DNA of 64,000 bases from Pseudonocardiaceae bacterium (GCA_035552275.1 DASZLR010000141.1:9186-73185), one strand, 5' to 3'; shown: positions 1 through 64,000, counted from the first letter of the stretch. The notes: generated by a model not told the origin, from the letters alone. Translations and numbers: made by a program.

Positions 1-1
1 C

Positions 2-1159
2 ATCTCGGTGAACCTGCCGGCGACCATCGCCACCAACACCCAGACCGGGGCGCTCGCGGTCACGGTCGACGCGACCGTGCCCGCGACGGCCACCCAGGGC
101 CTGGACCTGGTGGGCGGCACCAATTTGTCAGGCTCGGCGACGGCCAAGGCGACTCTCAACGAGCCGGGCGGCCAGACCCTGGACCTGAACATCCCGCTGA
201 CCATCCCGACGACGGCCATCCCGCAGGATGGCTCGGCGTTCACGGTGCACGCCACCGGTAGCGCGCCGTCGATCCAGTTCGCGACGGCGGGCAGCGGCTC
301 GGTCGTCGTGGACCCCGCCTTCTCGATGGTCCTGCACATCACGAACGCGAGTGGGGCGGCGACGAGCCTGCCTGACCCGTACAACACCAACTGCACGGCC
401 AACACCGGCCAGAACATGCAGCTGGCGACGTTCACGGTGACCGGTGGCAGCGGTGGCGGCACGACCACCACCACGACCACCCCGCCGACCACCACCACGA
501 CCACCCCGCCGACGAGCACCACGACCACCACGACGCCGCCGTCGAGCACCACGACGACGATGTCAATGCCGTCGACGACCACCACCACGACCAGTGCGGG
601 TGGCGGCACGACCACGACCGGTGGCGGTGGCGGTGGCCCGCTGGTGCTGCACTACGCGGTGAACGGCAGCGCTCACCTGACGACCCTGGGTTCGGACATC
701 AAGGTCGGTCCGGGCACTCTGACGGTGAATGTGGACCTGGCGACCGGCAACCTTTCCGGTCCGTTGGCCCTGCCGAACAACACGACCAGCTTCAACCTGT
801 TCGGATTCGTTCCGGGCACGGCCGAGGTCTCGTTGACTCCGACGGGTCCGGTGACCGGAACCTTCAAACAGGGCGTGGTGAACGTCGATGTGAAGGAGAC
901 GGTCGGGCTGGTCAACGTCACCATCTTCGGTGGCATTCCGCTGGTCAGCAACTCCAGCACCTGCCAGACGACCACGCCGTCTGACATCAAGCTGGCGTCC
1001 GGTTCGGACTTCACCATCACCAACGGTGGCAGTTTGTCCGGCAAGTTCGACCTTTCGGGGCTGAACAACAACTGTGGCGGCCTCGGCGGCTTCATCAGCG
1101 TCTTCACCCAGGGCACCGGCAACACGCTCTCGGTGAAGGTCACGCCGACGACGTCCTGA
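2..1159 (+). CDS. Secreted two-domain protein with Thr/Pro-rich linker, paralog 1 of 6 (N-terminus cut off by window edge)
   Basis: The ORF runs off the left edge. Translation from nt 2 (ISVNLPATIATNTQTGA...) aligns residue by residue with the N-domains of paralogs 4, 5 and 6. The Thr/Pro/Gly linker is at about nt 441-640. The C-domain (YAVNGSAHL...NTLSVKVTPTTS) is shared with paralogs 2-5. GC3 is high. Confidence 0.8.
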   Translation: MSVNLPATIATNTQTGALAVTVDATVPATATQGLDLVGGTNLSGSATAKATLNEPGGQTLDLNIPLTIPTTAIPQDGSAFTVHATGSAPSIQFATAGSGSVVVDPAFSMVLHITNASGAATSLPDPYNTNCTANTGQNMQLATFTVTGGSGGGTTTTTTTPPTTTTTTPPTSTTTTTTPPSSTTTTMSMPSTTTTTTSAGGGTTTTGGGGGGPLVLHYAVNGSAHLTTLGSDIKVGPGTLTVNVDLATGNLSGPLALPNNTTSFNLFGFVPGTAEVSLTPTGPVTGTFKQGVVNVDVKETVGLVNVTIFGGIPLVSNSSTCQTTTPSDIKLASGSDFTITNGGSLSGKFDLSGLNNNCGGLGGFISVFTQGTGNTLSVKVTPTTS

Positions 1160-1176
1160 ACTAGCACGCGGTAGTG

Positions 1177-1220
1177 GTTCGCCCCCGGAGGGTTCCTTCC
1201 TCCGGGGGCGAACCGTCTTT
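1177..1220 (+). terminator. Intrinsic terminator hairpin after paralog 1
   Basis: Perfect 16-bp stem ggttcgcccccggagg (1177-1192) / cctccgggggcgaacc (1199-1214) with a 6-nt loop, followed by gtcttt. It starts 18 nt after the stop codon. Confidence 0.8.
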
Positions 1221-1307
1221 CCGGCGGCGAAGATGTTTATCAGATTCGCACTACTCGCTAACTCGAAATTCGAGCGGAAATAACAACAGGTGGGTTCGAT
1301 TCAGATA

Positions 1308-1336
1308 TTGAATACGGAGCCGTGGCGCGGTAGTTT
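1308..1336 (+). promoter_or_regulatory. Sigma-70 (HrdB-like) promoter candidate for paralog 2
   Basis: TTGAAT (1308-1313), 17-nt spacer, TAGTTT (1331-1336). The same architecture recurs upstream of paralogs 4, 5 and 6. Confidence 0.55.
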
Positions 1337-1413
1337 TGTTCGGCAGCATCGCGCTGTCGTAACGACCGCATGCCCGCCCTTCCATTGCCCATGCTGAGGT
1401 GTTCGGAGACAAC

Positions 1414-2790
1414 ATGACAATGAGCCTGAGGTCGAAGCCACTGCTGAGGGGCGTGGCCGCGGTCGCCGCCGCCGGGGCGGTGGCCGGTGCCGTGGTGCTG
1501 GCCGGCGCCGGTTCGGCATCGGCCGCGACCGACACCCTGGCCCTGGACTACGGGTGCGAGTTCCCGGTCCTCATCCAGGCACAGATGCTGCACACGGTCA
1601 TCAACGTGAACCTCCCGCAGAGCATCGCCGTGGGCACCTCGACCGGCCCGATCAACGTCTCCGCCGCCGTGACGGTGCCCGGATCGGCGACCGCCGGCCT
1701 GAACCTGGTCAGCGCGGCGAGCATCGCGGGCACCGCCATCGCGCCGGCGACGCTGGTCGAGCCCAACGGCAGCTCGCTGCAGTTGCAGGTCAACCTCACC
1801 GTGCCGTCGACTCCGGTGCCGCAGGACGGATCGTCGTTCACGGTGAACGCGACCGGTCAACTGCCGCCGATCCAATTCGGACAGTCGGGCACCGCGACGG
1901 TGAGCGTCGGCAACACCATGTCCACCACGTTGGAGCCCAAGCAGAGCGACGGCACGGACACCGGCATCGGCCAGTTCACCTCGGACTGCACCCTGGCCGC
2001 AGGCCAGAACACCCAGCTCGCCAGCATCGCGGTCGGCACGGGGGGCGGTAGCTCGACCAGCACCACGAGCGGCACGTCCACGTCGCCGACGTCGAGCACC
2101 ACGTCGACCTCGCCCACGTCGAGCACCACCTCAACCACGTCGAGCACCACGAGCACCACGTCGAGCACCACGACCACGACGAGCCCGTCGTCCTCCACTA
2201 CCACCACAAGTCCGTCGTCCTCGACCACGGGAACCACCTCGACCACGGCCAGCTCGTCCGGCGGCGGTTCGCTGCATCTGAACTACGCGGTGAACGGCAC
2301 CAGCCACCTGCAATCGCTGGGTTCGGACATCCCGGTGGGTCCGGGCACCCTCGGAGTCGACGTCAACCTCGCCAGCGGCGCCCTGTCCGGCCCGCTGACC
2401 CTGCCGAACAACACCACCTCGTTCAACCTGTTCGGGTTCGTCCCGGGTACCGCGACCGTGGCGTTGATCCCGCAGGGACCGGTGACCGGCACCTTCCAGC
2501 AAGGCGTGGTGAACGCCGACGTGAAGGAGACGATCAGGCTGGTTGATGTCTCGATCTACGGCGTTCCAATCGTCAGCAACTCCACCACCTGTCAGACGAC
2601 CTCGCCGTCGGACATCCAGCTCAAGTCCGGTTCGGACTTCAGCATCGCCAACGGTGGCACGCTGGCCGGCACCTACAGCATCGCTGGGCTGGCGAACAAC
2701 GGCTGTGGCTTCCTCACCTCGTTCATCAGCGCGTTCACCCAGAGCACGGGCAACACGCTGTCGGTGAAGGTCACCCCGACCACGTCCTGA
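1414..2790 (+). CDS. Secreted two-domain protein with Ser/Thr-rich linker, paralog 2
   Basis: I chose the ATG at 1414 (MTMSLRSKPLLRG...) because the conserved box gttcggagacaa lies immediately upstream, as in paralogs 4-6; the ORF track begins at GTG 1399. There is a signal peptide ending in ASA, an N-domain, a linker at about 2038-2268 and a C-domain ending in NTLSVKVTPTTS. Confidence 0.85.
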   Translation: MTMSLRSKPLLRGVAAVAAAGAVAGAVVLAGAGSASAATDTLALDYGCEFPVLIQAQMLHTVINVNLPQSIAVGTSTGPINVSAAVTVPGSATAGLNLVSAASIAGTAIAPATLVEPNGSSLQLQVNLTVPSTPVPQDGSSFTVNATGQLPPIQFGQSGTATVSVGNTMSTTLEPKQSDGTDTGIGQFTSDCTLAAGQNTQLASIAVGTGGGSSTSTTSGTSTSPTSSTTSTSPTSSTTSTTSSTTSTTSSTTTTTSPSSSTTTTSPSSSTTGTTSTTASSSGGGSLHLNYAVNGTSHLQSLGSDIPVGPGTLGVDVNLASGALSGPLTLPNNTTSFNLFGFVPGTATVALIPQGPVTGTFQQGVVNADVKETIRLVDVSIYGVPIVSNSTTCQTTSPSDIQLKSGSDFSIANGGTLAGTYSIAGLANNGCGFLTSFISAFTQSTGNTLSVKVTPTTS

Positions 2791-2802
2791 CCCGAGCCGG
2801 TC

Positions 2803-2854
2803 ACGGGCCCGGTCCCGGGAGTCATCCTCCCGGGACCGGGCCCGTTTTCTTTTC
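2803..2854 (+). terminator. Intrinsic terminator hairpin after paralog 2
   Basis: Perfect 18-bp stem acgggcccggtcccggga (2803-2820) / tcccgggaccgggcccgt (2828-2845) followed by ttttcttttc. Confidence 0.85.
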
Positions 2855-2888
2855 GCGTCTGTTCCGCCACAACAAGAGGGAGATCACC

Positions 2889-4226
2889 GTGAGATCCAGA
2901 CGGAAGCCGTTACCGCGACTGGTGGCCGCGATCGCGGCGATCGGCGCGACTGCCGGCGTCATCACCCTGGCAGCGGTCGGGTCCGCCGCAGCCAACCCGA
3001 ACACGCTGACGACGAACTACCTGTGCGGCATGCCGGTCATCACCGCCCAGACCGCGAGTGTCGTGTTCAGCGATGACGCGCCGACCATTTTCCCGCTGGG
3101 CCAGCCGACCCCGCCGATTCACCTGACCGCGAACGTGACGATGCCAGCGAACACGGACGAGGCGTTCGACCTCGTCGCCGCCGCGACCGCCCAGACCAGC
3201 GGATCGCTGCGGGTGACCATTACCGACGGCGATGAGACCATTCCCGTGTCGGTGCCGCTGACCGCGCCCGACCTTTCGCTGCCGCAAGACGGCTCGCCAT
3301 TCACCCTGCGGCTCTCCGGCGTGATCCCGTCCCAGACCCTGCGGAACGCGTTCTCCGGTGGCCGCTTCTCAACCGGCGCACTGTCGATCAACTGGGATCT
3401 TTTCCAAGCCGGCGGTGTTGAGACATCGCTGGGCAAGTTCACCTCATCCTGCTCGGTGAACCCGCCGGGCCAGGACACCACGCTGCTCACCTGGGGTCCG
3501 CAGTGCGCCGCCGCTGGCGGCGCGTGTACAAGTCCGCCCTCGAGTTCCACCACCACCAGTACCACCACGACCAGCACCACACCGGTGGTGTCCACGCCCA
3601 CGATTTACACGACGTTCCCGAGCACGGACACCACCACGTTGGAGACATCGCCGGTCAGCGACTTCACCACGACGCCCACGAGCCCCACATCAACTACGAC
3701 GGGCGAACCGATCGTCGCGCTGGGCTACGATGTCAACGGCACCAGCCATCTGAAGTCGTTGAATGCCGACATCACGGTCGGTCCGGGCACGCTCACGATC
3801 AGTCTCAATCTCCAGACGGGCGATTTCTCCGGTCCGTTGACCCTGCCGGACAACACCACCTCGTTCGACCTGTTCGGTTTCCTGCCGGGCACGGCAACCG
3901 TGCGGTTGATTCCGCAGGGTCCGGTCACGGGCGTTTTTCATCAAGGTGTGGCGACCGCGGACGCGAAGGAGACAATTCGGTTGACAAATGTGTCCGTTTT
4001 GGGCGTGCCTATCGTCAGTAACTCGACCACCTGTCAGACGGCGGCGCCATCGGACATCTCGCTGGCATCCGGTCCGAACTTCAGTGTGGTGAATGGCGGA
4101 GCCTTGACCGGCGCGTACAGTATTGGCGCGCTGACTGGCTGTGGCGGTCTCGGCCAGTTCATCAGCGCCTTCGCACAGAGTTCCGGCAACACGATCTTGG
4201 TGGCCGTCACCCCGATCGCGCCCTGA
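2889..4226 (+). CDS. Secreted two-domain protein, paralog 3 (most divergent N-domain)
   Basis: GTG start at 2889 preceded by agagggag. Signal peptide MRSRRKPLPRLVAAIAAIGATAG...AAA. Divergent N-domain, Ser/Thr/Pro linker at about 3505-3710, and a conserved C-domain (YDVNGTSHLKSL...NTILVAVTP). Confidence 0.8.
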   Translation: MRSRRKPLPRLVAAIAAIGATAGVITLAAVGSAAANPNTLTTNYLCGMPVITAQTASVVFSDDAPTIFPLGQPTPPIHLTANVTMPANTDEAFDLVAAATAQTSGSLRVTITDGDETIPVSVPLTAPDLSLPQDGSPFTLRLSGVIPSQTLRNAFSGGRFSTGALSINWDLFQAGGVETSLGKFTSSCSVNPPGQDTTLLTWGPQCAAAGGACTSPPSSSTTTSTTTTSTTPVVSTPTIYTTFPSTDTTTLETSPVSDFTTTPTSPTSTTTGEPIVALGYDVNGTSHLKSLNADITVGPGTLTISLNLQTGDFSGPLTLPDNTTSFDLFGFLPGTATVRLIPQGPVTGVFHQGVATADAKETIRLTNVSVLGVPIVSNSTTCQTAAPSDISLASGPNFSVVNGGALTGAYSIGALTGCGGLGQFISAFAQSSGNTILVAVTPIAP

Positions 4227-4302
4227 CGCACCGATCGTTCGCGGTCCGGCCTCCGGCGTTTCACCACGTCGGGGCCGGGCCACCGGATTCAGCCGACCCC
4301 GA

Positions 4303-4369
4303 CGAGTAATCGGTCAGGTGTTAGTTGGTGACCTGACTTTTGTCATTTGTGAGTGATCATTCGGGCAAT
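4303..4369 (+). terminator. Two weak hairpins downstream of paralog 3
   Basis: A 7-bp stem gtcaggt/acctgac (4303-4327) is followed by ttttgtcatt. A 9-bp stem gtgagtgat/atcactcac (4339-4366) is followed by ttt. The ttttgtcatt motif recurs after the terminators at 6150 and 8056. Confidence 0.4.
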
Positions 4370-4447
4370 CACTCACTTTCGGATAATAAGTCGTCCGGAA
4401 GTTTGGTGACAAGTTGGACACTGGCCGCAGTGGCTTCGATTCAGGTA

Positions 4448-4476
4448 TTGAGACCTGCACTACATCGCGGTAACTT
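4448..4476 (+). promoter_or_regulatory. Sigma-70-like promoter candidate for paralog 4
   Basis: TTGAGA (4448-4453), 17-nt spacer, TAACTT (4471-4476). Confidence 0.55.
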
Positions 4477-4639
4477 TGCCCGTCGGTGTAACGCCGGCGT
4501 AATGATCTTTTTGGCCATGCCCTTTTCACTGGCGCGAGGGAGCGAGTGCGAGGCTGACCGGCGGCGCGCTGCGGGGCGCGAGGGTCGCTGGTCAGATGTC
4601 GAGTTCTCGCGCCGGTGCTGATGTGTTCGGAGACAACAC

Positions 4640-6070
4640 ATGAGAGTGTCCCTGAGATCGAAGCCCGTGCTGCGGGCTTTGGCTGGTGTTGCTGCCGCCG
4701 GTGCGGTGGCGAGCGTTGTGGTGTTGGCGACCGGCGGTTCGGCCTCGGCTGCCAGCCTCTCGCTCAATTGGAATTGTCCGTTTCCGCCCCTGGCGGATCA
4801 GACGCTGGCCACCAACATTTCGGTGAATCTGCCGGCGAGTATTCCGGTGAACACGCAGACCGGGGCGATCAACGTCTCGGTCGCCGCGACGGTGCCCACG
4901 ACCGCGACCCAGGGCCTGGACCTGGTGGGCGGCGCGAGCCTGTCGGGCACGGCGTCCGCGTCGGCCACGCTCAACGAGCCGGGTGGCCAGTCGCTGAACA
5001 TCGTCATCCCGATGACCATCCCGGACACCCCGATCCCGCAGGACGGTTCGGCGTTCACCACGAACGCGAGCGGCTCGGCACCGTCGATCCAGTTCGCGAC
5101 GGCTGGTCAGGGCTCGATCATCGTGGGTGGAACGTTCACGATGAACTTGCACATCAAGAACGCCAGTGGCTCCCCCACCAGCCTGCCTGATCCGTACACC
5201 ACCAACTGCACGGCCCTCACCGGCCAGAACATGCAGTTGGCGACGTTCACGGTGACACCGGTGACGACGTCCAGCACTACGACCACGACGCCGACGACTA
5301 CCACGACGACGCCGACTACCACCACGACGACGCCGACGACTACGACGACGACGCCGACCACTACGACTACTACGACAACGACGCCGACGACGACCACCAC
5401 GACGCCGACGACAACCACCACCACGACGACGCCGACGACCACGACGACGACGCCGACCACCACGACTACCACGCCGACGACTACGACCACGACGCCGACG
5501 ACCACCACGACGACGCCCACCACCACCACGACGACGCCGACCACGAGCACCAGCAGTGGCCCGCCGAGTTCGGTGACCTACGGCGTCAGTGGTACGACGC
5601 ACGTCAAGGCGCTGGGCGCCACTGTTCCGCTCGGTCCGGGCTCGCTGGATGTCAGCATCAGCCCGACCGGCGTCACCGGCAATCTGTCCCTGCCGACCGC
5701 GACGGCCAACTTCAACCTGTTCGGGTTCATTCCTGGCACCGCGCAGGTGAAGCTGAGCTCGGCCAGCCCGACGACGATCAACCTGTCGTCCACTGGCGTC
5801 AAGACCGACACCAAGGAGAACATCCAGCTGAGCACGGTGTCGATCTTCGGCATGTCGCTGCTGTCCGCCGGGTCCACCTGCGAGACGAGCACTCCGGCCG
5901 ACATCGCGCTGTCGTCCGGACCGGGCTTCACCTTGCTGAGCGGTGGTACCTTGTCCGGCAGCTACACGATCCCGCGGCTGAGCGGATGCGGCTTCTTCGC
6001 GCCGTTCATCAACGCTTTCACCGCTGGACCGGGCAACACGATCTCCATCACGGCCACGCCGAAGGCGTGA
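4640..6070 (+). CDS. Secreted two-domain protein with (PTTTTTT)n linker, paralog 4
   Basis: ATG at 4640 preceded by gttcggagacaacac. Signal peptide MRVSLRSKPVLRALAGVAAAGAV...ASAAS, N-domain (LNWNCPFPPLADQTLATNISVNLP...), a roughly 100-aa poly-Thr/Pro linker and a divergent C-domain. Confidence 0.85.
   Translation: MRVSLRSKPVLRALAGVAAAGAVASVVVLATGGSASAASLSLNWNCPFPPLADQTLATNISVNLPASIPVNTQTGAINVSVAATVPTTATQGLDLVGGASLSGTASASATLNEPGGQSLNIVIPMTIPDTPIPQDGSAFTTNASGSAPSIQFATAGQGSIIVGGTFTMNLHIKNASGSPTSLPDPYTTNCTALTGQNMQLATFTVTPVTTSSTTTTTPTTTTTTPTTTTTTPTTTTTTPTTTTTTTTTPTTTTTTPTTTTTTTTPTTTTTTPTTTTTTPTTTTTTPTTTTTTPTTTTTTPTTSTSSGPPSSVTYGVSGTTHVKALGATVPLGPGSLDVSISPTGVTGNLSLPTATANFNLFGFIPGTAQVKLSSASPTTINLSSTGVKTDTKENIQLSTVSIFGMSLLSAGSTCETSTPADIALSSGPGFTLLSGGTLSGSYTIPRLSGCGFFAPFINAFTAGPGNTISITATPKA
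5255..5560 (+). repeat. In-frame tandem repeat of about 21 nt encoding (PTTTTTT)n
   Basis: Roughly a dozen imperfect copies of ccg acg acN acc acg acg acg are visible directly in the sequence. The antisense ORF reads as poly-Val/Gly, which is an artefact. Confidence 0.9.
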
Positions 6071-6117
6071 CGCGGGAGATGCCCTCATCGCCGTGAGGCG
6101 ACGGCCTGCTGCAACTT

Positions 6118-6154
6118 GCCCGCCCCCGGGATTCTTCCCGGGGGCGGGCTTTTG
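6118..6154 (+). terminator. Intrinsic terminator after paralog 4
   Basis: 14-bp stem gcccgcccccggga (6118-6131) / tcccgggggcgggc (6136-6149), 4-nt loop, followed by ttttg. Confidence 0.85.
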
Positions 6155-6226
6155 TCATTGCGGAACAAAAAGCACATGTTCGGTTTTAGGGCGAATTGAC
6201 AACAATAAATAAACATCTGAAAGGGG

Positions 6227-6255
6227 TTGAATGCCTGGCAACGCCACGGTAACTT
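6227..6255 (+). promoter_or_regulatory. Sigma-70-like promoter candidate for paralog 5
   Basis: TTGAAT (6227-6232), 17-nt spacer, TAACTT (6250-6255), set in an AT-rich stretch. Confidence 0.55.
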
Positions 6256-6420
6256 CAGCCTTCGTCAATGTCGTGATCCACTGGCACTGACTAGCTAGTG
6301 ACAGTAACTGAATTAATGGATTTGGTACGGGATGCGGCAACGGTTCGGGGACCGGCGCCGTCGACTCCCTGTCTGATGTCGCGTTGTCGTGCCAATGCTG
6401 CTGCGTTCGGAGACAACGAC

Positions 6421-7995
6421 ATGAGAGTAAGTCTGAGGTCAAAGCCGATCCTCAGGGGTTTGGCCGCGGTCGCGGCGGTCGGCGCTGTCGCCGGCACCGT
6501 GGTGCTGGCTTCCGCTGGGACGGCTTCGGCCAACACCGACAGCCTTAAGTTGAACTTCACCTGTCCGTTCCCGCCGTTGGCGGATCAGACGCTGGCCACG
6601 ACGATCAACGTCACCCTGCCGGCGAGCATCCCGACGAACACCCCGACCGGGGCGATCAACGTCGCGGTGGACGCCGCCGTACCCGCTTCCGCCAGCCAGG
6701 GCTTGCAACTGGTTGGCGGGGCTACGCTGGCGGGCACCGCGACCGCGGGCGCGACGCTCAACGAGCCGGGCGGCCAGAAGCTGGACATCAAGATCCCGCT
6801 GACCATCCCGCAGACGAATATTCCGCAGGATGGTTCGGCGTTCACCGTGCATGCGACCGGCGCGGCGCCGTCGATTCAGTTCGCGACGGCTGGCCAGGGC
6901 TCGATCGTGGTGGCCAATACCTTCACGATGGCCCTGCACATCAAGAACGCGCAGGGCCAGGCCACCAGCCTGCCGGAGCCCTACAACACCAACTGCACGG
7001 GGGCCTCCGGGCAGAACTACAACCTGGGCAGCTTCACGGTGACCGGTGGCGGCGGTGGATCCAGCACGACCGGATCCGCGACCGGCACCTCCACCAGCGG
7101 TTCGGGCACCGAAACCTCGGGTACCTCGACTTCGGGCACGGAGACCTCGGGATCGTCGGAGACTTCGGCGACGTCCGCGACTTCGGGCACCGCGACATCG
7201 GGTACCGAGACTTCGGGTACGGAGACCTCTGGAACCGAAACCTCGGGTACGGAGACCTCGGGCACGGACACCTCCACGTCGATGAGCATGCCTAGCTCGT
7301 CGACCGAGACCTCCGGCACTGAGACTTCGGGCACGGAGACTTCGGGTACCGAGACTTCAGGCACGGCGACATCGGGTACGGAGACCTCTGGAACTGAGAC
7401 CTCTGGAACTGAGACTTCGGGTACCGAGACCTCGGGCACGGAGACCTCCACCCCTGGTGGCGGTGGCGGCGGACTGCACCTGGACTACGCGGTCAACGGC
7501 AGCGCACACCTGAAGACCCTGGGTTCGGACATCAAGGTCGGTCCGGGCACCCTCGGCGTTGACGTCAACCTGAGCAGCGGCGAGCTGCACGGGCCGCTGT
7601 CCCTGCCGGAGAACACCACCAACTTCAACCTGTTCGGGTTCATTCAGGGCTCGGCCAAGGTGAAGCTGGTTCCGGTCGGCGACATCACCGGCACCTTCAA
7701 GCAGGGTGTGGTGAACGTCGACGTCAAGGAGAGGGTTCTGCTGGACACGGTGTCGATCTTCGGCATCCCGCTGGTCAGCAACTCCACCACCTGTGAGACG
7801 ACTACGCCGTCTGACATCAAGCTGGCGTCCGGCTCGGACTTCAGCATCAACAACGGTGGCACGTTGTCGGGCACGTACGACCTCTCCGGGCTGAAGAACA
7901 ACGGGTGCGGCTTCCTCACCCCGTTCATCAGCATGTTCACCCAGGGCGCCGGCAACACGCTCTCGGTGAAGGTGACGCCGACCAAGCCAAGCTAA
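6421..7995 (+). CDS. Secreted two-domain protein with (TETSG)n linker, paralog 5
   Basis: I chose the ATG at 6421 (MRVSLRSKPILRG...) because it follows gttcggagacaacgac. The track ORF starts at 6298, but codons upstream of 6421 have low GC3. There is an N-domain, a roughly 140-aa linker and a C-domain. Confidence 0.85.
   Translation: MRVSLRSKPILRGLAAVAAVGAVAGTVVLASAGTASANTDSLKLNFTCPFPPLADQTLATTINVTLPASIPTNTPTGAINVAVDAAVPASASQGLQLVGGATLAGTATAGATLNEPGGQKLDIKIPLTIPQTNIPQDGSAFTVHATGAAPSIQFATAGQGSIVVANTFTMALHIKNAQGQATSLPEPYNTNCTGASGQNYNLGSFTVTGGGGGSSTTGSATGTSTSGSGTETSGTSTSGTETSGSSETSATSATSGTATSGTETSGTETSGTETSGTETSGTDTSTSMSMPSSSTETSGTETSGTETSGTETSGTATSGTETSGTETSGTETSGTETSGTETSTPGGGGGGLHLDYAVNGSAHLKTLGSDIKVGPGTLGVDVNLSSGELHGPLSLPENTTNFNLFGFIQGSAKVKLVPVGDITGTFKQGVVNVDVKERVLLDTVSIFGIPLVSNSTTCETTTPSDIKLASGSDFSINNGGTLSGTYDLSGLKNNGCGFLTPFISMFTQGAGNTLSVKVTPTKPS
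7044..7472 (+). repeat. In-frame 15-nt tandem repeat encoding (TETSG)n in two blocks
   Basis: Units ggN acN gag acN tcN repeat about 20 times. The blocks are interrupted at 7282-7296 by atgagcatgcctagc (MSMPS). The same MSMPS pentapeptide sits mid-linker in paralog 1 (nt 560-574). Confidence 0.9.
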
Positions 7996-8020
7996 CCTCC
8001 TCAGGCACGGTCGCGACGGA

Positions 8021-8059
8021 CTCGCCCCCAGGGTTTTTCCAACCCTGGGGGCGAGTTTT
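8021..8059 (+). terminator. Intrinsic terminator after paralog 5
   Basis: 15-bp stem ctcgcccccagggtt (8021-8035) / aaccctgggggcgag (8041-8055), followed by ttttg. Confidence 0.85.
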
Positions 8060-8122
8060 GTCATTCCCCTTTGTCCTTTGCTGACAAGGATGCGCATCCA
8101 GGCGCGACTTCCGTTGCGAGCC

Positions 8123-8151
8123 TTGAGAGTTCCGGTACGGGCGAGTAACTT
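8123..8151 (+). promoter_or_regulatory. Sigma-70-like promoter candidate for paralog 6
   Basis: TTGAGA (8123-8128), 17-nt spacer, TAACTT (8146-8151). Confidence 0.55.
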
Positions 8152-8225
8152 CAGCCGCCGATATGTCTTTAGCGAACGGCAAAAACTAACAACTGATTTT
8201 CGGGGCCAAGGCGTTCGGAGACAAG

Positions 8226-9257
8226 ATGATAGTGAGACTGAGGTCGAAGTCGGTGCTGAGGGGCGCGGCCGCGTTGATGGTGGCCGGAGCGGTGGCCGGT
8301 GTGGTGATGCTCGCCGAGGCAGGACCGGCGTCAGCCGCCAGCCTTTCGCTCAACTGGACCTGTCCGTTCCCACCGTTGGCGGACCAGACGCTGGCCACCA
8401 ACATTTCGGTGAACCTGCCGGCGAGTATTCCGGTGAACACGCAGACCGGGGCGATCAACGTCTCGGTCGCCGCGACGGTGCCCGCGACGGCCACCCAGGG
8501 CCTGGATCTGGTGGGCGGCGCGAGCCTGTCGGGCACCGCCTCGGCGGCGGCGACGCTCAACGAGCCGGGCGGCCAGAAGCTCAACATCACGATCCCGATG
8601 ACCATCCCGAACACGCCGATCCCGCAGAACGGCACGGCGTTCACCACGAACGCGAGCGGCGCGGCACCGTCGATCCAGTTCGCGACGGCCGGCCAGGGTT
8701 CGATCGTGGTCGGCAACTCGTTCTCGATGGTCCTGCACATCAAGAACTCCAGCGGCGGCGCCACCAGCCTGCCCGAGCCGTACAACACCAACTGCACCGC
8801 GAACTCCGGCCAGAACATGCAGCTGTCGACGTTCACGGTGACCGGTGGCGGCGGTGGCGGTACGACCACCACCACGTCAAGCACCGGCACCACGACGACC
8901 GGAACATCGAGCACCGGCACCACGACAACCGGCACCACGACCACCGGAACGTCGACCACGGGCACCAGCACCACGCCGACGACGGGAACCACCGAGTCCA
9001 CCACCACGGCCGAGTCGCCGACGTCGACGACCCCGGTGGCGACCACCTCGGTCGCGCCGGTCAGCACGACGTCGACCGCCTACGGCTACGTCAACACGGG
9101 CGGCAGCAGCGGATCCGGCAGCAGCGGGACCGGAAGTCTCGCCTATACCGGTGTTTCCGTGCTGGGACCAGTGATCGCCGGCCTAGTGCTGATCATCGGC
9201 GGCGGGACCGCATTGTTGTTCGCCCGACGCCGCCGCGCCGCCGGGAACAGTCGATGA
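8226..9257 (+). CDS. Cell-wall-anchored variant, paralog 6: same N-domain and Thr/Gly linker, with an LAYTG sortase sorting signal instead of the C-domain
   Basis: ATG at 8226 follows gttcggagacaag. The N-domain is nearly identical to paralog 4. The C-terminus GSLAYTGVSVLGPVIAGLVLIIGGGTALLFARRRRAAG is an LAxTG motif plus a hydrophobic helix plus an Arg tail, which is the pattern of actinobacterial class E sortase substrates. Confidence 0.85.
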   Translation: MIVRLRSKSVLRGAAALMVAGAVAGVVMLAEAGPASAASLSLNWTCPFPPLADQTLATNISVNLPASIPVNTQTGAINVSVAATVPATATQGLDLVGGASLSGTASAAATLNEPGGQKLNITIPMTIPNTPIPQNGTAFTTNASGAAPSIQFATAGQGSIVVGNSFSMVLHIKNSSGGATSLPEPYNTNCTANSGQNMQLSTFTVTGGGGGGTTTTTSSTGTTTTGTSSTGTTTTGTTTTGTSTTGTSTTPTTGTTESTTTAESPTSTTPVATTSVAPVSTTSTAYGYVNTGGSSGSGSSGTGSLAYTGVSVLGPVIAGLVLIIGGGTALLFARRRRAAGNSR

Positions 9258-9675
9258 GGTGAGGGCCTGGACCGTCGGCCGGATGGCGGAATGCGCGCCG
9301 GCCGGCGGTCCCCGGTCACGGGCCGGGAGTTCATGATCCCGGTTGAGCGACCGACTCCGGTGTCCTGTCACTGCGGTAACAAGAAAACTGTCCAGGCCGA
9401 ACGTTCCCGCGTGGTTGGCGGTCAGACCTTGCACCGGGGTTCATACGCCAGTAACGTACCCGCCGGTAACTGCGGTCACATTCGGTTGGTCGTGACAACA
9501 GAAGTACTCCGCTGCCCGCCACACCGCCGTGAAGGGAAAGGTTTTTTGTGAACGTTTCTGTTCGCTTGGCGTCGGGTATCGGCCGAGTCGACGTAAAGCC
9601 AGCGTGTAGTCGCCGCTGGTGATCTCGGAACGCGGGTAATGCCAGCACGGCGGAGTAGCGAGAGCGGGAGGTCTG

Positions 9676-10875
9676 ATGGGTGTCGAGGTGGTGGTCGAGG
9701 GGTTGACCAAGTCCTTCGGCCGGCAGACCATCTGGCGGGACGTGAGCCTGACCCTGCCGGCCGGCGAGGTGTCGGTCATGCTCGGCCCGTCGGGAACTGG
9801 TAAGTCGGTGTTCCTGAAGTCGATGATCGGGCTGCTCAAGCCCGAACGCGGCAAGTGCGTCATCGACGGAATCGACACGGTGTCGTGTTCCGAACGTCAG
9901 CTCTACGCGACCCGGAAGCTGTTCGGGGTGCTTTTCCAGGACGGCGCGCTGTTCGGCTCGATGAGCCTTTACGACAATGTGGCCTTTCCGCTGCGGGAGC
10001 ACACCAGGAAGTCGGAGTCGGAGATCCGGCGGATCGTGTTCGAGAAGCTGGAGATGGTCGGTCTGGCCGGCACCGAGACGAAACTGCCCGGCGAGATCTC
10101 CGGCGGTATGCGCAAGCGGGCCGGCCTGGCCCGCGCCCTCGTCCTCGATCCGCAGATCATCCTGTGCGACGAGCCGGACTCCGGTCTGGACCCGGTCCGC
10201 ACGTCCTACATTTCGCAGACTTTGATTGATTTGAACGCGCAGATCGACGCCACGATTCTCATCGTCACGCACAACATCAATATCGCCCGGACCGTGCCGG
10301 ACAATCTCGGCATGCTGTACCGGCGCGAATTGGTGATGTTCGGGCCGCGTGAGGTGCTGCTGACCAGCGAGGAGCCCTCCGTCAAGCAGTTTCTTCGGGG
10401 CAGCCGGATCGGCCCTATTGGAATGTCCGAGGAGAAGGACTCGGCGACTCTGGCCGCCGAGGCCGCGCAGATCGACGCCGGCCACCACGACGGCGGGGTG
10501 GAGGATTTCGACGGAATCGCGCCGCAGATGCTGCCGACGCCGGGACTGCCCGAGCGGCAGGCGGTGCGGAGGCGCAAAGATCGCGTGATGCGCATGCTGC
10601 ACACCCTGCCGGCGCCGGCCCAGCAGGCCATCGTCGAATCGCTGACCCCGGCCGAGGCCCACCGCTACCGGATGGGCGGCGGCGGGACCCTCCCGCACGC
10701 CACCGCCACCACGACGATGCAGCCGAACGTGCCGCCGACCCGCCCGCCAGCGCCACGGCCCGGTCCGGGCGGTCTGCCCCAGCGGCCCGCGCCGAGCGGC
10801 CCACCGGGCAACGAGAACTGGCCGGTCGGCCGGCCGGTGCCGCCGCGCCGTCCCGGCGAGGGAGGCTGGCGCTAG
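9676..10875 (+). CDS. mceG: Mce-associated ABC transporter ATPase (MceG/Mkl, MlaF-like) with a Pro-rich C-terminal tail
   Basis: RBS gggagg precedes the start. Walker A GPSGTGKS, signature LPGEISGGMRKRAGLARAL and Walker B ILCDEPDSGLD are present. It sits first in the yrbE-mce operon. The C-terminal roughly 140 aa are low-complexity and Pro-rich. Confidence 0.9.
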   Translation: MGVEVVVEGLTKSFGRQTIWRDVSLTLPAGEVSVMLGPSGTGKSVFLKSMIGLLKPERGKCVIDGIDTVSCSERQLYATRKLFGVLFQDGALFGSMSLYDNVAFPLREHTRKSESEIRRIVFEKLEMVGLAGTETKLPGEISGGMRKRAGLARALVLDPQIILCDEPDSGLDPVRTSYISQTLIDLNAQIDATILIVTHNINIARTVPDNLGMLYRRELVMFGPREVLLTSEEPSVKQFLRGSRIGPIGMSEEKDSATLAAEAAQIDAGHHDGGVEDFDGIAPQMLPTPGLPERQAVRRRKDRVMRMLHTLPAPAQQAIVESLTPAEAHRYRMGGGGTLPHATATTTMQPNVPPTRPPAPRPGPGGLPQRPAPSGPPGNENWPVGRPVPPRRPGEGGWR

Positions 10876-11684
10876 TGGCCACCCCGACCACCCGGCTCAA
10901 CCTGGACAGCGTGCTGGCCCTGCCCGGCCGCGCGATGTCCCAGGTCGGCAACCTGTTCGCGCTGGGCGCGAGCGTGATCTGGCTGTCCTTCAAACGGCCG
11001 TTCCAACTGCGCGAGTTCATCGAGCAGTTCTGGTTCATCGCCCGGGTCACGATCCTGCCCACGATGTTCGTGTCGATCCCGTTCGGCGCGATCATCTCGC
11101 TGCAACTGGGGTCCCTGACCACCCAGATCGGCGCCGAGTCGTTCACCGGCGCGGCGAGCGTCCTGGCGATCATCCAGCAGGCCAGCCCGGTGGTCACCGC
11201 GCTGCTGGTGGCCGGCGTCGGCGGCTCGGCGATCTGCGCGGACATCGGCGCCCGCACCATCCGCGAGGAGATCGACGCGATGGAGGTGCTGGGCGTCTCG
11301 GCGATCCAGCGCCTGGTGGTGCCCCGGGTGCTGGCCGCGATGCTGGTCGCGATCCTGCTCAACGGCCTGGTCAGCGTGGTCGGTGTGCTCGGCGGCTACT
11401 TCTTCAACGTCGTCCTGCAGGGCGGCACGCCGGGCGCGTACCTGTCCAGCTTCGCCGCCCTGGCCCAGCTTTCCGACCTGTGGGTCGGCGAGATCAAGGC
11501 GGTGATCTTCGGGTTCATCGCCGGAGTGGTCGCCGCCTATCGCGGCCTGCACCCGGCGGCCGGACCGAAGGGCGTCGGCGACTCGGTGAACCAGTCGGTG
11601 GTCATCACCTTCCTGTTGCTGTTCTTCGTGAACGCGGTGCTCACCGCCGTGTACCTGAAGATCGTTCCACCGAAGGCGGTCTGA
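10875..11684 (+). CDS. yrbEA: YrbE/MlaE-family permease A of the Mce system
   Basis: The GTG start overlaps the upstream TAG stop by 1 nt. It is a multi-pass hydrophobic protein with typical YrbE sequence (REEIDAMEVLG, ...YRGL...GPKGVG). Confidence 0.9.
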   Translation: MATPTTRLNLDSVLALPGRAMSQVGNLFALGASVIWLSFKRPFQLREFIEQFWFIARVTILPTMFVSIPFGAIISLQLGSLTTQIGAESFTGAASVLAIIQQASPVVTALLVAGVGGSAICADIGARTIREEIDAMEVLGVSAIQRLVVPRVLAAMLVAILLNGLVSVVGVLGGYFFNVVLQGGTPGAYLSSFAALAQLSDLWVGEIKAVIFGFIAGVVAAYRGLHPAAGPKGVGDSVNQSVVITFLLLFFVNAVLTAVYLKIVPPKAV

Positions 11685-11688
11685 TCGA

Positions 11689-12531
11689 ATGAACGTGACG
11701 GTGACCGCGCGGCTCGGCGCCAACCTGGACCGATCGCTGGGCTTCCTGGACCGGCTCGGCGACCAACTGGTGTTCTACGTGCGCGCGCTGGCCTGGACGC
11801 CGCGGACGGTGCGCCGGTACAGCCGCGAGGTGATCCGGCTGCTGGCCGAGGTCAGCTTCGGGTCCGGCGCGCTGGGCGTGATCGGCGGGACCATCGGCGT
11901 GATGTTCGGCATCACCGCCTTCACCGGCATCGTCGTCGGCATCCAGGGCTACGCCGCGCTGAGCCAGTTGGGCACGGCCGCGTTCACCGGCTTCATCACC
12001 GCCTACTTCAACACCCGGGAGATCGCCCCGCTGACCGCCGGCCTGGCGCTGTCGGCGACCGTCGGCGCCGGCTTCACCGCGCAGCTCGGCGCGATGCGGA
12101 TCTCCGAGGAGGTCGACGCGCTGGAGTCGATGGGCATCCCCAGCCTGCCGTATCTGGTGACCACCCGGATCGTGGCGGGCGCCATCGCGATCATCCCGCT
12201 GTACGGCGTCGGCCTGCTCGTCTCCTACGTCGCCTCCCGCGAGGTGACCGTCCTGATCAACGGGCAGTCGGCCGGCACCTATGACCACTACTTCAACCTG
12301 TTCCTGCCACCGGGCGACGTGGTGCTCTCCTTCCTCAAGGTGCTGATCTTCAGCATCATGGTGATCCTCACGCACTGCTACTACGGCTATCGCGCCACCG
12401 GCGGCCCGGCCGGGGTGGGCGTGGCGGTCGGCAACGCGGTGCGCACCGCCATCGTCACGATCACGGTCACCGACTTCTTCCTGAGCCTGGCGATCTGGGG
12501 CGCGACCACGACGGTCAAGGTGACCGGATGA
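11689..12531 (+). CDS. yrbEB: YrbE/MlaE-family permease B of the Mce system
   Basis: Paralog of the preceding permease (SEEVDALESMG, ...YYGYRATGGPAGVG). Its stop overlaps the mceA start (ATGA). Confidence 0.9.
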   Translation: MNVTVTARLGANLDRSLGFLDRLGDQLVFYVRALAWTPRTVRRYSREVIRLLAEVSFGSGALGVIGGTIGVMFGITAFTGIVVGIQGYAALSQLGTAAFTGFITAYFNTREIAPLTAGLALSATVGAGFTAQLGAMRISEEVDALESMGIPSLPYLVTTRIVAGAIAIIPLYGVGLLVSYVASREVTVLINGQSAGTYDHYFNLFLPPGDVVLSFLKVLIFSIMVILTHCYYGYRATGGPAGVGVAVGNAVRTAIVTITVTDFFLSLAIWGATTTVKVTG

Positions 12532-13787
12532 GCGCGACCAGCGGAGCCCTGTTCAAAACTCGGCGGCGGATCATCGGCGTCGCGTTCCTGGTCGTGCTCG
12601 CGATGCTGATCTGGCTGTCGATCGCGTTGTACAACAAGCAGTTCGCCCCGGAAGTGATGGTCACGCTGGAAACCAGCAGCACGGGCAACGAACTGCACGA
12701 CCACGCCGAGGTGAAGGTGCGCGGCGTGCAGGTCGGCGAGGTCCGGTCGGTGGCCGCCGACGGCGCCAGCGCCCGGATCGAGCTGGCCATCGACCCGGAC
12801 CAAGTGAACTGGCTGCCGGCCAACGTCTCCGCGCAGCTGCTGCCGACCACGCTGTTCGGTCCGCGCTACGTCGACCTGTCGCTGCCGTCCACTCCGGACA
12901 CCCAGCGGCTGGCCAACGGCAGCATCATCGGCGAGGACCACTCGGCCAACGCCATCGAGCTGCAGACGGTGCTGAACAACCTGATGAACCTGCTCGAAGC
13001 CATCCAGCCGCAGAAGCTGTCGGTCACGCTGACGGCGGTGGCGCAGGCGCTGGACGGTCGTGGCGTGGAGCTCGGCCACACCATCACGAACCTGAACACG
13101 CTGCTGCAGCAGCTCAATCCGCAGCTGCCGGCCATCGACAACGACATCACCCAGCTGGTGAACGTGGTCAACGGCTACAACAACTCGGCCCCGCAGATCC
13201 TGCAGGCGTTCGCCGACTTCGCGCAGACCAGCAAGACCATTGTGGACGAGAAGGACAACCTGAACGCGCTGTACACCTCGCTGACCGGCGCGGCGGACGA
13301 CCTGAACAGCTTCTTCGCGCAGAACGGCAACAACATCATCCGGCTGTCCGCGGACAGCCGGACCACGCTGCAGACACTGGCGCAGTACTCGCCGGAGATT
13401 CCGTGCGTGCTGCGGCAACTGGTCGCGTTCGAACCGGAGATGGACCGGGTGCTGGGCGCCGGCACCGGCCAGCCCGGCCTGCACGTGAACCTGACCGTGG
13501 TGCCCTCGCTGGGCCACTACGGCCCGGGTGACTCGCCGGTCTACGACACCGACACCGGCCCGCACTGCCCGGCCGGCACCAGCGCCGATGTGACAGCGAA
13601 TCCCGCGAATCCCAGTGTGTCGCAGCTGCGCGACGCCGGTGTCGGAGCGCCGAACTCGCCGATGGAGAACGAGCTCATCAACGAACTGACCGCGCCCGGC
13701 CTGGGTGAAGCACCCTCGTCGCTGCCCGGCTGGAGCAGCCTGCTGCTCGGCCCGATCTACCGCGGATCGGAGGTGACGATCAAATGA
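12528..13787 (+). CDS. mceA: Mce-family substrate-binding protein MceA
   Basis: N-terminal TM helix followed by an MCE/MlaD domain (VKVRGVQVGEVRSV). First of six consecutive Mce paralogs with overlapping stop/start codons. Confidence 0.9.
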   Translation: MSATSGALFKTRRRIIGVAFLVVLAMLIWLSIALYNKQFAPEVMVTLETSSTGNELHDHAEVKVRGVQVGEVRSVAADGASARIELAIDPDQVNWLPANVSAQLLPTTLFGPRYVDLSLPSTPDTQRLANGSIIGEDHSANAIELQTVLNNLMNLLEAIQPQKLSVTLTAVAQALDGRGVELGHTITNLNTLLQQLNPQLPAIDNDITQLVNVVNGYNNSAPQILQAFADFAQTSKTIVDEKDNLNALYTSLTGAADDLNSFFAQNGNNIIRLSADSRTTLQTLAQYSPEIPCVLRQLVAFEPEMDRVLGAGTGQPGLHVNLTVVPSLGHYGPGDSPVYDTDTGPHCPAGTSADVTANPANPSVSQLRDAGVGAPNSPMENELINELTAPGLGEAPSSLPGWSSLLLGPIYRGSEVTIK

Positions 13788-14797
13788 AGCGCAAGAGCAT
13801 CGCCGGCCCGCTGATCAAGGCGCTGATCTTCGTCCTCGTGACGCTGGCGGCCACCTCCGTGCTCGCGCTGACCATCGCCAACGTCAACGCGGGCAGCCTG
13901 TCCCAGTACAAGGCGGACTTCACCGACGTCACCGGGCTCAACACCGGTGACGACATCCGGATCGCCGGGGTGCGGATCGGCCAGGTCGACGCGATCAGCG
14001 TGGTCAACAAGCGGCAGGCCGAGGTCACCTTCTCCATCGACGCCACCCGCACCCTGCCGGCGTCGGTGACCGCCGCGGTGATGTACCGGAACCTGTTGGG
14101 GCAGCGGTACATCGCGCTCGGCCAGGGGACCGGGGCGGTGGACGCGACGCTGCCGGTCAACGGCACCATCCCGGTCGCCCAGACCTCACCGCCGCTGGAT
14201 CTCACCGAGCTGTTCAACGGCTTCAAGCCGCTGTTCCAGGCGATGTCGCCCAACGACGTCAACCAGCTCTCCAACGAACTGGTCAACGTGTTGCAGGGCG
14301 AGGGCGGCACGATCGACGGCCTGCTGTCGCACATCTCCTCGCTGACCCAGACGCTGGCCGGCAAGGACCAGGCGATCGGGCAGGTGATCGACAACCTGAA
14401 CAACGTGCTCAACACGGTGAACTCCCGCGACGGCGCGCTGCAGAACATGATCAGCACGTTCCAGCAGCTGGTCTCCGGGCTGGCCGCCGACCGGGTGCCG
14501 ATCGGCAACGCGGTCAGCTCGCTGTCCGGCCTCGCCACCAGCACCGCCAATCTGTTGCAGGGCGTCCGGCCGGGACTGCAGCAGGACATCGTCGGGCTGG
14601 GCCAGGTGTCGACCAACCTGGCTAACAACACCCCGCTGGTGAACCAGTTCCTGCAGAACCTGCCGAACAAGCTCAACGCCATCGGCAAGACGGCGTCCTA
14701 CGGCTCGTGGCTGAACCTGTACCTGTGTGAAGCGACGGTGACCAACGTCAGTCCGCCGGCGCCCGGTGTTCCGGACAACCAGCCGAGGTGCCACTGA
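13784..14797 (+). CDS. mceB: Mce-family protein MceB
   Basis: TM helix plus MCE domain (IRIAGVRIGQVDAI). ATGA overlap with mceA. Confidence 0.9.
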   Translation: MKRKSIAGPLIKALIFVLVTLAATSVLALTIANVNAGSLSQYKADFTDVTGLNTGDDIRIAGVRIGQVDAISVVNKRQAEVTFSIDATRTLPASVTAAVMYRNLLGQRYIALGQGTGAVDATLPVNGTIPVAQTSPPLDLTELFNGFKPLFQAMSPNDVNQLSNELVNVLQGEGGTIDGLLSHISSLTQTLAGKDQAIGQVIDNLNNVLNTVNSRDGALQNMISTFQQLVSGLAADRVPIGNAVSSLSGLATSTANLLQGVRPGLQQDIVGLGQVSTNLANNTPLVNQFLQNLPNKLNAIGKTASYGSWLNLYLCEATVTNVSPPAPGVPDNQPRCH

Positions 14798-15777
14798 TGA
14801 AACCGATCCGGGAGCGCAATCCGATCTGGGTCGGCGTGGCCGGCCTGGCGATCATGCTCGTCATCGGGCTGCTGGTGTACTTCGCCGACGACCTGCCGCT
14901 GATCGGCGGCGGCACCACCTACACCGCCGAGTTCACCGAGGCGGCCGGCCTCGTCTCCGGCAACGACGTGACGGTGGCCGGCGTGCGGGTGGGCAACGTG
15001 ACCGGGGTGAGCCTGGACGGCGACCACGTGAAGGTCTCCTTCCGGGTCGACAACGCCTGGATCGGCAACACCAGCACGGCGTCCATCGAGATCAAGACGC
15101 TGCTGGGGGAGAAGTACCTCGCGCTCGACCCCCTCGGACCCAGCACCCAGGACCCGGGCCAGACCATCCCGGTCAGCCGCACCATCTCGCCGTATGACGT
15201 CACCTCGGCGTTCAACGACCTGTCCACCACCGTCGGGCAGATCGACACCTCGCAACTGGCGAACGGCTTCGAGGCGGTGGCCAGCGCGTTCGGCACCAGC
15301 GCGCCGGACATCCGAGGCGCCCTGGACGGGTTGTCCTCGCTGTCCGAGACGATCTCCTCGCGGGACAACCAGCTCGCCCAGCTGCTGTCCAACTCGCAGA
15401 AGATCACCCAGCAGGTGGCCAACGACAACACCCAGTTCCAGAGTCTGCTCACGGACGGCAACCTGCTGCTGGCCGAACTGCAACAGCGCAAGGACGCGAT
15501 CAACGCGCTGCTGTCCAGCTCGGTGCAGCTCGGTCAGCAGATCTCCGGACTGGTGCAGGACAACAACGCCACGCTCGCGCCGACGCTGGCCGAACTGGAC
15601 CAGGTGACGAACGTCTTGCAGCAGAACCAGAACAACCTCAACCAGGCGCTCGCGCTCATCGGCCCGTACTACCGGCTGCTGGGCAACACGCTCGGCAATG
15701 GACGGTGGATGGACGCCTACCTGTGCGGGCTGGTCTCGACCAACGGCTCCTGCATGCCGCCGAAGGTGGGTGGCTGA
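14797..15777 (+). CDS. mceC: Mce-family protein MceC
   Basis: I chose the ATG at 14797 because it overlaps the mceB TGA (tgatg), the same junction used by mceD, E and F. An alternative GTG lies at 14788. MCE domain VTVAGVRVGNVTGV. Confidence 0.85.
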   Translation: MKPIRERNPIWVGVAGLAIMLVIGLLVYFADDLPLIGGGTTYTAEFTEAAGLVSGNDVTVAGVRVGNVTGVSLDGDHVKVSFRVDNAWIGNTSTASIEIKTLLGEKYLALDPLGPSTQDPGQTIPVSRTISPYDVTSAFNDLSTTVGQIDTSQLANGFEAVASAFGTSAPDIRGALDGLSSLSETISSRDNQLAQLLSNSQKITQQVANDNTQFQSLLTDGNLLLAELQQRKDAINALLSSSVQLGQQISGLVQDNNATLAPTLAELDQVTNVLQQNQNNLNQALALIGPYYRLLGNTLGNGRWMDAYLCGLVSTNGSCMPPKVGG

Positions 15778-16835
15778 TGTTCCAGACCAGGTTCTCCCGC
15801 CGGCTGGCCGGCATCGGCGCGATCGTGTTCGCGCTGCTGCTGGTGGTCGCCGGATCGCTGTGGTGGATCTTCCGGGACTACGGCGCCAAGCAGATCACCG
15901 CGTACTTCAATGAGGCCGTCGGCGTCTACGCCGGATCGGACGTGCGCATCCTCGGCGTCGCGATCGGCACGATCGACTCGGTCACCCCGGACGGCCAGCT
16001 GGTCAAGGTGACCATGACGGTCAACGGCGGCATCCAGGTGCCGGCCGACGCCGAGGCGCTGGTCGTCTCGCCGAGCGTGGTCAGCGACCGGTACATCCAG
16101 CTCGCCCCGGCCTTCACCGGCGGTCCGCAGATCACCGACGGCGCGGTGATCCCGGTCAGCCGCACCGAGACCCCGGTGGAGATCGACCAGCTCTACCAGA
16201 GCCTGGACAAGCTGACCACCGCGCTGGGTCCCAACGGCGCCAACAAGAACGGCGCGCTGTCGGACATCATCAACGCCGGCGCGGCCAACCTGCAGGGCAA
16301 CGGCCAGGCGCTGGGCAACATGATCCAGCAGCTCGGCGCGGCCACCCGCACGCTGTCCGGCTCGCAGAAGGACCTGTTCGGCACCATCGACAACCTGGCC
16401 CAGTTCACCCAGATGCTGTCCAACAACGACAGTCAGGTGCGCGGCGCCGAGGACCAGCTCGCCTCGGTGACCCAGTTCCTGTCCGACGACCGGCAGAATC
16501 TCGGCGCGGCGCTCAACGAGCTGGCCAGCGCCCTGGGCCAGGTGCAGACCTTCATCCAGGACAACGAGGGCCGACTGAAGTCCAATGTGGACAAGCTGGC
16601 GGCGATCAGTCAGATCCTGGTGAACCAGCGGGCCTCGTTGGCCCAGGCGCTGGACGCCGGTCCGCTGGCCATCTCCAACCTGCTCAACGCCTACGACCCG
16701 GCGCACGGCACCCTGGACGGCCGCGGCGACATCAACGAGTACAGCATGGGACCGGCCGGCGCGAACGCGCAGTCCGCGCCGATGCTGGGGCTGCCCACCG
16801 CCGGCGGCTCGGGCAGCAGCGGAGGGGGTCAGTGA
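15777..16835 (+). CDS. mceD: Mce-family protein MceD
   Basis: The ATG at 15777 overlaps the mceC TGA. TM helix MFQTRFSRRLAGIGAIVFALLLVVAG. MCE domain VRILGVAIGTIDSV. The track ORF start at 15705 lies inside mceC. Confidence 0.85.
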   Translation: MFQTRFSRRLAGIGAIVFALLLVVAGSLWWIFRDYGAKQITAYFNEAVGVYAGSDVRILGVAIGTIDSVTPDGQLVKVTMTVNGGIQVPADAEALVVSPSVVSDRYIQLAPAFTGGPQITDGAVIPVSRTETPVEIDQLYQSLDKLTTALGPNGANKNGALSDIINAGAANLQGNGQALGNMIQQLGAATRTLSGSQKDLFGTIDNLAQFTQMLSNNDSQVRGAEDQLASVTQFLSDDRQNLGAALNELASALGQVQTFIQDNEGRLKSNVDKLAAISQILVNQRASLAQALDAGPLAISNLLNAYDPAHGTLDGRGDINEYSMGPAGANAQSAPMLGLPTAGGSGSSGGGQ

Positions 16836-17896
16836 TGGGCCGGAAGCTGAAGGTTCCCGCGCTCGCCGCGCTACTGGCCGCGTTCGGCCTGGTGATGTCC
16901 GGCTGCGGGTTCTCGCTGTACAACGTGCCGCTGCCCGGCGGCGCCGATCTCGGCAACCACCCGTACCAGGTCACCGCGCAGTTCCAGGACGTGCTCGACC
17001 TCGTGCCGCAGGCCGCGGTCAAGGTCAACGACGTCGCGGTCGGCAAGGTCGAGTCGATCAACCTGCCGCCCAACGGCTGGATCGCCAACGTCGTCATGCA
17101 GGTCAACGGCGACGTCAAGCTGCCGGCCAACGCCAGCGCCTGGCTGGAGCAGTCCAGCCTGCTCGGCGAGAAGTACGTCTCGCTGGTCGGGCCCACCGAC
17201 GGCAGCGCCGCCGGCACGCTGTCCAACAACGCGGTCATTCCGGTGGAGCGGACCAATCGCAACCCGGAGGTCGAAGAGGTCCTCGGCGCGCTGTCGCTGC
17301 TGCTCAACGGCGGCGGCATCGACCAGATCCACACCATCGACCTGCAGCTCAACGACGCGTTCGCCGGCAACGAGGGGGCGATCCGCTCGGAACTGTCCGG
17401 CCTGACCACCTTCATCGCCAACGCGGACGCGCACAAGCAGGACATCGCCAACGCCATCGACGGCGTCAACCGGCTGTCCGGCACGCTGGCCGCCCGGGAC
17501 CAGCAGATCGGCGCCACTTTGGACAGTGTGCCGGCCGGTCTGCAGATCCTGGCCCAGCAGCGCGGCGAGCTGGTCACCATGCTCAACGCGCTGAACAACC
17601 TGTCCGGGGTCGCGGTGAACACGATCAACCAGAGCAAGGACGACATGGTCGCCGACTTCAACGCGCTCGCGCCGACGCTGCGCCAGTTGGCGGCGGCCGG
17701 GGCGGCGCTGCCGCAGTCGTTGCAGGTCCTGCTGACCTACCCGTTCACCGACGCGGTGACCGGTGACATCCGGGGCGACTACCTGAACGCCTTCGCCACC
17801 CTGACCGGCGACGGCTCGACGGTGATCCCGGCGTCGGCGAGCGGATCGAACATCTCCGGCTCGCCGCTGGTGTCGACCGACCAGGGGGGCAACTGA
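16835..17896 (+). CDS. mceE: Mce-family lipoprotein MceE
   Basis: Lipobox LVMSGC follows the signal peptide. MCE domain VKVNDVAVGKVESI. The ATG at 16835 overlaps the mceD TGA; an alternative GTG lies at 16832. Confidence 0.85.
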   Translation: MGRKLKVPALAALLAAFGLVMSGCGFSLYNVPLPGGADLGNHPYQVTAQFQDVLDLVPQAAVKVNDVAVGKVESINLPPNGWIANVVMQVNGDVKLPANASAWLEQSSLLGEKYVSLVGPTDGSAAGTLSNNAVIPVERTNRNPEVEEVLGALSLLLNGGGIDQIHTIDLQLNDAFAGNEGAIRSELSGLTTFIANADAHKQDIANAIDGVNRLSGTLAARDQQIGATLDSVPAGLQILAQQRGELVTMLNALNNLSGVAVNTINQSKDDMVADFNALAPTLRQLAAAGAALPQSLQVLLTYPFTDAVTGDIRGDYLNAFATLTGDGSTVIPASASGSNISGSPLVSTDQGGN

Positions 17897-19065
17897 TGCT
17901 GACCCGCGGCACGAAGCTCAGGGTGCTGGCCTTCCTGGTGGTCGGCCTCACCGTGATCGTCTACTTGGGACTGACCTACGCGAACCTGGGCCGGCTGGTC
18001 GGGTTGGCCGGCTACTACGTGGTCAAAATGGACGTTCCGCAGGGCGGCGGCATCTACAGCGACGCCGACGTCACCTACCGGGGCGTCTCGGTCGGCCGAG
18101 TCGGCGCGATCAACCTGACCGCCACCGGCGTCGAGATCGAGCTGGACATCAACAACTCCGCGCCGCAGATCCCCAGCGACCTGAGCGCGGCGGTGGCCGA
18201 CCGGTCCGCGGTCGGCGAGCAGTACGTGGACCTCAAGCCCAACTCGAACTCCGGCCCCTACCTCGCCTCGGGCTCGGTGATCGGCGGCGACCAGACCACC
18301 ATTCCGCCGGGCGTCGACGGCCTGCTCACCAACCTCAACACGCTCACCGCCTCGGTGCCCACCCAGGCGCTGCAGACGGTGATCAACGAGCTGTACAACG
18401 CGACGAACGGGCAGGGTCCGAACCTGCAGAACCTGTTGGACACCAGCAGCCAGTTCGTCCAGGCCGCGGTGCAGAATCTGCCGCAGGGCATCCAGCTCAT
18501 CCAGACCAGCCAGCAGGTGCTGACCACGCAGATCGCCGAGACCAACGCGCTGACCCAGTTCAGCGCCAACGCGGCGCTGATCAACCAGCAGCTGGTGCAG
18601 TCCGACGGCGACATCCGGAAGCTGATCGGCGCGGTCCCGGGCCTGGACGACGCGTTGATCAGCATCCTCAAGGACACCAATCCGCAGTTGAGTGTGCTGA
18701 TCGCCAACCTGCTCACCACATCGGAGGTCACCGTCACCCGGCAGCCGGGTATGCGGACCTTGTTGTCCGATCTGCCTAATGCGGTGTCCGTCGGTTCGGC
18801 GATTGTGCGTAACGGGCAGGCGAATTTCGGTATTGAGCTGACGTTCTTCAATCCGCTGCCGTGCACCGCCGGCTATGGCGGCACGCCGTATCGCAACGGA
18901 CTGGACACCTCGCCGGGCGCGCCGCTGAACACGGGCGCGGCGTGCACCTCGCCGCCACCGGGCGGTGAAGTGCGCGGATCGGCGAACGCTCCGTCCAGCG
19001 GGGTGCCGGCGCCGGCTCAGCCCGGCTCGGTCACGTTGAGTAGCCTGCTCGGACTGCCGAACTGA
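17896..19065 (+). CDS. mceF: Mce-family protein MceF
   Basis: The ATG overlaps the mceE TGA. TM helix plus MCE domain (VTYRGVSVGRVGAI). Last gene of the operon. Confidence 0.9.
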   Translation: MLTRGTKLRVLAFLVVGLTVIVYLGLTYANLGRLVGLAGYYVVKMDVPQGGGIYSDADVTYRGVSVGRVGAINLTATGVEIELDINNSAPQIPSDLSAAVADRSAVGEQYVDLKPNSNSGPYLASGSVIGGDQTTIPPGVDGLLTNLNTLTASVPTQALQTVINELYNATNGQGPNLQNLLDTSSQFVQAAVQNLPQGIQLIQTSQQVLTTQIAETNALTQFSANAALINQQLVQSDGDIRKLIGAVPGLDDALISILKDTNPQLSVLIANLLTTSEVTVTRQPGMRTLLSDLPNAVSVGSAIVRNGQANFGIELTFFNPLPCTAGYGGTPYRNGLDTSPGAPLNTGAACTSPPPGGEVRGSANAPSSGVPAPAQPGSVTLSSLLGLPN

Positions 19066-19080
19066 ACCGGCGAACCGAAC

Positions 19081-19128
19081 TATCATTCGCGCACATTGTT
19101 TTGTCTCGAAATTCGCGCGCGAATGATA
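19081..19128. promoter_or_regulatory. 12-bp perfect inverted repeat between mceF and the lipase gene
   Basis: tatcattcgcgc (19081-19092) and gcgcgaatgata (19117-19128) are separated by 24 nt in an AT-rich intergenic region. It could be the mce terminator or an operator for the lipase gene; there is no U-tract. Confidence 0.35.
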
Positions 19129-19202
19129 ATCGGAGATGCTTCACGATGACGACCTAAAATGCTAATATTCGGCACGACCAGCTAATGGTTTGCGCGAAAT
19201 AA

Positions 19203-20543
19203 ATGAGGAGCAACCGACGGACGATGGGGTCCGTCACGTCAGCGGAGGTCGACGTGCCCAATCTGTTCAGCCGTTCGAGTCGTGGCCGCGCGAGGGTGGT
19301 GTGGTCGCTGGCCGTGGTGCTCGCCATCGGCGCCGCGGTCGGGCTGGTGTCGGCCAGCACGAGCTCGGCGGCTTCGCCGTCGACGCCGGCCATCGCCGCC
19401 GCGTCCACGACGAGCATCCCGCCCGGACCGACCGACGACAGCTTCTACACCCCGCCCTCGCCGCTGCCGACCGGCAACCCCGGCGACATCATCCGGTGGC
19501 GCCCGGCCACGGCTGGTCCGACGAGCTTCCAGGGCACGGTCAACGCCTGGAACGTGATGTACCTGTCCACCGACGCGAACGGCAAGCCGGACGCGGTCAC
19601 CGGCACCGTCCTCACGCCCAAGAACGGCACGCCCGCGTCCGAGCCGATCATCGGCTTCGCGCCCGGCACCCAGGGCATGGCGTTCCAGTGCGCTCCGTCG
19701 AAGTACCTGGCCAGGGACGGCTTCTACGAGCAGCCGGCGCTGGACGACTTCATCAACAACGGCTACGCGGTCGCCATCACCGACTACGAGGGCTACCAGC
19801 AGACGCCCAAGGCCACCTACATCACCGGCAAGTCCGAGGGCCCGGCGCTGATCGACGCGGTGCGCGCGGCGCAGAACCTCAGCCAGGCCAGCCTGTCCGC
19901 CACGGCCAAGGTCATCTTCCGCGGCTACTCGCAGGGCGGCGGCGCGGCGATGTGGGCCGGCCAGCTGCAGCCGACCTACGCGCCCCAGCTGAACCTGGTC
20001 GGCGTGGCCGGCGGCGGCGTGCCGGCCGACCTGGTGTCGGTCTCGCTGGCGCTGAACAACGCCAAGGGCTTCGGCTTCCTGATGGCCGCGCTGATCGGTC
20101 TGGACAACGCCTACAACCTGGGCCTGAACAACGACCTCAACTCGGCCGGGCAGGCGGCGGTCAAGGAGCTGACCACCAACGACTGCCTGTACGAGCTGAT
20201 CACCAACTTCGCCGGCAAGAACATCAACACCTACTTCAGCACGAACCCGCTGGGCAGCGCGGCGTTCTCCACCGCCTACTCGACGAACAAGCTGGGCAGC
20301 ACGCCGCCCAAGGTGCCGGTCTACGACTACGGCGGCACCAACGACCAGTTCGTCGCCTACCCGCAGCAGCTGACCCTGGCGCACACCTACTGCTCCGCGG
20401 GCGTGAACCTGACCTGGAAGGACTATCCGTCCGACCACATCGGCCTGATCTACAACGGCAACGCGGACGCGCTGGCCTGGATCAAGGGCGTGCTGGCCGG
20501 CCAGACACCGGCGTCCAACTGCTCGTCCCTGCCCACCTCCTGA
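19203..20543 (+). CDS. Secreted lipase (LIP / secretory lipase family, alpha/beta hydrolase)
   Basis: Signal peptide (VVWSLAVVLAIGAAVGLVSASTSSA). Nucleophile elbow GYSQGG inside FRGYSQGGGAAMWAG. Overall resemblance to actinobacterial secretory lipases. The start codon is uncertain; alternatives include ATG 19224. Confidence 0.75.
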   Translation: MRSNRRTMGSVTSAEVDVPNLFSRSSRGRARVVWSLAVVLAIGAAVGLVSASTSSAASPSTPAIAAASTTSIPPGPTDDSFYTPPSPLPTGNPGDIIRWRPATAGPTSFQGTVNAWNVMYLSTDANGKPDAVTGTVLTPKNGTPASEPIIGFAPGTQGMAFQCAPSKYLARDGFYEQPALDDFINNGYAVAITDYEGYQQTPKATYITGKSEGPALIDAVRAAQNLSQASLSATAKVIFRGYSQGGGAAMWAGQLQPTYAPQLNLVGVAGGGVPADLVSVSLALNNAKGFGFLMAALIGLDNAYNLGLNNDLNSAGQAAVKELTTNDCLYELITNFAGKNINTYFSTNPLGSAAFSTAYSTNKLGSTPPKVPVYDYGGTNDQFVAYPQQLTLAHTYCSAGVNLTWKDYPSDHIGLIYNGNADALAWIKGVLAGQTPASNCSSLPTS

Positions 20544-20604
20544 CCCCGGGCGCCTCCTGATGGGGGATACCCCGCGTAGCCCAACCGGGTGAGGATCGAC
20601 TACT

Positions 20605-20644
20605 GTGTGGCCGGCTTCGGCATCGTCGCCGAAGCCGGCCACAC
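20605..20644 (+). terminator. Strong hairpin after the lipase gene
   Basis: Perfect 17-bp stem gtgtggccggcttcggc / gccgaagccggccacac with a 6-nt loop, 60 nt after the stop. The U-tract is weak. Confidence 0.7.
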
Positions 20645-21179
20645 CTGTCTCGCAGACCCATTCGCGGCGATTTCCGACGCTGTCGAGCGCGCTGTCCGGG
20701 CGCATGTGTGACCTTCCCCGAGCCCGTTCGCGGCCAGTTCGCGCGCCGTTGTGGACGGCCTTCGTGATATTGCGCTGCCTGCATTGTGCGCGGCATTTCC
20801 GTACTCGTAGGTAACTTTCTGAAACTGATCGTTAACGCGGAGTTTCGCCGCCTGTTCAGGATCGGCTCTGGCCTGCGCGAACCCCGCACGGTGGGATGTT
20901 TTGTCACGGGGTTGTCAAGCATTTGGGTGGGACTTGGCACCGTCCAACAGCCGGTCGCCGTTTGGCCTGTTAGGCCGGCCACAAGGCAGCCGGCGGCCGG
21001 CACTCATCCGTGGATAGCCAGCTCAGCCGCTACGCTCTTCCACATACCAACTTCACCCGTCTGGCTTGACTACGAGTGACGGCTTGACATACGGTCACTC
21101 ACCGGATACGTCCAGCCTGCCACAATTCTCCGCCGTTGCCCCGGCAATGCAGCGTGGCACTGTCCCAGCCGGAGGGTTC

Positions 21180-22010
21180 ATGAGAATAGAAGGTAAGTCA
21201 GTTCTCATCACCGGCGCTGGTCATGGAATTGGCGCCGCGCTCGCCCTGCGGCTGGCCGCCGAGAAGCCCCGCGGGATTGTCGTTTCGGACATCGACGAGC
21301 CGGCCGCCAAGGAGGTCGCCGAGCTGGTCTGCCAGCAGGGCGTGCCGGGCGTCGGAGTACGCGCGGACGTGTCATCGGCCGACGAGGTGACCGAACTCAT
21401 CGCCACTACGGAGCGTGAGATCGGCCCGCTGGACGTGATCTGCTCCAACGCCGGGATCTCGACCGCCAAGGGCCTGTTCGCCACCCCCGCCGACTGGGAG
21501 CGCGCCTGGGGCGTGAACGTCGCCGCGCACATCCATCTCGCCCAGGCGGCGCTGCCCGGCATGGTGCGCCGGAAGGAGGGCTACTTCCTGATCACCGCGT
21601 CCGCCGTCGGTCTGCTCGGCCTCCAGGGCGACGCGCCCTATTCGGTGAGCAAGCACGCGGCCGTCGGCTTCGCCGAGTGGCTGGCCTTCACCTACCGGCC
21701 GCGCGGCATCCGGGTCAGCGCGCTCTGCCCGCTGGGCGTCCGCACCGGGCTGCTGATGCCGGCGGTGGAGAGCGGCCACGCCGCCGGCGCCGCGATCGCC
21801 GACGCCGGCCGGATCATGGAACCGGCCGAGGTGGCCGAGGTGGTTGTCCAGGGTTTCGCCGACGAACGGTTCCTGATTCTGCCGCACCCTGAGGTCGCCG
21901 AGATGCACGCACGTAAAGTGGCCGACCCCGACGCCTGGATCGCCGAACAGGCGGCGGCGGGCAGTCGGCACAGTCGGCAGAGCCGGCAGAGTTTGCGCGA
22001 CCGGCGCTGA
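21180..22010 (+). CDS. Short-chain dehydrogenase/reductase (SDR)
   Basis: The ATG at 21180 is preceded by ggaggg. Rossmann motif VLITGAGHGIGAA. Catalytic region YSVSKHAAVG (YxxxK). The track ORF start at 21066 is upstream of the RBS. Confidence 0.85.
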   Translation: MRIEGKSVLITGAGHGIGAALALRLAAEKPRGIVVSDIDEPAAKEVAELVCQQGVPGVGVRADVSSADEVTELIATTEREIGPLDVICSNAGISTAKGLFATPADWERAWGVNVAAHIHLAQAALPGMVRRKEGYFLITASAVGLLGLQGDAPYSVSKHAAVGFAEWLAFTYRPRGIRVSALCPLGVRTGLLMPAVESGHAAGAAIADAGRIMEPAEVAEVVVQGFADERFLILPHPEVAEMHARKVADPDAWIAEQAAAGSRHSRQSRQSLRDRR

Positions 22011-22063
22011 CTCGCGGCCGTGCCCAAGCCGACCAGACCCGAGATCGATCGAAGTGAGGACCG

Positions 22064-25000
22064 ATGAGTGCACGTCCCCAGGGGGCAGACCTGGTCATCG
22101 GCATCACCCCATTGGGTGAGCCGAGTGCCCGGCTCTGCGCGGCCGTGGACGGGGCCGGCGGAATCGGTGTGCTCGATCTCGGCGCGGGCGACCGGCGGGC
22201 CCGCGAGGAGCTCGCGCTGGCGCTGCGCTGGTCGGCCGGCCCGATCGCGGTCCGGGTGGCCCGAGGCTGCGCGCTGCGGCACGCCGACCTGCGCGAGCTG
22301 CTGGGCGCGGACGCGGACCGGATCGACACCGTCGTGCTCGGCTGGCATGCACCCTGGCAGGTACGCGAGCTGCCCGGCCGGGTGCTGGTCGAGGTCACCT
22401 CGCGGGCCGAGGCGGTCCGCGCGGTCCGCGCCGGCGCGCACGGCCTGATCGCCCGGGGCAGCGAGGCCGGCGGCCGGGTCGGCGAGCTCAGCTCGTTCGT
22501 GCTGGCCCAGCACCTGCTCACCGATCCCGAGCTGCGCGAGACGCCGGTGTGGCTGGCCGGCGGCATCGGCCCGCACACCGCCGCCGCCGCGGTGATCGGC
22601 GGAGCCGCCGGGGTCGTGCTGGACACCCAGCTCGCGCTGCTGGCCGAATCCGACCTGCGGCCCGAGGTCGCCGCCGCGCTGGCCGCCAGCGACGGCTCGG
22701 ACACCGCCATCGTGCACGGCCACCGGGTGCTGGCCACCCAGGGCGGTCCGCGCGGGAACGCCGCCGCCGATCTCGCGTCGGTGCCGATGACCGACGTCGA
22801 GATGGCCGACCTGATCGGCGGCCGGGACCTGGCCACCCGGCTGCTGCCGGTCGGCCAGGACGCCTTCCTGGCCACCCGGTTCGCCGAGGAGTTCGGCACC
22901 GCCGCCCGCGCGGTGCGATCGCTGCGCCGGTCGATCACCGACGCGCTGGCCGCCGACGAGCACCCGGTGCTCGCGCCCGGCTCGGCGCTGGCCCGCGCGC
23001 TGGGCACCGACCTGCCGGTCGCGCAGGGGCCGATGACCAGGGTCAGCGACCTGGCCGGCTTCGCGGCGGCCGTCGCCGAGCAGGGGGCACTGCCGTTCGT
23101 CGCGCTCGCGCTGGCCACCGGCGAGCAGACCCGGAAACTCTTGGCGGAGACCCGAGCCACGCTCGGCGCCAGACCATGGGGTGTCGGCGTGCTCGGCTTC
23201 GCGTCCGAGGACATCCGCAAGGCCCAGCTGGAGGTGATCCGCGAGCTGCGGCCCAGCGTCGCGCTCATCGCCGGCGGCAACCCGGCCCAGGCCGCCGCGC
23301 TGGAGTCGGTGGGCATCTCCACCTTCATCCACGTCGCCTCGCCCAACCTGCTGCGCCAGTTCCTGGACGCCGGCGCGCGGAAGTTCGTCTTCGAGGGCGC
23401 CGAATGCGGCGGGCACGTCGGCCCACGGTCCAGCTTCGCGCTGTGGGAGTGCCAGCTGGGCGTGCTCGCCGAGCACCTGGACGACGGCCGGCCCGCCGAC
23501 GGTCTGCAGGTGTTGTTCGCCGGCGGCATCCACGACGAGCGGTCCGCGGCCATGGTCGCGGCCGCCGCCGAGCCGCTGTCCCGGCGTGGCGCGTCGATCG
23601 GCGTGCTGATGGGCACCGGCTACCTGTTCACCGAGGAGGCCGTCGCGCACGGCGCGGTGCAACCGCTGTTCCAGCGGCAGGTGCTGGCCGCCGACGGCAC
23701 CGCGCTGCTGGAGACCGCGCCCGGCCACGCCACCCGCTGCCTGCCCTCGCCGTTCGTGGACACCTTCCAGTCGATCAGCGCTGAACTGGCCGAGCAGGGC
23801 GTGCCGAAGCGCGACGCCTGGGAGAAGCTTGAGCAGCTCAACGTCGGTCGACTGCGCATCGCCAGCAAGGGCATCCGGCGCGAGGGCGCCGAGCTGATCG
23901 AGGTCGGCGAGGACGACCAACTCGCCGAGGGCATGTTCATGGCCGGCCAGGTGGTGGCGCTGCGCTCCCAGGTGACCACCGTGGCCAAGCTGCACGAGGA
24001 CGTCACCAGCGGCGCCGAGCGGTTCCGCGCGGAGCGGATCACCGCGCTGCGGGCCGAACTGGGGCTGACGCGGCCTCAAGATGAAGACCGCGCTGAGCAA
24101 CCAGCCCCGGTGGACGTGGCGATCATCGGCATGGCCTGTGTCTATCCCGGTGCGCCGGATCTGGCCAGCTTCTGGGCCAACATCATCGGCAAGGTGGACT
24201 CGATCACCGAGGTGCCCGCGGACCGCTGGGACACCGACATCTACTACTCCGCCGAGGGCGCCAAGGGCGGCAACAAAGCGGCCGGCGAACGCAGTCGGTC
24301 GAAGTGGGGCGGCTTCCTGGACCAGATCCCGTTCGACGCGCTGCGCTACGGCGTCCCGCCGTCCACGCTGACCGCGATCGAGCCGGTTCAGCTGCTGGCG
24401 CTGGAGATCGCGCACCGCGCGCTGGTCGACTCGGGCTACGCCGATCGCGACGACTTCGACCGGGAGCGGGTCGGCGTGGTGTTCGGCGCCGAGGCCGGCA
24501 GCGATCTGCTCAACACCGGCACCATGCGGATGATGCTGCCGTCCTACCTGGGATCCCTGCCCAAGGAACTGGACGAGCAGCTGCCGAAGGTCACCGAGGA
24601 CACCTTCGCCGGCCAACTGTCCAATGTGATCTCCGGCCGGATCGCCAACCGGCTGGACTTCGGCGGCGCCAGCTACTCCGTCGACGCCGCCTGCGGATCC
24701 TCGCTGGCCGCGCTGGACTCGGCCTGCAAGGACCTGGTCTCCGGGCACGCCGACATGGTCATGTGCGGCGGCGCCGACCTGCACAACGCGGCCAACGACT
24801 TCCTGCTGTTCTCCTCGGTCGGCGCGCTGTCGCCGACCGGCAAGTGCCGGACCTTCGACTCCGCCGCCGACGGCATCGCGCTCGGCGAGGGCGTGGCCTG
24901 CGTGGTGCTCAAGCGGCTGGCCGACGCCGAACGCGACGGCGACCGGATCTACGGCGTCATCGAGGGCGTCGGCAGCGGCAGCGACGGCCGGTCGCTGGGC

Positions 25001-28000
25001 CTCACCGCGCCGCGCCCGGAGGGCCAGCGCCGCGCGTTGGAGCGGGCCTACCAGCGGGCCGGCATCTCGCCGGCCGAGGTCGGGCTGATCGAGGCGCACG
25101 GCACCGGCACCGTCGTCGGCGACCGCACCGAACTGTCCACTTTGGAAGCTGTGTTCGGCGAGGCGGACGTGCCGGCCGGCAGCTGCGTGGTCGGCTCGGT
25201 GAAATCGCAGATCGGACACACCAAGTGCGCCGCCGGGATGGCCGGGCTGATCAAGGCGGCGATGGCCGTGCACACCGGGGTCAAGCCGCCGACGCTGCAC
25301 GTCGACCGGCCCAACCCGGCCTGGCAGGCCGACACCAGCCCGTTCGCCTTCCACAGCGACCCGGCGCCGTGGCTGGTCCCGCCGGCGCAGCGGATCGCCG
25401 GGGTGAGCGCGTTCGGCTTCGGCGGCACCAACTTCCACGCGGTGCTGCGCGGCCACCGGTCCGCCGAGCTGACCCGGCACGGCCTGGCGCAGTGGCCGGT
25501 CGAGCTGTTCACCTTCCGCGGCGTGGACCAGGCGAGCGCCGTCCGCGAGGTGGAGTGGCTGCGCGACCTGACCGCGGTCAACGACGCGCACGGCCGGCCG
25601 TGGACGCTGCGCGACCTGGCCCGCAGCACCGCGCTGCGCGCCGACCGGGGCCGGGCCGCCGTGCGGATCGCCTTGGTGGCCACCGATCTGGACAACCTCG
25701 CCGAGCTGCTGTCCGCCGCGCCGACCAGCACCGGCGACCCGGCTCGGGGCCTGTTCGTGGCAGGCGAATCGGCCGAACCCGGCAAGCTGGCCGTGCTGTT
25801 CCCCGGCCAGGGCAGCCAGAAGCCGGGGATGCTCGCCGAACTGTTCGTCGCCTTCCCGGAGATCCGCCGGCACGCCCGGTCCACTGCGGACCGAGCCGAG
25901 ATCACCGCCGCGATGTTCCCGCCGGCCGTCTTCGACGCCGACGCCCGCCGCGCCGCCGAGGACCGGCTGCGGGACACCGCGATCGCGCAGCCGGCACTGG
26001 GCATCGCCGGTCTCGCGGTGCACCACCTGCTGGGCCGGCTCGGGGTGACGCCGGACCTGGTGGCCGGGCACAGCTACGGCGAGTTGGTCGCGTTGGCCGC
26101 CGCCGGCGCGATCGACCCGGACACCCTGCTGGATCTGAGCGCCGCCCGTGCGAAGTCCATTCTGGACAGTGTGGACAGCGCTGGTGGCGACCCGGGCGCG
26201 ATGGCCGCGGTCGCCGCCGGGCCGGCTGAAGTGGCCCGGATTCTCGCCGAGGCCGGGTTGGCCGACGAAGTCGTGCCGGCCAACCAGAACAGTCCCCGGC
26301 AGACCGTCATCGCCGGCCCGACCGACCGGCTCGACATCGCGCTGGACGCGCTGCGGGCCGCCGGACTGGCCGGCAAGAAACTGCCGGTGGCGTGCGCGTT
26401 CCACAGCCCGGTGGTCGGCGGCGCGGGGGAGCGGTTCGCCGCCGTGCTCGCCGAGCAGGAGATCGCCGCGCCGGAGATTCCGGTGTGGGCCAACCGAACC
26501 GCCGCCGTCTACCGGGCCGAACCGGCCGCCGTGCGGGCCGAACTGGCCGCGCAGATCGGCGCGCCGGTGCGGTTCGTGGACCAGATCGAGGCGATGCACG
26601 CCGACGGCGCCCGGATCTTCCTGGAGGCCGGTCCCGGACGGGTGCTCGGCGGCCTGGTCGACGCCATCCTCGGCGACCGCCCGCACACCACGGTCAGCTG
26701 TGACGGGGGGCTGCGCGGTTTCCTCACCGCCGTCGCCCGGCTCGCCGTGGCCGGAGTCGATCTGCGCACCGGCTGGCTCACCACCGGCCGGGACGCCACC
26801 GACGTCAGCCGCGCCACCCCGTCCCGACGGCCGGGCTGGACCGTCGACGGCCAGACCGTGCGCACCGCGGACGGCAACTACCTGCCCGGCGGTCTCGCGC
26901 CGGCTCGACGTGTGGAGGTGACGATGCCGGGCAGTTCGGTTCCCGCCGGCCAGTCGAGCGGACAGTCCGGGCCGGCGCCGTCCGAGCGCGAGGCGCTGAT
27001 CGCCGAGTACCTGCGGGCCAGCCGTGAGATGGTGGCGGCGCAGCGGGACGTGATGCTCAGCTTCCTCGGCGCGGCGCCCAACCCGGCCGCCCCGGCGCCG
27101 CTGCCGGCGGCGCGGCCCGAACCGCTGCCGACCCAGGTCGCGCCGTCCACACCGGACACCCAGGCCACGCGGCCGACCCCGCCCACACCGGCGCCGACAG
27201 CTCCCGAACCGGCCCGAACACCGACGCCCGATCCCGAACCTGTCGACGCGATGTCGATGGTGGTCGGGCTGATCGCGGAGCGGACCGGCTACCCGGCCGA
27301 GATGATCGAGCCCGATCTCGACCTGGAAGCCGACCTGTCCGTCGACTCGATCAAACGCACCGAGATCGCCGGGGAACTGGCGAGCCGGCTTGGACTGGAC
27401 GGCGCCGACGAGCGGTTCGACGACCTGGTCCGGATGCGCACCACCCAGGCGATGGCCGACTGGATCGACACGCTGGCCGGCGGCGCGCCCGCCGAATCCG
27501 CGGCGCCGGCCGAACCGCCCGGCGAGTCCACTGTGGTCGTTGAACCGGTGCCCGCGCCGGCCGGCGTCGCCGGTGGCCCGGACCTGACCGGCGAGCCGCC
27601 GCAGCGGTTCGTCTGGCGGTTGGCCGAAGCCGACGGCACGCCCGGCGATCCGGCGGTCTTCACCGGCTCCCGGATCGTGCTGGCCGGCGGCGAACCCACC
27701 GTCGTGGAGGCGCTGTCCTCACTGCTGCGCGCGCACGGCGCCCGGGTGACCGCGATCAGCGCGGCCAGCGGGCGCGCCGAGATCGCCGGCCCGGTGGACG
27801 GCCTGGTGTTCCTGGACGCCCTGTGCGCTGCGGACGAACCGGTGCTGCCGGCCGCGTTCGGCCTGTTCCGCGCGGCGCTGCGGCACCAGCCGCGCTGGCT
27901 GCTCGCGGTCGCGCCCAGTACCGACGGCCGGCCCGAGTCGAGCTCGGCGGGGCTGCGCGGGCTGTTCCGCAGCATGGCGCTGGAATATCCGGACTCGATG

Positions 28001-29107
28001 GTCCGGCTGCTGGAGATCGAGGCGGCCACCCAGGCCAACGCGGTCGCGATCGCCGTCATCGGCGAACTGCTCACCGAGGGCCGGCAGCCCGTCATCGTGC
28101 TGGACCGCGACATCCGGCGCGAGTTCACCCTGCAGCGAGCCGGTCTGGGCGCGCTGGCGATGACCGGCGCTGGTCCGGCCGGTGACGGCGCGGCCGAGGC
28201 CGCGGCCGTCGGGCTGGGCCGGGATTCGGTGGTGCTGCTGATCGGCGGCGCCCGCGGCATCACCGCGCGGTTCGCCCGCACCCTCGCCATCGCCAGCGGC
28301 TGCCGGCTGGAACTGGTCGGCCGCACGGCGCCCGGCGTCGAGCCGGAAGCGCCGGTCACCGTGGCGGCCCGGGACCTGCCGGCGCTGCGCGCCGCGCTGG
28401 CCGGCAGCGGACACCAGGGCGGCCCGGCCGCGATCGACCGTGCCGCGAAGGAGATCCTGGCCCGGCGTGAGGTCGCCGAGACACTGGCCGAACTGCGCCG
28501 ACACGGCAGCGAGGCGAACTACCGGGCCGTCGACGTCCGCGACACCCAGGCCATCGGCCAACTCGTCAAACAGGTGCACACCGAGCACGGCCGCATCGAC
28601 GGTGTCGTCTACGCCGCCGGGGTGATCGAGGACAAACTGTTGGCGGAGAAGGACGACGAGTCCTTCGGTCGGGTCTTCGGCACCAAAGTGGATGGTGCGT
28701 CGGCGGTGCTGGCCGAACTGGCCGGGCTGCCCGGCCGGCCCGCGTTCGTGGTGCTGTTCGGCAGTGTCGCGGCGGCGCTGGGCAACCGGGGCCAGACCGA
28801 CTACGCCGCCGCCAACGACGCGCTGGAAACACTGGGCGCGCGGTGGGCGGACCACACCGGCGGCCGGGCGCTGACCGTCCACTGGGGACCCTGGGCGCCC
28901 GCCGACCACCACGGCGGCATGGTGAGCACTGAGCTGGCCCGCGCCTACCACGGCCGGGGCATCGAGCTGATCGACCCGGCTGAGGGCGTCGCCAGCCTGC
29001 TGCGCGAACTGGCCTGGGGCAACGACGAACTGCGCGCGGTCGTGCTCAACGCCGCACTCGCCTGGACCGAAGCGACCGCGGTGGCACCGGAGACGGGAGG
29101 ACGATGA
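22064..29107 (+). CDS. Iterative type I PKS / secondary-lipid synthase-like megasynthase: ER(NMO-like)-ER(NMO/PfaD-like)-KS-AT-ACP-KR
   Basis: 2347 aa.
- **ER region:** two nitronate-monooxygenase/PfaD-type TIM-barrel repeats. Residues about 1-300 contain GSEAGGRVG; residues about 310-640 contain QGPMTRVSD and EGAECGGHVG.
- **KS:** from nt about 24110, with Cys877 in DAACGSS (nt 24692), EAHGTGT and GHTKCAAG.
- **AT:** GHSYGE with Ser1337 (nt 26072), and a CAFH motif.
- **ACP:** LSVDSIKRTEI with Ser1762 (nt 27347), which is PUFA-synthase style.
- **KR:** LLIGGARGITARF, at nt about 28240. Confidence 0.9.
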   Translation: MSARPQGADLVIGITPLGEPSARLCAAVDGAGGIGVLDLGAGDRRAREELALALRWSAGPIAVRVARGCALRHADLRELLGADADRIDTVVLGWHAPWQVRELPGRVLVEVTSRAEAVRAVRAGAHGLIARGSEAGGRVGELSSFVLAQHLLTDPELRETPVWLAGGIGPHTAAAAVIGGAAGVVLDTQLALLAESDLRPEVAAALAASDGSDTAIVHGHRVLATQGGPRGNAAADLASVPMTDVEMADLIGGRDLATRLLPVGQDAFLATRFAEEFGTAARAVRSLRRSITDALAADEHPVLAPGSALARALGTDLPVAQGPMTRVSDLAGFAAAVAEQGALPFVALALATGEQTRKLLAETRATLGARPWGVGVLGFASEDIRKAQLEVIRELRPSVALIAGGNPAQAAALESVGISTFIHVASPNLLRQFLDAGARKFVFEGAECGGHVGPRSSFALWECQLGVLAEHLDDGRPADGLQVLFAGGIHDERSAAMVAAAAEPLSRRGASIGVLMGTGYLFTEEAVAHGAVQPLFQRQVLAADGTALLETAPGHATRCLPSPFVDTFQSISAELAEQGVPKRDAWEKLEQLNVGRLRIASKGIRREGAELIEVGEDDQLAEGMFMAGQVVALRSQVTTVAKLHEDVTSGAERFRAERITALRAELGLTRPQDEDRAEQPAPVDVAIIGMACVYPGAPDLASFWANIIGKVDSITEVPADRWDTDIYYSAEGAKGGNKAAGERSRSKWGGFLDQIPFDALRYGVPPSTLTAIEPVQLLALEIAHRALVDSGYADRDDFDRERVGVVFGAEAGSDLLNTGTMRMMLPSYLGSLPKELDEQLPKVTEDTFAGQLSNVISGRIANRLDFGGASYSVDAACGSSLAALDSACKDLVSGHADMVMCGGADLHNAANDFLLFSSVGALSPTGKCRTFDSAADGIALGEGVACVVLKRLADAERDGDRIYGVIEGVGSGSDGRSLGLTAPRPEGQRRALERAYQRAGISPAEVGLIEAHGTGTVVGDRTELSTLEAVFGEADVPAGSCVVGSVKSQIGHTKCAAGMAGLIKAAMAVHTGVKPPTLHVDRPNPAWQADTSPFAFHSDPAPWLVPPAQRIAGVSAFGFGGTNFHAVLRGHRSAELTRHGLAQWPVELFTFRGVDQASAVREVEWLRDLTAVNDAHGRPWTLRDLARSTALRADRGRAAVRIALVATDLDNLAELLSAAPTSTGDPARGLFVAGESAEPGKLAVLFPGQGSQKPGMLAELFVAFPEIRRHARSTADRAEITAAMFPPAVFDADARRAAEDRLRDTAIAQPALGIAGLAVHHLLGRLGVTPDLVAGHSYGELVALAAAGAIDPDTLLDLSAARAKSILDSVDSAGGDPGAMAAVAAGPAEVARILAEAGLADEVVPANQNSPRQTVIAGPTDRLDIALDALRAAGLAGKKLPVACAFHSPVVGGAGERFAAVLAEQEIAAPEIPVWANRTAAVYRAEPAAVRAELAAQIGAPVRFVDQIEAMHADGARIFLEAGPGRVLGGLVDAILGDRPHTTVSCDGGLRGFLTAVARLAVAGVDLRTGWLTTGRDATDVSRATPSRRPGWTVDGQTVRTADGNYLPGGLAPARRVEVTMPGSSVPAGQSSGQSGPAPSEREALIAEYLRASREMVAAQRDVMLSFLGAAPNPAAPAPLPAARPEPLPTQVAPSTPDTQATRPTPPTPAPTAPEPARTPTPDPEPVDAMSMVVGLIAERTGYPAEMIEPDLDLEADLSVDSIKRTEIAGELASRLGLDGADERFDDLVRMRTTQAMADWIDTLAGGAPAESAAPAEPPGESTVVVEPVPAPAGVAGGPDLTGEPPQRFVWRLAEADGTPGDPAVFTGSRIVLAGGEPTVVEALSSLLRAHGARVTAISAASGRAEIAGPVDGLVFLDALCAADEPVLPAAFGLFRAALRHQPRWLLAVAPSTDGRPESSSAGLRGLFRSMALEYPDSMVRLLEIEAATQANAVAIAVIGELLTEGRQPVIVLDRDIRREFTLQRAGLGALAMTGAGPAGDGAAEAAAVGLGRDSVVLLIGGARGITARFARTLAIASGCRLELVGRTAPGVEPEAPVTVAARDLPALRAALAGSGHQGGPAAIDRAAKEILARREVAETLAELRRHGSEANYRAVDVRDTQAIGQLVKQVHTEHGRIDGVVYAAGVIEDKLLAEKDDESFGRVFGTKVDGASAVLAELAGLPGRPAFVVLFGSVAAALGNRGQTDYAAANDALETLGARWADHTGGRALTVHWGPWAPADHHGGMVSTELARAYHGRGIELIDPAEGVASLLRELAWGNDELRAVVLNAALAWTEATAVAPETGGR

Positions 29108-31986
29108 CCGACATGACTGACCTGTCCCCGCCGTCGGTGCGCGGGGTGGTCGAGCCGGACCGGATGCTGCACCTGTCCGCCCCCGACCGGGCGGGCCTGG
29201 CCGCGCTGCTGGCCGCCCCCGACGAGGAACTGCTCGCCGGATCCCGGTCAGCCGGATCAGACCCGGACGGATCAGCTGGCTGCCGGCTGGGCATCGTCGC
29301 GCCCAACGCCAAACGCCTTGGCCTGGCAAGGAAACTGGTCGCCAGCGGCAAGCCGTGGCGCGGCCGCAACGACATCTGGTTCAGCCCCCGGCCACTGCTG
29401 CGCGAGCCGGGCGCCGGGATCGCGTTCCTGTTTCCCGGCCTGGAAGGCGAGTTCGCGCCGCGGTGCGACGATGTGGCGCGCTGGCTGGACGCGCCCGCGC
29501 CGGCGGCCAACCTGGAGACCGTCGGCCAGCACGCGGAGGGCGTGATCGCGGTCAGCCGCATGCTGGACGAGGCGTTGCGGCGACTGAACATCCGCCCCGC
29601 CGCACTCGCCGGGCACAGCATCGGCGAGTGGACCGCCATGATGGGCGGCGGGATGATGGGCCACACCAGCACGGCCGAGTTCTTCGCCCGAATCGACCTG
29701 GACTCGATGCTGGTGCGCGGTTTCGACTTCGGCGTGCTCGGCTGCCCTGCCGACCGGGTCGCCGACGCGCTGACCCAGCGGCCGGACCTGGTGCTGTCAC
29801 ACGAGAACTCCACCAACCAGACGGTGGTCTGCGGGCCGGTGGACACCGTCGCCGGGTTGGTCGCGGAGTTCCGCGCGCGCGGGGTGATCTGCCAGGTGCT
29901 GCCGTTCCAGTCCGGGTTCCACACCCCGATGCTGCGCCGCAACCTGGACCACTTCGTCACCGAGATCGCCGGCCTGCCGATGGGCCGGGCGGAGATTCCG
30001 GTCTGGTCGGCGACCACCGCCGCGCCGTTCCCCACCGATTCCCAGGACATCCGCGAGCTGTACGTCCGGCACCTGCTGGAGCCGGTGCGTTGGCGTGGCC
30101 TGATGCTGGCCATGCACGAGGCCGGCATCAGGGTGTTCGTGCAGGTCGGGCCCGGCCAGCTCGGCTCACTGGTGGACGACACGCTGCGCGAGCACGAGCA
30201 CCTGACGATCGCCGCCAACTCGGCGCACCGGACCGGCCTGGACCAACTGCGCCGGCTGGCCACCGCCGTCTGGGTGGAGGGCGGCCGGCCGGACTTCGCC
30301 GTGCTGGATTCCGAGTTCGCGCCCCGGCCGGTCGAGGTCGCGAAACCGGCTCCGGCTCCCGTCGCGGAACCGACCCCCGAGCCGATCCAGGCGATCGTGA
30401 ATCCCGATCTGCCGGCGAGCGCGCTGGCGGTGGCCCAACTGGATGGCCTGAGCGAACGGTTCCCGCTCGCCGCCGAGCTGTCCGCGCTGATGCGGGAAAC
30501 GGCCGATGCGGTGAGCGCCGTGCTGCGCGCCAGCGCCGAGAATCCGGAAACCCCGGCCGCGCCCCGGCCAACCCCGCGTCCGGTCGCCGCGCAACCGGAG
30601 CCGGCCGGCCAGGACAGCGTGCTGCACGTGTCCACCACCGCTATGCCCTACCTGGTGGACCACTGCTTCGCCAGGCAGCGGCCGGGCTGGCCGGACGAGA
30701 CGGACCGGCGGCCGGTGGTGCCGGCCACCACGATGATCCAGCACATGATGGACGCGGCCGAACGGGGAGGCCGACGGACGATCGGCCTGGACGATGTGCG
30801 CCTGCACCGGTGGCTGGTGGCCTCGCCGCCGCAGGACGTGGTGGTGCGGGTCGTTCCGCTGGACGCCGACCGGGTGCGGGTCACCCTGGGCGAGCACGCC
30901 GAGGCCGTGGTGCTGCTCGGCCGCGACTACCCGGCGCCGACCGAGGGCGTCTGGCCGAAGTGGCCGGACGAGGGGCCGACCGCGCTGACCGCGCACGACA
31001 TGTACGAGCAGCGGTGGATGTTCCACGGCCCCCAGTTCCAGGCGATCACCCGATCGGTCGCGATCGCCCCGCTCGGCGTCCGCTGCGAGCTGACCGTGCT
31101 GGACGCACCGGGCGCCCTGCTCGACGGCGTGGGCCAGGTGCTCGGCCAGTGGCTGGCGGAACTGCAGCCACACCGGCCGGCCGCGTTCCCGGCTCGGATC
31201 AACCGGATCCGCTTCCACGGACCGCAGCCGCCGACCGGCGCCACCACCGACTGTGCCCTGCGGATCACCGAGGTCCGGCACGAGCTGATCGAAGCCGACA
31301 TGCAGGTGTCGTTGGCCGGCCGGCCGATCGTCTCGGTCAGCGGCTGGCAGGACGTTCGGCTGGACAGCGACCAGCCCGACAGCGCGGTCAACCGGTTCCC
31401 CGAGCTGAGCACGTTGGCGGCGCGGCAGCGCGGCGGCTGGTGGCTGCTCGCGGATCGCCTGCTGGGCCTGGCATCCCGGGAGTTCTACCTGTTCAAGTAC
31501 CTCGCCGCCGAGGAGCGCGCCGAGTACTTCGCCTGCCCGCCGCGGGAACGTCGGCGGTGGCTGATGCGCCGGTTCGTGGTCAAGGACGCCGTGCGCGGCT
31601 GGTTGTGGGACGACGGCGCGGGTCCGCTGTTCCCCGCCGAGATCGCCGTCCGCGAGGACGACGCCGGCCAGTTCGCGGTGTCCGGCCGGTATGGGCTGCT
31701 GCTGCCGCCGCTGTCGGTCGCGGTGGCCGACTGCCAGGAGACGGCGGTCGCCATGGTGCGCCCGGACTCCCCGAGCGATGTGCCCAACCGGATCCACATC
31801 GCCGAGGTGGTGCCCGGGGTGGACGTCAACCGGGCGGCCGTCGCGGCGTTCGATCTCGGGACGACACACCGGCGGAGGGTTCGCGCCGAGTTGGTGAACA
31901 ATCCGGAGGGCCTACCATCTCGGCAATACGTCGTCGCCTGGACAATAGGCGCGACTCAGGAAAAGCAGGAGGAAGGCACACGATGA
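29104..31986 (+). CDS. AT-like / dehydratase / PPTase-like tridomain protein
   Basis: ATGA overlap with the upstream PKS gene.
- **AT-like:** GIAFLFPGLEGEF and LAGHSIGEW, with Ser172 (nt 29617).
- **DH:** PYLVDHCF, with His520 (nt 30661).
- **C-terminal tail (about 180 aa):** LAAEERAEYFACPPRERRRWLMRRFVVKDAVRGWL resembles the N-terminal motif region of Sfp-type PPTases, as fused in enediyne-type PKSE. Canonical GxDxE and WxxKExxK motifs are not clearly visible. Confidence 0.75.
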   Translation: MTDMTDLSPPSVRGVVEPDRMLHLSAPDRAGLAALLAAPDEELLAGSRSAGSDPDGSAGCRLGIVAPNAKRLGLARKLVASGKPWRGRNDIWFSPRPLLREPGAGIAFLFPGLEGEFAPRCDDVARWLDAPAPAANLETVGQHAEGVIAVSRMLDEALRRLNIRPAALAGHSIGEWTAMMGGGMMGHTSTAEFFARIDLDSMLVRGFDFGVLGCPADRVADALTQRPDLVLSHENSTNQTVVCGPVDTVAGLVAEFRARGVICQVLPFQSGFHTPMLRRNLDHFVTEIAGLPMGRAEIPVWSATTAAPFPTDSQDIRELYVRHLLEPVRWRGLMLAMHEAGIRVFVQVGPGQLGSLVDDTLREHEHLTIAANSAHRTGLDQLRRLATAVWVEGGRPDFAVLDSEFAPRPVEVAKPAPAPVAEPTPEPIQAIVNPDLPASALAVAQLDGLSERFPLAAELSALMRETADAVSAVLRASAENPETPAAPRPTPRPVAAQPEPAGQDSVLHVSTTAMPYLVDHCFARQRPGWPDETDRRPVVPATTMIQHMMDAAERGGRRTIGLDDVRLHRWLVASPPQDVVVRVVPLDADRVRVTLGEHAEAVVLLGRDYPAPTEGVWPKWPDEGPTALTAHDMYEQRWMFHGPQFQAITRSVAIAPLGVRCELTVLDAPGALLDGVGQVLGQWLAELQPHRPAAFPARINRIRFHGPQPPTGATTDCALRITEVRHELIEADMQVSLAGRPIVSVSGWQDVRLDSDQPDSAVNRFPELSTLAARQRGGWWLLADRLLGLASREFYLFKYLAAEERAEYFACPPRERRRWLMRRFVVKDAVRGWLWDDGAGPLFPAEIAVREDDAGQFAVSGRYGLLLPPLSVAVADCQETAVAMVRPDSPSDVPNRIHIAEVVPGVDVNRAAVAAFDLGTTHRRRVRAELVNNPEGLPSRQYVVAWTIGATQEKQEEGTR

Positions 31987-32288
31987 CGGTCCCACAGGCG
32001 TCCTCGGAAACAGCGGTGCTCGGGGAGATCCGCACCATTCTCGCCGAAGTGCTGGATCTGTCCGATGTGGATGACATCGAGATCACCGCGGAGATGTCGC
32101 TGATCGACGATCTCGGACTGGAGAGCATCGACCTGGTGAGCATCGGCTCCATGTTGACCGAACGCTACGGCGAGCAGGTCAATCTGGCCTCGTTCCTCGC
32201 CGACCAGGAGATGGACGATGTCATCAAGCTGACCGTTGGCGGATTGGTCGACTTCGTGGCGAGTCGGCTCTCGAACGACCAGGCCTAG
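31983..32288 (+). CDS. Discrete acyl carrier protein
   Basis: 101 aa. ATGA overlap with the upstream gene. Phosphopantetheine site DDLGLESIDLVS. Acidic helical protein. Confidence 0.85.
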   Translation: MTVPQASSETAVLGEIRTILAEVLDLSDVDDIEITAEMSLIDDLGLESIDLVSIGSMLTERYGEQVNLASFLADQEMDDVIKLTVGGLVDFVASRLSNDQA

Positions 32289-32304
32289 GAGCCTCGACGT
32301 GGCA

Positions 32305-33129
32305 ATGATGTCGGTGAACGGCCTGCGCACCCACTACCAGTGGATGCGGGCGAAGAACCCGCGTCCGGGCGGGGCGCCCACGGTAGTGTGCGTGCACGGC
32401 ATCGGCTATGACAGCCTGGCCAGCTTCTATCTGACGCTGGCGTCCCCGCTGTCCGAGGCCGGTTACGACGTGCTCACCTACGATCTGCGCGGGCACGGCC
32501 GCACCGAGCGGCCGGCTACCGGCTACCGGCTGGGCGACTTCGTGGACGATTTCGAGGTGCTGCTCAAGCAGTTGCAGGTCGACGGGCCGATTCACCTGCT
32601 GGGCAACAGCTTCGGCGGCACGCTGGCGTTCAGCTACGCGGTCCGCAACCCCGGCCGGGTGGCCAGCATCGTCGGGATCGAATCCGAGCCGGCGACCGAG
32701 GTGTGGTCGGACAAGATGAGTCGGACCATGGCCAATGTGGTCGAGCTGATGGGCGATGAGGGGTTCCTCGGGTGGGTCACCGAGATCTGGGGCAAGCACC
32801 ACGCCCGGTTGAACAAGGCGGCCGCCGAGGGCGTCGGACAGACGTCGATCGTGGCGGAGCTGGCCGAGGGACCGCTGCTGTCCCAGGCGGAGCTGGACCA
32901 GATCACCTGCCCGGTGCTGTCCATTGTGGGCGATGAGGGGTACCAGCAGGACGATCTGGGCGCGGTCGCCGCGCTGCTGCCGGACTGCCGCACCGAGGTC
33001 ATCGAGGGCCAGGACCATTCGGTGCTGGTCGAGCGGCACCAGACCGTCCGCAAGCTGCTGCTGAGCTGGCTCGACGAGCACGAGGCCGGCAGCGTCGCCG
33101 ACGAACTGCTGGAGGACGGCGCGGCGTGA
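32305..33129 (+). CDS. Alpha/beta hydrolase (possible thioesterase/acyltransferase for product release)
   Basis: VVCVHGIGYDS oxyanion region, nucleophile elbow GNSFGG, and C-terminal GQDHSV (His). An alternative GTG start lies at 32299. Confidence 0.8.
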   Translation: MMSVNGLRTHYQWMRAKNPRPGGAPTVVCVHGIGYDSLASFYLTLASPLSEAGYDVLTYDLRGHGRTERPATGYRLGDFVDDFEVLLKQLQVDGPIHLLGNSFGGTLAFSYAVRNPGRVASIVGIESEPATEVWSDKMSRTMANVVELMGDEGFLGWVTEIWGKHHARLNKAAAEGVGQTSIVAELAEGPLLSQAELDQITCPVLSIVGDEGYQQDDLGAVAALLPDCRTEVIEGQDHSVLVERHQTVRKLLLSWLDEHEAGSVADELLEDGAA

Positions 33130-34262
33130 GACGGTTCCTGTTCGTCGTTCCGCCGCTGGTGGGCCACATCAACCCCGCCGCCAGCGTCGCCGATGAACTG
33201 CGTTCCCGGGGGCACCAGATCGCCTGGGCCGGAGACGAGGGGATCCTGCGGCCGCTGCTGGGAGGTGCGGCGGCCGGTGACACGATCTACTCCTGTGGGC
33301 TGACCGCGCCGGCCGAGCGGCCGGCGCAGCTGCGCGGGTTCGCCGCGCTGAAGTACTTGTGGGAGGACATCTTCACCCCGCTGGCCGAGGCGATGGAGCC
33401 CGGTGTGCGGGCGGCGGTGGCCGAGTTCCGGCCCGACCTGCTGGTGGTGGACCAGCAGGCACTGGCCGGCGCGCTGGTCGCGGAGCGGCTCGGCCTGCCC
33501 TGGGTGACTTCGGCCAGCACCTCGGGCGAGTTCATCGACCCGCTGGAGGGCATGCCGAAGGTGCAGCAGTGGCGACAGGACCAGATGCGCGGACTGCGGG
33601 AGCGGTTCGGTGATCCGGACGCGAAGAGCGATCTCAGGTTCTCGCCGTATCTGGTGTTGGCGTTCACGACTGAGGCGATGGTCGGCGAAACCAGCGGGTT
33701 CGACTTCCCGGTGTCCTTCGTCGGCCCGGTCCGCCGGCCGTCGGCCGGCGGACCGTCGGACCCGTCGTTGGTGTTCGTCAGCCTGGGCACCATGAACACC
33801 GACTCCGGTGCGCGGTTCCTCCGCGAATGTGTGGCGGCGTTGCGGGATCGGCCGAACCTGCGGGCCATTGTCGTGGACCCGGGCGGCGCCATCACCGACG
33901 CTCCGCCGCCACATGTGGTGATGGAGCGGCATGTCGACCAGCTCGCCGTGCTGGCCCGCGCCAGCGCCGTTGTGTGCCATGGTGGCCACAACACCGTCTG
34001 CGAGGCGCTGGCCCGTGGGCTCCCGCTGGTCATCGCGCCGATCCGAGACGACCAGCCGGTGATCGCCGAGCAGGTGAAACAGGCCGGCGCCGGGCTGCGG
34101 CTGCGGTTCGACCGGATCCGCGCGGACAAGATCGGCCAGGCCATCGACACCGTGCTGACCGATCCGGCCTACCGGGTGGCGGCGGGCCAAGTCCAGGAGT
34201 CGTTCCGGTTGGCCGGCGGTGCGCCCGCCGCCGCCGACGAGCTGTCCGCCGTCGCCGGGTAA
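33126..34262 (+). CDS. GT1-family (MGT/UDP-glycosyltransferase) glycosyltransferase
   Basis: The GTG start overlaps the upstream TGA. N-terminal FVVPPLVGHINP. C-terminal nucleotide-sugar motif VVCHGGHNTVCEALARGLPLVIAPIRDDQ. Confidence 0.85.
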   Translation: MRRFLFVVPPLVGHINPAASVADELRSRGHQIAWAGDEGILRPLLGGAAAGDTIYSCGLTAPAERPAQLRGFAALKYLWEDIFTPLAEAMEPGVRAAVAEFRPDLLVVDQQALAGALVAERLGLPWVTSASTSGEFIDPLEGMPKVQQWRQDQMRGLRERFGDPDAKSDLRFSPYLVLAFTTEAMVGETSGFDFPVSFVGPVRRPSAGGPSDPSLVFVSLGTMNTDSGARFLRECVAALRDRPNLRAIVVDPGGAITDAPPPHVVMERHVDQLAVLARASAVVCHGGHNTVCEALARGLPLVIAPIRDDQPVIAEQVKQAGAGLRLRFDRIRADKIGQAIDTVLTDPAYRVAAGQVQESFRLAGGAPAAADELSAVAG

Positions 34263-34286
34263 CAGGTTCGAAGCGGCCGGACAGCC

Positions 34287-34336
34287 GACGATGCCGGCGG
34301 CGGGACACCGGACCGTGCCCCGCCGCCGGCATCGTC
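34287..34336 (+). terminator. Hairpin terminator ending the PKS-GT operon
   Basis: Perfect 18-bp stem gacgatgccggcggcggg (34287-34304) / cccgccgccggcatcgtc (34319-34336), 25 nt after the GT stop. Confidence 0.75.
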
Positions 34337-34697
34337 AGGTACGGCGTGACAATACCTCAGAAAAGCCATCCGATAACGTGGCCGAGAGCGTCAAGAATAG
34401 CATGACCAGCACCCAAGATCATCTGTGATCCTTTCATAGTGCGATTTCTCAGCGGTTAGCTTAACCGTTGGGCGGCAACCTCGACATGGTTGTCGGAGTT
34501 ACTGTATTGCCGGGCTCGTGGAGGAGTCAAGGAAGCGTCGACCACAGATCGAAATTTACCTATCGAGCACATTTATCGGTGGTCTAATTGTCACTCTGAT
34601 GACTAGTTCCATAGCTTGCGTCAGCGCGGATGATCAAGGTCGGGGTCGCACGACGGTGGCTCAGCGAACTCCAAGAAACCATGTATAACCAGGGTTT

Positions 34698-34715
34698 TTG
34701 TCATCTGGTTGACAA
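34698..34715. promoter_or_regulatory. Palindrome TTGTCA-N6-TGACAA in the low-GC leader upstream of the reductase/desaturase operon
   Basis: ttgtcatctggttgacaa, seen directly. It lies in a roughly 580-nt unusually AT-rich intergenic region and is a candidate operator. Confidence 0.35.
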
Positions 34716-34805
34716 GTCAAGCACTCGAGAAAGTGGGTGTTCGCGACGGATTGACCATAGGCTCCAGGTGACACCTTGACATGGTCCCCGAGCTATCCGT
34801 ACGGT

Positions 34806-34829
34806 ATCTCCGACAGATGTGTCGGAGAT
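34806..34829. promoter_or_regulatory. Perfect 10-bp inverted repeat in the same leader
   Basis: atctccgaca gatg tgtcggagat, about 85 nt upstream of the reductase start. It could be an operator or an RNA hairpin. Confidence 0.35.
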
Positions 34830-34913
34830 ATGAAAGGAATATCCGGCCGTGTTACCAAGGTATACGCTGGTGGCGCGGTTAATTGGATATTTCCTGATTT
34901 CCTGATCTGGAGA

Positions 34914-36017
34914 ATGGCGGTGTTGATGAGTCTGGGGCTTGCGCGCACTGGCCGCTGGCTGCTGAATTCGCGGGTGGTCAGCGCGCTGGCCGTGCCGCAC
35001 GGCGTGGACCGGTATCTGGGCCTGGTCAATCCGCTCTGGTCGACGCACGAGGTGCGCGCGGTCGTCGTCGACGTCGCACACCACACCGCGGACAGCGTCA
35101 CCATCACCCTGCGGCCCAACGGCAACTGGGCCGGCGCCCAGGCCGGGCAGTATGTGCGGTTGGCGGTGGAGATCGACGGCGCCCGCCGCACGCGGTGTTT
35201 CTCGGTCGCCAGCTCCGCGCATCGGGCGGACGGTCTGATCGAGATCACCACGAAGGTGAACCCGGCCGGCGCCGTGTCCCGATACCTGAAGCAGCACGCG
35301 CGGCCCGGCCTGCGGATGGTGCTGTCGCCGGCCGAGGGCGAATTCACGCTGCCGGCCAGGGTGCCCGAGCGGCTGCTGTTGATCAGCGGCGGCAGCGGGA
35401 TCACGCCGGTGATGTCCATCCTGCGCACCCTGATCGACCAGCGGTATCCCGGCCGGATCACCTTCCTGCACTATGCCCGCACCCCAGCCGACGTCATCTA
35501 CCGCGCCGAACTCGCCGCGCTGGCCGCGGCGCGCCCGCGGCTCACGCTGGTCAATGTCTACACCCGGTCACCGGGGGCCAGCCGGTTCAGCGGGGAGCGG
35601 TTGGGCCAGGTCGCACCCGACTACGCCAAGGCGCTGACCTACGTCTGTGGCCCGGCCCCGCTGCTGGAAGCGGTGGCGGGGCTGTGGCGCGCGGAAGGGA
35701 TCGCCGACCGGCTGATGATCGAGCGGTTCACCCTCGTGTCACCCGTCGTGGACACCGAGAACGCGGTGGGCACGGTGCGGTTCACCCGCAGCGGTGTCAG
35801 CGCCCGCAACGACGGCCGCACGGTGCTGGAGCAGGCCGAGGCGGCCGGGTTGCGCCCGGAGCACGGCTGTCGGATGGGCATCTGCCACACCTGCGTCGCC
35901 CTGAAGACCATCGGCTCGGTCCGCGACGTGCGCAACGACGTGATCAGCGCCGAGCCCGATGAACGCATCCAGCTCTGCGTCACCGCACCGTGCGGCGATG
36001 TCGAGTTGGACCTCTGA
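34914..36017 (+). CDS. Ferredoxin-NAD(P) reductase-type oxidoreductase with a C-terminal 2Fe-2S domain (desaturase electron donor, Rv3230c-like)
   Basis: FNR-like FAD/NAD region (RCFSVAS, LLISGGSGITP). C-terminal plant-type ferredoxin Cys cluster CRMGICHTCV. GC3 is low upstream of 34914, so the TTG at 34776 in the track was rejected; ATG 34926 is an alternative start. Confidence 0.8.
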   Translation: MAVLMSLGLARTGRWLLNSRVVSALAVPHGVDRYLGLVNPLWSTHEVRAVVVDVAHHTADSVTITLRPNGNWAGAQAGQYVRLAVEIDGARRTRCFSVASSAHRADGLIEITTKVNPAGAVSRYLKQHARPGLRMVLSPAEGEFTLPARVPERLLLISGGSGITPVMSILRTLIDQRYPGRITFLHYARTPADVIYRAELAALAAARPRLTLVNVYTRSPGASRFSGERLGQVAPDYAKALTYVCGPAPLLEAVAGLWRAEGIADRLMIERFTLVSPVVDTENAVGTVRFTRSGVSARNDGRTVLEQAEAAGLRPEHGCRMGICHTCVALKTIGSVRDVRNDVISAEPDERIQLCVTAPCGDVELDL

Positions 36018-36018
36018 C

Positions 36019-37149
36019 ATGACAACCGACGGCGACCGAGGAGGGGACATGCGGACACCCGAACAGTGGGACGAGCTCGGCCGGGAACTCGACGCGATCC
36101 GTCGAGAGCTGGTCGAGGACCTCGGCGCGCGGGACGCGGCGTACATCCGCCGCGTCCTCAAGGCACAGCAGTGGTTCGAGGTGGCGGGCCGGGCACTGTT
36201 GTGGGCCGGCCGGTTCCCGCCCGCGTGGCTGGCCGGCACGGCGGCGCTGTCGGTCTCCAAAATCCTGGACAACATGGAGATCGGCCACAATGTCATGCAC
36301 GGTCAGTACGACTGGATGGGTGACCCCGCACTGAACTCGAAGATGTTCGAATGGGACACGGTGTGCCCGGCGGAACAGTGGCGGCACGCCCACAACTACG
36401 TGCATCACACCTACACGAATATCGTCGGCAAGGACCGAGACATCGGATACGGAATTCTGCGGATGGTCGAGGCGCAGAAATGGAGCCTGTACTACATCGG
36501 CAATCCGGTCTATGCGTTCCTGCTGATGATCGCGTTCGAGTGGGGCGTGATGCTGCACGATCTGGAGATCGAGAAGATCGTTGCCGGGAAGAAGACGTGG
36601 GCGCAGACCAAGGGCTCCCGCCGGCAGATGTGGCACAAGGGGGTCAAGCAGGTCGTCAAGGACTACCTGCTGTTCCCGCTCCTGTCCGGCCGTGGCGCGG
36701 CAGCCACCCTGGCCGGCAACGCCACCGCGAACCTGGTGCGCAACCTGTGGGCGTTCAGCATCATTTTCTGCGGGCATTTTCCGGACGGCGTGGCCGACTT
36801 CACCGAGAAGGAATGCCAGAACGAGACCCGCGGCCAGTGGTACTACCGGCAGATGCTCGGCTCGTCCAACATCGATGGCGGCAAGCTGTTCCACGTCATG
36901 ACCGGGAATCTGGACTTCCAGATCGAACACCACCTGTTCCCGGACATTCCGGCCCGGCGCTACCAGGAGATCGCGCCGCGGATTCGGGAGATCTGCGACC
37001 GCTACGGCCTGAACTACAACACCGGCCCGCTGGGCAAGCAGATCGGCAGCGTGTGGCAGAAGATCTTCCGCCTCGCCCTGCCGCCGAAACGCCGTGCCGC
37101 ACCGACCGACGGCCACCACCTTCGGGCCGTGCCCGCGACCGCCGCCTGA
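36019..37149 (+). CDS. desA3: Membrane fatty acyl desaturase (DesA3-like acyl-CoA desaturase)
   Basis: Three His boxes are present: HNVMHG, HNYVHH and QIEHHLFP. The ATG lies 1 nt after the reductase stop. The reductase-plus-desaturase pairing matches mycobacterial Rv3230c/DesA3. Confidence 0.85.
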   Translation: MTTDGDRGGDMRTPEQWDELGRELDAIRRELVEDLGARDAAYIRRVLKAQQWFEVAGRALLWAGRFPPAWLAGTAALSVSKILDNMEIGHNVMHGQYDWMGDPALNSKMFEWDTVCPAEQWRHAHNYVHHTYTNIVGKDRDIGYGILRMVEAQKWSLYYIGNPVYAFLLMIAFEWGVMLHDLEIEKIVAGKKTWAQTKGSRRQMWHKGVKQVVKDYLLFPLLSGRGAAATLAGNATANLVRNLWAFSIIFCGHFPDGVADFTEKECQNETRGQWYYRQMLGSSNIDGGKLFHVMTGNLDFQIEHHLFPDIPARRYQEIAPRIREICDRYGLNYNTGPLGKQIGSVWQKIFRLALPPKRRAAPTDGHHLRAVPATAA

Positions 37150-37164
37150 CCCGAGGGAGGACTC

Positions 37165-38958
37165 ATGACAGTGACACCGGCACAAGCACAATGGACGCCC
37201 GAGATCGGAGCGACCGAGGAACAATCGCTGCCGGCCGCGGTGGCTCGGTGGGCCGAGCTACAGGGCGACGAGCGAGCGGTCGCCTTCGTTGACTACCTGA
37301 GCGACCCGGACGAGACCACCACCGCACTGACCTGGCGGCAGCTCAATACCCGGGTGGACGCGGTCGCGGCCCGGTGCCAGCAGCTGGCCAAGCGGGGCGA
37401 CCGGGCGGGTGTCCTGATCGGACAGTCGGCGGACTATGTGGTCGCCTTCCTCGGCGCGCTGCGGGCGGGGTTGGTCGCGGTGCCGATGTTCGACCCGGCT
37501 CCGCTGCCGGGACACCTGGAGCGGCTCGCCGCGGTGATGGCCGACTGCGAGCCCGCGCTCGTGCTGACTACCGAGGGCCACGCTGACGCGGTCGAAGACT
37601 TTCTCCTTGAACATTCGCTGCTCGGTCCTCGACTCATCACCGTGGACAGCCTGCCGCCGGTGACCGCCGGGGAGTACCAGCCGGCGCGGCTGCGGCCCGA
37701 CGATCTCGCCTACCTGCAGTACACCTCGGGTTCGACCCGGACCCCGGCCGGAGTGATGATCACGCACGGGAACGTGGTGGCCAACGCCCAGCACGGTTAC
37801 GACGCCTACTGCTGTGAGCGCGGCCGCACCACCTCGGTGAGTTGGCTGCCGTTGTTCCACGACATGGGGCTGGTGGTCGGCCTGGCCACGCCGATACTCG
37901 GCGGCTTCCCGGCCACGCTGATGGACCCGCTGGCGTTCCTCGCCCGGCCGCAGCGGTGGCTGGAACAACTCGCCGCGACCCCCGGACCGGCGGTGTCCGC
38001 CGCGCCCAACTTCGCCTACGGCTACACCGCCTCGCGCACCTCGGAGCAGGAGAAGGCGTCGTTGCGGCTGGACCACGTCGTGTCGCTCGGGGACGGCAGC
38101 GAACCCGTGCTGCCGGCCACGCTGAACGCGTTCTATGGAAAGTTCGCCGACTGCGGTCTGGCGCCACGGATGCACCGGCACACCTATGGCCTGGCCGAAG
38201 CGGTGGTCATGGTCTCGGTGTCGGCTGCCGGTGCCCCGCCCCGGCAGGCCAGTTTCGACCGAGCCAGCCTCGCCGCTGGCAAGGCTGTCATCGTCGAGCC
38301 GGGAATCGAGTCGAGTTCGACACTGGTGTCAGCCGGACAACCGGTCGACCAGCTCATCCGGATCGTCAACCCGGAGACCGCGGCCGTCCTGCCGGACGGC
38401 GAGGTCGGCGAGATCTGGGCGAGCGGGCCGAACGTCGGACAGGGCTACTGGGGCCGGAAAGCCGACTCGGTGAGCGTGTTCCAAGCCCAACTCTTCGACG
38501 AGCACGACCAATTGGTCGCGTCCTACCCGGGCCGATCCGGCTGGCTGCGAACCGGTGACCTGGGCCTCGTCCTGGACGGCGATCTGTTCATCACCGGCCG
38601 GCTCAAGGACCTGATCATCGTCGATGGCCACAACCACTACCCCCAGGATATCGAGTACACCGTCGAGCGTGCCCATCCGGCGATCCGCCGGCACGCCGTC
38701 GCAGCGTTCTCCGTGCCCACCGAGTTCGGTGAACGAGCCGTCGTGGTGGCCGAGCGGGCCAAACAGGTGACGGCGAACCAACTAGAAGGCGTCGATGTCG
38801 CCGGCGTCGTCCGCGCCGCCGTCTCTCAGCAGCACGGACTGTCCCTACGGGACGTCCTGGTCATCGGCCCCGGTGAACTGCCCCGCACGTCCAGCGGCAA
38901 GATCCAACGGTCCGCCTGCCGGACGCGGTACGCCGAGGATGCCTTCGGAGCCGGCTAG
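37165..38958 (+). CDS. Fatty acyl-AMP ligase (FAAL, FadD32-like)
   Basis: RBS gggagg precedes the start. Adenylation motifs LQYTSGSTRTPAGVMITHGN, WLRTGDLG and PRTSSGKIQR. Size and N-terminal pattern are typical of FAALs. Confidence 0.8.
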   Translation: MTVTPAQAQWTPEIGATEEQSLPAAVARWAELQGDERAVAFVDYLSDPDETTTALTWRQLNTRVDAVAARCQQLAKRGDRAGVLIGQSADYVVAFLGALRAGLVAVPMFDPAPLPGHLERLAAVMADCEPALVLTTEGHADAVEDFLLEHSLLGPRLITVDSLPPVTAGEYQPARLRPDDLAYLQYTSGSTRTPAGVMITHGNVVANAQHGYDAYCCERGRTTSVSWLPLFHDMGLVVGLATPILGGFPATLMDPLAFLARPQRWLEQLAATPGPAVSAAPNFAYGYTASRTSEQEKASLRLDHVVSLGDGSEPVLPATLNAFYGKFADCGLAPRMHRHTYGLAEAVVMVSVSAAGAPPRQASFDRASLAAGKAVIVEPGIESSSTLVSAGQPVDQLIRIVNPETAAVLPDGEVGEIWASGPNVGQGYWGRKADSVSVFQAQLFDEHDQLVASYPGRSGWLRTGDLGLVLDGDLFITGRLKDLIIVDGHNHYPQDIEYTVERAHPAIRRHAVAAFSVPTEFGERAVVVAERAKQVTANQLEGVDVAGVVRAAVSQQHGLSLRDVLVIGPGELPRTSSGKIQRSACRTRYAEDAFGAG

Positions 38959-38983
38959 GGCCGGCCGATCACCTTCGCGCTGG

Positions 38984-39175
38984 TCAACGCGCCAGACCGA
39001 ATCTGTGAAGTTGGTTGACTCGGGGTTTTTGTTCCCGGTCAATGTATTTTGGCGGGATGAAGATGGGCGTGCCATTGTCCACGTCTACTTTCCAGGTGGA
39101 GTGGTGGATCAAACCATGATGGGCGCGGCACAACAGCACCAGATTGTCCAATGAGGTCGATCCGCCATCGGCCCA
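38984..39175 (-). CDS. DUF222/HNH endonuclease, exon 2 (3' part of an intron-interrupted gene)
   Basis: Reading the minus strand from 39175 gives WADGGSTSLDNLVLLCRAHHGLIHHSTWKV...GLAR followed by a stop. This is the second half of an HNH motif and is contiguous in frame with exon 1 once 39176-43878 is removed. Confidence 0.85.
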   Translation of the reverse strand, partial: WADGGSTSLDNLVLLCRAHHGLIHHSTWKVDVDNGTPIFIPPKYIDREQKPRVNQLHRFGLAR

Positions 39176-39240
39176 GTGAGGATCGGCCAGGGGCGCGGTG
39201 ACCATCTTTCGATGGTTCCGTTTCCCCTGGCCGCCCTCCC

Positions 39241-39274
<34 letters not shown>

Positions 39275-39282
39275 TCCACGAG

Positions 39283-40737
39283 TCACGCTGTGGCGGTTGT
39301 CGGTTCGTCCCACGGCGTTGGGATCTTGCTGCCCCGGTAACGGTAACGTTTGATCGTCATCGTAGTGGGTTGGTAGAGCCTGACGCCATCGTGTTCCGGA
39401 ATCGATCCGTCGTAATAGTGGCGGATGATCCACCGTTTGCTGGTGCGCGGGTGTTTGTTGTTCAGCCATCTCCAGATCCGCCACCACAGGTAGTTTTGCA
39501 GACTGTGGTAGGCGGCGCTGGACGACCCGTGCCGGAAATACTGTGACCATCCTCGGGTCATACTGTTGAGTTGCCGCAACAACTCACTCAAGGATTGGTG
39601 GGTGATCCGTTTGGTAACCGTCTTCACCTTCCGTCGAATAGCCTGTTGGGACTTCTTCGACGGGTAGGAGTAGATCAGCTTCCGGTTGCTCCCCTTCTGG
39701 GTGTGCCGCTGGATGTGGAACCCCAGAAAGTCGAAGCCCTCGTCGATATGCACAACCTGCGTTTTCTCCGGAGCCAGCCGCAACCCGACCTCGGACAGGA
39801 CGTCACCGACCTCCTCCCACTGCGCTTGCGCGTGCGCCCGAGTGCCGTTCACCAGGATCACGAAATCGTCCGCGTACCGCACCAGGCGGTACGTGGCTTT
39901 CCCGCGACGCCGATACCGCATCCGAGCGTCCGCGTTGCGGTGCGCGTTCCATCTCGCATCGAAATAATCATCGAGATGAGACAGGGCGAGATTGGCCAGC
40001 AGAGGTGAAAGAATTCCACCCTGCGGGGTCCCGGTATTGGTGTCCCGATTGAGTCCCCGCTCGTCCAGGACCCCGGCCTTCAGGAACGCCTTCACCAGGC
40101 TGATCACCCGCTTGTCGGTGGCACGTCGACGCAACCGATCCAGCAGAGCGGTATGGTCGATCTCATCGAAACACGCGGCGATATCGCCCTCGAAGACCCA
40201 CTCATACCCCTCGCGGGCGTACTTACGGATCTCTTCGATAGCGTCCTGAGCACGACGTTCCGGCCGGAACCCATAACTGGACGGACCGAAATCCGTTTCC
40301 AGGATCGGTTCCAACACCAGCTTCAAGGATGCCTGCACGACACGGTCGGCAATCGTGGGAATACCCAGGCTACGCAGTTTGCCGTTCGCCTTCGGGATCA
40401 CCGTGCGCCGTACCGGAACCGGGCGAAACGTCCGGGCCTTCAATTGCACCCGAACCTCCTCCAGGAACCCGTCCACACCGCGCTGGGAGTCTTCGATCGA
40501 CCGCGCGGTCCGCTTGTCGATCCCCGCACTCCGGGCACCCTTGTTCTCCCGAACCCGACTCCATGCCGTGACAAGGAATGCCGGGTCCGCCACGAGGTTG
40601 TACAGATCATCGAACCGACGACCGGAATCGGCCGCCGCCCAACGGTGCAGTTTCGTCTGCATCCCCAGTACCCGCCGTCTTGCCGTGTCCGGCACGGCTA
40701 GCAGGGCACCAATATTCATCGGCGCGTCTTCTGGCAT
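39283..40737 (-). CDS. Group II intron-encoded reverse transcriptase/maturase (no endonuclease domain), outer intron
   Basis: RT motifs are present (GIPTIADRVVQ, RYADDFVILV) along with the maturase X region. The protein ends RYRYRGSKIPTPW without a C-terminal HNH. I chose the ATG at 40737 (MPEDAPMNIG...) because the track start at 40812 would cross the predicted inner-intron junction. Confidence 0.85.
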   Translation of the reverse strand: MPEDAPMNIGALLAVPDTARRRVLGMQTKLHRWAAADSGRRFDDLYNLVADPAFLVTAWSRVRENKGARSAGIDKRTARSIEDSQRGVDGFLEEVRVQLKARTFRPVPVRRTVIPKANGKLRSLGIPTIADRVVQASLKLVLEPILETDFGPSSYGFRPERRAQDAIEEIRKYAREGYEWVFEGDIAACFDEIDHTALLDRLRRRATDKRVISLVKAFLKAGVLDERGLNRDTNTGTPQGGILSPLLANLALSHLDDYFDARWNAHRNADARMRYRRRGKATYRLVRYADDFVILVNGTRAHAQAQWEEVGDVLSEVGLRLAPEKTQVVHIDEGFDFLGFHIQRHTQKGSNRKLIYSYPSKKSQQAIRRKVKTVTKRITHQSLSELLRQLNSMTRGWSQYFRHGSSSAAYHSLQNYLWWRIWRWLNNKHPRTSKRWIIRHYYDGSIPEHDGVRLYQPTTMTIKRYRYRGSKIPTPWDEPTTATA

Positions 40738-40833
40738 AAACAGATCCTTCCGCTGCTGACTCGCTGTCGCCCTTCGCCATGTGGACGGCTTTGTCGGGTA
40801 GCCGGAGCGCATTGCTGCGCCCCGGCCCCCTCA

Positions 40834-40868
40834 GAACCGTGCGTGCCACTCGTCGCGGCACACGGCTC
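40834..40868 (-). ncRNA. Group II intron domain V (inner intron)
   Basis: The minus strand reads GAGCCGTGTGCCGCGACGAGTGGCACGCACGGTTC. It has an AGC triad and a basal stem GAGCCGTG/CACGGTTC, and it overlaps the IEP stop codon. Confidence 0.8.
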
Positions 40869-42669
40869 AAGCAAGCCGTGATGGCTCGCAGGCAGACAGA
40901 AATGCCGGTCCTCCGAAGCTGTCGGCATTGTGCCGACGTTTGCAGGAGGTGTGCACGAGACGGATGACCGTGTCCGACATGCCGAGTCCACTGTCGACGG
41001 TGACATGGTGCCTGCTCATCGCCTTGCGGATCACCACCATCCACCGCTCCCATTCGCGTGGGCTCTGTGGCTGGTGGTCAGCGTGCAAGAGGAGTTCACC
41101 GCAGAGTGGGCAGCGCCCATGTTGCAGCTTGAGCAGCCGCAGCCCGAACGCATCAATCGGCGGCGGCGCTCCTTTGCGTCGCCTATCGGCCCAATAGTCG
41201 GTCAGGCCCGGATCGTCTGGCGACGACGTGCCGGAGACCATCTGGTGTCGGACGATCTTCGTCCAGGCGAACTTGCGTAGATGGGCGTTGGTGTCACGGT
41301 CACCGAAGACCCATCTGTCCTGTCTGGACTTGTTGAACTGGCCGAAGTACCGGGTGACGATCCAGTGCCTCGACTTGTTCTGGTGGCCATGCTTGGCCCA
41401 CTTGTAGGCGAGCTTCCACATGTAGTCGTCCAGCGCCGTGAACGCCGTGCTGGACACCACCGTCCGGTAGTAGGCCGACCAGCCGCGCACGATCGGATCG
41501 ATCGCGTGCAGCACTGCACTGACATTGGCCCCGCGCAGGGCTTTCATTTCGGTGCGGAGCCGTTCCCGGATCCGTCTCAAGGCCGCCGGGCTCGGCTTGA
41601 TCAGCAGCTTGCCGTCGTATCGGCGGACGTTGAACCCCAAGAAGTCGAAGCCATCCTGTTCAACGTGGACGATGCGCGTCTTGTCCTCGTTGAACGCCAG
41701 ACCTCTCGGGGCCAGCCAGACGGCGAGCCGTGTCTTGACCTGTTCGGCCTCGTCGCGTGAATGACACAACGCGACCAGGTCGTCGGCATACCTGATCAGC
41801 GCCGGGCAGCCTTCCACCGACTCGGCGGCGTGCGTGCCGAGCTTGCGGTAGCGGACACCGGCGGCCTGTTCCAATCCATGCAAGGCAACGTTGAGCAACA
41901 AGGGACTGACGACTCCGCCCTGGGGAGTTCCTTCTTCGGTCGGAGTCAACCGATCACGCTCGACCACTCCCGCTTTCAGCCACTGCTCGACCAACCCTCT
42001 CGCGGGGAACGAGCCGAGCTGGGCGAGGAGGTGGTTGTGGTCGATGCGGTCGAACGCCGCTGTCAGATCCGCGTCCAACACCCACATCCGCCGAGGGTTG
42101 CGGCCCTTGAGCGTGAGATAGATGGCTGAGATCGCGTCCTGACAGCCGCGGCCGGGCCTGAAGCCGTAGGACTTCGGCTCGAACCGCGCTTCCCACTCAG
42201 GTTCCAGCGCGTTGACCACCCGCGCTTGAAGGACCCGGTCAGCGATCACCGGGATACCCAAGGGGCGCTGCTTTCCGTTGGCCTTCGGGATCAGCACTCG
42301 CTTGACCGGCCGGGGCTTCCACGACGACGAGCGATACTGCGCCCAGCGGGCCAACTCGGCCTTGGACTGCGGCAGCAACGCCGTCCTTCCATCCACCCCA
42401 GGGGTCGTGCGACCAGCGTTGATCTCCGTCACTCGGCGAACGCTCAGCAGTGTGTTCGCGCGAGATCGGAGCATCAGCTTCTGTAAGTTGCGGACCCGTT
42501 TGAGGTCCCCTGCCTGCGACGCCGTGAAGATCCTCTGCCTCAGACGCCGTACGTCGTCCTCGAGGGCCCGCCAGTCGATCGCTTGCCAGTCAAGGATTCT
42601 GTCCTCTGGTCCGTTCACCACCGTTGTGGTGGTGTCCAACTTGTCCGTCGGTTCTGGTGTCATCCTCAT
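40867..42669 (-). CDS. Group II intron-encoded reverse transcriptase/maturase with a C-terminal HNH endonuclease domain, inner intron
   Basis: 600 aa. The N-terminus DWQAIDWRALEDDVRRLRQRIF is typical of IEPs. RT motifs GIPVIADRVLQ and IRYADDLVAL are present, as is an X domain. The C-terminal CPLCGELLL...HHV...VHTSCKRRH is an En domain. Confidence 0.9.
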   Translation of the reverse strand: MRMTPEPTDKLDTTTTVVNGPEDRILDWQAIDWRALEDDVRRLRQRIFTASQAGDLKRVRNLQKLMLRSRANTLLSVRRVTEINAGRTTPGVDGRTALLPQSKAELARWAQYRSSSWKPRPVKRVLIPKANGKQRPLGIPVIADRVLQARVVNALEPEWEARFEPKSYGFRPGRGCQDAISAIYLTLKGRNPRRMWVLDADLTAAFDRIDHNHLLAQLGSFPARGLVEQWLKAGVVERDRLTPTEEGTPQGGVVSPLLLNVALHGLEQAAGVRYRKLGTHAAESVEGCPALIRYADDLVALCHSRDEAEQVKTRLAVWLAPRGLAFNEDKTRIVHVEQDGFDFLGFNVRRYDGKLLIKPSPAALRRIRERLRTEMKALRGANVSAVLHAIDPIVRGWSAYYRTVVSSTAFTALDDYMWKLAYKWAKHGHQNKSRHWIVTRYFGQFNKSRQDRWVFGDRDTNAHLRKFAWTKIVRHQMVSGTSSPDDPGLTDYWADRRRKGAPPPIDAFGLRLLKLQHGRCPLCGELLLHADHQPQSPREWERWMVVIRKAMSRHHVTVDSGLGMSDTVIRLVHTSCKRRHNADSFGGPAFLSACEPSRLA

Positions 42670-43878
42670 CGTTTCTTCACGAGCTCACCTGGCCCACGTC
42701 AGCACCCTTTCGGGTCCGGGTATCGACCCGGTATCCGGCCAGTTATCCGAAGCGACCGGCGAAGGAACTGGTTATGCTGCCTCGGTTTCCTGCTTCCTTT
42801 CGGCGACCGGCATTGGCTTCTTGGGCCATCCTGCGTCCGCTGGAGGATCGGGCCTTCCTCACGGTCGGCTTGCCGGAAACATCGTTGTTCCCGGACTCCA
42901 ACGGAGTTGTCACGTTCCGCACGAGCGAGATCCGACCGGGGTGGGTGCCCCCTATACCCCGAGGACGACGGTGTTCTCCCGACCAGCATAGGGTCTTCCG
43001 GTCGGCGTCTGCCGCTTTTCAGCGGCCAGTCCTTGACCCTGCTGCAACATCCCATCGGCGGGGTTTCCGATGACGAGGCATCATCAGGGGTTCACTCGCG
43101 TTCACCCGTCCGGTCTTCCCCGTGACCTGTGACTCCCGGATGGAACGGGAGTCCTTGGGTCTGTTCACCTGAGCTTCGAACCCCGCCGTTACCAGCGACG
43201 CACGTCAGGCCGGGGACAGATCCACGAACACCGACCTGGAACTACACCTTCGACATCAGTCGAACCTCCAAAATGCGTTCACTCAACTCGTGCGACCTCG
43301 TGTCGCACCCCGCCCTCGGACTACTACGGCGACTCCGCCCCACTCCGAGACCATCGATGGGCAATGGCATCTACCCGCCGCACCACCGGCCGTGGCGCGA
43401 GTAGGGAGTCCCGAACTGGTTCCCGTGTTCACGTGATTCCGATCGATGGAGGAGGCATCCAGCTTTACCCCGACGGCTCCCCGCGAGTACGCCACAGACA
43501 TTCCCCGCAGGCTGCCCGAACCCACCAACCCGATTCGGACGGGCGCTACACCTACCATTCGGTTCACGCGCACCGCTTACCGACCCACATGCACCGCCAG
43601 CCAAAACTTACCGTGACGGTGACATCCATCCACCAGGTTCGAGTCGGTTCCACTTAACGAGGCCTCAGACACTGGTTTCTCGCGTATACCTTTCCATCTC
43701 GCTCACCGAGCCCGCCTCATCTGGCAGTGCTGACACGACTCGACTTTGTCAGGGCCGCTTGCCACCCAACCCACCATTCCCACGGGTCAGGCTGCCCTCA
43801 GCTTCACCGAACCGCTGTGACGATTCGGCGGCAGAGTCCTTTCACCTCCGCTCGGAAATCACGCGCCTCACGGCGCAC

Positions 43879-44919
43879 GTGCACACGGTGGTGCGCGTTT
43901 GTCCATTGTGGAGGACGATCGCAGCTCGGAAACGCGCATCCTCGGTCCCGGAACACCAACGCCTTCCGGATCGCGGTCGGGATCGTGCGGCTGCTCCGAC
44001 CGACATCGAGGGGTTCGGAGCGGGACCCGAGCACCATGGGCAGGATGCGCGCATCGCAGGCGATCCGCCGGGCCTGGGAGGCTTTCAGGCTCAGTCCGCC
44101 TTCCAGGGTGGCGGTGTGCAGGGTTGCGCCGGCGACTTGGTCGCGTAGCACGTCCCAGGGCAGGGTGACGGTGAGGTGCGGTTTCTGGCCGCCGTCCTCG
44201 GGGAGTTCGCCGGAGTCGGTGACGAGTTTGAAGACATCGGCCAGGGCGTCGCCGTGGCGCTCGGCGAGCGTGCGGCGGTCCGGCCGACCCTCGTCGCCGC
44301 GCGGTGTGGACAGTGCGGACAGGGTTCCGGTGAACAGGGCCCCGGTTTCGGGTTCCAGATCACAGATCGCGACGACCCGTCCGGATTTCTTCACGGTGTA
44401 GCGGACTTCGTTGCGCGGTGTGGCGAGCTCGTCTTCGTGCGGCGCCGATCCGTCCTGGTCCTCGCGGGCGAGGATCTCACGGCCCAGCCGCCGCACGATC
44501 AACGGATCCAACTGGTGGGCGGCCTGCACCAGAATCCGCTGCGTCGACTCGTACAACTCGGGGGCCAGGGGTGGGAGTTTGGCGAGGGTGTCCACGATGA
44601 CCGTGATGTGCTCGGGGTGTAGCACCCCGGCATCAGCGGCCGCCCCCATGATCGACCACTTCTCGAGTTGTCCGGCCCGCTGCACCCGGCGCTTCGCGTC
44701 GGCGGTGGTGATCGCCAACCGGTCGTGCAGCAACGCCGCGGTGTCCCGATGCCCCCAGTCGCGGGCCACACCACGGCGGTCCAACTCGCCGATGGCGCGC
44801 AGCATCCGCGCGTGTCGCAGCCGATCCTCACGCTCCAACTCGGCGATCTGATCGAGCAACTCCTCATCACCGCAACGCCACCATCCGGCGTCCGGCGCGT
44901 CTTCCCGTTGAGTGCTCAT
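43879..44919 (-). CDS. DUF222/HNH endonuclease (13E12-repeat-family-like), exon 1
   Basis: The N-terminus MSTQREDAPDAGWWRCGDEELLDQIAELER... has DUF222-like character. The exon ends ...CAFPSCDRPPQWTNAHHRVH at 43879. The track ORF continues into the intron for 24 codons and then stops. Confidence 0.85.
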
Positions 44920-45020
44920 ACCTCCATGATCACCGGGAAGTGATCGCGGCGCATCACTCGATCGAGTGATAGGTCGAACGAATGTTCGATACGCTGAGTG
45001 ATGCTGGCGGGTCGAGAAAG

Positions 45021-46397
45021 CTAGTCCTCTTCGGACTTTTCGTCCTCGGGCCGGCTCAACAACTTCTGACCGCGCAGCGACAGTTCCATCTCCAGCCGCT
45101 CGTCCGGGTTGTTGAGACGGTCGCCGAACAGCGCCTCAAGCTGCCGCATCCGGTACCGCACCGTCTGCGGGTGCACGTCCAGCGCCTTCGCGATCTCCGG
45201 CACCGCGCCCCGGGTTTCCAACCACGACAACAATGTCTCGGCCAACCTGGCCCGCTGGTTGGGGGACAGGTCGGCCAGCGGCGCGAGGCTGCGCTTGGCG
45301 AGTTCGCCGACCAGCAACTCGTCGGTCAGCAGCCACATGGTGGACAGGTGATCCCGGCACCAGACCACCGGATCGTCGGCGATGGCGCCGGTGTGCACCA
45401 GGCCCAGCGCCCGGCGGGCCCACTGCAGCGACTTGGGCGCCTCAGCCACCGGAACATCCGGGCCGACGACCGCCCGCCAGCCGGGCAACTCGGCCGAGAA
45501 GTCGCGCAGGTGCGTCTCCGGATCGGCGGTGATCATGGTGGGCTGCGCGCTTTCCAGGTCCACCAACATGGCCAGGTCGAATTCCGGCAGCGGCAAATCC
45601 TCGTCATCGACGGCAGCCGCGGCACTGCCGACGCCGATGGCGCCGACGTCGCCGTCCCGGCTCGGTTCGAGGGCGACCACGCACAGTCGTTCGGGCAGCG
45701 GCCAGTTGGTGGCCTTGGCCAGTTCGGCGATCGCGGCCGAGGACGCCGGCGGCTGTTGCAGGATCATCTCGGACAGCCGCTGGCGGCGCCGGTCGAAGGT
45801 GCCGGCAGCGCGGGCCTGCTCGGCCGCGTATCCCTCCAGCGACAGAATCGAGATGTCGTTGACGAAGGCGAAAATGGCCTCGGCGCCCACCGACAGCGCG
45901 GCGGTCGGTATTCCCATCGACATGCCGATCGCGGACACCGCCCGCCAGGCGGCCCGCCCGCCGACCCGGTACGCGGCCTGCAGCGAGTCCATCGTGCGGC
46001 CCTCGCGGAATTCCAGCCGCCCGCGCTGGCGCAGCGCGTCGGCCCACTCGCTCTGGCCGTGCTCCGGTTTGCCGACCGAGTCGATGCAGTGCGCGATCGC
46101 CGCGTGCACGCCCCTGGTCATCAGCTTGCCCAGCCGGCTGTCCGGATCGTCGGTGTACTCGGGCACCGCGCGGCGGATCTCGGCCATCACGTCCCGGGCG
46201 ATGCGGCTGGCGTGCGGCTTGAACCGAAGCGCGATCTCGCGGGGCATGGTGGCCCAGAGGTCGCCAGACGATCCGATATCGCCGGTAGCTCGCCGACCGT
46301 CCGCGCCTTTGCCGCCTACCACGGTCAACGGCCGGCGACCGCTAGAGTGCACGACGGAGCCTCCCGGACGGCCTGCACTGACAGTCATGATCGTCAC
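45021..46397 (-). CDS. PucR/CdaR-family transcriptional regulator
   Basis: The C-terminal HTH LDVHPQTVRYRMRQLEALFGDRLNNPDERLEMELSLR is the PucR C-terminal signature. The true start may lie downstream of 46397. Confidence 0.75.
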   Translation of the reverse strand: MTIMTVSAGRPGGSVVHSSGRRPLTVVGGKGADGRRATGDIGSSGDLWATMPREIALRFKPHASRIARDVMAEIRRAVPEYTDDPDSRLGKLMTRGVHAAIAHCIDSVGKPEHGQSEWADALRQRGRLEFREGRTMDSLQAAYRVGGRAAWRAVSAIGMSMGIPTAALSVGAEAIFAFVNDISILSLEGYAAEQARAAGTFDRRRQRLSEMILQQPPASSAAIAELAKATNWPLPERLCVVALEPSRDGDVGAIGVGSAAAAVDDEDLPLPEFDLAMLVDLESAQPTMITADPETHLRDFSAELPGWRAVVGPDVPVAEAPKSLQWARRALGLVHTGAIADDPVVWCRDHLSTMWLLTDELLVGELAKRSLAPLADLSPNQRARLAETLLSWLETRGAVPEIAKALDVHPQTVRYRMRQLEALFGDRLNNPDERLEMELSLRGQKLLSRPEDEKSEED

Positions 46398-46630
46398 CCT
46401 CCGCTACCACAGCTGACCGTGATGCGCATACTGGTCAGTACGGCAGCGCCCAAATTTGTCGGCTGACGATAAGATTACCTCGCCTCTGTGTCAATAGGTG
46501 GTACCACACGCCCACCCCTATGGGGTACACCGGGGTCTCACTATTCACCGACAGTGCCGAGGGTTGGCTCGCCCTGGTGGTTATGCGAGGCTGTTTCCGC
46601 ACAATCGGCGACGTCAGGGCGGCAGGGGCC

Positions 46631-48631
46631 ATGCGCGGAACGCACCGCCGCGGGCTCCGCCATATCGCGGTCGCCGGCGGCCTGCTGGGGCTACTCGGCG
46701 TGGGCGTGGTCGCCTTGAGCGGCAACACATCCGATCTCGGCCCGGTTCCGGACTCCGCCGCGCCCCCGCCGAACTACCTTGGCCTGGACAGCTACCTGCA
46801 CTGGGACAAGTTGCCGTACCTGGAAATCGGTGACCGGGTCGGTGGCCAGTCCACTGCGGATCCCGGCGGCAGCAACAGCGTCGGCAACGGGTTGGGGAGT
46901 CTGCCCGACGGCGAACGGGTTCTGTTCGACCAGGCCGGTCCGGGCGTGGCGACTTTTTTGCGAATGCAGCAGGGCACGGGCGGCCCGTGGCGGTTGCGCC
47001 AGGACGGCGTCGACACCGTGATCGGCGCCAACGACCTCGGCCAGCGGCGGCCGACGACAGCCCCCGGCGTGCGGTTTCCCTATCCGCTGTCGCTCAACAA
47101 GACGGAAAGCCAGGGCAGCAGCGTCGTCGCCACCGCCCTGCCCTTTGGCCGGGACCTGAGCCTGACCTCGTCGTCGGCCAACGGGAATTTCTATTCGCTG
47201 TACCGAAAACTGCCGATCGACGCGCCGCTGCCGCAACAGAACGCGGACACCGTCAACCGGGTGGCGGCGCTGCTGCGGTCGTCCGCGAGCGATCTCCTGC
47301 CGGCGGATCTCACCGCGCAGCGGGGCACCCTGTCGCTGGCCGGCGGCGCGTCCGGCACGGTGACCACCATCGCGGGCAGCCAGGAAATCCGGACGATCAC
47401 CTTCGCGGTGCCGGTCGCCGACATGGTGTCGTTCGGGGACGCCCGGCTGCGTATCTACTGGAACGGCGAGTCGGCGCCGAGCGTGGACGCGCCGATCGGG
47501 TACCTGGCCGGGGACGGCGGCGGGGTCTATCAGCCGGCCGGTCGACCGCTGGTGGGCGCTTTTCCCAGTGATATCACCGCGATCACCGGCCCGGATGGCA
47601 GCCCGTATCTGCGGTTCAGTCTGTACTGGCCGATGCCGTTCACCGCGGGGGCGCGCATCGAGCTGGCGTCCGGACCGGTGGCGACCGGTCCGGTGAGCTG
47701 GTCGGTGGGGTACCAGCGGTTCACCGATCCACCCAACTGGGTCGGCACATTCCACGCCAACTACACCGAGATCCCGCGTCCCACGCCCGGTCAGGACATG
47801 AGCTTCCTGGACTATCGGGGCAGCGGCAAACTGGTCGGCACGGTGATCAATTTCGGCGCGGTGGGCACCACCCTGGAGGGGGACCCGCACATCTATCTCG
47901 ACGGCAGCCGCACGCCGCAGATCGTCGGCACCGGAACCGAGGAATGGGGGATGGGCGGCGACTACTGGAACAATGGCCGGCAGACGACACTGCCGCTGGC
48001 CGGACTGCCGTCCACGAACGACAATCCACAAGGGACTGATGTGGACGGGGCCGCCGAATACCGGTTCCTGATCGCCGACAGCATTCCGTTCAACAGCCGG
48101 ATCGTGGTCAACTGGGAACACGGCGGGGTGAACGAGTCGACGCCGCCGTATCGGGCCACCATGCTGTGGTACGGCAATCCGAACCCCACGGCGGTGCGCA
48201 CCGATCAGTTGGCGGCGTCGGGTGGAAGCGGCTACCGACTGGACTCGGCGTACGAGTACACGGTGACCGCGCCGACGGTCGGCGGGACGATGACCGCGAC
48301 CACCGGGCAGGCTGATTTCGTGCTGAAGCCGCGACCGGACAACGTGGGCGCCTTCCTGCGTCGCACTTTTGATTCGTGTGTGCCGAATCAGCGCGCCACG
48401 GTGCTGGTCGACGGCCGGTTCGCCGGCACCTGGTACGACCCGGGCGGATCACCGCGCGCCGAGAATCGGTGCTGGCGGCAGGAGGACTTTCCGTTGCCCG
48501 CCAGCCTCACCGAAGGCCGCGACGCGATCACCGTCACCGTGCGGAACGCGCCATCGCCCAGCGCCGGGCTACCCGCCGGCACGGTGTGGACCGCGGCCGA
48601 CTACGCGCTGTACAGCTTCGTCACCGCGTGA
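46631..48631 (+). CDS. Secreted DUF2961 / GH172-like protein
   Basis: I chose the ATG at 46631 (MRGTHRRGLRHIAVAGGLLGLLGVGVVALSG signal/TM). The region EGDPHIYLDGSRTPQIVGTGTEEWGMGGDYW resembles the DUF2961 core (EGDE..DG...GTG.EDYF). The call is from memory of the family and was not searched. Confidence 0.5.
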   Translation: MRGTHRRGLRHIAVAGGLLGLLGVGVVALSGNTSDLGPVPDSAAPPPNYLGLDSYLHWDKLPYLEIGDRVGGQSTADPGGSNSVGNGLGSLPDGERVLFDQAGPGVATFLRMQQGTGGPWRLRQDGVDTVIGANDLGQRRPTTAPGVRFPYPLSLNKTESQGSSVVATALPFGRDLSLTSSSANGNFYSLYRKLPIDAPLPQQNADTVNRVAALLRSSASDLLPADLTAQRGTLSLAGGASGTVTTIAGSQEIRTITFAVPVADMVSFGDARLRIYWNGESAPSVDAPIGYLAGDGGGVYQPAGRPLVGAFPSDITAITGPDGSPYLRFSLYWPMPFTAGARIELASGPVATGPVSWSVGYQRFTDPPNWVGTFHANYTEIPRPTPGQDMSFLDYRGSGKLVGTVINFGAVGTTLEGDPHIYLDGSRTPQIVGTGTEEWGMGGDYWNNGRQTTLPLAGLPSTNDNPQGTDVDGAAEYRFLIADSIPFNSRIVVNWEHGGVNESTPPYRATMLWYGNPNPTAVRTDQLAASGGSGYRLDSAYEYTVTAPTVGGTMTATTGQADFVLKPRPDNVGAFLRRTFDSCVPNQRATVLVDGRFAGTWYDPGGSPRAENRCWRQEDFPLPASLTEGRDAITVTVRNAPSPSAGLPAGTVWTAADYALYSFVTA

Positions 48632-48669
48632 ATCGGCCCGCCGGCACGGCGACATGGGCGAACTGAGGT

Positions 48670-48742
48670 GCGGGTCGCGGCCAGGCGCGGTAGTGGCCGC
48701 GACCCGCGGCCCGTGACCAGCCGTGTTTCGGCCGGTCACGGG
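48670..48742. terminator. Two adjacent hairpins between convergent genes (bidirectional terminator region)
   Basis: 14-bp stem gcgggtcgcggcca / tggccgcgacccgc (48670-48707) and 9-bp stem cccgtgacc / ggtcacggg (48710-48742). Confidence 0.6.
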
Positions 48743-48750
48743 CGGTCGTG

Positions 48751-49818
48751 TCAGCTCGACAGGCCCAGCGTCGAGGCGATCGACGGCCAGGTCTTGTCGA
48801 ACTCGCGCTGCCAGTACGGCCACGAGTGCGTGCCGTTGCCGTAGTAGTCCGTCGTCACTGGAATGCCCTGCTGCTGCATCATGTTCGTGAAGCTCTGCGA
48901 CGACTGGAGCACCCACGGCTCGATGAGGTCGCCGTTCGCCGACGGCGATCCCGGCGTGTCCAGCGGCCCGGGCGAACCGTTCCCGGACGACACGAACAAC
49001 TTGATGCCCTTGAACGCCTGCGGATGGTCGTACGGGTTGTGGGCGTTCCAGATGCCTATGTTCATGTAGGGATCACCCCACAGCGCCCACGGGTTGGAGC
49101 CGTCCCGACCCAGCACCGCCCACTGGATGAACTGCTGCACCGAATACAACTCGGTGTTCGGGATGCCGCTGTAGGAGAACGCTCCCTGGAACATGCCCGG
49201 ATTCTGGAAGGCGTACTCCAACGCGCCGAACCCGCCGATGGACAGCCCGGCGACGACCCTGCGCGTGCCGGCTCGGAAGTCCCGGGTCAGGATCTGCAGC
49301 AGTTCCTTGGTGTGGAACGTGGACCAGTCCGGCTTGTTCGCGCCCCAGTTCCACCACGCCGAGTACATGCCGTCCTCGCCGTCGGCGGGCATCACGATCA
49401 GCGCGTCGGAACTCGCCGTGACGTTCTCCACGTCGGTGTTGATCGTCCAGTCCTGGTAGTCGTTCTGGTCGTTGGACCCGCTCAGCAGGTACAGCACCGG
49501 CCAGCTCTGGCCGGGCTGGCTGCTCCAGTCCGCCGGCAGTTCCACCCGAACCGGCTCGGTGGCGCCCACCGCCGGCGAGGAGATCTGCACGTCGAGGGTG
49601 CGCGCGTCGACCTGGGTCTCCGAGACGATGCTCGCGCCGTCGTCGGCGCTGGCGGTGCCGGTTCCGTCCAGGCCGACGGCCGCCGAGGCGGTGCCCGCCT
49701 GCCAGGCCACGATCCCGGACGCGACAACGGTTCCGCCGACCAGGATGCTCACGATCCGACGCCCCCGCCAGCGTCGGCGCGGAGCCGCCCGATCGGCTGC
49801 TCTTCGGGTGAACCTCAT
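48751..49818 (-). CDS. Secreted esterase of the esterase D / antigen 85 (mycolyltransferase-like) family
   Basis: Arg-rich signal peptide (RRRWRGRRIVSILVGG...ASAAV). PVLYLLSG and VAGLSIGGFGALEYA (GxSxGG) are typical of PF00756-type esterases. It lies 27 nt downstream of accD on the same strand. Confidence 0.75.
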   Translation of the reverse strand: MRFTRRAADRAAPRRRWRGRRIVSILVGGTVVASGIVAWQAGTASAAVGLDGTGTASADDGASIVSETQVDARTLDVQISSPAVGATEPVRVELPADWSSQPGQSWPVLYLLSGSNDQNDYQDWTINTDVENVTASSDALIVMPADGEDGMYSAWWNWGANKPDWSTFHTKELLQILTRDFRAGTRRVVAGLSIGGFGALEYAFQNPGMFQGAFSYSGIPNTELYSVQQFIQWAVLGRDGSNPWALWGDPYMNIGIWNAHNPYDHPQAFKGIKLFVSSGNGSPGPLDTPGSPSANGDLIEPWVLQSSQSFTNMMQQQGIPVTTDYYGNGTHSWPYWQREFDKTWPSIASTLGLSS

Positions 49819-49845
49819 ACGTGAGCCTCCTTGATCACATTCCGC

Positions 49846-51450
49846 TCAAAGCGGGATATTGCCGTGCTTGCGGGCCGGAATCGTGCTTCTCTTCTGTCGC
49901 AGCATCCGCAGTGCGCTCGCGACCTCAGTTCTGGTGTGCGCCGGCCGAATCACCCGGTCGACGTAGCCGCGCTCGGCGGCCGCGTACGGCGTCGCGACGG
50001 TTCGCTGGTACTGCGTGGTCAGTTCTCGACGCAGCCGGCCCCGCTCCGGCTCGTCCTGTTTGGACAGCCCTCGGCCGTGCAGCACCTGCACCGCGCCGAC
50101 CGCACCCATCACCGCGATCTCGGCCGTCGGCCAGGCGAGGTTCACGTCCGCGCCGAGGTGCTTGGAGCCCATCACCGCATAGCCGCCGCCGTAGGCCTTT
50201 CGGGTCACCACGGTGACCTTCGGGACGGTGGACTCGGCGTAGGCGTAGATCAGCTTGGCGCCCCGGCGGATGATGCCCTGCCGCTCCTGCGCGACGCCGG
50301 GCAGATAACCGGGCACGTCGGCGAAGGTCAGCAGCGGAATGCCGAACGCGTCGCAGAACCGGACGAACCGAGCCGCCTTCTCGGACGCGTCGATGTCGAT
50401 GGCGCCGGCGAAGTGCCGGGGCTGGTTGGCCACCACACCCACGGTGTGCCCCTCGACCCGGCCGAACGCGCAGATCATGTTGGGCGCGAACCGGTCGTGC
50501 ACCTGGAGCACGTCGCCGTCGTCCACCACCCGGCGGAGCACGTCGAGCATGTCGTAGCCCTGGTCGCCGGCGTCGGGCACGATGCCGTCCAGCTCCAGAT
50601 CCGCCGCGGTCAGCTCGTGCTCGGTGTCGTCGGCGTAGGCCGGCGGCGGACTGGTGTTGTTGCTGGGCAGGTAGCCCAGCAGGGTCTTCACCCAGTCGAT
50701 GGCGTCGGTCTCGTCCGCCGCCAGATAGTGCGAGTTGCCGGACACCGTGCTGTTGGTGAGCGGACCGCCGAGCTCTTCCAGGGTCACGTGCTCGCCGGTC
50801 ACGGCGGACACCACCTCCGGTCCGGTGATGACCATGTGCGAGGTGTTGTCCACCATCACGGTGAAGTCGGTGATCGCGGGGGAGTAGACCGAGCCGCCGG
50901 CGCACGGGCCCAGGATCAGCGAGATCTGCGGGATCACCCCGGAGGCCAGCGTGTTGCGCCGGCCCAGCTCGGCGTAGTACGCCAGCGAGACCACGCCCTC
51001 CTGGATGCGCGCGCCGCCGGAGTCGTTGATGCCGATCAGCGGGCAGCCGATCCGCATCGCGAGGTCCATCACCTTCAGCACCTTGGCCCCGAACGCCTCG
51101 CCCATGCTGCCGCCGAACACGCTGAAGTCCTGGGAGAACAGGCATACCCGGCGGCCGTCGACGGTGGCGTGCCCGGTGACCACGCCGTCGCCGTACGGGC
51201 GGCTGGCGTCCATGCCGAAATCGGTGCAGCGGTGCCGGGCGAGCTGGTCGGTCTCCACGAACGATCCCGGATCCACCAGCAGCTCGATCCGCTCCCGCGC
51301 GGTCAGCTTGCCCTTGGGGTGCTGGCGCTCCACGGCCCGCTTCTCCGCGATACGCAGCGCGTCGTCCTGCCGCATCAGCAGGTCGTCGATCAGCGACGCG
51401 GTGCCCGATGTCAGGTCGCGAACCTCAGCGTTGAACATCTCATCGAACAT
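49846..51450 (-). CDS. accD: Acyl-CoA carboxylase carboxyltransferase beta subunit (AccD family)
   Basis: 534 aa. GKLTARERIELLVDPGSF, GINDSGGARIQEG and PQISLILGPCAGG are present, along with the second CT repeat. Its start lies 1 nt after the PKS stop. Confidence 0.9.
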   Translation of the reverse strand: MFDEMFNAEVRDLTSGTASLIDDLLMRQDDALRIAEKRAVERQHPKGKLTARERIELLVDPGSFVETDQLARHRCTDFGMDASRPYGDGVVTGHATVDGRRVCLFSQDFSVFGGSMGEAFGAKVLKVMDLAMRIGCPLIGINDSGGARIQEGVVSLAYYAELGRRNTLASGVIPQISLILGPCAGGSVYSPAITDFTVMVDNTSHMVITGPEVVSAVTGEHVTLEELGGPLTNSTVSGNSHYLAADETDAIDWVKTLLGYLPSNNTSPPPAYADDTEHELTAADLELDGIVPDAGDQGYDMLDVLRRVVDDGDVLQVHDRFAPNMICAFGRVEGHTVGVVANQPRHFAGAIDIDASEKAARFVRFCDAFGIPLLTFADVPGYLPGVAQERQGIIRRGAKLIYAYAESTVPKVTVVTRKAYGGGYAVMGSKHLGADVNLAWPTAEIAVMGAVGAVQVLHGRGLSKQDEPERGRLRRELTTQYQRTVATPYAAAERGYVDRVIRPAHTRTEVASALRMLRQKRSTIPARKHGNIPL

Positions 51451-51451
51451 C

Positions 51452-54400
51452 TCAGGGCTCCTTGCGACCGTGCTCCGCCGAGCCGAGGGCGTCGGCGAGG
51501 TGGTGTGCCAGGACCGCCACGTTCGGCGGGTCGATCATGGTCACGTGGTCACCCGGCACCCGGACCACGCGCAGGTCGGCGCACAGCTCGTCCCAGCCCA
51601 ACGCCTCGTCGGTGCGCAGGTAGCGCGGGTCCAGCGAGGTGGTCAGCTGGTGCTGGTCGGCGGCCCGCAGCAACAGGACCCGCCCGTCGTACGGCCGCGG
51701 TTGGTACCGCTCGGACACCCGAGCATCCACATAGGACGTGTACTGGTGGCGCAGCACCGCCTCGCCCAGATCGGGCACCCGGCTGGACAGTCTGTCCAGC
51801 ACGAACCTGATCTGCTCCGGTTCATCCAATGTGGACAACTCAGTGATGGAGATGTCCAGCCGCACGCCGTAGGTGTGCTCGACGTGCTCGGCGAACCGGG
51901 CGAACCGCTCCAGCAACAGCACCTGTGGCGAGGCGTTGGGCGCGGGCAGCGGCAGGATCGAGTCGATCATCGCCACCAGCGACACCCGCTGCCCGGCCTT
52001 GGTCAGCACCGAGGCCACCTCGTACGCCAGACAGCCGCCGAACGACCAGCCGCCCAGCAGGTACGGGCCGTCCGGCTGGATCTCACGCAGCAGCTCGACG
52101 TACCGGGCGGCCTTGTCCTCGACAGTGTCCACATCGTCCAGTCGCTCGTAGCCGTAGCACGGCCGTCCATTCGGCAGCGCGGCGATCAGCGGCTGGTACA
52201 CGCTCGTCGGTCCGCCCGCCGGGTGGAACAGGTGCAGTGGCACATCGGCGCCCTCGGCCCGCAGTGCGCGTACCACCATCTGATGTGGATTGTCCTCGAA
52301 CGAGGACCGGAGCAGGTCGGCCATCACCGCGATGGTCGGGTTGGCGAACAGCGACTCAACCTCGGGCACCGGGCCGCGGTCGCCGATCCGGTCCGCGATC
52401 AGCGCCCGTACCTGGTCGGCCAGCACATCGTCGCCGCCGACCGCGAAGAAGTCGTCATGCACACCCATTCCGTTGCGGCCCAACACATCCCGCCACAGCA
52501 GGGCCAGCCAACGTTCGGTGGCGTCGCGCGGCCCGATCGGCCCATGCGCCGCCGGCGCGGCAGGAATCCGCTCGGCGTTCGGCTGGGCGGCGGCGGGTTG
52601 CGGGGTGGGCACGGTGGGTACGGTGGGTTGCGGGCCAGGCGGGGAAGGCACGGTGGGTTGCGGGCCAGGCGGGGAGGGCACGGTGGGTACAGTGATGCCC
52701 ACGGTCGCGGCCAGCTCGTCCGCGACGTCGGCGAGGCTCGCGCCGCGCAGCAGCGCCGAGACCGGTGGCGGCACGCCGAGATCGTGTTGCACCGCCGCGC
52801 GCATCCGCATCGCCATCAGCGAGTCCAGCCCGAGCTGGGTGAGCGGCAGGTGCTGGTCCAGCCGGTCCGGCGTGGTGCCGATCAGCCCGGCCAGCAGGTT
52901 CGCCAGCCGGTTGCGCAGCACGTCCACGCCTTCGTCCGGCGCCATTCGGCGCACCGCTGCCAAGCCCGGCCAGTCATCCCCGCCGGCCGAACCGTCCACA
53001 GTGGTCGGACCGGCGCCGGCCAGCAGGTCGGCGAGGAACGGCCGGCTCGCCAGTTCCGGGTAAAGGTCCAGGGTCGTCGCCAGGTCCACCCGGGCGACGC
53101 CGGTGGCCGCCCGGCCGCCGGCCAAGATCGTCTCCATCGCCGCGACGCCCTGCTCCGGTCGCAGCGCCGCCAGCACCGCGTTGGCCCGGTCCGCTCCGTC
53201 AGCGTCCGCGCGTTCCCAAGCGCCCCACTGGATGGTGGTCGCTGGCAGGCCCTGCCGGCGGCGGTCGGCGACCAGCCCGTCCAGCCAGGCGTTGGCGGTG
53301 GCATAGGCGGCCTGGCCCGGCGACCCGAACAGCGCGGCGACCGACGAGAACACCAGCCACCAGTCCAGCGGCACGTCCGCGGTGGCCTCGTGCAGCGCGG
53401 CGCCACCGAGCACCTTGGGGCGCCACACCGTCATCAGGTCATCCTCGGTCAGCTCGATGGCCAGCCGGTCGGCCAGCACGCCGGCCGCGTGCACCACGCC
53501 GTAAAGCGGCAGGCCGTCGGCTTGAGCGTGGTCGACCAGTCGTCGGGCCACGCCCGGCTCGGCGATGTCGCCGGGCACCACGTCGATCTCGGTGCCATTC
53601 GCCCGCAGTTCGCCCAGCACCGCGATGGTCGCCGGGGAGGGCCCGTGGCGGCCGCTGAGCACCACCCGTCTGGCCCCGCCGGCAACCAGCCAGCGGGCCA
53701 CCCGCAGACCGAGCTCGCCGAGACCTCCGGTGATCAGGTAGGCGCCGGGCCGGACAGTCCGGCCCGCGGGCTCGACGCCGGACTCGGCCTGGGCCAGGTC
53801 GGTGCGGGCCAGCCGGGCGGTGTAGCGGACATCGCCGCGCCAGGCGACCTCGTCGGCGGCGGAGTCGGCGCGCAACTCGTCGGCCAGGTGGTCCACGGTC
53901 GCGCCGGCGCCGAGGTCCACCAGGCTGGCGCGCAGCTCGGGATGCTCGAACGCGAGCACCCGGACCAACGCCCGCAGACAACCCAGGCCCGGCGCGCCGG
54001 ATTCGGCCGGGTCCACCGCTGTGCCGCCGACGGTGACGAACCACAGTCGCGGCGTCGGGTCCGAGCGTCGTTCCAACTCGCGGACCCACGCCGCCGCCGT
54101 GTGCACCCACTGCCGGGCCCGCGCCGGATCGGTGTAGTCGTCGGCCGGGCCGGCGATCAGCACCACGTCCGACGGGCGGATGTCGCCGATGTCCTGGTCG
54201 TCCGGACGATCGTGGCCGTGCACCGGCGTCGCCCGGTCGCCGTGCTCGGCCAGCAGATCCGCCAGCGCGGCTCGGTCCACAGTGGACTTGTCGGTGTCGT
54301 CTGTGCCGTCGGTGGCCAGCAGCCAGGCGCGCGGTCGCCGCGCGGCCGGCGGCAGCGGGTCCGGCTTCCAGCGCAGCTCGAAACCGAGATCGCGCGGATC

Positions 54401-57400
54401 GGCGGGCAATTCGGCCAGGCTCATCCGGTGGGCCCGGACATCGGCGATCTCGGCCAGCACCTCCTCGTCGGGACCGACGAGTTGCACCGTGCCGACCAGG
54501 GTCTGACCGCCGTCGACCGGACGGAGCACGGCGTCACACCGCACCCCGCGTGCCGGATCGCCGTAAACCTGTGCGGAGCCGATCGCCCTCGGCAGGTAGA
54601 CGCCGGTGGAGTCGGCCTGGCCGTACCCGGCGGCGACCAGCGCGTGCAGGCACGCGTCGGCGAGCGCGGGATGCAGGCCGAACGCCGGATGCGCGGTGGT
54701 CGGATCGGGCAGCGTCACCGACGCCGAGGCGCGGCCGGGCACCGCGCGCACGTCGCGCAGGCCGCGGAACGCCGGACCGTACTGCTGTCCGGACCGGGCC
54801 AGCACCGGATACAGGTCGAGCGGTTCGCCCTCGGTGACCGATCCCAACGGGTTCGGCGGCGGCGCGTCGTCCGGCCGCACGAAGGCGGTGGCGTGCAGCG
54901 TCCAGCCACCACCGGCCGCCGGCGCCGACACGGTCACCCGACCACCAGCGCCCACCGCGCCGACCGGCTCGAACACGGTGGTGACCTCGGTGCTGGCCGA
55001 CAGCGGCAGTAGCTCGCGGAGGTCGAGGTTCTCCACCCGCACCCGGTCCACGCCCAGCGCCGTTCGGCCGGCGGATCGGGCCATCTCCAGGTATCCGGTC
55101 GCGGGCAGCACGCTCACCCCGTAGGCCTGGTGATCGGCCAGCCAGGGCAGCGCCTCGGTGCCGATGTCGGCCTGCCAGGCGTGCCGGCCGTCCGGCATGG
55201 CGACATGCGAGTCCAGCAGTGGATGGTGGTTCGTTCTGGGCTTGGCGCTCGGCGCGGCGATCCAATGCCGCTCGTGCTGCCAGGCCGGTCCGGGCAGGTC
55301 GAGGACGGGGGAGCGGGGGTAGCGGAGGGTGAGCACGTCGGCGTGGCCGTGCGCGTGCAGCGCGGCGACGGTCGGCAGACAACCGTCCTGTTCGGACTTC
55401 CGGTTCAGGCTGCCGAGCGCCAGCACGCCGCCGACATTCTCGGCGGCGGCGGTCTGCTCGACCGACCCGATCGCGATCGGATGCGGCGCGATCTCGACGA
55501 AGGTTCGGTGTCCGTCGGCCAGCGTCGCGGCCAGCGCCTGGGTGAACCGGACCGGGCGGCGCAGGTTGGCCGCCCAGTAATCGATGTCGAAGCGTGGCTG
55601 AGCGCGCGGGTCGTCCAGCACGCTGGAGTAGCACGGCACCCGGGGCGGCGTCGGCTCGACGGCGGCGATGGCGGCGCGGAACTCGGCCAGCAGCGGCTCG
55701 ACCGCCGCCGAGTGCCCGGCCCCGCCGACCGGCAGCTTGCGGGCCAACCGGCCCAGTGCTTCCGCGTGCCGGACCAGCGCGTCGATCTGCTCCGGCGGCC
55801 CGCCGACGGTGCACTGCGCCGGGGCGCCGTAGACGGCGATCGACACGTCGGGGAATTCGGCGCGCAGCGCGGCAAGTTCGGTCGCGGACAGCTCGACCAC
55901 CGCCATCGCGCCCTGCCCGGCGTTGTCCACGCCGGCGAGTAGCCGCGATCGGGCCGTGACGATCCGCAGTCCCTGTTCCACGTCCAGCGCGCCGGCGACG
56001 ACCGCGGCGGCGATCTCGCCCATCGAATGCCCGACCACGGCCGCCGGATGCACGCCCTGCGCACGCCAGAACTCGGCCAGTGCGACCTGCATGCCGAACA
56101 GCACCGGTTGCAGGACGCTGAGGTCGGTCAGCATCTCGTCGCTGCCCAGCGCCTCGCGCAAGGAGAACCCAGCGACTGAACGGAAACTCGGCGCCAGCGT
56201 GACCACCGCGCGTCGGAAGTCTGGTTCGGCGGCCAGCAGCCGACGACCCATCCCAGCCCACTGCGACCCGTACCCGGAGAACACGAACACCGGCCCGGTC
56301 CCGCTGCCAGGCCCATTACCACGAACCCGGCTGCCGGCGGATTGCGCTGTCCACAACGAATCCGGTTGTCCACAGGACGCCGAATCGCCCTTCGCCGGCC
56401 CCGTCGGCGCCGATAGACTGGCCACGGGGCCGCCCCCGGGTGGGTGGGGGGTATCTACGGGTGCTGGCGGGGTGCGTTGCGGCGCTTGGGTTTCGGGGAC
56501 CCGCGGGGCCGCCAGGCGGGTGCGGGCGAGGGTGACAGCGGGCGACGGTTCGCCCGCGGCGAGGGCGCGCAGCGCGGCGGCCAGATCGTCCCGGTTCGCG
56601 GCGACCACGGCGGCGCGGACGGTCAGGTGGTCGCGGCGGGCAACCAGCGCGGCGGCGACATCAGCCAGCGGGACCGGCCGTCCGGCCGGTGAGAGGATCC
56701 ATTCCGCCAGGTCGGCTGCGCGGGCCCGAACCCCCGCCTCCGACATCGCCGACAGCGCGAACACCTGCGCCGACTCGGCCGAGGGGGCATCGGAGTCCAT
56801 CGGCGGTGCCGCCGACCATTCCTCCATCACCACGTGCGCGTTGCTGCCGCCGAAGCCAAACGCCGACACACCGGCGCAGGCCAGCCCGGAGTAGCGCGGC
56901 CACGCCAGCGGCGTCGCCGCCACCGACAGCTTCAGCGCGTCGAAGTCGATCAGCGGGTTCGGCTCGTGGTAGTGCAGGCTGGCCGGGATCCGGCCGTTCG
57001 CCAGCGCAAGCACCACTTTGATCAGGCCGACGATCCCGGCCGCGCCCTCCAGGTGGCCGAGGTTCGTCTTCACCGAGCCGAGCAGCAGCGGCCGGTCGCC
57101 ACTCCGGCCAGCGCCGAGCACCTCGCCCAGCGCGGCCGCTTCGATCGGGTCGCCGAGCAGCGTGCCGGTGCCATGCGCCTCCACATAGTCCACAGTGGCC
57201 GGATCGACATCGGCCGCCGTGTACACGTCGCGCAACAGCGCGGCCTGCGCCTCCGGATTCGGCGCCATCAGTCCATTCGAACGGCCGTCGCTGTTCGTTC
57301 CACTGCCGCGGATCAGCGCCAGCACCCGGTCGTCCGCGCGGCGCGCGTCGGACAACCGCCGCAAGATGACCACACCGCAGCCCTCGCCGCGCGCGATACC

Positions 57401-58351
57401 GTTGGCCGACGCGTCGAATGCCTTGCACCGGCCGTCCGGGGCCAGCACGCCCGCATGGCCGAAAGCGGCGGTGACGGCCGGCGTCAGCAGCGTGTTGACT
57501 CCGCCGACCACCGCCAAGTCGATCTCGCCCGCGCGCAGCGCCCGCACCGCCTGGTGCACCGCCACCAGCGACGACGAGCACGCCGTGTCCACCACCACGC
57601 TCGCGCCGCGCAGGTCGAGCAGATACGACAGCCGGTTGGCGATCACGCTGCCCGCCGCGCCGGTCGCCGACCACGCGTCAACCGCGTCGATATCGGCCAT
57701 GCTCAGCGATCCGTACTCGGTCGCCGACACACCCATGAACACGCCGGTGCGGCTGCCGCGCAGCGAGCCGGGCGCGATGCCGGCCTGCTCCAGCGCCGCC
57801 CACGCCACTTCCAGCACGATCCGCTGCTGCGGGTCCATCACCGCGGCCTCGCGCGGGGTGATGCCGAAGAACGCGGCGTCGAATCCGGCGACATCGTCCA
57901 GGTAACCGCCGAGCGGCGCCTGGGTCTCGGCCGGCCAGCGGCCCTCCGGTGGCGAGCCGATGACGTCCCGGCCGGAGTCCAGCAGGTTCCAGAACCGCCC
58001 AGCCGACTCGACGCCGCCGGGCAGCCGGCAGTCGACGCCGATCACCGCGATCGGCTCGCCGGCATCGCTGACCCCGCCGCGGGAAACCCCTGGAGCGGCA
58101 GCCGAATCGCCGGTCAGCGCGGCCACCATCGAGGCGATGCTCGGGTGCTGGTAGACAAACGTGGGCCCCAGCGCGCGTCCGACCACATCGGACAGTTCGG
58201 TGGCCAGGGTCACCGCGTTCCGCGAGGACAGGCCGAATTCATGCACCGCTCGGTCGACCTGCACCTCGCCCACCGTGAGCTCCGTCAGTGCGGCTACCCG
58301 GGCGGTCAGCCACCCGGTCAGCTCATCCGGCCCCATCGACTTACTGGTCAT
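51452..58351 (-). CDS. Type I PKS: ACP-KS-AT-DH-KR-ACP-(degenerate carrier)-TE
   Basis: I chose the ATG at 58351 (MTSKSMGPDEL...), which overlaps the FAAL stop (ATGACCAGTAA).
- **N-ACP:** EFGLSS, nt about 58333-58112.
- **KS:** 58057-56816, with DTACSSS, EAHGTGT and NLGHLEGAAG.
- **AT:** 56302-55391, with GHSMGE and a GAGH specificity motif.
- **DH:** 55234-54401, with HPLLD, LADHQAYGVSVLP and ADACLH.
- **KR:** 53743-53201, with YLITGGLGELG and the S...Y...N catalytic residues.
- **ACP:** 52948-52721, with LGLDS.
- **PCP-like domain:** 52528-52301, with GGDD in place of GGDS.
- **TE:** 52258-51491, with GWSFGG. Confidence 0.9.
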   Translation of the reverse strand: MTSKSMGPDELTGWLTARVAALTELTVGEVQVDRAVHEFGLSSRNAVTLATELSDVVGRALGPTFVYQHPSIASMVAALTGDSAAAPGVSRGGVSDAGEPIAVIGVDCRLPGGVESAGRFWNLLDSGRDVIGSPPEGRWPAETQAPLGGYLDDVAGFDAAFFGITPREAAVMDPQQRIVLEVAWAALEQAGIAPGSLRGSRTGVFMGVSATEYGSLSMADIDAVDAWSATGAAGSVIANRLSYLLDLRGASVVVDTACSSSLVAVHQAVRALRAGEIDLAVVGGVNTLLTPAVTAAFGHAGVLAPDGRCKAFDASANGIARGEGCGVVILRRLSDARRADDRVLALIRGSGTNSDGRSNGLMAPNPEAQAALLRDVYTAADVDPATVDYVEAHGTGTLLGDPIEAAALGEVLGAGRSGDRPLLLGSVKTNLGHLEGAAGIVGLIKVVLALANGRIPASLHYHEPNPLIDFDALKLSVAATPLAWPRYSGLACAGVSAFGFGGSNAHVVMEEWSAAPPMDSDAPSAESAQVFALSAMSEAGVRARAADLAEWILSPAGRPVPLADVAAALVARRDHLTVRAAVVAANRDDLAAALRALAAGEPSPAVTLARTRLAAPRVPETQAPQRTPPAPVDTPHPPGGGPVASLSAPTGPAKGDSASCGQPDSLWTAQSAGSRVRGNGPGSGTGPVFVFSGYGSQWAGMGRRLLAAEPDFRRAVVTLAPSFRSVAGFSLREALGSDEMLTDLSVLQPVLFGMQVALAEFWRAQGVHPAAVVGHSMGEIAAAVVAGALDVEQGLRIVTARSRLLAGVDNAGQGAMAVVELSATELAALRAEFPDVSIAVYGAPAQCTVGGPPEQIDALVRHAEALGRLARKLPVGGAGHSAAVEPLLAEFRAAIAAVEPTPPRVPCYSSVLDDPRAQPRFDIDYWAANLRRPVRFTQALAATLADGHRTFVEIAPHPIAIGSVEQTAAAENVGGVLALGSLNRKSEQDGCLPTVAALHAHGHADVLTLRYPRSPVLDLPGPAWQHERHWIAAPSAKPRTNHHPLLDSHVAMPDGRHAWQADIGTEALPWLADHQAYGVSVLPATGYLEMARSAGRTALGVDRVRVENLDLRELLPLSASTEVTTVFEPVGAVGAGGRVTVSAPAAGGGWTLHATAFVRPDDAPPPNPLGSVTEGEPLDLYPVLARSGQQYGPAFRGLRDVRAVPGRASASVTLPDPTTAHPAFGLHPALADACLHALVAAGYGQADSTGVYLPRAIGSAQVYGDPARGVRCDAVLRPVDGGQTLVGTVQLVGPDEEVLAEIADVRAHRMSLAELPADPRDLGFELRWKPDPLPPAARRPRAWLLATDGTDDTDKSTVDRAALADLLAEHGDRATPVHGHDRPDDQDIGDIRPSDVVLIAGPADDYTDPARARQWVHTAAAWVRELERRSDPTPRLWFVTVGGTAVDPAESGAPGLGCLRALVRVLAFEHPELRASLVDLGAGATVDHLADELRADSAADEVAWRGDVRYTARLARTDLAQAESGVEPAGRTVRPGAYLITGGLGELGLRVARWLVAGGARRVVLSGRHGPSPATIAVLGELRANGTEIDVVPGDIAEPGVARRLVDHAQADGLPLYGVVHAAGVLADRLAIELTEDDLMTVWRPKVLGGAALHEATADVPLDWWLVFSSVAALFGSPGQAAYATANAWLDGLVADRRRQGLPATTIQWGAWERADADGADRANAVLAALRPEQGVAAMETILAGGRAATGVARVDLATTLDLYPELASRPFLADLLAGAGPTTVDGSAGGDDWPGLAAVRRMAPDEGVDVLRNRLANLLAGLIGTTPDRLDQHLPLTQLGLDSLMAMRMRAAVQHDLGVPPPVSALLRGASLADVADELAATVGITVPTVPSPPGPQPTVPSPPGPQPTVPTVPTPQPAAAQPNAERIPAAPAAHGPIGPRDATERWLALLWRDVLGRNGMGVHDDFFAVGGDDVLADQVRALIADRIGDRGPVPEVESLFANPTIAVMADLLRSSFEDNPHQMVVRALRAEGADVPLHLFHPAGGPTSVYQPLIAALPNGRPCYGYERLDDVDTVEDKAARYVELLREIQPDGPYLLGGWSFGGCLAYEVASVLTKAGQRVSLVAMIDSILPLPAPNASPQVLLLERFARFAEHVEHTYGVRLDISITELSTLDEPEQIRFVLDRLSSRVPDLGEAVLRHQYTSYVDARVSERYQPRPYDGRVLLLRAADQHQLTTSLDPRYLRTDEALGWDELCADLRVVRVPGDHVTMIDPPNVAVLAHHLADALGSAEHGRKEP
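52608..52690 (-). repeat. 30-nt tandem repeat encoding a Pro-rich interdomain linker (VPSPPGPQPT x2 plus partial copies)
   Basis: On the plus strand, cggtgggttgcgggccaggcggggaRggca occurs at 52621-52650 and 52651-52680 with one mismatch, flanked by partial cggtgggta units. Confidence 0.9.
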
Positions 58352-60113
58352 CGGCGAGGTACTGGTCGCGGCAGGCGAATCGGGCGATCTTGCCGCTGGA
58401 CGTCCGGGGCAGCGAGTCGGCCGGCACCAGCCGGACGTCCCGTAGCGCCAGGCCGTGGCCCTCGGACACCGCCGCCCGCACGGCCACCCGCACCTCGGCC
58501 TCGTCGATGTCGTCCGCCGACACTTTCCGAGCCAGCTCGGCCAGCACCACCGCCTGCTCACCGGACTCACCCGACACGGTGAACGCGACGGTGTTGTTCC
58601 GCCGGATCGCGGTGTGCGCGTGCTCCACGGTCTGCTCGATGTCGTGCGGGTAGTGGTTACGGCCGTCCACGATGATCATGTCCTTGATCCGGCCGGTGAC
58701 GAACAGCTCGCCGTCGTGTCGAACGCCGAGGTCGCCGGTGCGCAGCCACCAGCGCGGGTCGGTCGCGGCGCCCTCCTCGTCGCGCAACTGGTTGTGGAAC
58801 GTCCGCGCGGTCTCCTCCGGCTGACCCCAGTAGCCGTGCCCGACATTCGCACCGCTCACCCAGACCTCGCCGACCTCGCCGTCGCCGCGCGCCCGCCGGG
58901 TCTCCGGGTCCACGATCGCCACGTCCTGGTCGACCGGGATGCCGCAGGACACCAGTTCGACCGCACCGTCCGCACCTTCGGCCATCGGCACCGCCTGCCC
59001 TGCCGCCAGCCGCGCCCGGTCCAGCACCCGCCGCACCGGCGGCTGGCCGGGCACGCTGGCGGACACGAACACGGTGGCCTCGGCCAAGCCATAGGAGGGT
59101 CGGTGCGCCTCCGGTCGCAGCCCGCACTCGGCGAACGCGCTCCGGAACTTCTCGATCGCCGCCGACCGCACCGGCTCCGCGCCGTCGATCAGCGTGGTCA
59201 CCGTGTCCAGCCGCAGCCGCAGCTTGTCCTGGTCGGACACCCGCGCCGCGCACACCGCGTAGGCGAAGTTCGGCGCCGCGCTGATCGTGCCCGGGTTCGC
59301 CGACATCGCGCGCAGCCAGCGTTCCGGCCGCTCGATGAACGCGAACGGGTCGATCAGCACCGTGCGCACCCCGGCCACCAGCGGCGCGGCCACCGCCAGC
59401 ATCAGACCCATGTCGTGGAACAGCGGCAGCCAGCTCACCATGGTCGAGTGGCCCGGCCGCACCTGGTACGCCCGGATGGCGTGGCGCGCGTTCGCGATCA
59501 CGTTGCCATGGCTGACCATCACACCGCGCGGCGCGCCGGTGGAACCCGAGGTGTACTGCAGATAGGCGAGATCGTCCGGGCGCACCGGCACCGGCGCGTC
59601 CTTGCCGAACATCGCGCCGGCCGGGGGCAGGTCGTCCACGGCCACCGGCTCGGTCACCGCGAGACCGGTCGAGTCGATGAACGCCGCGACGTCCGCCCGG
59701 TGGGCCGAGGTGGTGAGAATCGCGGCGGGCGAGCAGTCGCGCAGCACGGCTTCCAGCCGGCCGGCGTGGCCGGGCAGGCTCGGCGCGAACAGCGGAACGG
59801 CGACGGCTCCGGCCCGCAGCGCACCCAGGAACGCCGCGACGTAGTCCGGGCACTGGTCGATCAGCACCGCCACCGGTTGGCCGACATTGACCCGACGGCG
59901 CAGCGCGGCGGCCACCGCGGTCACCCGGTCGTCCAACCGCTGCCAGGTCCATGAGGTCTGCGTCCCACCGGGCCGCTCGCGGTAGTCGAGCCAGTTGATC
60001 GCGGTCTGGTCACCGGCCAGCGCCGCCCACTGCGTCAGCAGACCGGGCAGCGAGGTGTCATCGGCCTCGCGCGTCACCACCGAAACGCCGAACGAAGCTA
60101 TGCCAGAACTCAT
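58341..60113 (-). CDS. Fatty acyl-AMP ligase (FAAL, FadD32-like) loading the downstream PKS
   Basis: I chose the ATG at 60113, preceded by gaggag 7 nt upstream; the track start is 60164. Motifs are LQYTSGSTGAPRGVMVSHGN, WLRTGDLG and PRTSSGKIAR. The stop overlaps the PKS start. Confidence 0.85.
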   Translation of the reverse strand: MSSGIASFGVSVVTREADDTSLPGLLTQWAALAGDQTAINWLDYRERPGGTQTSWTWQRLDDRVTAVAAALRRRVNVGQPVAVLIDQCPDYVAAFLGALRAGAVAVPLFAPSLPGHAGRLEAVLRDCSPAAILTTSAHRADVAAFIDSTGLAVTEPVAVDDLPPAGAMFGKDAPVPVRPDDLAYLQYTSGSTGAPRGVMVSHGNVIANARHAIRAYQVRPGHSTMVSWLPLFHDMGLMLAVAAPLVAGVRTVLIDPFAFIERPERWLRAMSANPGTISAAPNFAYAVCAARVSDQDKLRLRLDTVTTLIDGAEPVRSAAIEKFRSAFAECGLRPEAHRPSYGLAEATVFVSASVPGQPPVRRVLDRARLAAGQAVPMAEGADGAVELVSCGIPVDQDVAIVDPETRRARGDGEVGEVWVSGANVGHGYWGQPEETARTFHNQLRDEEGAATDPRWWLRTGDLGVRHDGELFVTGRIKDMIIVDGRNHYPHDIEQTVEHAHTAIRRNNTVAFTVSGESGEQAVVLAELARKVSADDIDEAEVRVAVRAAVSEGHGLALRDVRLVPADSLPRTSSGKIARFACRDQYLADDQ

Positions 60114-60395
60114 CCCGCGGCTCCTCACGCCAGTTGGTGACGCCGGCGCGGGCATGCAGCCCAAAAAACACGGGTAATCCGCGACGTGATTAGCGCCGTG
60201 TCCTGTCGCCGTCCCGGCTCAAATTCGACTTGGCTCACCGTAATTGGCCGCCCGGTCGCCCGTCAACGGCCGGGACAGTGGATGTGTCTATTCCGGACGG
60301 CCGTTAGGAACGGCTTTGTGAATTATATGAGCAGCCGGTCGTCGGGACTTGTGGCAAAGCTACAGACACGGCCCGTTTTCCCCAGCCGGCGGATG

Positions 60396-61571
60396 CTAGC
60401 GGAACGCGTTCAGGCCGGTCACCGCGTTGCCGACGGTCAACGCGTGCACTTCCTCGGTGCCCTCGTAGGTGAGCACCGTTTCCAGGTTCGCGGCGTGCCG
60501 CATCACCGGGTACTCCAGCGTGATGCCGTTCGCGCCGAGCACCGTCCGGGCGCTGCGGGCGACGTCCAGCGCGGCCCGCACGTTGGCCAGCTTGCCCAGG
60601 CTGACCTGGCTGGGGTGCAGCGATCCCGCGTCCTTGAGCCGGCCGAGGGTGAGCGCGACCAGCCCGGCCCGGTTCACCTCGACCACCATGTCGGCGAGTT
60701 TGCGCTGGGTCAGCTGGAAACCGCCCAACGGCCGGCCGAACTGCTCGCGGGTGAGGCTGTACTCCAGGGCTGACTCATAGCAGGTCCGCGCCGCCCCGAC
60801 CGCGCCCCAGACGATGCCGAACCGGGCTTCGTTCAGGCAGCTCAGTGGGCCGCGCAGGCCCCGGGCCTCGGGCAGCATCGCCTCGGCCGGCAGCCGCACG
60901 CCCGCCAGGACCAGCTCGGCGGTCACCGAAGCGCGCAGCGAAAGCTTGTGGTGCACCTCGTTCGCGGTGAATCCGGGCGTGTCGGTGGGCACCACGAACC
61001 CGCGAACGCCCTCGTCGGTGCGCGCCCATACCACCGCCACCGAGGCCAGCGTGCCGTTGGTGATCCACATCTTGGCGCCGTCCAGCACCCAGTCCGAGCC
61101 GTCCCGCCGGGCGCGGGTGCGCATCGAGCCCGGATCGCTGCCGGAATCCGGCTCGGTGAGGCCGAAGCAGCCGATGACCTCGCCCGTTGCCAGCCGGGGC
61201 AGCCATTCCCGGCGCTGCGCCTCGCTGCCCCAGTGGTGGATCGCGAACATCGCCAGCGAGCCCTGCACGGACACGAAGCTGCGCAGCCCGGAGTCGATCG
61301 CCTCCAGTTCTCGGCAGGCCACCCCATAGGCGACCGCGCTGGACCCGGCGCAGCCGTAGCCGGTCAGGTGCATCCCGAAGACACCCAGCTCACCGAGGCC
61401 GGCGGCGATCTCGCGGGGCAGCGTGCCGCGCTCGTACCAGTCCGCCACGTGCGGCGCGAGCTTCGACCGCGCGTAGTCGCGCACGGTGTCCCGCACATCG
61501 CGTTCGGTGTCGTCCAGTTGGGCGTCCAGGGCCAGGAAGTCGCGCGGATCGGGCGTCTCGGACGTGCTCAT
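60396..61571 (-). CDS. Acyl-CoA dehydrogenase, glutaryl-CoA dehydrogenase-like
   Basis: CFGLTEPDSGSDPGSM and DGAKMWITNG are present, along with the C-terminal ...TYEGTEEVH. Overall length is 391 aa. Confidence 0.8.
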   Translation of the reverse strand: MSTSETPDPRDFLALDAQLDDTERDVRDTVRDYARSKLAPHVADWYERGTLPREIAAGLGELGVFGMHLTGYGCAGSSAVAYGVACRELEAIDSGLRSFVSVQGSLAMFAIHHWGSEAQRREWLPRLATGEVIGCFGLTEPDSGSDPGSMRTRARRDGSDWVLDGAKMWITNGTLASVAVVWARTDEGVRGFVVPTDTPGFTANEVHHKLSLRASVTAELVLAGVRLPAEAMLPEARGLRGPLSCLNEARFGIVWGAVGAARTCYESALEYSLTREQFGRPLGGFQLTQRKLADMVVEVNRAGLVALTLGRLKDAGSLHPSQVSLGKLANVRAALDVARSARTVLGANGITLEYPVMRHAANLETVLTYEGTEEVHALTVGNAVTGLNAFR

Positions 61572-61842
61572 CGAAAAGTGCTCCTCACCTGGCGTTTCCT
61601 CGTCCGGCCGGCGCTGGGCGGACGCGGAACATGTGTATCAGACGGCGGTCGCGGTGGCGCTTCTTGTCATAGTCGTCACAAATGGTTCATCATGACTGCG
61701 CAGCCGATTATGAAGGCGCCAGGCCGGCTGTCCGAGCGGGATCCGCAGGCGATTGAGCACACCGCAGGGAGGTTCTTCACCGGTATTCTCTTGCTTGCCG
61801 GAGATGAACGCGACCGCCGGTACTGACCGACAGGATACGTGC

Positions 61843-62805
61843 ATGGAGCGACCGCGGATCGAAGTGCTCGATCTCGGGAAGTCGTACGGTCAGGTCAACG
61901 CGCTGGCCAATGTCACTCTCCGGGTCGGCGCGGGCACGGTGCTCGGCGTGTTGGGGCACAACGGCGCCGGAAAGACGACACTGGTCGACATTCTCGCCAC
62001 CCGCGGCCGGCCCACCACGGGCTCGGCCAAGGTGTGCGGGTGGGACGTGGTCAAGCACGGCGACAAGGTGCGCGAGCGGATCGGCATGACCAGCCAGTTC
62101 GTCGCGGTCGACGACGGCATGACCGGCCGGGACAACCTGATCCTGCTGGCTCGCCTGCTCGGCGCCAACGCGCGCCAGGCCAAGGCCAGGGCCGAGGAGC
62201 TGTTGGAGGCGTTCGACCTGGTCGACGCCGCGAACCGGAAATCGTCCACCTACTCCGGCGGGATGCGTCGGCGGCTGGACCTGGCCGCCAGCCTGATCAG
62301 CCGGCCCGACGTGCTGTTCCTGGACGAGCCCACCACCGGTCTCGACCCGGCCAGCCGCACCGACGTGTGGGGGTTCGTGGAACGGCTGGCCGCCGACGGC
62401 ACCACCGTGTTCCTCACCACCCAGTACCTGGAGGAAGCCGACCGGCTGGCGCACCAGGTGGTGGTGCTCGCGGCCGGCTACGTCGTCGCCTCCGGCACCC
62501 CCGACCAGCTCAAGGCCGGCATCGGCAAGCGGCACGTGATGGTGACCCTGGCCAGCTCGCACGCCACCTTCCACGCGGCGGCCGCGCTGACCCGGCATCG
62601 GCTGTCTCCGGTGGCGGACGCGAAACTGTGCACCGTGATGGTGCCGATTCCGGAAGCCGGTGATATCGCGGCCGTGGTGCGCGCGTTGGACTCGGCGCGC
62701 ATCCCGATCCAGGATCTCAAGATCAGCGAACCCAGCCTGAACGATGTGTACATGGCGCTGCACCGCTCGGGATGGAACAGCGACGGGTGGCGGTCGGCCT
62801 CATGA
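61843..62805 (+). CDS. ABC transporter ATP-binding protein (DrrA-like, ABC-2 exporter family)
   Basis: The ATG at 61843 gives MERPRIEVLDLGKSYG. Walker A GHNGAGKTT, signature YSGGMRRRLDLA and Walker B LFLDEPTTGLD are present. Confidence 0.85.
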   Translation: MERPRIEVLDLGKSYGQVNALANVTLRVGAGTVLGVLGHNGAGKTTLVDILATRGRPTTGSAKVCGWDVVKHGDKVRERIGMTSQFVAVDDGMTGRDNLILLARLLGANARQAKARAEELLEAFDLVDAANRKSSTYSGGMRRRLDLAASLISRPDVLFLDEPTTGLDPASRTDVWGFVERLAADGTTVFLTTQYLEEADRLAHQVVVLAAGYVVASGTPDQLKAGIGKRHVMVTLASSHATFHAAAALTRHRLSPVADAKLCTVMVPIPEAGDIAAVVRALDSARIPIQDLKISEPSLNDVYMALHRSGWNSDGWRSAS

Positions 62806-63800
62806 CCCAGCACTCCGCCGCCGCTGACCGGCGCGCCGACACCGCGCGGCAGCTGCAGCGGCGACCCCTGCGCCCCGCGCAGCCGCAGCGACCCGAGCCC
62901 GTCCCGGAGCCGGAGCAGCAGCCCCCGCACCGGCAGCGGCACGCGATGCAGGAGGAGACCCAGGCGTTCTACCTGCGGCACGAGGACGTGACCCAGGTGT
63001 TGCGGCCGATCCGCGAACGGCCGTGGTCCAGCAGCGGGTTCGGCAGCCAGGTGTGGGTGCTCACCGTCCGCTCGCTGCGCACCGTGTTCGGCGACTTCAA
63101 GCTGGTCTTCTTCGGACTGTTGCAGCCAGTCGTGCTGTTGCTGCTGTTCAGCCAGGTGTTCAAGGGCGTCGGCTCGCTGCCGTCGGTGTCGGTCTACCGG
63201 ACCTACGTCAACTACCTGATGCCGGCCACCCTGGTCAACATCGCGATGACCACCGCGATGTCCTCGGGTGTCGGGCTGTTGGCCGAGATCTACACCGGGT
63301 TCATCGGCCGGCTGCGCGCGATGCCGATCAACATGCTCTCGGTGCTGGTCGCGCGCACCTTGTCCGACGCCGTGCGGCTGGCGGTGCAACTGGTGGTGAT
63401 CGTCGTCGCCGCCGTGTTGTTCCTGGACTTCCGGCCGGCCGGCGTGCTCGGCATCACCGCCGCCACCGCGCTGTCCGTGGTGGCCGGCTGGGGTCTGGGC
63501 TGGCTGTTCGTGGCGATCGCGACCTGGCAGAACAAGCCGGAGACGATGCAGGCCGTCTCGTTCATCGTGATGTTCCCGCTGATGTTCGCGTCCAACGCGT
63601 ACATGCCGGTGCAGGCGCTGCCCGGCTGGTTGCAACTGGTGGCCAAGGGCAACCCGCTGACCTACGTGATCAGCGCCGAGCGGGAACTGTCGCTGGGTCT
63701 GCCGATCGACTCGGCACTGCCGATCGCGCTCGCCCTGGTGGCCGCCGCCGCGCTCATCGGCGGGTTCGCCTCGGCCCGCAACTTTCGCCGCACCCGCTAG
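62802..63800 (+). CDS. ABC-2 type transporter permease (DrrB-like)
   Basis: The ATG at 62802 overlaps the ATPase stop (ATGA). A roughly 90-aa Arg/Pro/Gln-rich cytoplasmic N-terminus is followed by six hydrophobic segments typical of ABC-2 permeases. Confidence 0.8.
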   Translation: MTQHSAAADRRADTARQLQRRPLRPAQPQRPEPVPEPEQQPPHRQRHAMQEETQAFYLRHEDVTQVLRPIRERPWSSSGFGSQVWVLTVRSLRTVFGDFKLVFFGLLQPVVLLLLFSQVFKGVGSLPSVSVYRTYVNYLMPATLVNIAMTTAMSSGVGLLAEIYTGFIGRLRAMPINMLSVLVARTLSDAVRLAVQLVVIVVAAVLFLDFRPAGVLGITAATALSVVAGWGLGWLFVAIATWQNKPETMQAVSFIVMFPLMFASNAYMPVQALPGWLQLVAKGNPLTYVISAERELSLGLPIDSALPIALALVAAAALIGGFASARNFRRTR

Positions 63801-64000
63801 TCGGTGACAAAGACCCGGCCGCTTCGCCGCCTGCGGTGACAAAACTTCGGCTGGTCCGGTGACGCGATCCGAAATGGACGTGGCCGGCATCGGCGTGTCG
63901 GCGTAACCTATCGCACCGCTGTGACATAGGACACCCGGCGCGTGGCCGGTGGAAGGATCAATGATGATCAGGATGTCACGGGCTCGGCTGGGTGTCGGCG

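Follow-up and report, generated by a model that had tools for sequence, protein, structure and literature searches.

Organisation of a conserved actinomycete operon with a reducing Pks13-like PKS, and its probable alpha-branched lipid product

Gene organisation of the locus

We identified four open reading frames, all on the minus strand and in the order FAAL, PKS, accD and esterase, at the positions given by an earlier note on this DNA (Table 1). The window is the whole 64-kb stretch of DNA that was analysed. The earlier note had described the genes as translationally coupled and the gene boundaries confirm this. The FAAL gene starts with an ATG at 60113, with a gaggag ribosome binding site just 5' of it, and ends with a TAA stop codon (58343-58341). 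For the PKS there are two candidate starts: an in-frame ATG at 58351, resulting in an overlap of 11 nt with the end of the FAAL gene, and an alternative in-frame ATG at 58336, which lies 4 nt past the FAAL stop and is a better fit to the N-terminus consensus of the family (MxxxEL). FAAL and PKS are tightly coupled whichever of the two starts applies. The TGA stop of the PKS (51454-51452) is followed by a single base and then by the accD ATG at 51450, and the accD stop (49848-49846) is separated from the esterase ATG at 49818 by a gap of 27 nt that contains aaggagg. The non-coding region upstream of FAAL probably holds the operon promoter. No match to the sigma-70 consensus was found in this region (60114..60395), and a terminator-like hairpin at 60183-60169 sets it apart from the acyl-CoA dehydrogenase gene. 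The window also contains Mce (YrbE) and DUF222 genes as well as a second FAAL, which is 53% identical to that of the operon.

Table 1. Genes, PKS domains and upstream region of the operon with their coordinates in the window
Feature	Coordinates	Strand	Description
Upstream non-coding region	60114..60395	-	Between the FAAL and acyl-CoA dehydrogenase genes; sequence inspection
FAAL	58341..60113	-	590 aa; fatty acyl-AMP ligase; Pfam AMP-binding and DIP2-like C-domain
PKS	51452..58351	-	2299 aa; single-module type I; ACP-KS-AT-DH-KR-ACP-ACP*(dead)-TE
N-terminal ACP	58097..58327	-	GLSSRNAV at residue 40; aligns with the Pks13 N-terminal ACP motif GLSSRDAV
KS	56969..58057	-	Pfam; Cys-His-His triad intact: DTACSSS, EAHGTGT, NLGHLE
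AT	55388..56290	-	Pfam; GHSMGE (residue 774); GAGH specificity motif, GGAGHS at residue 876
DH	54419..55225	-	Pfam; HxxxGxxxxP (H1074), YGPAF, DxxxH (D1232)
KR	53213..53746	-	NADPH motif TGGLGELG; catalytic K1646, S1670, Y1683, N1687
Functional C-terminal ACP	52715..52909	-	GLDSLMA, S1844; aligns with the central ACP of Pks13
Degenerate ACP-like domain	52313..52531	-	FFAVGGDD; Asp in place of the phosphopantetheine Ser
TE	51515..52240	-	Pks13-type thioesterase/acyltransferase; GWSFGG S2103, D2130, H2269
AccD	49846..51450	-	534 aa; acyl-CoA carboxylase beta (carboxyltransferase) subunit, MccB type; Pfam Carboxyl_trans
Esterase	48751..49818	-	355 aa; PF00756; secreted mycoloyltransferase-family esterase/acyltransferase

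Domain content of the PKS and its relation to Pks13

The Pfam domains of the PKS follow the order PP-binding, KS, AT, PS-DH, KR, PP-binding and Thioesterase. Full-length homologues with the same architecture show 50-55% identity and come mainly from Pseudonocardiaceae. In the alignment of these homologues S42 and S43 of the N-terminal ACP and the Ser/Asp/His triad of the TE are invariant, the GAGH motif of the AT is conserved and the Ser column of the degenerate ACP is unconserved. The DH motifs read LADH..G....P, YGPAF and DACLH, and the KR covers positions 1-179 of the 180 in the Pfam model. Across 14 homologues the catalytic motifs of both domains are invariant or nearly so, and the claim that DH and KR are intact, unlike in Pks13, was therefore upheld.

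We then compared the PKS with Pks13, the mycolic acid condensase. Pks13 is the top-ranked NCBIfam model (equivalog NF040607), with a score of 1361 bits in 5 stretches, which is under the cut-off of 2100 bits for the whole protein. The best PDB match is also Pks13 (964 bits), followed by MAS (926 bits). All domains of Pks13 were found in matching order, down to the dead ACP that precedes the TE; Pks13 itself has been described with a non-functional ACP directly before its TE (PMC11649247). We rejected the PKS as a Pks13 orthologue based on the score (1361 vs 2100 bits) and on the inserted full-length DH and KR with their invariant or nearly invariant catalytic residues. For the true Pks13s of 11 fetched loci (L040, L044, L053, L059, L064-L066, L070-L072 and L080) we observed 33-48% identity to the PKS by domain, and they form their own KS and TE clades. 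The operon could be taken for a genuine pks13 locus from a member of the Mycobacteriales that makes mycolates, given the top NCBIfam and PDB matches and the fact that the Mce and DUF222 genes of the window are common in Mycobacteriales. This is effectively refuted by the low score, the two extra domains and the separate clades, and also by the best matches of the PKS, AccD and YrbE, all of which are from Pseudonocardiaceae (Mycobacteriales account for 0 of the best 120 YrbE matches).

The likeness to Pks13 is not the same for all parts of the protein. The N-terminal ACP-KS and the dead ACP plus TE both have Pks13 as their best match, and the latter pair aligns in one stretch to the Pks13 C-terminus. 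For the TE we obtained 220 bits against the Pks13 C-terminus and 192 bits against Pks13 TE crystal chains, with an NRPS TE next (131 bits) and FAS TEs at ∼61 bits. In a neighbour-joining (NJ) tree of TEs Pks13 forms one clade and the reducing PKS family its sister clade. By sequence the TE is specifically Pks13-like; in mycobacteria a TE of this type acts as a trehalose acyltransferase. The KS is 42-48% identical to the KS of Pks13, and a rough NJ tree groups it with FAAL-primed first modules and not specifically with Pks13. The placement relative to Pks13 that the earlier note had asked for thus favours kinship for the TE but not, as a specific grouping, for the KS. An hhalign comparison showed homology between the N-terminal half of the DH and the vestigial DH* that remains in Pks13 (probability 94.4%, E 9e-8). 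A search for a KR remnant in Pks13 found none.

For the AT the motif and the whole domain point in different directions. The GAGH motif is common to the PKS and 10 of the 11 fetched true Pks13s (K/R-GAGHT), compared to VASH or VAPH in Pps/Mas and HAFH in malonyl ATs, and in module 18 of primycin it is associated with butyl-, pentyl- or hexylmalonyl units (PMC7522111). The whole AT is nearer to PpsC/PpsA/MAS (259 bits) than to the AT of Pks13 (210 bits), and hence our argument on the extender unit leans largely on these four residues. As the Pps/Mas ATs are specific for malonyl or methylmalonyl, the overall similarity would suit an ordinary secondary-metabolite PKS, in which a FAAL-primed malonyl or methylmalonyl extension leads to a small unsaturated lipid or polyene. 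AccD would then merely raise the supply of (methyl)malonyl-CoA and the esterase would be an unrelated hydrolase. Such an extension might also be repeated: modules of the type KS-AT-DH-KR-ACP act iteratively in other systems, and the single module encountered here could in principle do so. The motif itself speaks against this reading, as it is neither HAFH nor YASH or VASH.

The FAAL, the carboxyltransferase and the esterase

The top NCBIfam matches of the FAAL are FAAL subfamilies with 575 and 563 bits and FadD32 with 520 bits, all under their own cut-offs. We rejected its assignment as FadD32, since the score of 520 bits compares to a cut-off of 975 bits for the FadD32 equivalog (NF038339) and the generic FAAL subfamily models score higher. 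Compared to FadD32 of mycolate loci (43-44% identity) the protein is more similar to FAALs from homologous clusters (49-62%).

The AccD shows its best PDB match with MccB/SamR0483 (5INF, 775 bits), followed by PccB (740), AccD5 (655) and AccD4 (540). MccB is the proven beta subunit of a medium-chain acyl-CoA carboxylase in the stambomycin pathway, and the specificity residues of the pocket have been defined for it (PMC5187497). Gly161 replaces a Phe in MccB and Ala423 replaces Asp422 of PccB; the corresponding residues here are Gly163 (YYAELG), where PccB has Phe, and Ala425 (GGYAVMGS). According to Ray et al. 2016 the Phe is universal in carboxyltransferase subunits acting on acyl-CoAs of up to 4 carbons (PMC5187497). 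All 51 PccB-like sequences (51/51) read ..EIF or ..DIF and GAYDVMGS, and the signature of a small residue plus Ala is also found in the AccD4 genes adjoining real pks13 genes. In terms of identity the AccD is 65-68% identical to PccB-like proteins, ∼66% to MccB and 50-55% to 11 AccD4 proteins adjoining true pks13. In an NJ tree (computed without support values) a clade of 80 leaves with the small residue and Ala comprises MccB and 17 PKS-linked AccDs and not a single Phe/Asp sequence; the 51 PccB-like sequences are monophyletic and AccD4 falls outside both groups. We rejected the AccD as an AccD4 orthologue (50-55% identity vs 66% for MccB, 540 vs 775 bits in the PDB). The AccD4-like role suggested by the gene order is supported in so far as the pocket carries the long- or medium-chain signature and the protein sits in the MccB clade and not with the short-chain PccB, but the AccD is not AccD4. 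The identity to housekeeping PccB-like proteins could be explained by an ordinary PKS with a boosted (methyl)malonyl-CoA supply, whereas the loss of the short-chain Phe and of the Asp422 counterpart, together with the MccB clade, argues against it.

The esterase matches PF00756 with 104 bits. Its 19 best PDB matches are all mycoloyltransferases (152 to 60 bits), with PS1/cMytA at 152 bits, Cmt1 at 75 and Ag85A/B/C at 60-71, whereas generic esterases reach at most 45 bits. The catalytic residues of the mycoloyltransferases align with its Ser (GLSIGG), Glu (LIEPW) and His (GTHSW), and the N-terminus, judged by eye, is signal-like: rich in Arg, hydrophobic and with an ASA. The earlier placement in the mycolyltransferase family was therefore correct, and by sequence the protein is a specifically mycoloyltransferase-like, putative acyltransferase. 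It lies immediately 3' of accD in 15 homologous loci. Neither this co-conservation nor the Pks13-type TE fits well with an unrelated hydrolase next to an ordinary PKS.

Distribution and prior descriptions

The order FAAL-PKS(DH,KR)-AccD-Est was found in 15 fetched loci from Amycolatopsis, Actinokineospora and Saccharopolyspora (Pseudonocardiaceae). Since the identical gene order is kept in many genomes, the operon is not a chance arrangement. The fetched Amycolatopsis loci show the same synteny, with AccD 73-76% and PKS 50-55% identical. In 13 fetched loci an MmpL gene lies at most 10 kb upstream. Neither an MmpL gene nor a carboxylase alpha subunit was found within the 64-kb window. Some paralogous clusters (L010, L021, L038 and L075) are without AccD, which would be easier to understand for a secondary-metabolite PKS with ordinary extender units; taking all of the above evidence together we nevertheless consider such a PKS unlikely.

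Clusters of this type are widespread and had been noticed before: Ray et al. 2016 flagged them as cryptic and reported a single-module PKS cluster with an MccB homologue that is widely conserved in Amycolatopsis (PMC5187497). We infer that this is the operon type studied here, matching by the description in the paper and not by accessions. The cryptic cluster is not connected there with Pks13, mycoloyltransferases or AccD4, the last of which is absent from the paper (PMC5187497).

Judged from its best matches, the host probably belongs to the Pseudonocardiaceae, a family in which mycolic acids are classically held to be absent (PMC6194230), in agreement with what the earlier note had wanted to see checked for the host taxon. 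Any lipid of this kind must thus be different from classical mycolates, or else be made in small amounts or under certain conditions only. The walls of Pseudonocardiales contain arabinogalactan (PMC6194230).

Proposed chemistry

Our preferred reading, which we regard as reasonably probable, is that of a conserved actinomycete operon, found mainly in Pseudonocardiaceae, in which two fatty chains would be joined by a single Pks13-style Claisen condensation and the beta-carbon processed in cis. In the pathway suggested by homology, chain lengths, acceptor and cellular destination included, the FAAL is predicted to adenylate a fatty acid and load it onto the N-terminal ACP of the PKS, from where the chain would be passed to the KS. 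The MccB-type AccD is predicted to form 2-alkylmalonyl-CoA from an acyl-CoA of medium or long chain length, with the help of a housekeeping alpha subunit (biotin carboxylase) encoded elsewhere, and the GAGH-type AT would put this alkylmalonyl unit onto the functional C-terminal ACP. Condensation of the two chains by the KS would give a 2-alkyl-3-oxoacyl-ACP, which reduction by the KR and dehydration by the DH would turn into a 2-alkyl-2-enoyl chain or, if dehydration is incomplete, into a mycolate-like 2-alkyl-3-hydroxy chain. The Pks13-type TE would free the chain, perhaps onto a hydroxyl acceptor (compare Pks13 and trehalose). The secreted mycoloyltransferase homologue would then hydrolyse or transfer the acyl chain outside the cell; in relatives an MmpL exporter is encoded near the operon. 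An alpha-branched lipid is the probable product because mycolate-like machinery is combined with extra reducing steps in a probably mycolate-free family, and an envelope destination is plausible. The product predicted previously was a 2-alkyl 2-enoyl lipid: the alpha-alkyl, beta-processed part is reasonable since DH and KR look active, and we keep the 3-hydroxy form as an alternative to the enoyl form.

That 3-hydroxy form would be the regular product if the operon made a true mycolate-type 2-alkyl-3-hydroxy acid, with the KR acting in cis and the DH idle on the alpha-branched intermediate. The corresponding reduction is carried out in trans by CmrA in mycobacteria. After export, the product would be linked by an ester bond to the wall or a sugar, as an overlooked mycolate-like envelope lipid. 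Homologues of all parts for condensation, export and transfer are present here or in close relatives (FAAL, Pks13-like PKS, long-chain-type AccD, MmpL and mycoloyltransferase), Nocardiopsis has been reported to contain mycolic acids together with a homologue of Pks13 (PMC12632337), and an arabinogalactan wall is available in Pseudonocardiales (PMC6194230). However, the catalytic His, Asp and YGPAF of the DH vary little or not at all within the family, as would be expected of a DH in use; no MmpL gene lies within the window, and chemotaxonomy reports no mycolic acids in Pseudonocardiaceae (PMC6194230). We therefore judge a true mycolate-type acid to be improbable.

Going beyond the single Pks13-style condensation that we prefer, we would put forward only tentatively, as a rather doubtful extension, that Pseudonocardiaceae and several other 'mycolate-free' actinomycetes make an overlooked alpha-alkyl-branched envelope lipid by means of a reducing Pks13 homologue, a long-chain-type carboxyltransferase, MmpL and a secreted mycoloyltransferase homologue, and that the reducing architecture may be near the ancestor of Pks13. 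If so, the lipid may be esterified to the arabinogalactan wall or to a sugar, and the DH that is still active in the reducing PKS would persist in Pks13 as the remnant DH*.

Comparison with known systems

The operon shares several characteristics with the fadD32-pks13-accD4 locus of the Mycobacteriales: the order of FAAL, PKS and carboxyltransferase, a GLSSR-type ACP followed by the KS, a GAGH-type AT, the succession of functional ACP, non-functional ACP and Pks13-type TE, the small-residue/Ala pocket of AccD4, a secreted esterase of the mycoloyltransferase family and, in the relatives of the operon, MmpL nearby. The parallel drawn in the earlier note, which also included Ag85, is borne out for the order of the genes as well as for the four protein families. 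The differences are as follows: Pks13 has only a decayed N-terminal half DH (DH*) and no KR, whereas the operon PKS has an intact DH and KR between AT and ACP; the Ag85/fbp mycoloyltransferases of the mycolate locus lie upstream of FAAL, whereas the esterase is downstream of accD; MccB/PccB, and not AccD4, are the closer relatives of the AccD; and, unlike the Mycobacteriales hosts, the host family is probably non-mycolate.

With MccB (SamR0483) from the stambomycin pathway the AccD shares the clade and the Gly and Ala substitutions, and MccB is its best solved-structure match at ∼66% identity. The stambomycin and primycin carboxylases supply a single module within a giant modular PKS, whereas that of the operon would serve a stand-alone, FAAL-primed Pks13-like module.

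Streptomyces loci of the type AccD-FAAL-PKS(ACP-KS-AT-ACP-TE)-Est have the FAAL, the Pks13-type TE, the GAGH AT, the small-residue/Ala AccD and the mycoloyltransferase-like esterase in common with the operon. The non-reducing Pks13-like clusters that we fetched differ in that DH and KR are missing, with no DH* remnant detectable, and in that AccD lies upstream of FAAL. In the TE tree 10 of 12 TEs from such clusters outside Mycobacteriales are placed within the range covered by the reducing family. A Pks13 homologue outside Mycobacteriales has also been described for the mycolate-positive Nocardiopsis bonnevillensis in a 2025 preprint (PMC12632337).

PpsA-type and Mas PKSs differ from the operon PKS by using malonyl or methylmalonyl units (VAPH or VASH) and by lacking a Pks13-type TE, a long-chain-type carboxyltransferase next to them and a mycoloyltransferase. 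The PpsA-type FAAL-primed first modules share with it the loading of the N-terminal ACP by a FAAL and the grouping of the KS, and the AT-DH-KR segment of the operon PKS is most similar to the Pps/Mas PKSs.

Organization of the operon and its neighbourhood

The operon consists of four closely coupled ORFs on the minus strand (60113-48751), which encode a FAAL, a 2299-aa PKS, an AccD carboxyltransferase and an esterase. The coordinates and the translational coupling that the earlier note had claimed for these genes proved accurate with respect to ORFs, stops and spacings. For the PKS there are two possible starts: the ATG at 58351 gives an 11-nt overlap with the FAAL end, and the alternative ATG at 58336 lies 4 nt past the FAAL stop and is a better match to the family N-terminus MxxxEL. 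Upstream, a terminator-like hairpin (60183-60169) separates the FAAL from the gene of an acyl-CoA dehydrogenase; on the downstream side the neighbouring gene is convergent. The promoter search returned no sigma-70-like match for the operon. Homology mapping over the 64-kb window detected no MmpL homologue, unlike in several relatives.

We also observed a second lipid gene cluster. Its megasynthase (2347 aa) is PUFA-synthase-like with the order NMO-type ER-KS-AT-ACP-KR, and the best NCBIfam model is PfaA with 868 bits. The PKS genes of this cluster coincide with a G+C content of 0.73-0.75 and its FAAL shows 53% identity to the operon FAAL.

Features of the operon and of the surrounding DNA
Feature	Position	Strand	Remarks
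Four paralogous DUF6801 proteins in a row	8-1159, 1399-2790, 2889-4226, 6298-7995	+	
Mce-type lipid uptake operon	10875-20543	+	Two MlaE/YrbE permeases, MlaD/Mce proteins, then lipase
Secretory lipase	19203-20543	+	PF03583 LIP; after Mce operon
Second lipid gene cluster	21066-38958	+	SDR, megasynthase, AT-DH protein (960 aa), alpha/beta hydrolase, glycosyltransferase, ferredoxin-reductase-like protein, fatty acid desaturase, second FAAL
Second FAAL	37165-38958	+	
Two tandem group II introns	39176-43239	-	RT/maturase ORFs 39283-40812, 40867-42669
Group II intron Rfam matches	39176-39276, 40793-40870; 43151-43239		Intron_gpII (first two); D1-D4 (last)
DUF222 protein	43804-44919	-	Between introns and operon
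494-aa ORF	44982-46466		No Pfam match; between introns and operon
DUF2961 protein	46520-48631	+	Convergent with esterase
Esterase	ATG 49818	-	
accD	ATG 51450, stop 49848-49846	-	27 nt including aaggagg, then esterase ATG
PKS	stop 51454-51452	-	One base, then accD ATG
FAAL	ATG 60113, TAA 58343-58341	-	gaggag RBS ahead of ATG
Acyl-CoA dehydrogenase	60396-61571	-	Upstream of operon
DrrA-like ABC ATPase and ABC-2 permease	61753-63800	+	Divergent

Domains of the PKS and the esterase

For the PKS we obtained the Pfam order N-terminal PP-binding, KS, AT, PS-DH, KR, PP-binding and Thioesterase, with three PP-binding stretches in total. The motif scan found Cys-His-His in the KS, GHSMGE in the AT, H1074xxxGxxxxP, YGPAF and D1232xxxH in the DH, the NADPH motif and K/S/Y/N in the KR, Ser1844 in the functional ACP and Ser2103/Asp2130/His2269 in the TE. 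All of these catalytic residues were invariant or near-invariant in an alignment with 13 homologues, in agreement with the claim that the DH and KR are intact. In the second of the carrier-like domains at the C-terminus the sequence is FFAVGGDD, with Asp in place of the phosphopantetheine Ser; the Ser column is not kept across the family.

The esterase was assigned to PF00756 and its best 19 PDB matches were all mycoloyltransferases (C. glutamicum PS1 with 152 bits, Cmt1 with 75 and Ag85A/B/C with 60-71), other esterases reaching at most 45 bits. Both results support its assignment in the earlier note to the family that includes the mycolyltransferases. The Ser, Glu and His align with the catalytic residues and, by inspection, the N-terminus is signal-peptide-like.

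Prediction of the extender unit

At the YASH/HAFH position the AT of the window carries GAGH (GGAGHS). In a comparison of 118 ATs of the fetched loci, the motif was common to the reducing family (PKSs with ACP-KS-AT-DH-KR-ACP-dead ACP-TE) and to true Pks13 ATs, which read (T/V)(K/R)GAGHT, with GASH in Mycolicibacterium. The Pps/Mas ATs showed VASH or VAPH and the malonyl ATs HAFH. For primycin, GAGH has been tied to malonyl units with butyl, pentyl or hexyl branches (PMC7522111), whereas a review of ATs gives no information on this motif.

The PDB scores of the AccD were highest for MccB (SamR0483) with 775 bits, followed by PccB (740), AccD5 (655) and AccD4 (540). MccB carboxylates medium-chain acyl-CoAs, and its specificity has been linked to Gly161, a position at which all carboxyltransferases acting on substrates of up to four carbons have Phe, and to an Ala that replaces Asp421/422 of PccB (Ray et al., PMC5187497). 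Both substitutions are present in the window AccD (YYAELG and GGYAVMGS). In a census of these pocket residues over 160 sequences we found Phe and Asp in 51/51 PccB-like proteins, a small residue (Gly, Ala, Ser or Val) together with Ala in the PKS-linked AccDs, and Gly, Ser or Ala together with Ala in the AccD4 proteins adjoining true pks13. The NJ tree placed the window AccD inside an 80-leaf clade with MccB that contains zero Phe/Asp sequences, AccD4 falling outside. The AccD thus does not group with the short-chain carboxylases, an outcome that the earlier note had named as a refutation, and the two pocket residues and the clade placement rule out a simple PccB. It is not orthologous to AccD4 either. 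The AccD evidence points the same way as the AT motif with regard to the predicted extender-unit logic. Ray et al. also mention a cryptic cluster, widely conserved in Amycolatopsis, in which a single-module PKS accompanies an MccB homologue; this fits the reducing family of this operon, and AccD4 goes unmentioned in that paper (PMC5187497).

PDB entry 9J0C, a solved 'acyl-CoA carboxylase subunit beta', reads YYAELV and GGYGVMGS; with Val and Gly at the two specificity positions it fits neither the PccB nor the MccB type.

Relationship to Pks13

Pks13 was the top NCBIfam model for the window PKS, although its 1361 bits fall short of the 2100 required, and it was also the top PDB match (964 bits; MAS 926). 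The dead ACP and TE aligned in one stretch to the Pks13 C-terminus with 220 bits, the next TE reaching 131. In Pks13 a non-functional ACP directly precedes the TE and a DH* pseudo-domain follows the AT (PMC11649247). Using profile-profile comparison (hhalign) we found the N-terminal half of the reducing-family DH to be homologous to the post-AT region of nine true Pks13 (probability 94.4%, E 9e-8). PDGRHxW is common to both, whereas the stretch with the catalytic His is deleted in the DH* region. A profile search of Pks13 gave no KR remnant. The DH* homology is consistent with a descent of Pks13 from a reducing ancestor. The post-AT DH* region concerned is that of the true Pks13 in L040, L059, L064-L066, L070-L072 and L080.

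The individual domains differ in their affinities. For the window AT taken over its full length, PpsC, PpsA and MAS are nearer (259-250 bits) and the Pks13 AT more distant (210 bits). In the TE tree the Pks13 sequences (11) form one clade and the reducing family is its sister. For the KS, a rough NJ tree did not recover a specific sister relationship to Pks13: it groups with FAAL-primed PpsA-like first modules and the Pks13 KSs form a separate clade. A bona fide pks13 is ruled out by score, architecture and taxonomy. The operon family belongs with the Pks13-type condensation systems as a reducing variant and is distinct from Pks13 itself.

Distribution across genomes

The genome scan yielded 80 loci, none of them a 100% match, onto which the window proteins were mapped by tblastn. 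Exact-sequence look-ups gave no record for the window AccD or PKS. Amycolatopsis, Saccharopolyspora, Actinokineospora, Kutzneria and relatives account for most of the full-length PKS homologues that share the architecture (50-55% identity), and the window AccD is 73-80% identical to the AccDs of those genera. We observed the order FAAL-PKS(DH,KR)-AccD-Est in fifteen Pseudonocardiaceae loci. In Actinopolyspora the cluster is present without the esterase, and some genomes have a second cluster copy without AccD. An MmpL gene lies at most 10 kb upstream in 13 fetched loci (nine Amycolatopsis, four Actinomadura or Spirillospora). The window operon is a typical representative of its operon family, which is widespread and uncharacterised.

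In Streptomyces the cluster takes a non-reducing form with the order AccD-FAAL-PKS(no DH/KR)-Est, located at about 6500-15100 in each of L030, L031, L035, L039 and L052. The PKS (ACP-KS-AT-ACP-TE, about 1300 aa) has a GAGH AT and a TE that is nested among the reducing type in the TE tree, and the esterase is mycoloyltransferase-like; no DH* remnant was detected in these PKSs. The Actinokineospora genomes with L003/L075, L021/L034 and L014/L038 each have two paralogous reducing clusters, one with AccD and GAGH, the other without AccD and with the AT motif AAGH or AAAH. In the Amycolatopsis homologue L082 a LIP lipase (19305-20534) is found directly downstream of the esterase. Pks13-like FAAL-PKS clusters also occur in a Patulibacter MAG (L018, with AccD) and a Solirubrobacteraceae MAG (L055), both Thermoleophilia and far outside Actinomycetes proper. 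For the window YrbE the best named matches were in Pseudonocardiaceae MAGs and genera (81-82%), and Mycobacteriales were absent among the best 120 matches. An uncultured member of the Pseudonocardiaceae is therefore the probable host.

Proposed pathway

The best-supported pathway has seven steps, whose chemistry we infer wholly from the genes. The FAAL would load a fatty acid onto the N-terminal ACP, and the MccB-type carboxyltransferase would pair with a housekeeping alpha subunit to supply 2-alkylmalonyl-CoA, from which the GAGH-type AT would load the 2-alkylmalonyl unit. After a single Claisen condensation by the KS, the KR and DH would produce a 2-alkyl-2-enoyl chain; incomplete dehydration would leave a 3-hydroxy chain instead. 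The Pks13-type TE would then release or transfer the chain, on which the secreted mycoloyltransferase homologue would act extracellularly. A role of the product in the envelope is plausible. If it is instead a diffusible lipid, the operon would still be a widely conserved, uncharacterised route to alpha-branched unsaturated fatty acids, and the AccD/AT pair would serve for putting long alkyl branches into polyketides.

Comparison with the mycolate machinery

FadD32, Pks13 and AccD4 carry out the condensation of mycolic acids; this step, with the export by MmpL3 and the transfer by Ag85 that follow it, is regarded as a hallmark of the Mycobacteriales and as a drug target. The true mycolate loci (Rhodococcus, Nocardia, Aldersonia, Antrihabitans, Mycolicibacterium) contain Ag85-like genes, FadD32, Pks13 and AccD4, with identities to the window proteins of 33-37% for the esterase, 43-44% for the FAAL, 42-48% for the ACP-KS, 33-36% for the TE and 49-53% for the AccD. 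For the order Pseudonocardiales, walls with arabinogalactan but without mycolic acids have been described (PMC6194230). A 2025 preprint describes mycolic acids and a Pks13 homologue of canonical architecture in Nocardiopsis (PMC12632337), so Pks13 relatives outside Mycobacteriales are starting to be noticed. In the literature on Amycolatopsis, Pseudonocardiales and Saccharopolyspora we found no characterisation of a reducing Pks13-like cluster. If the product is an envelope lipid, the view of actinomycete cell-envelope diversity would change and there would be a testable model for the origin of the mycolate pathway. In a sister lineage that has arabinogalactan walls and from which mycolates have not been reported, the operon constitutes a conserved, full-length relative of the mycolate machinery and departs from that machinery by its predicted-active KR and DH.
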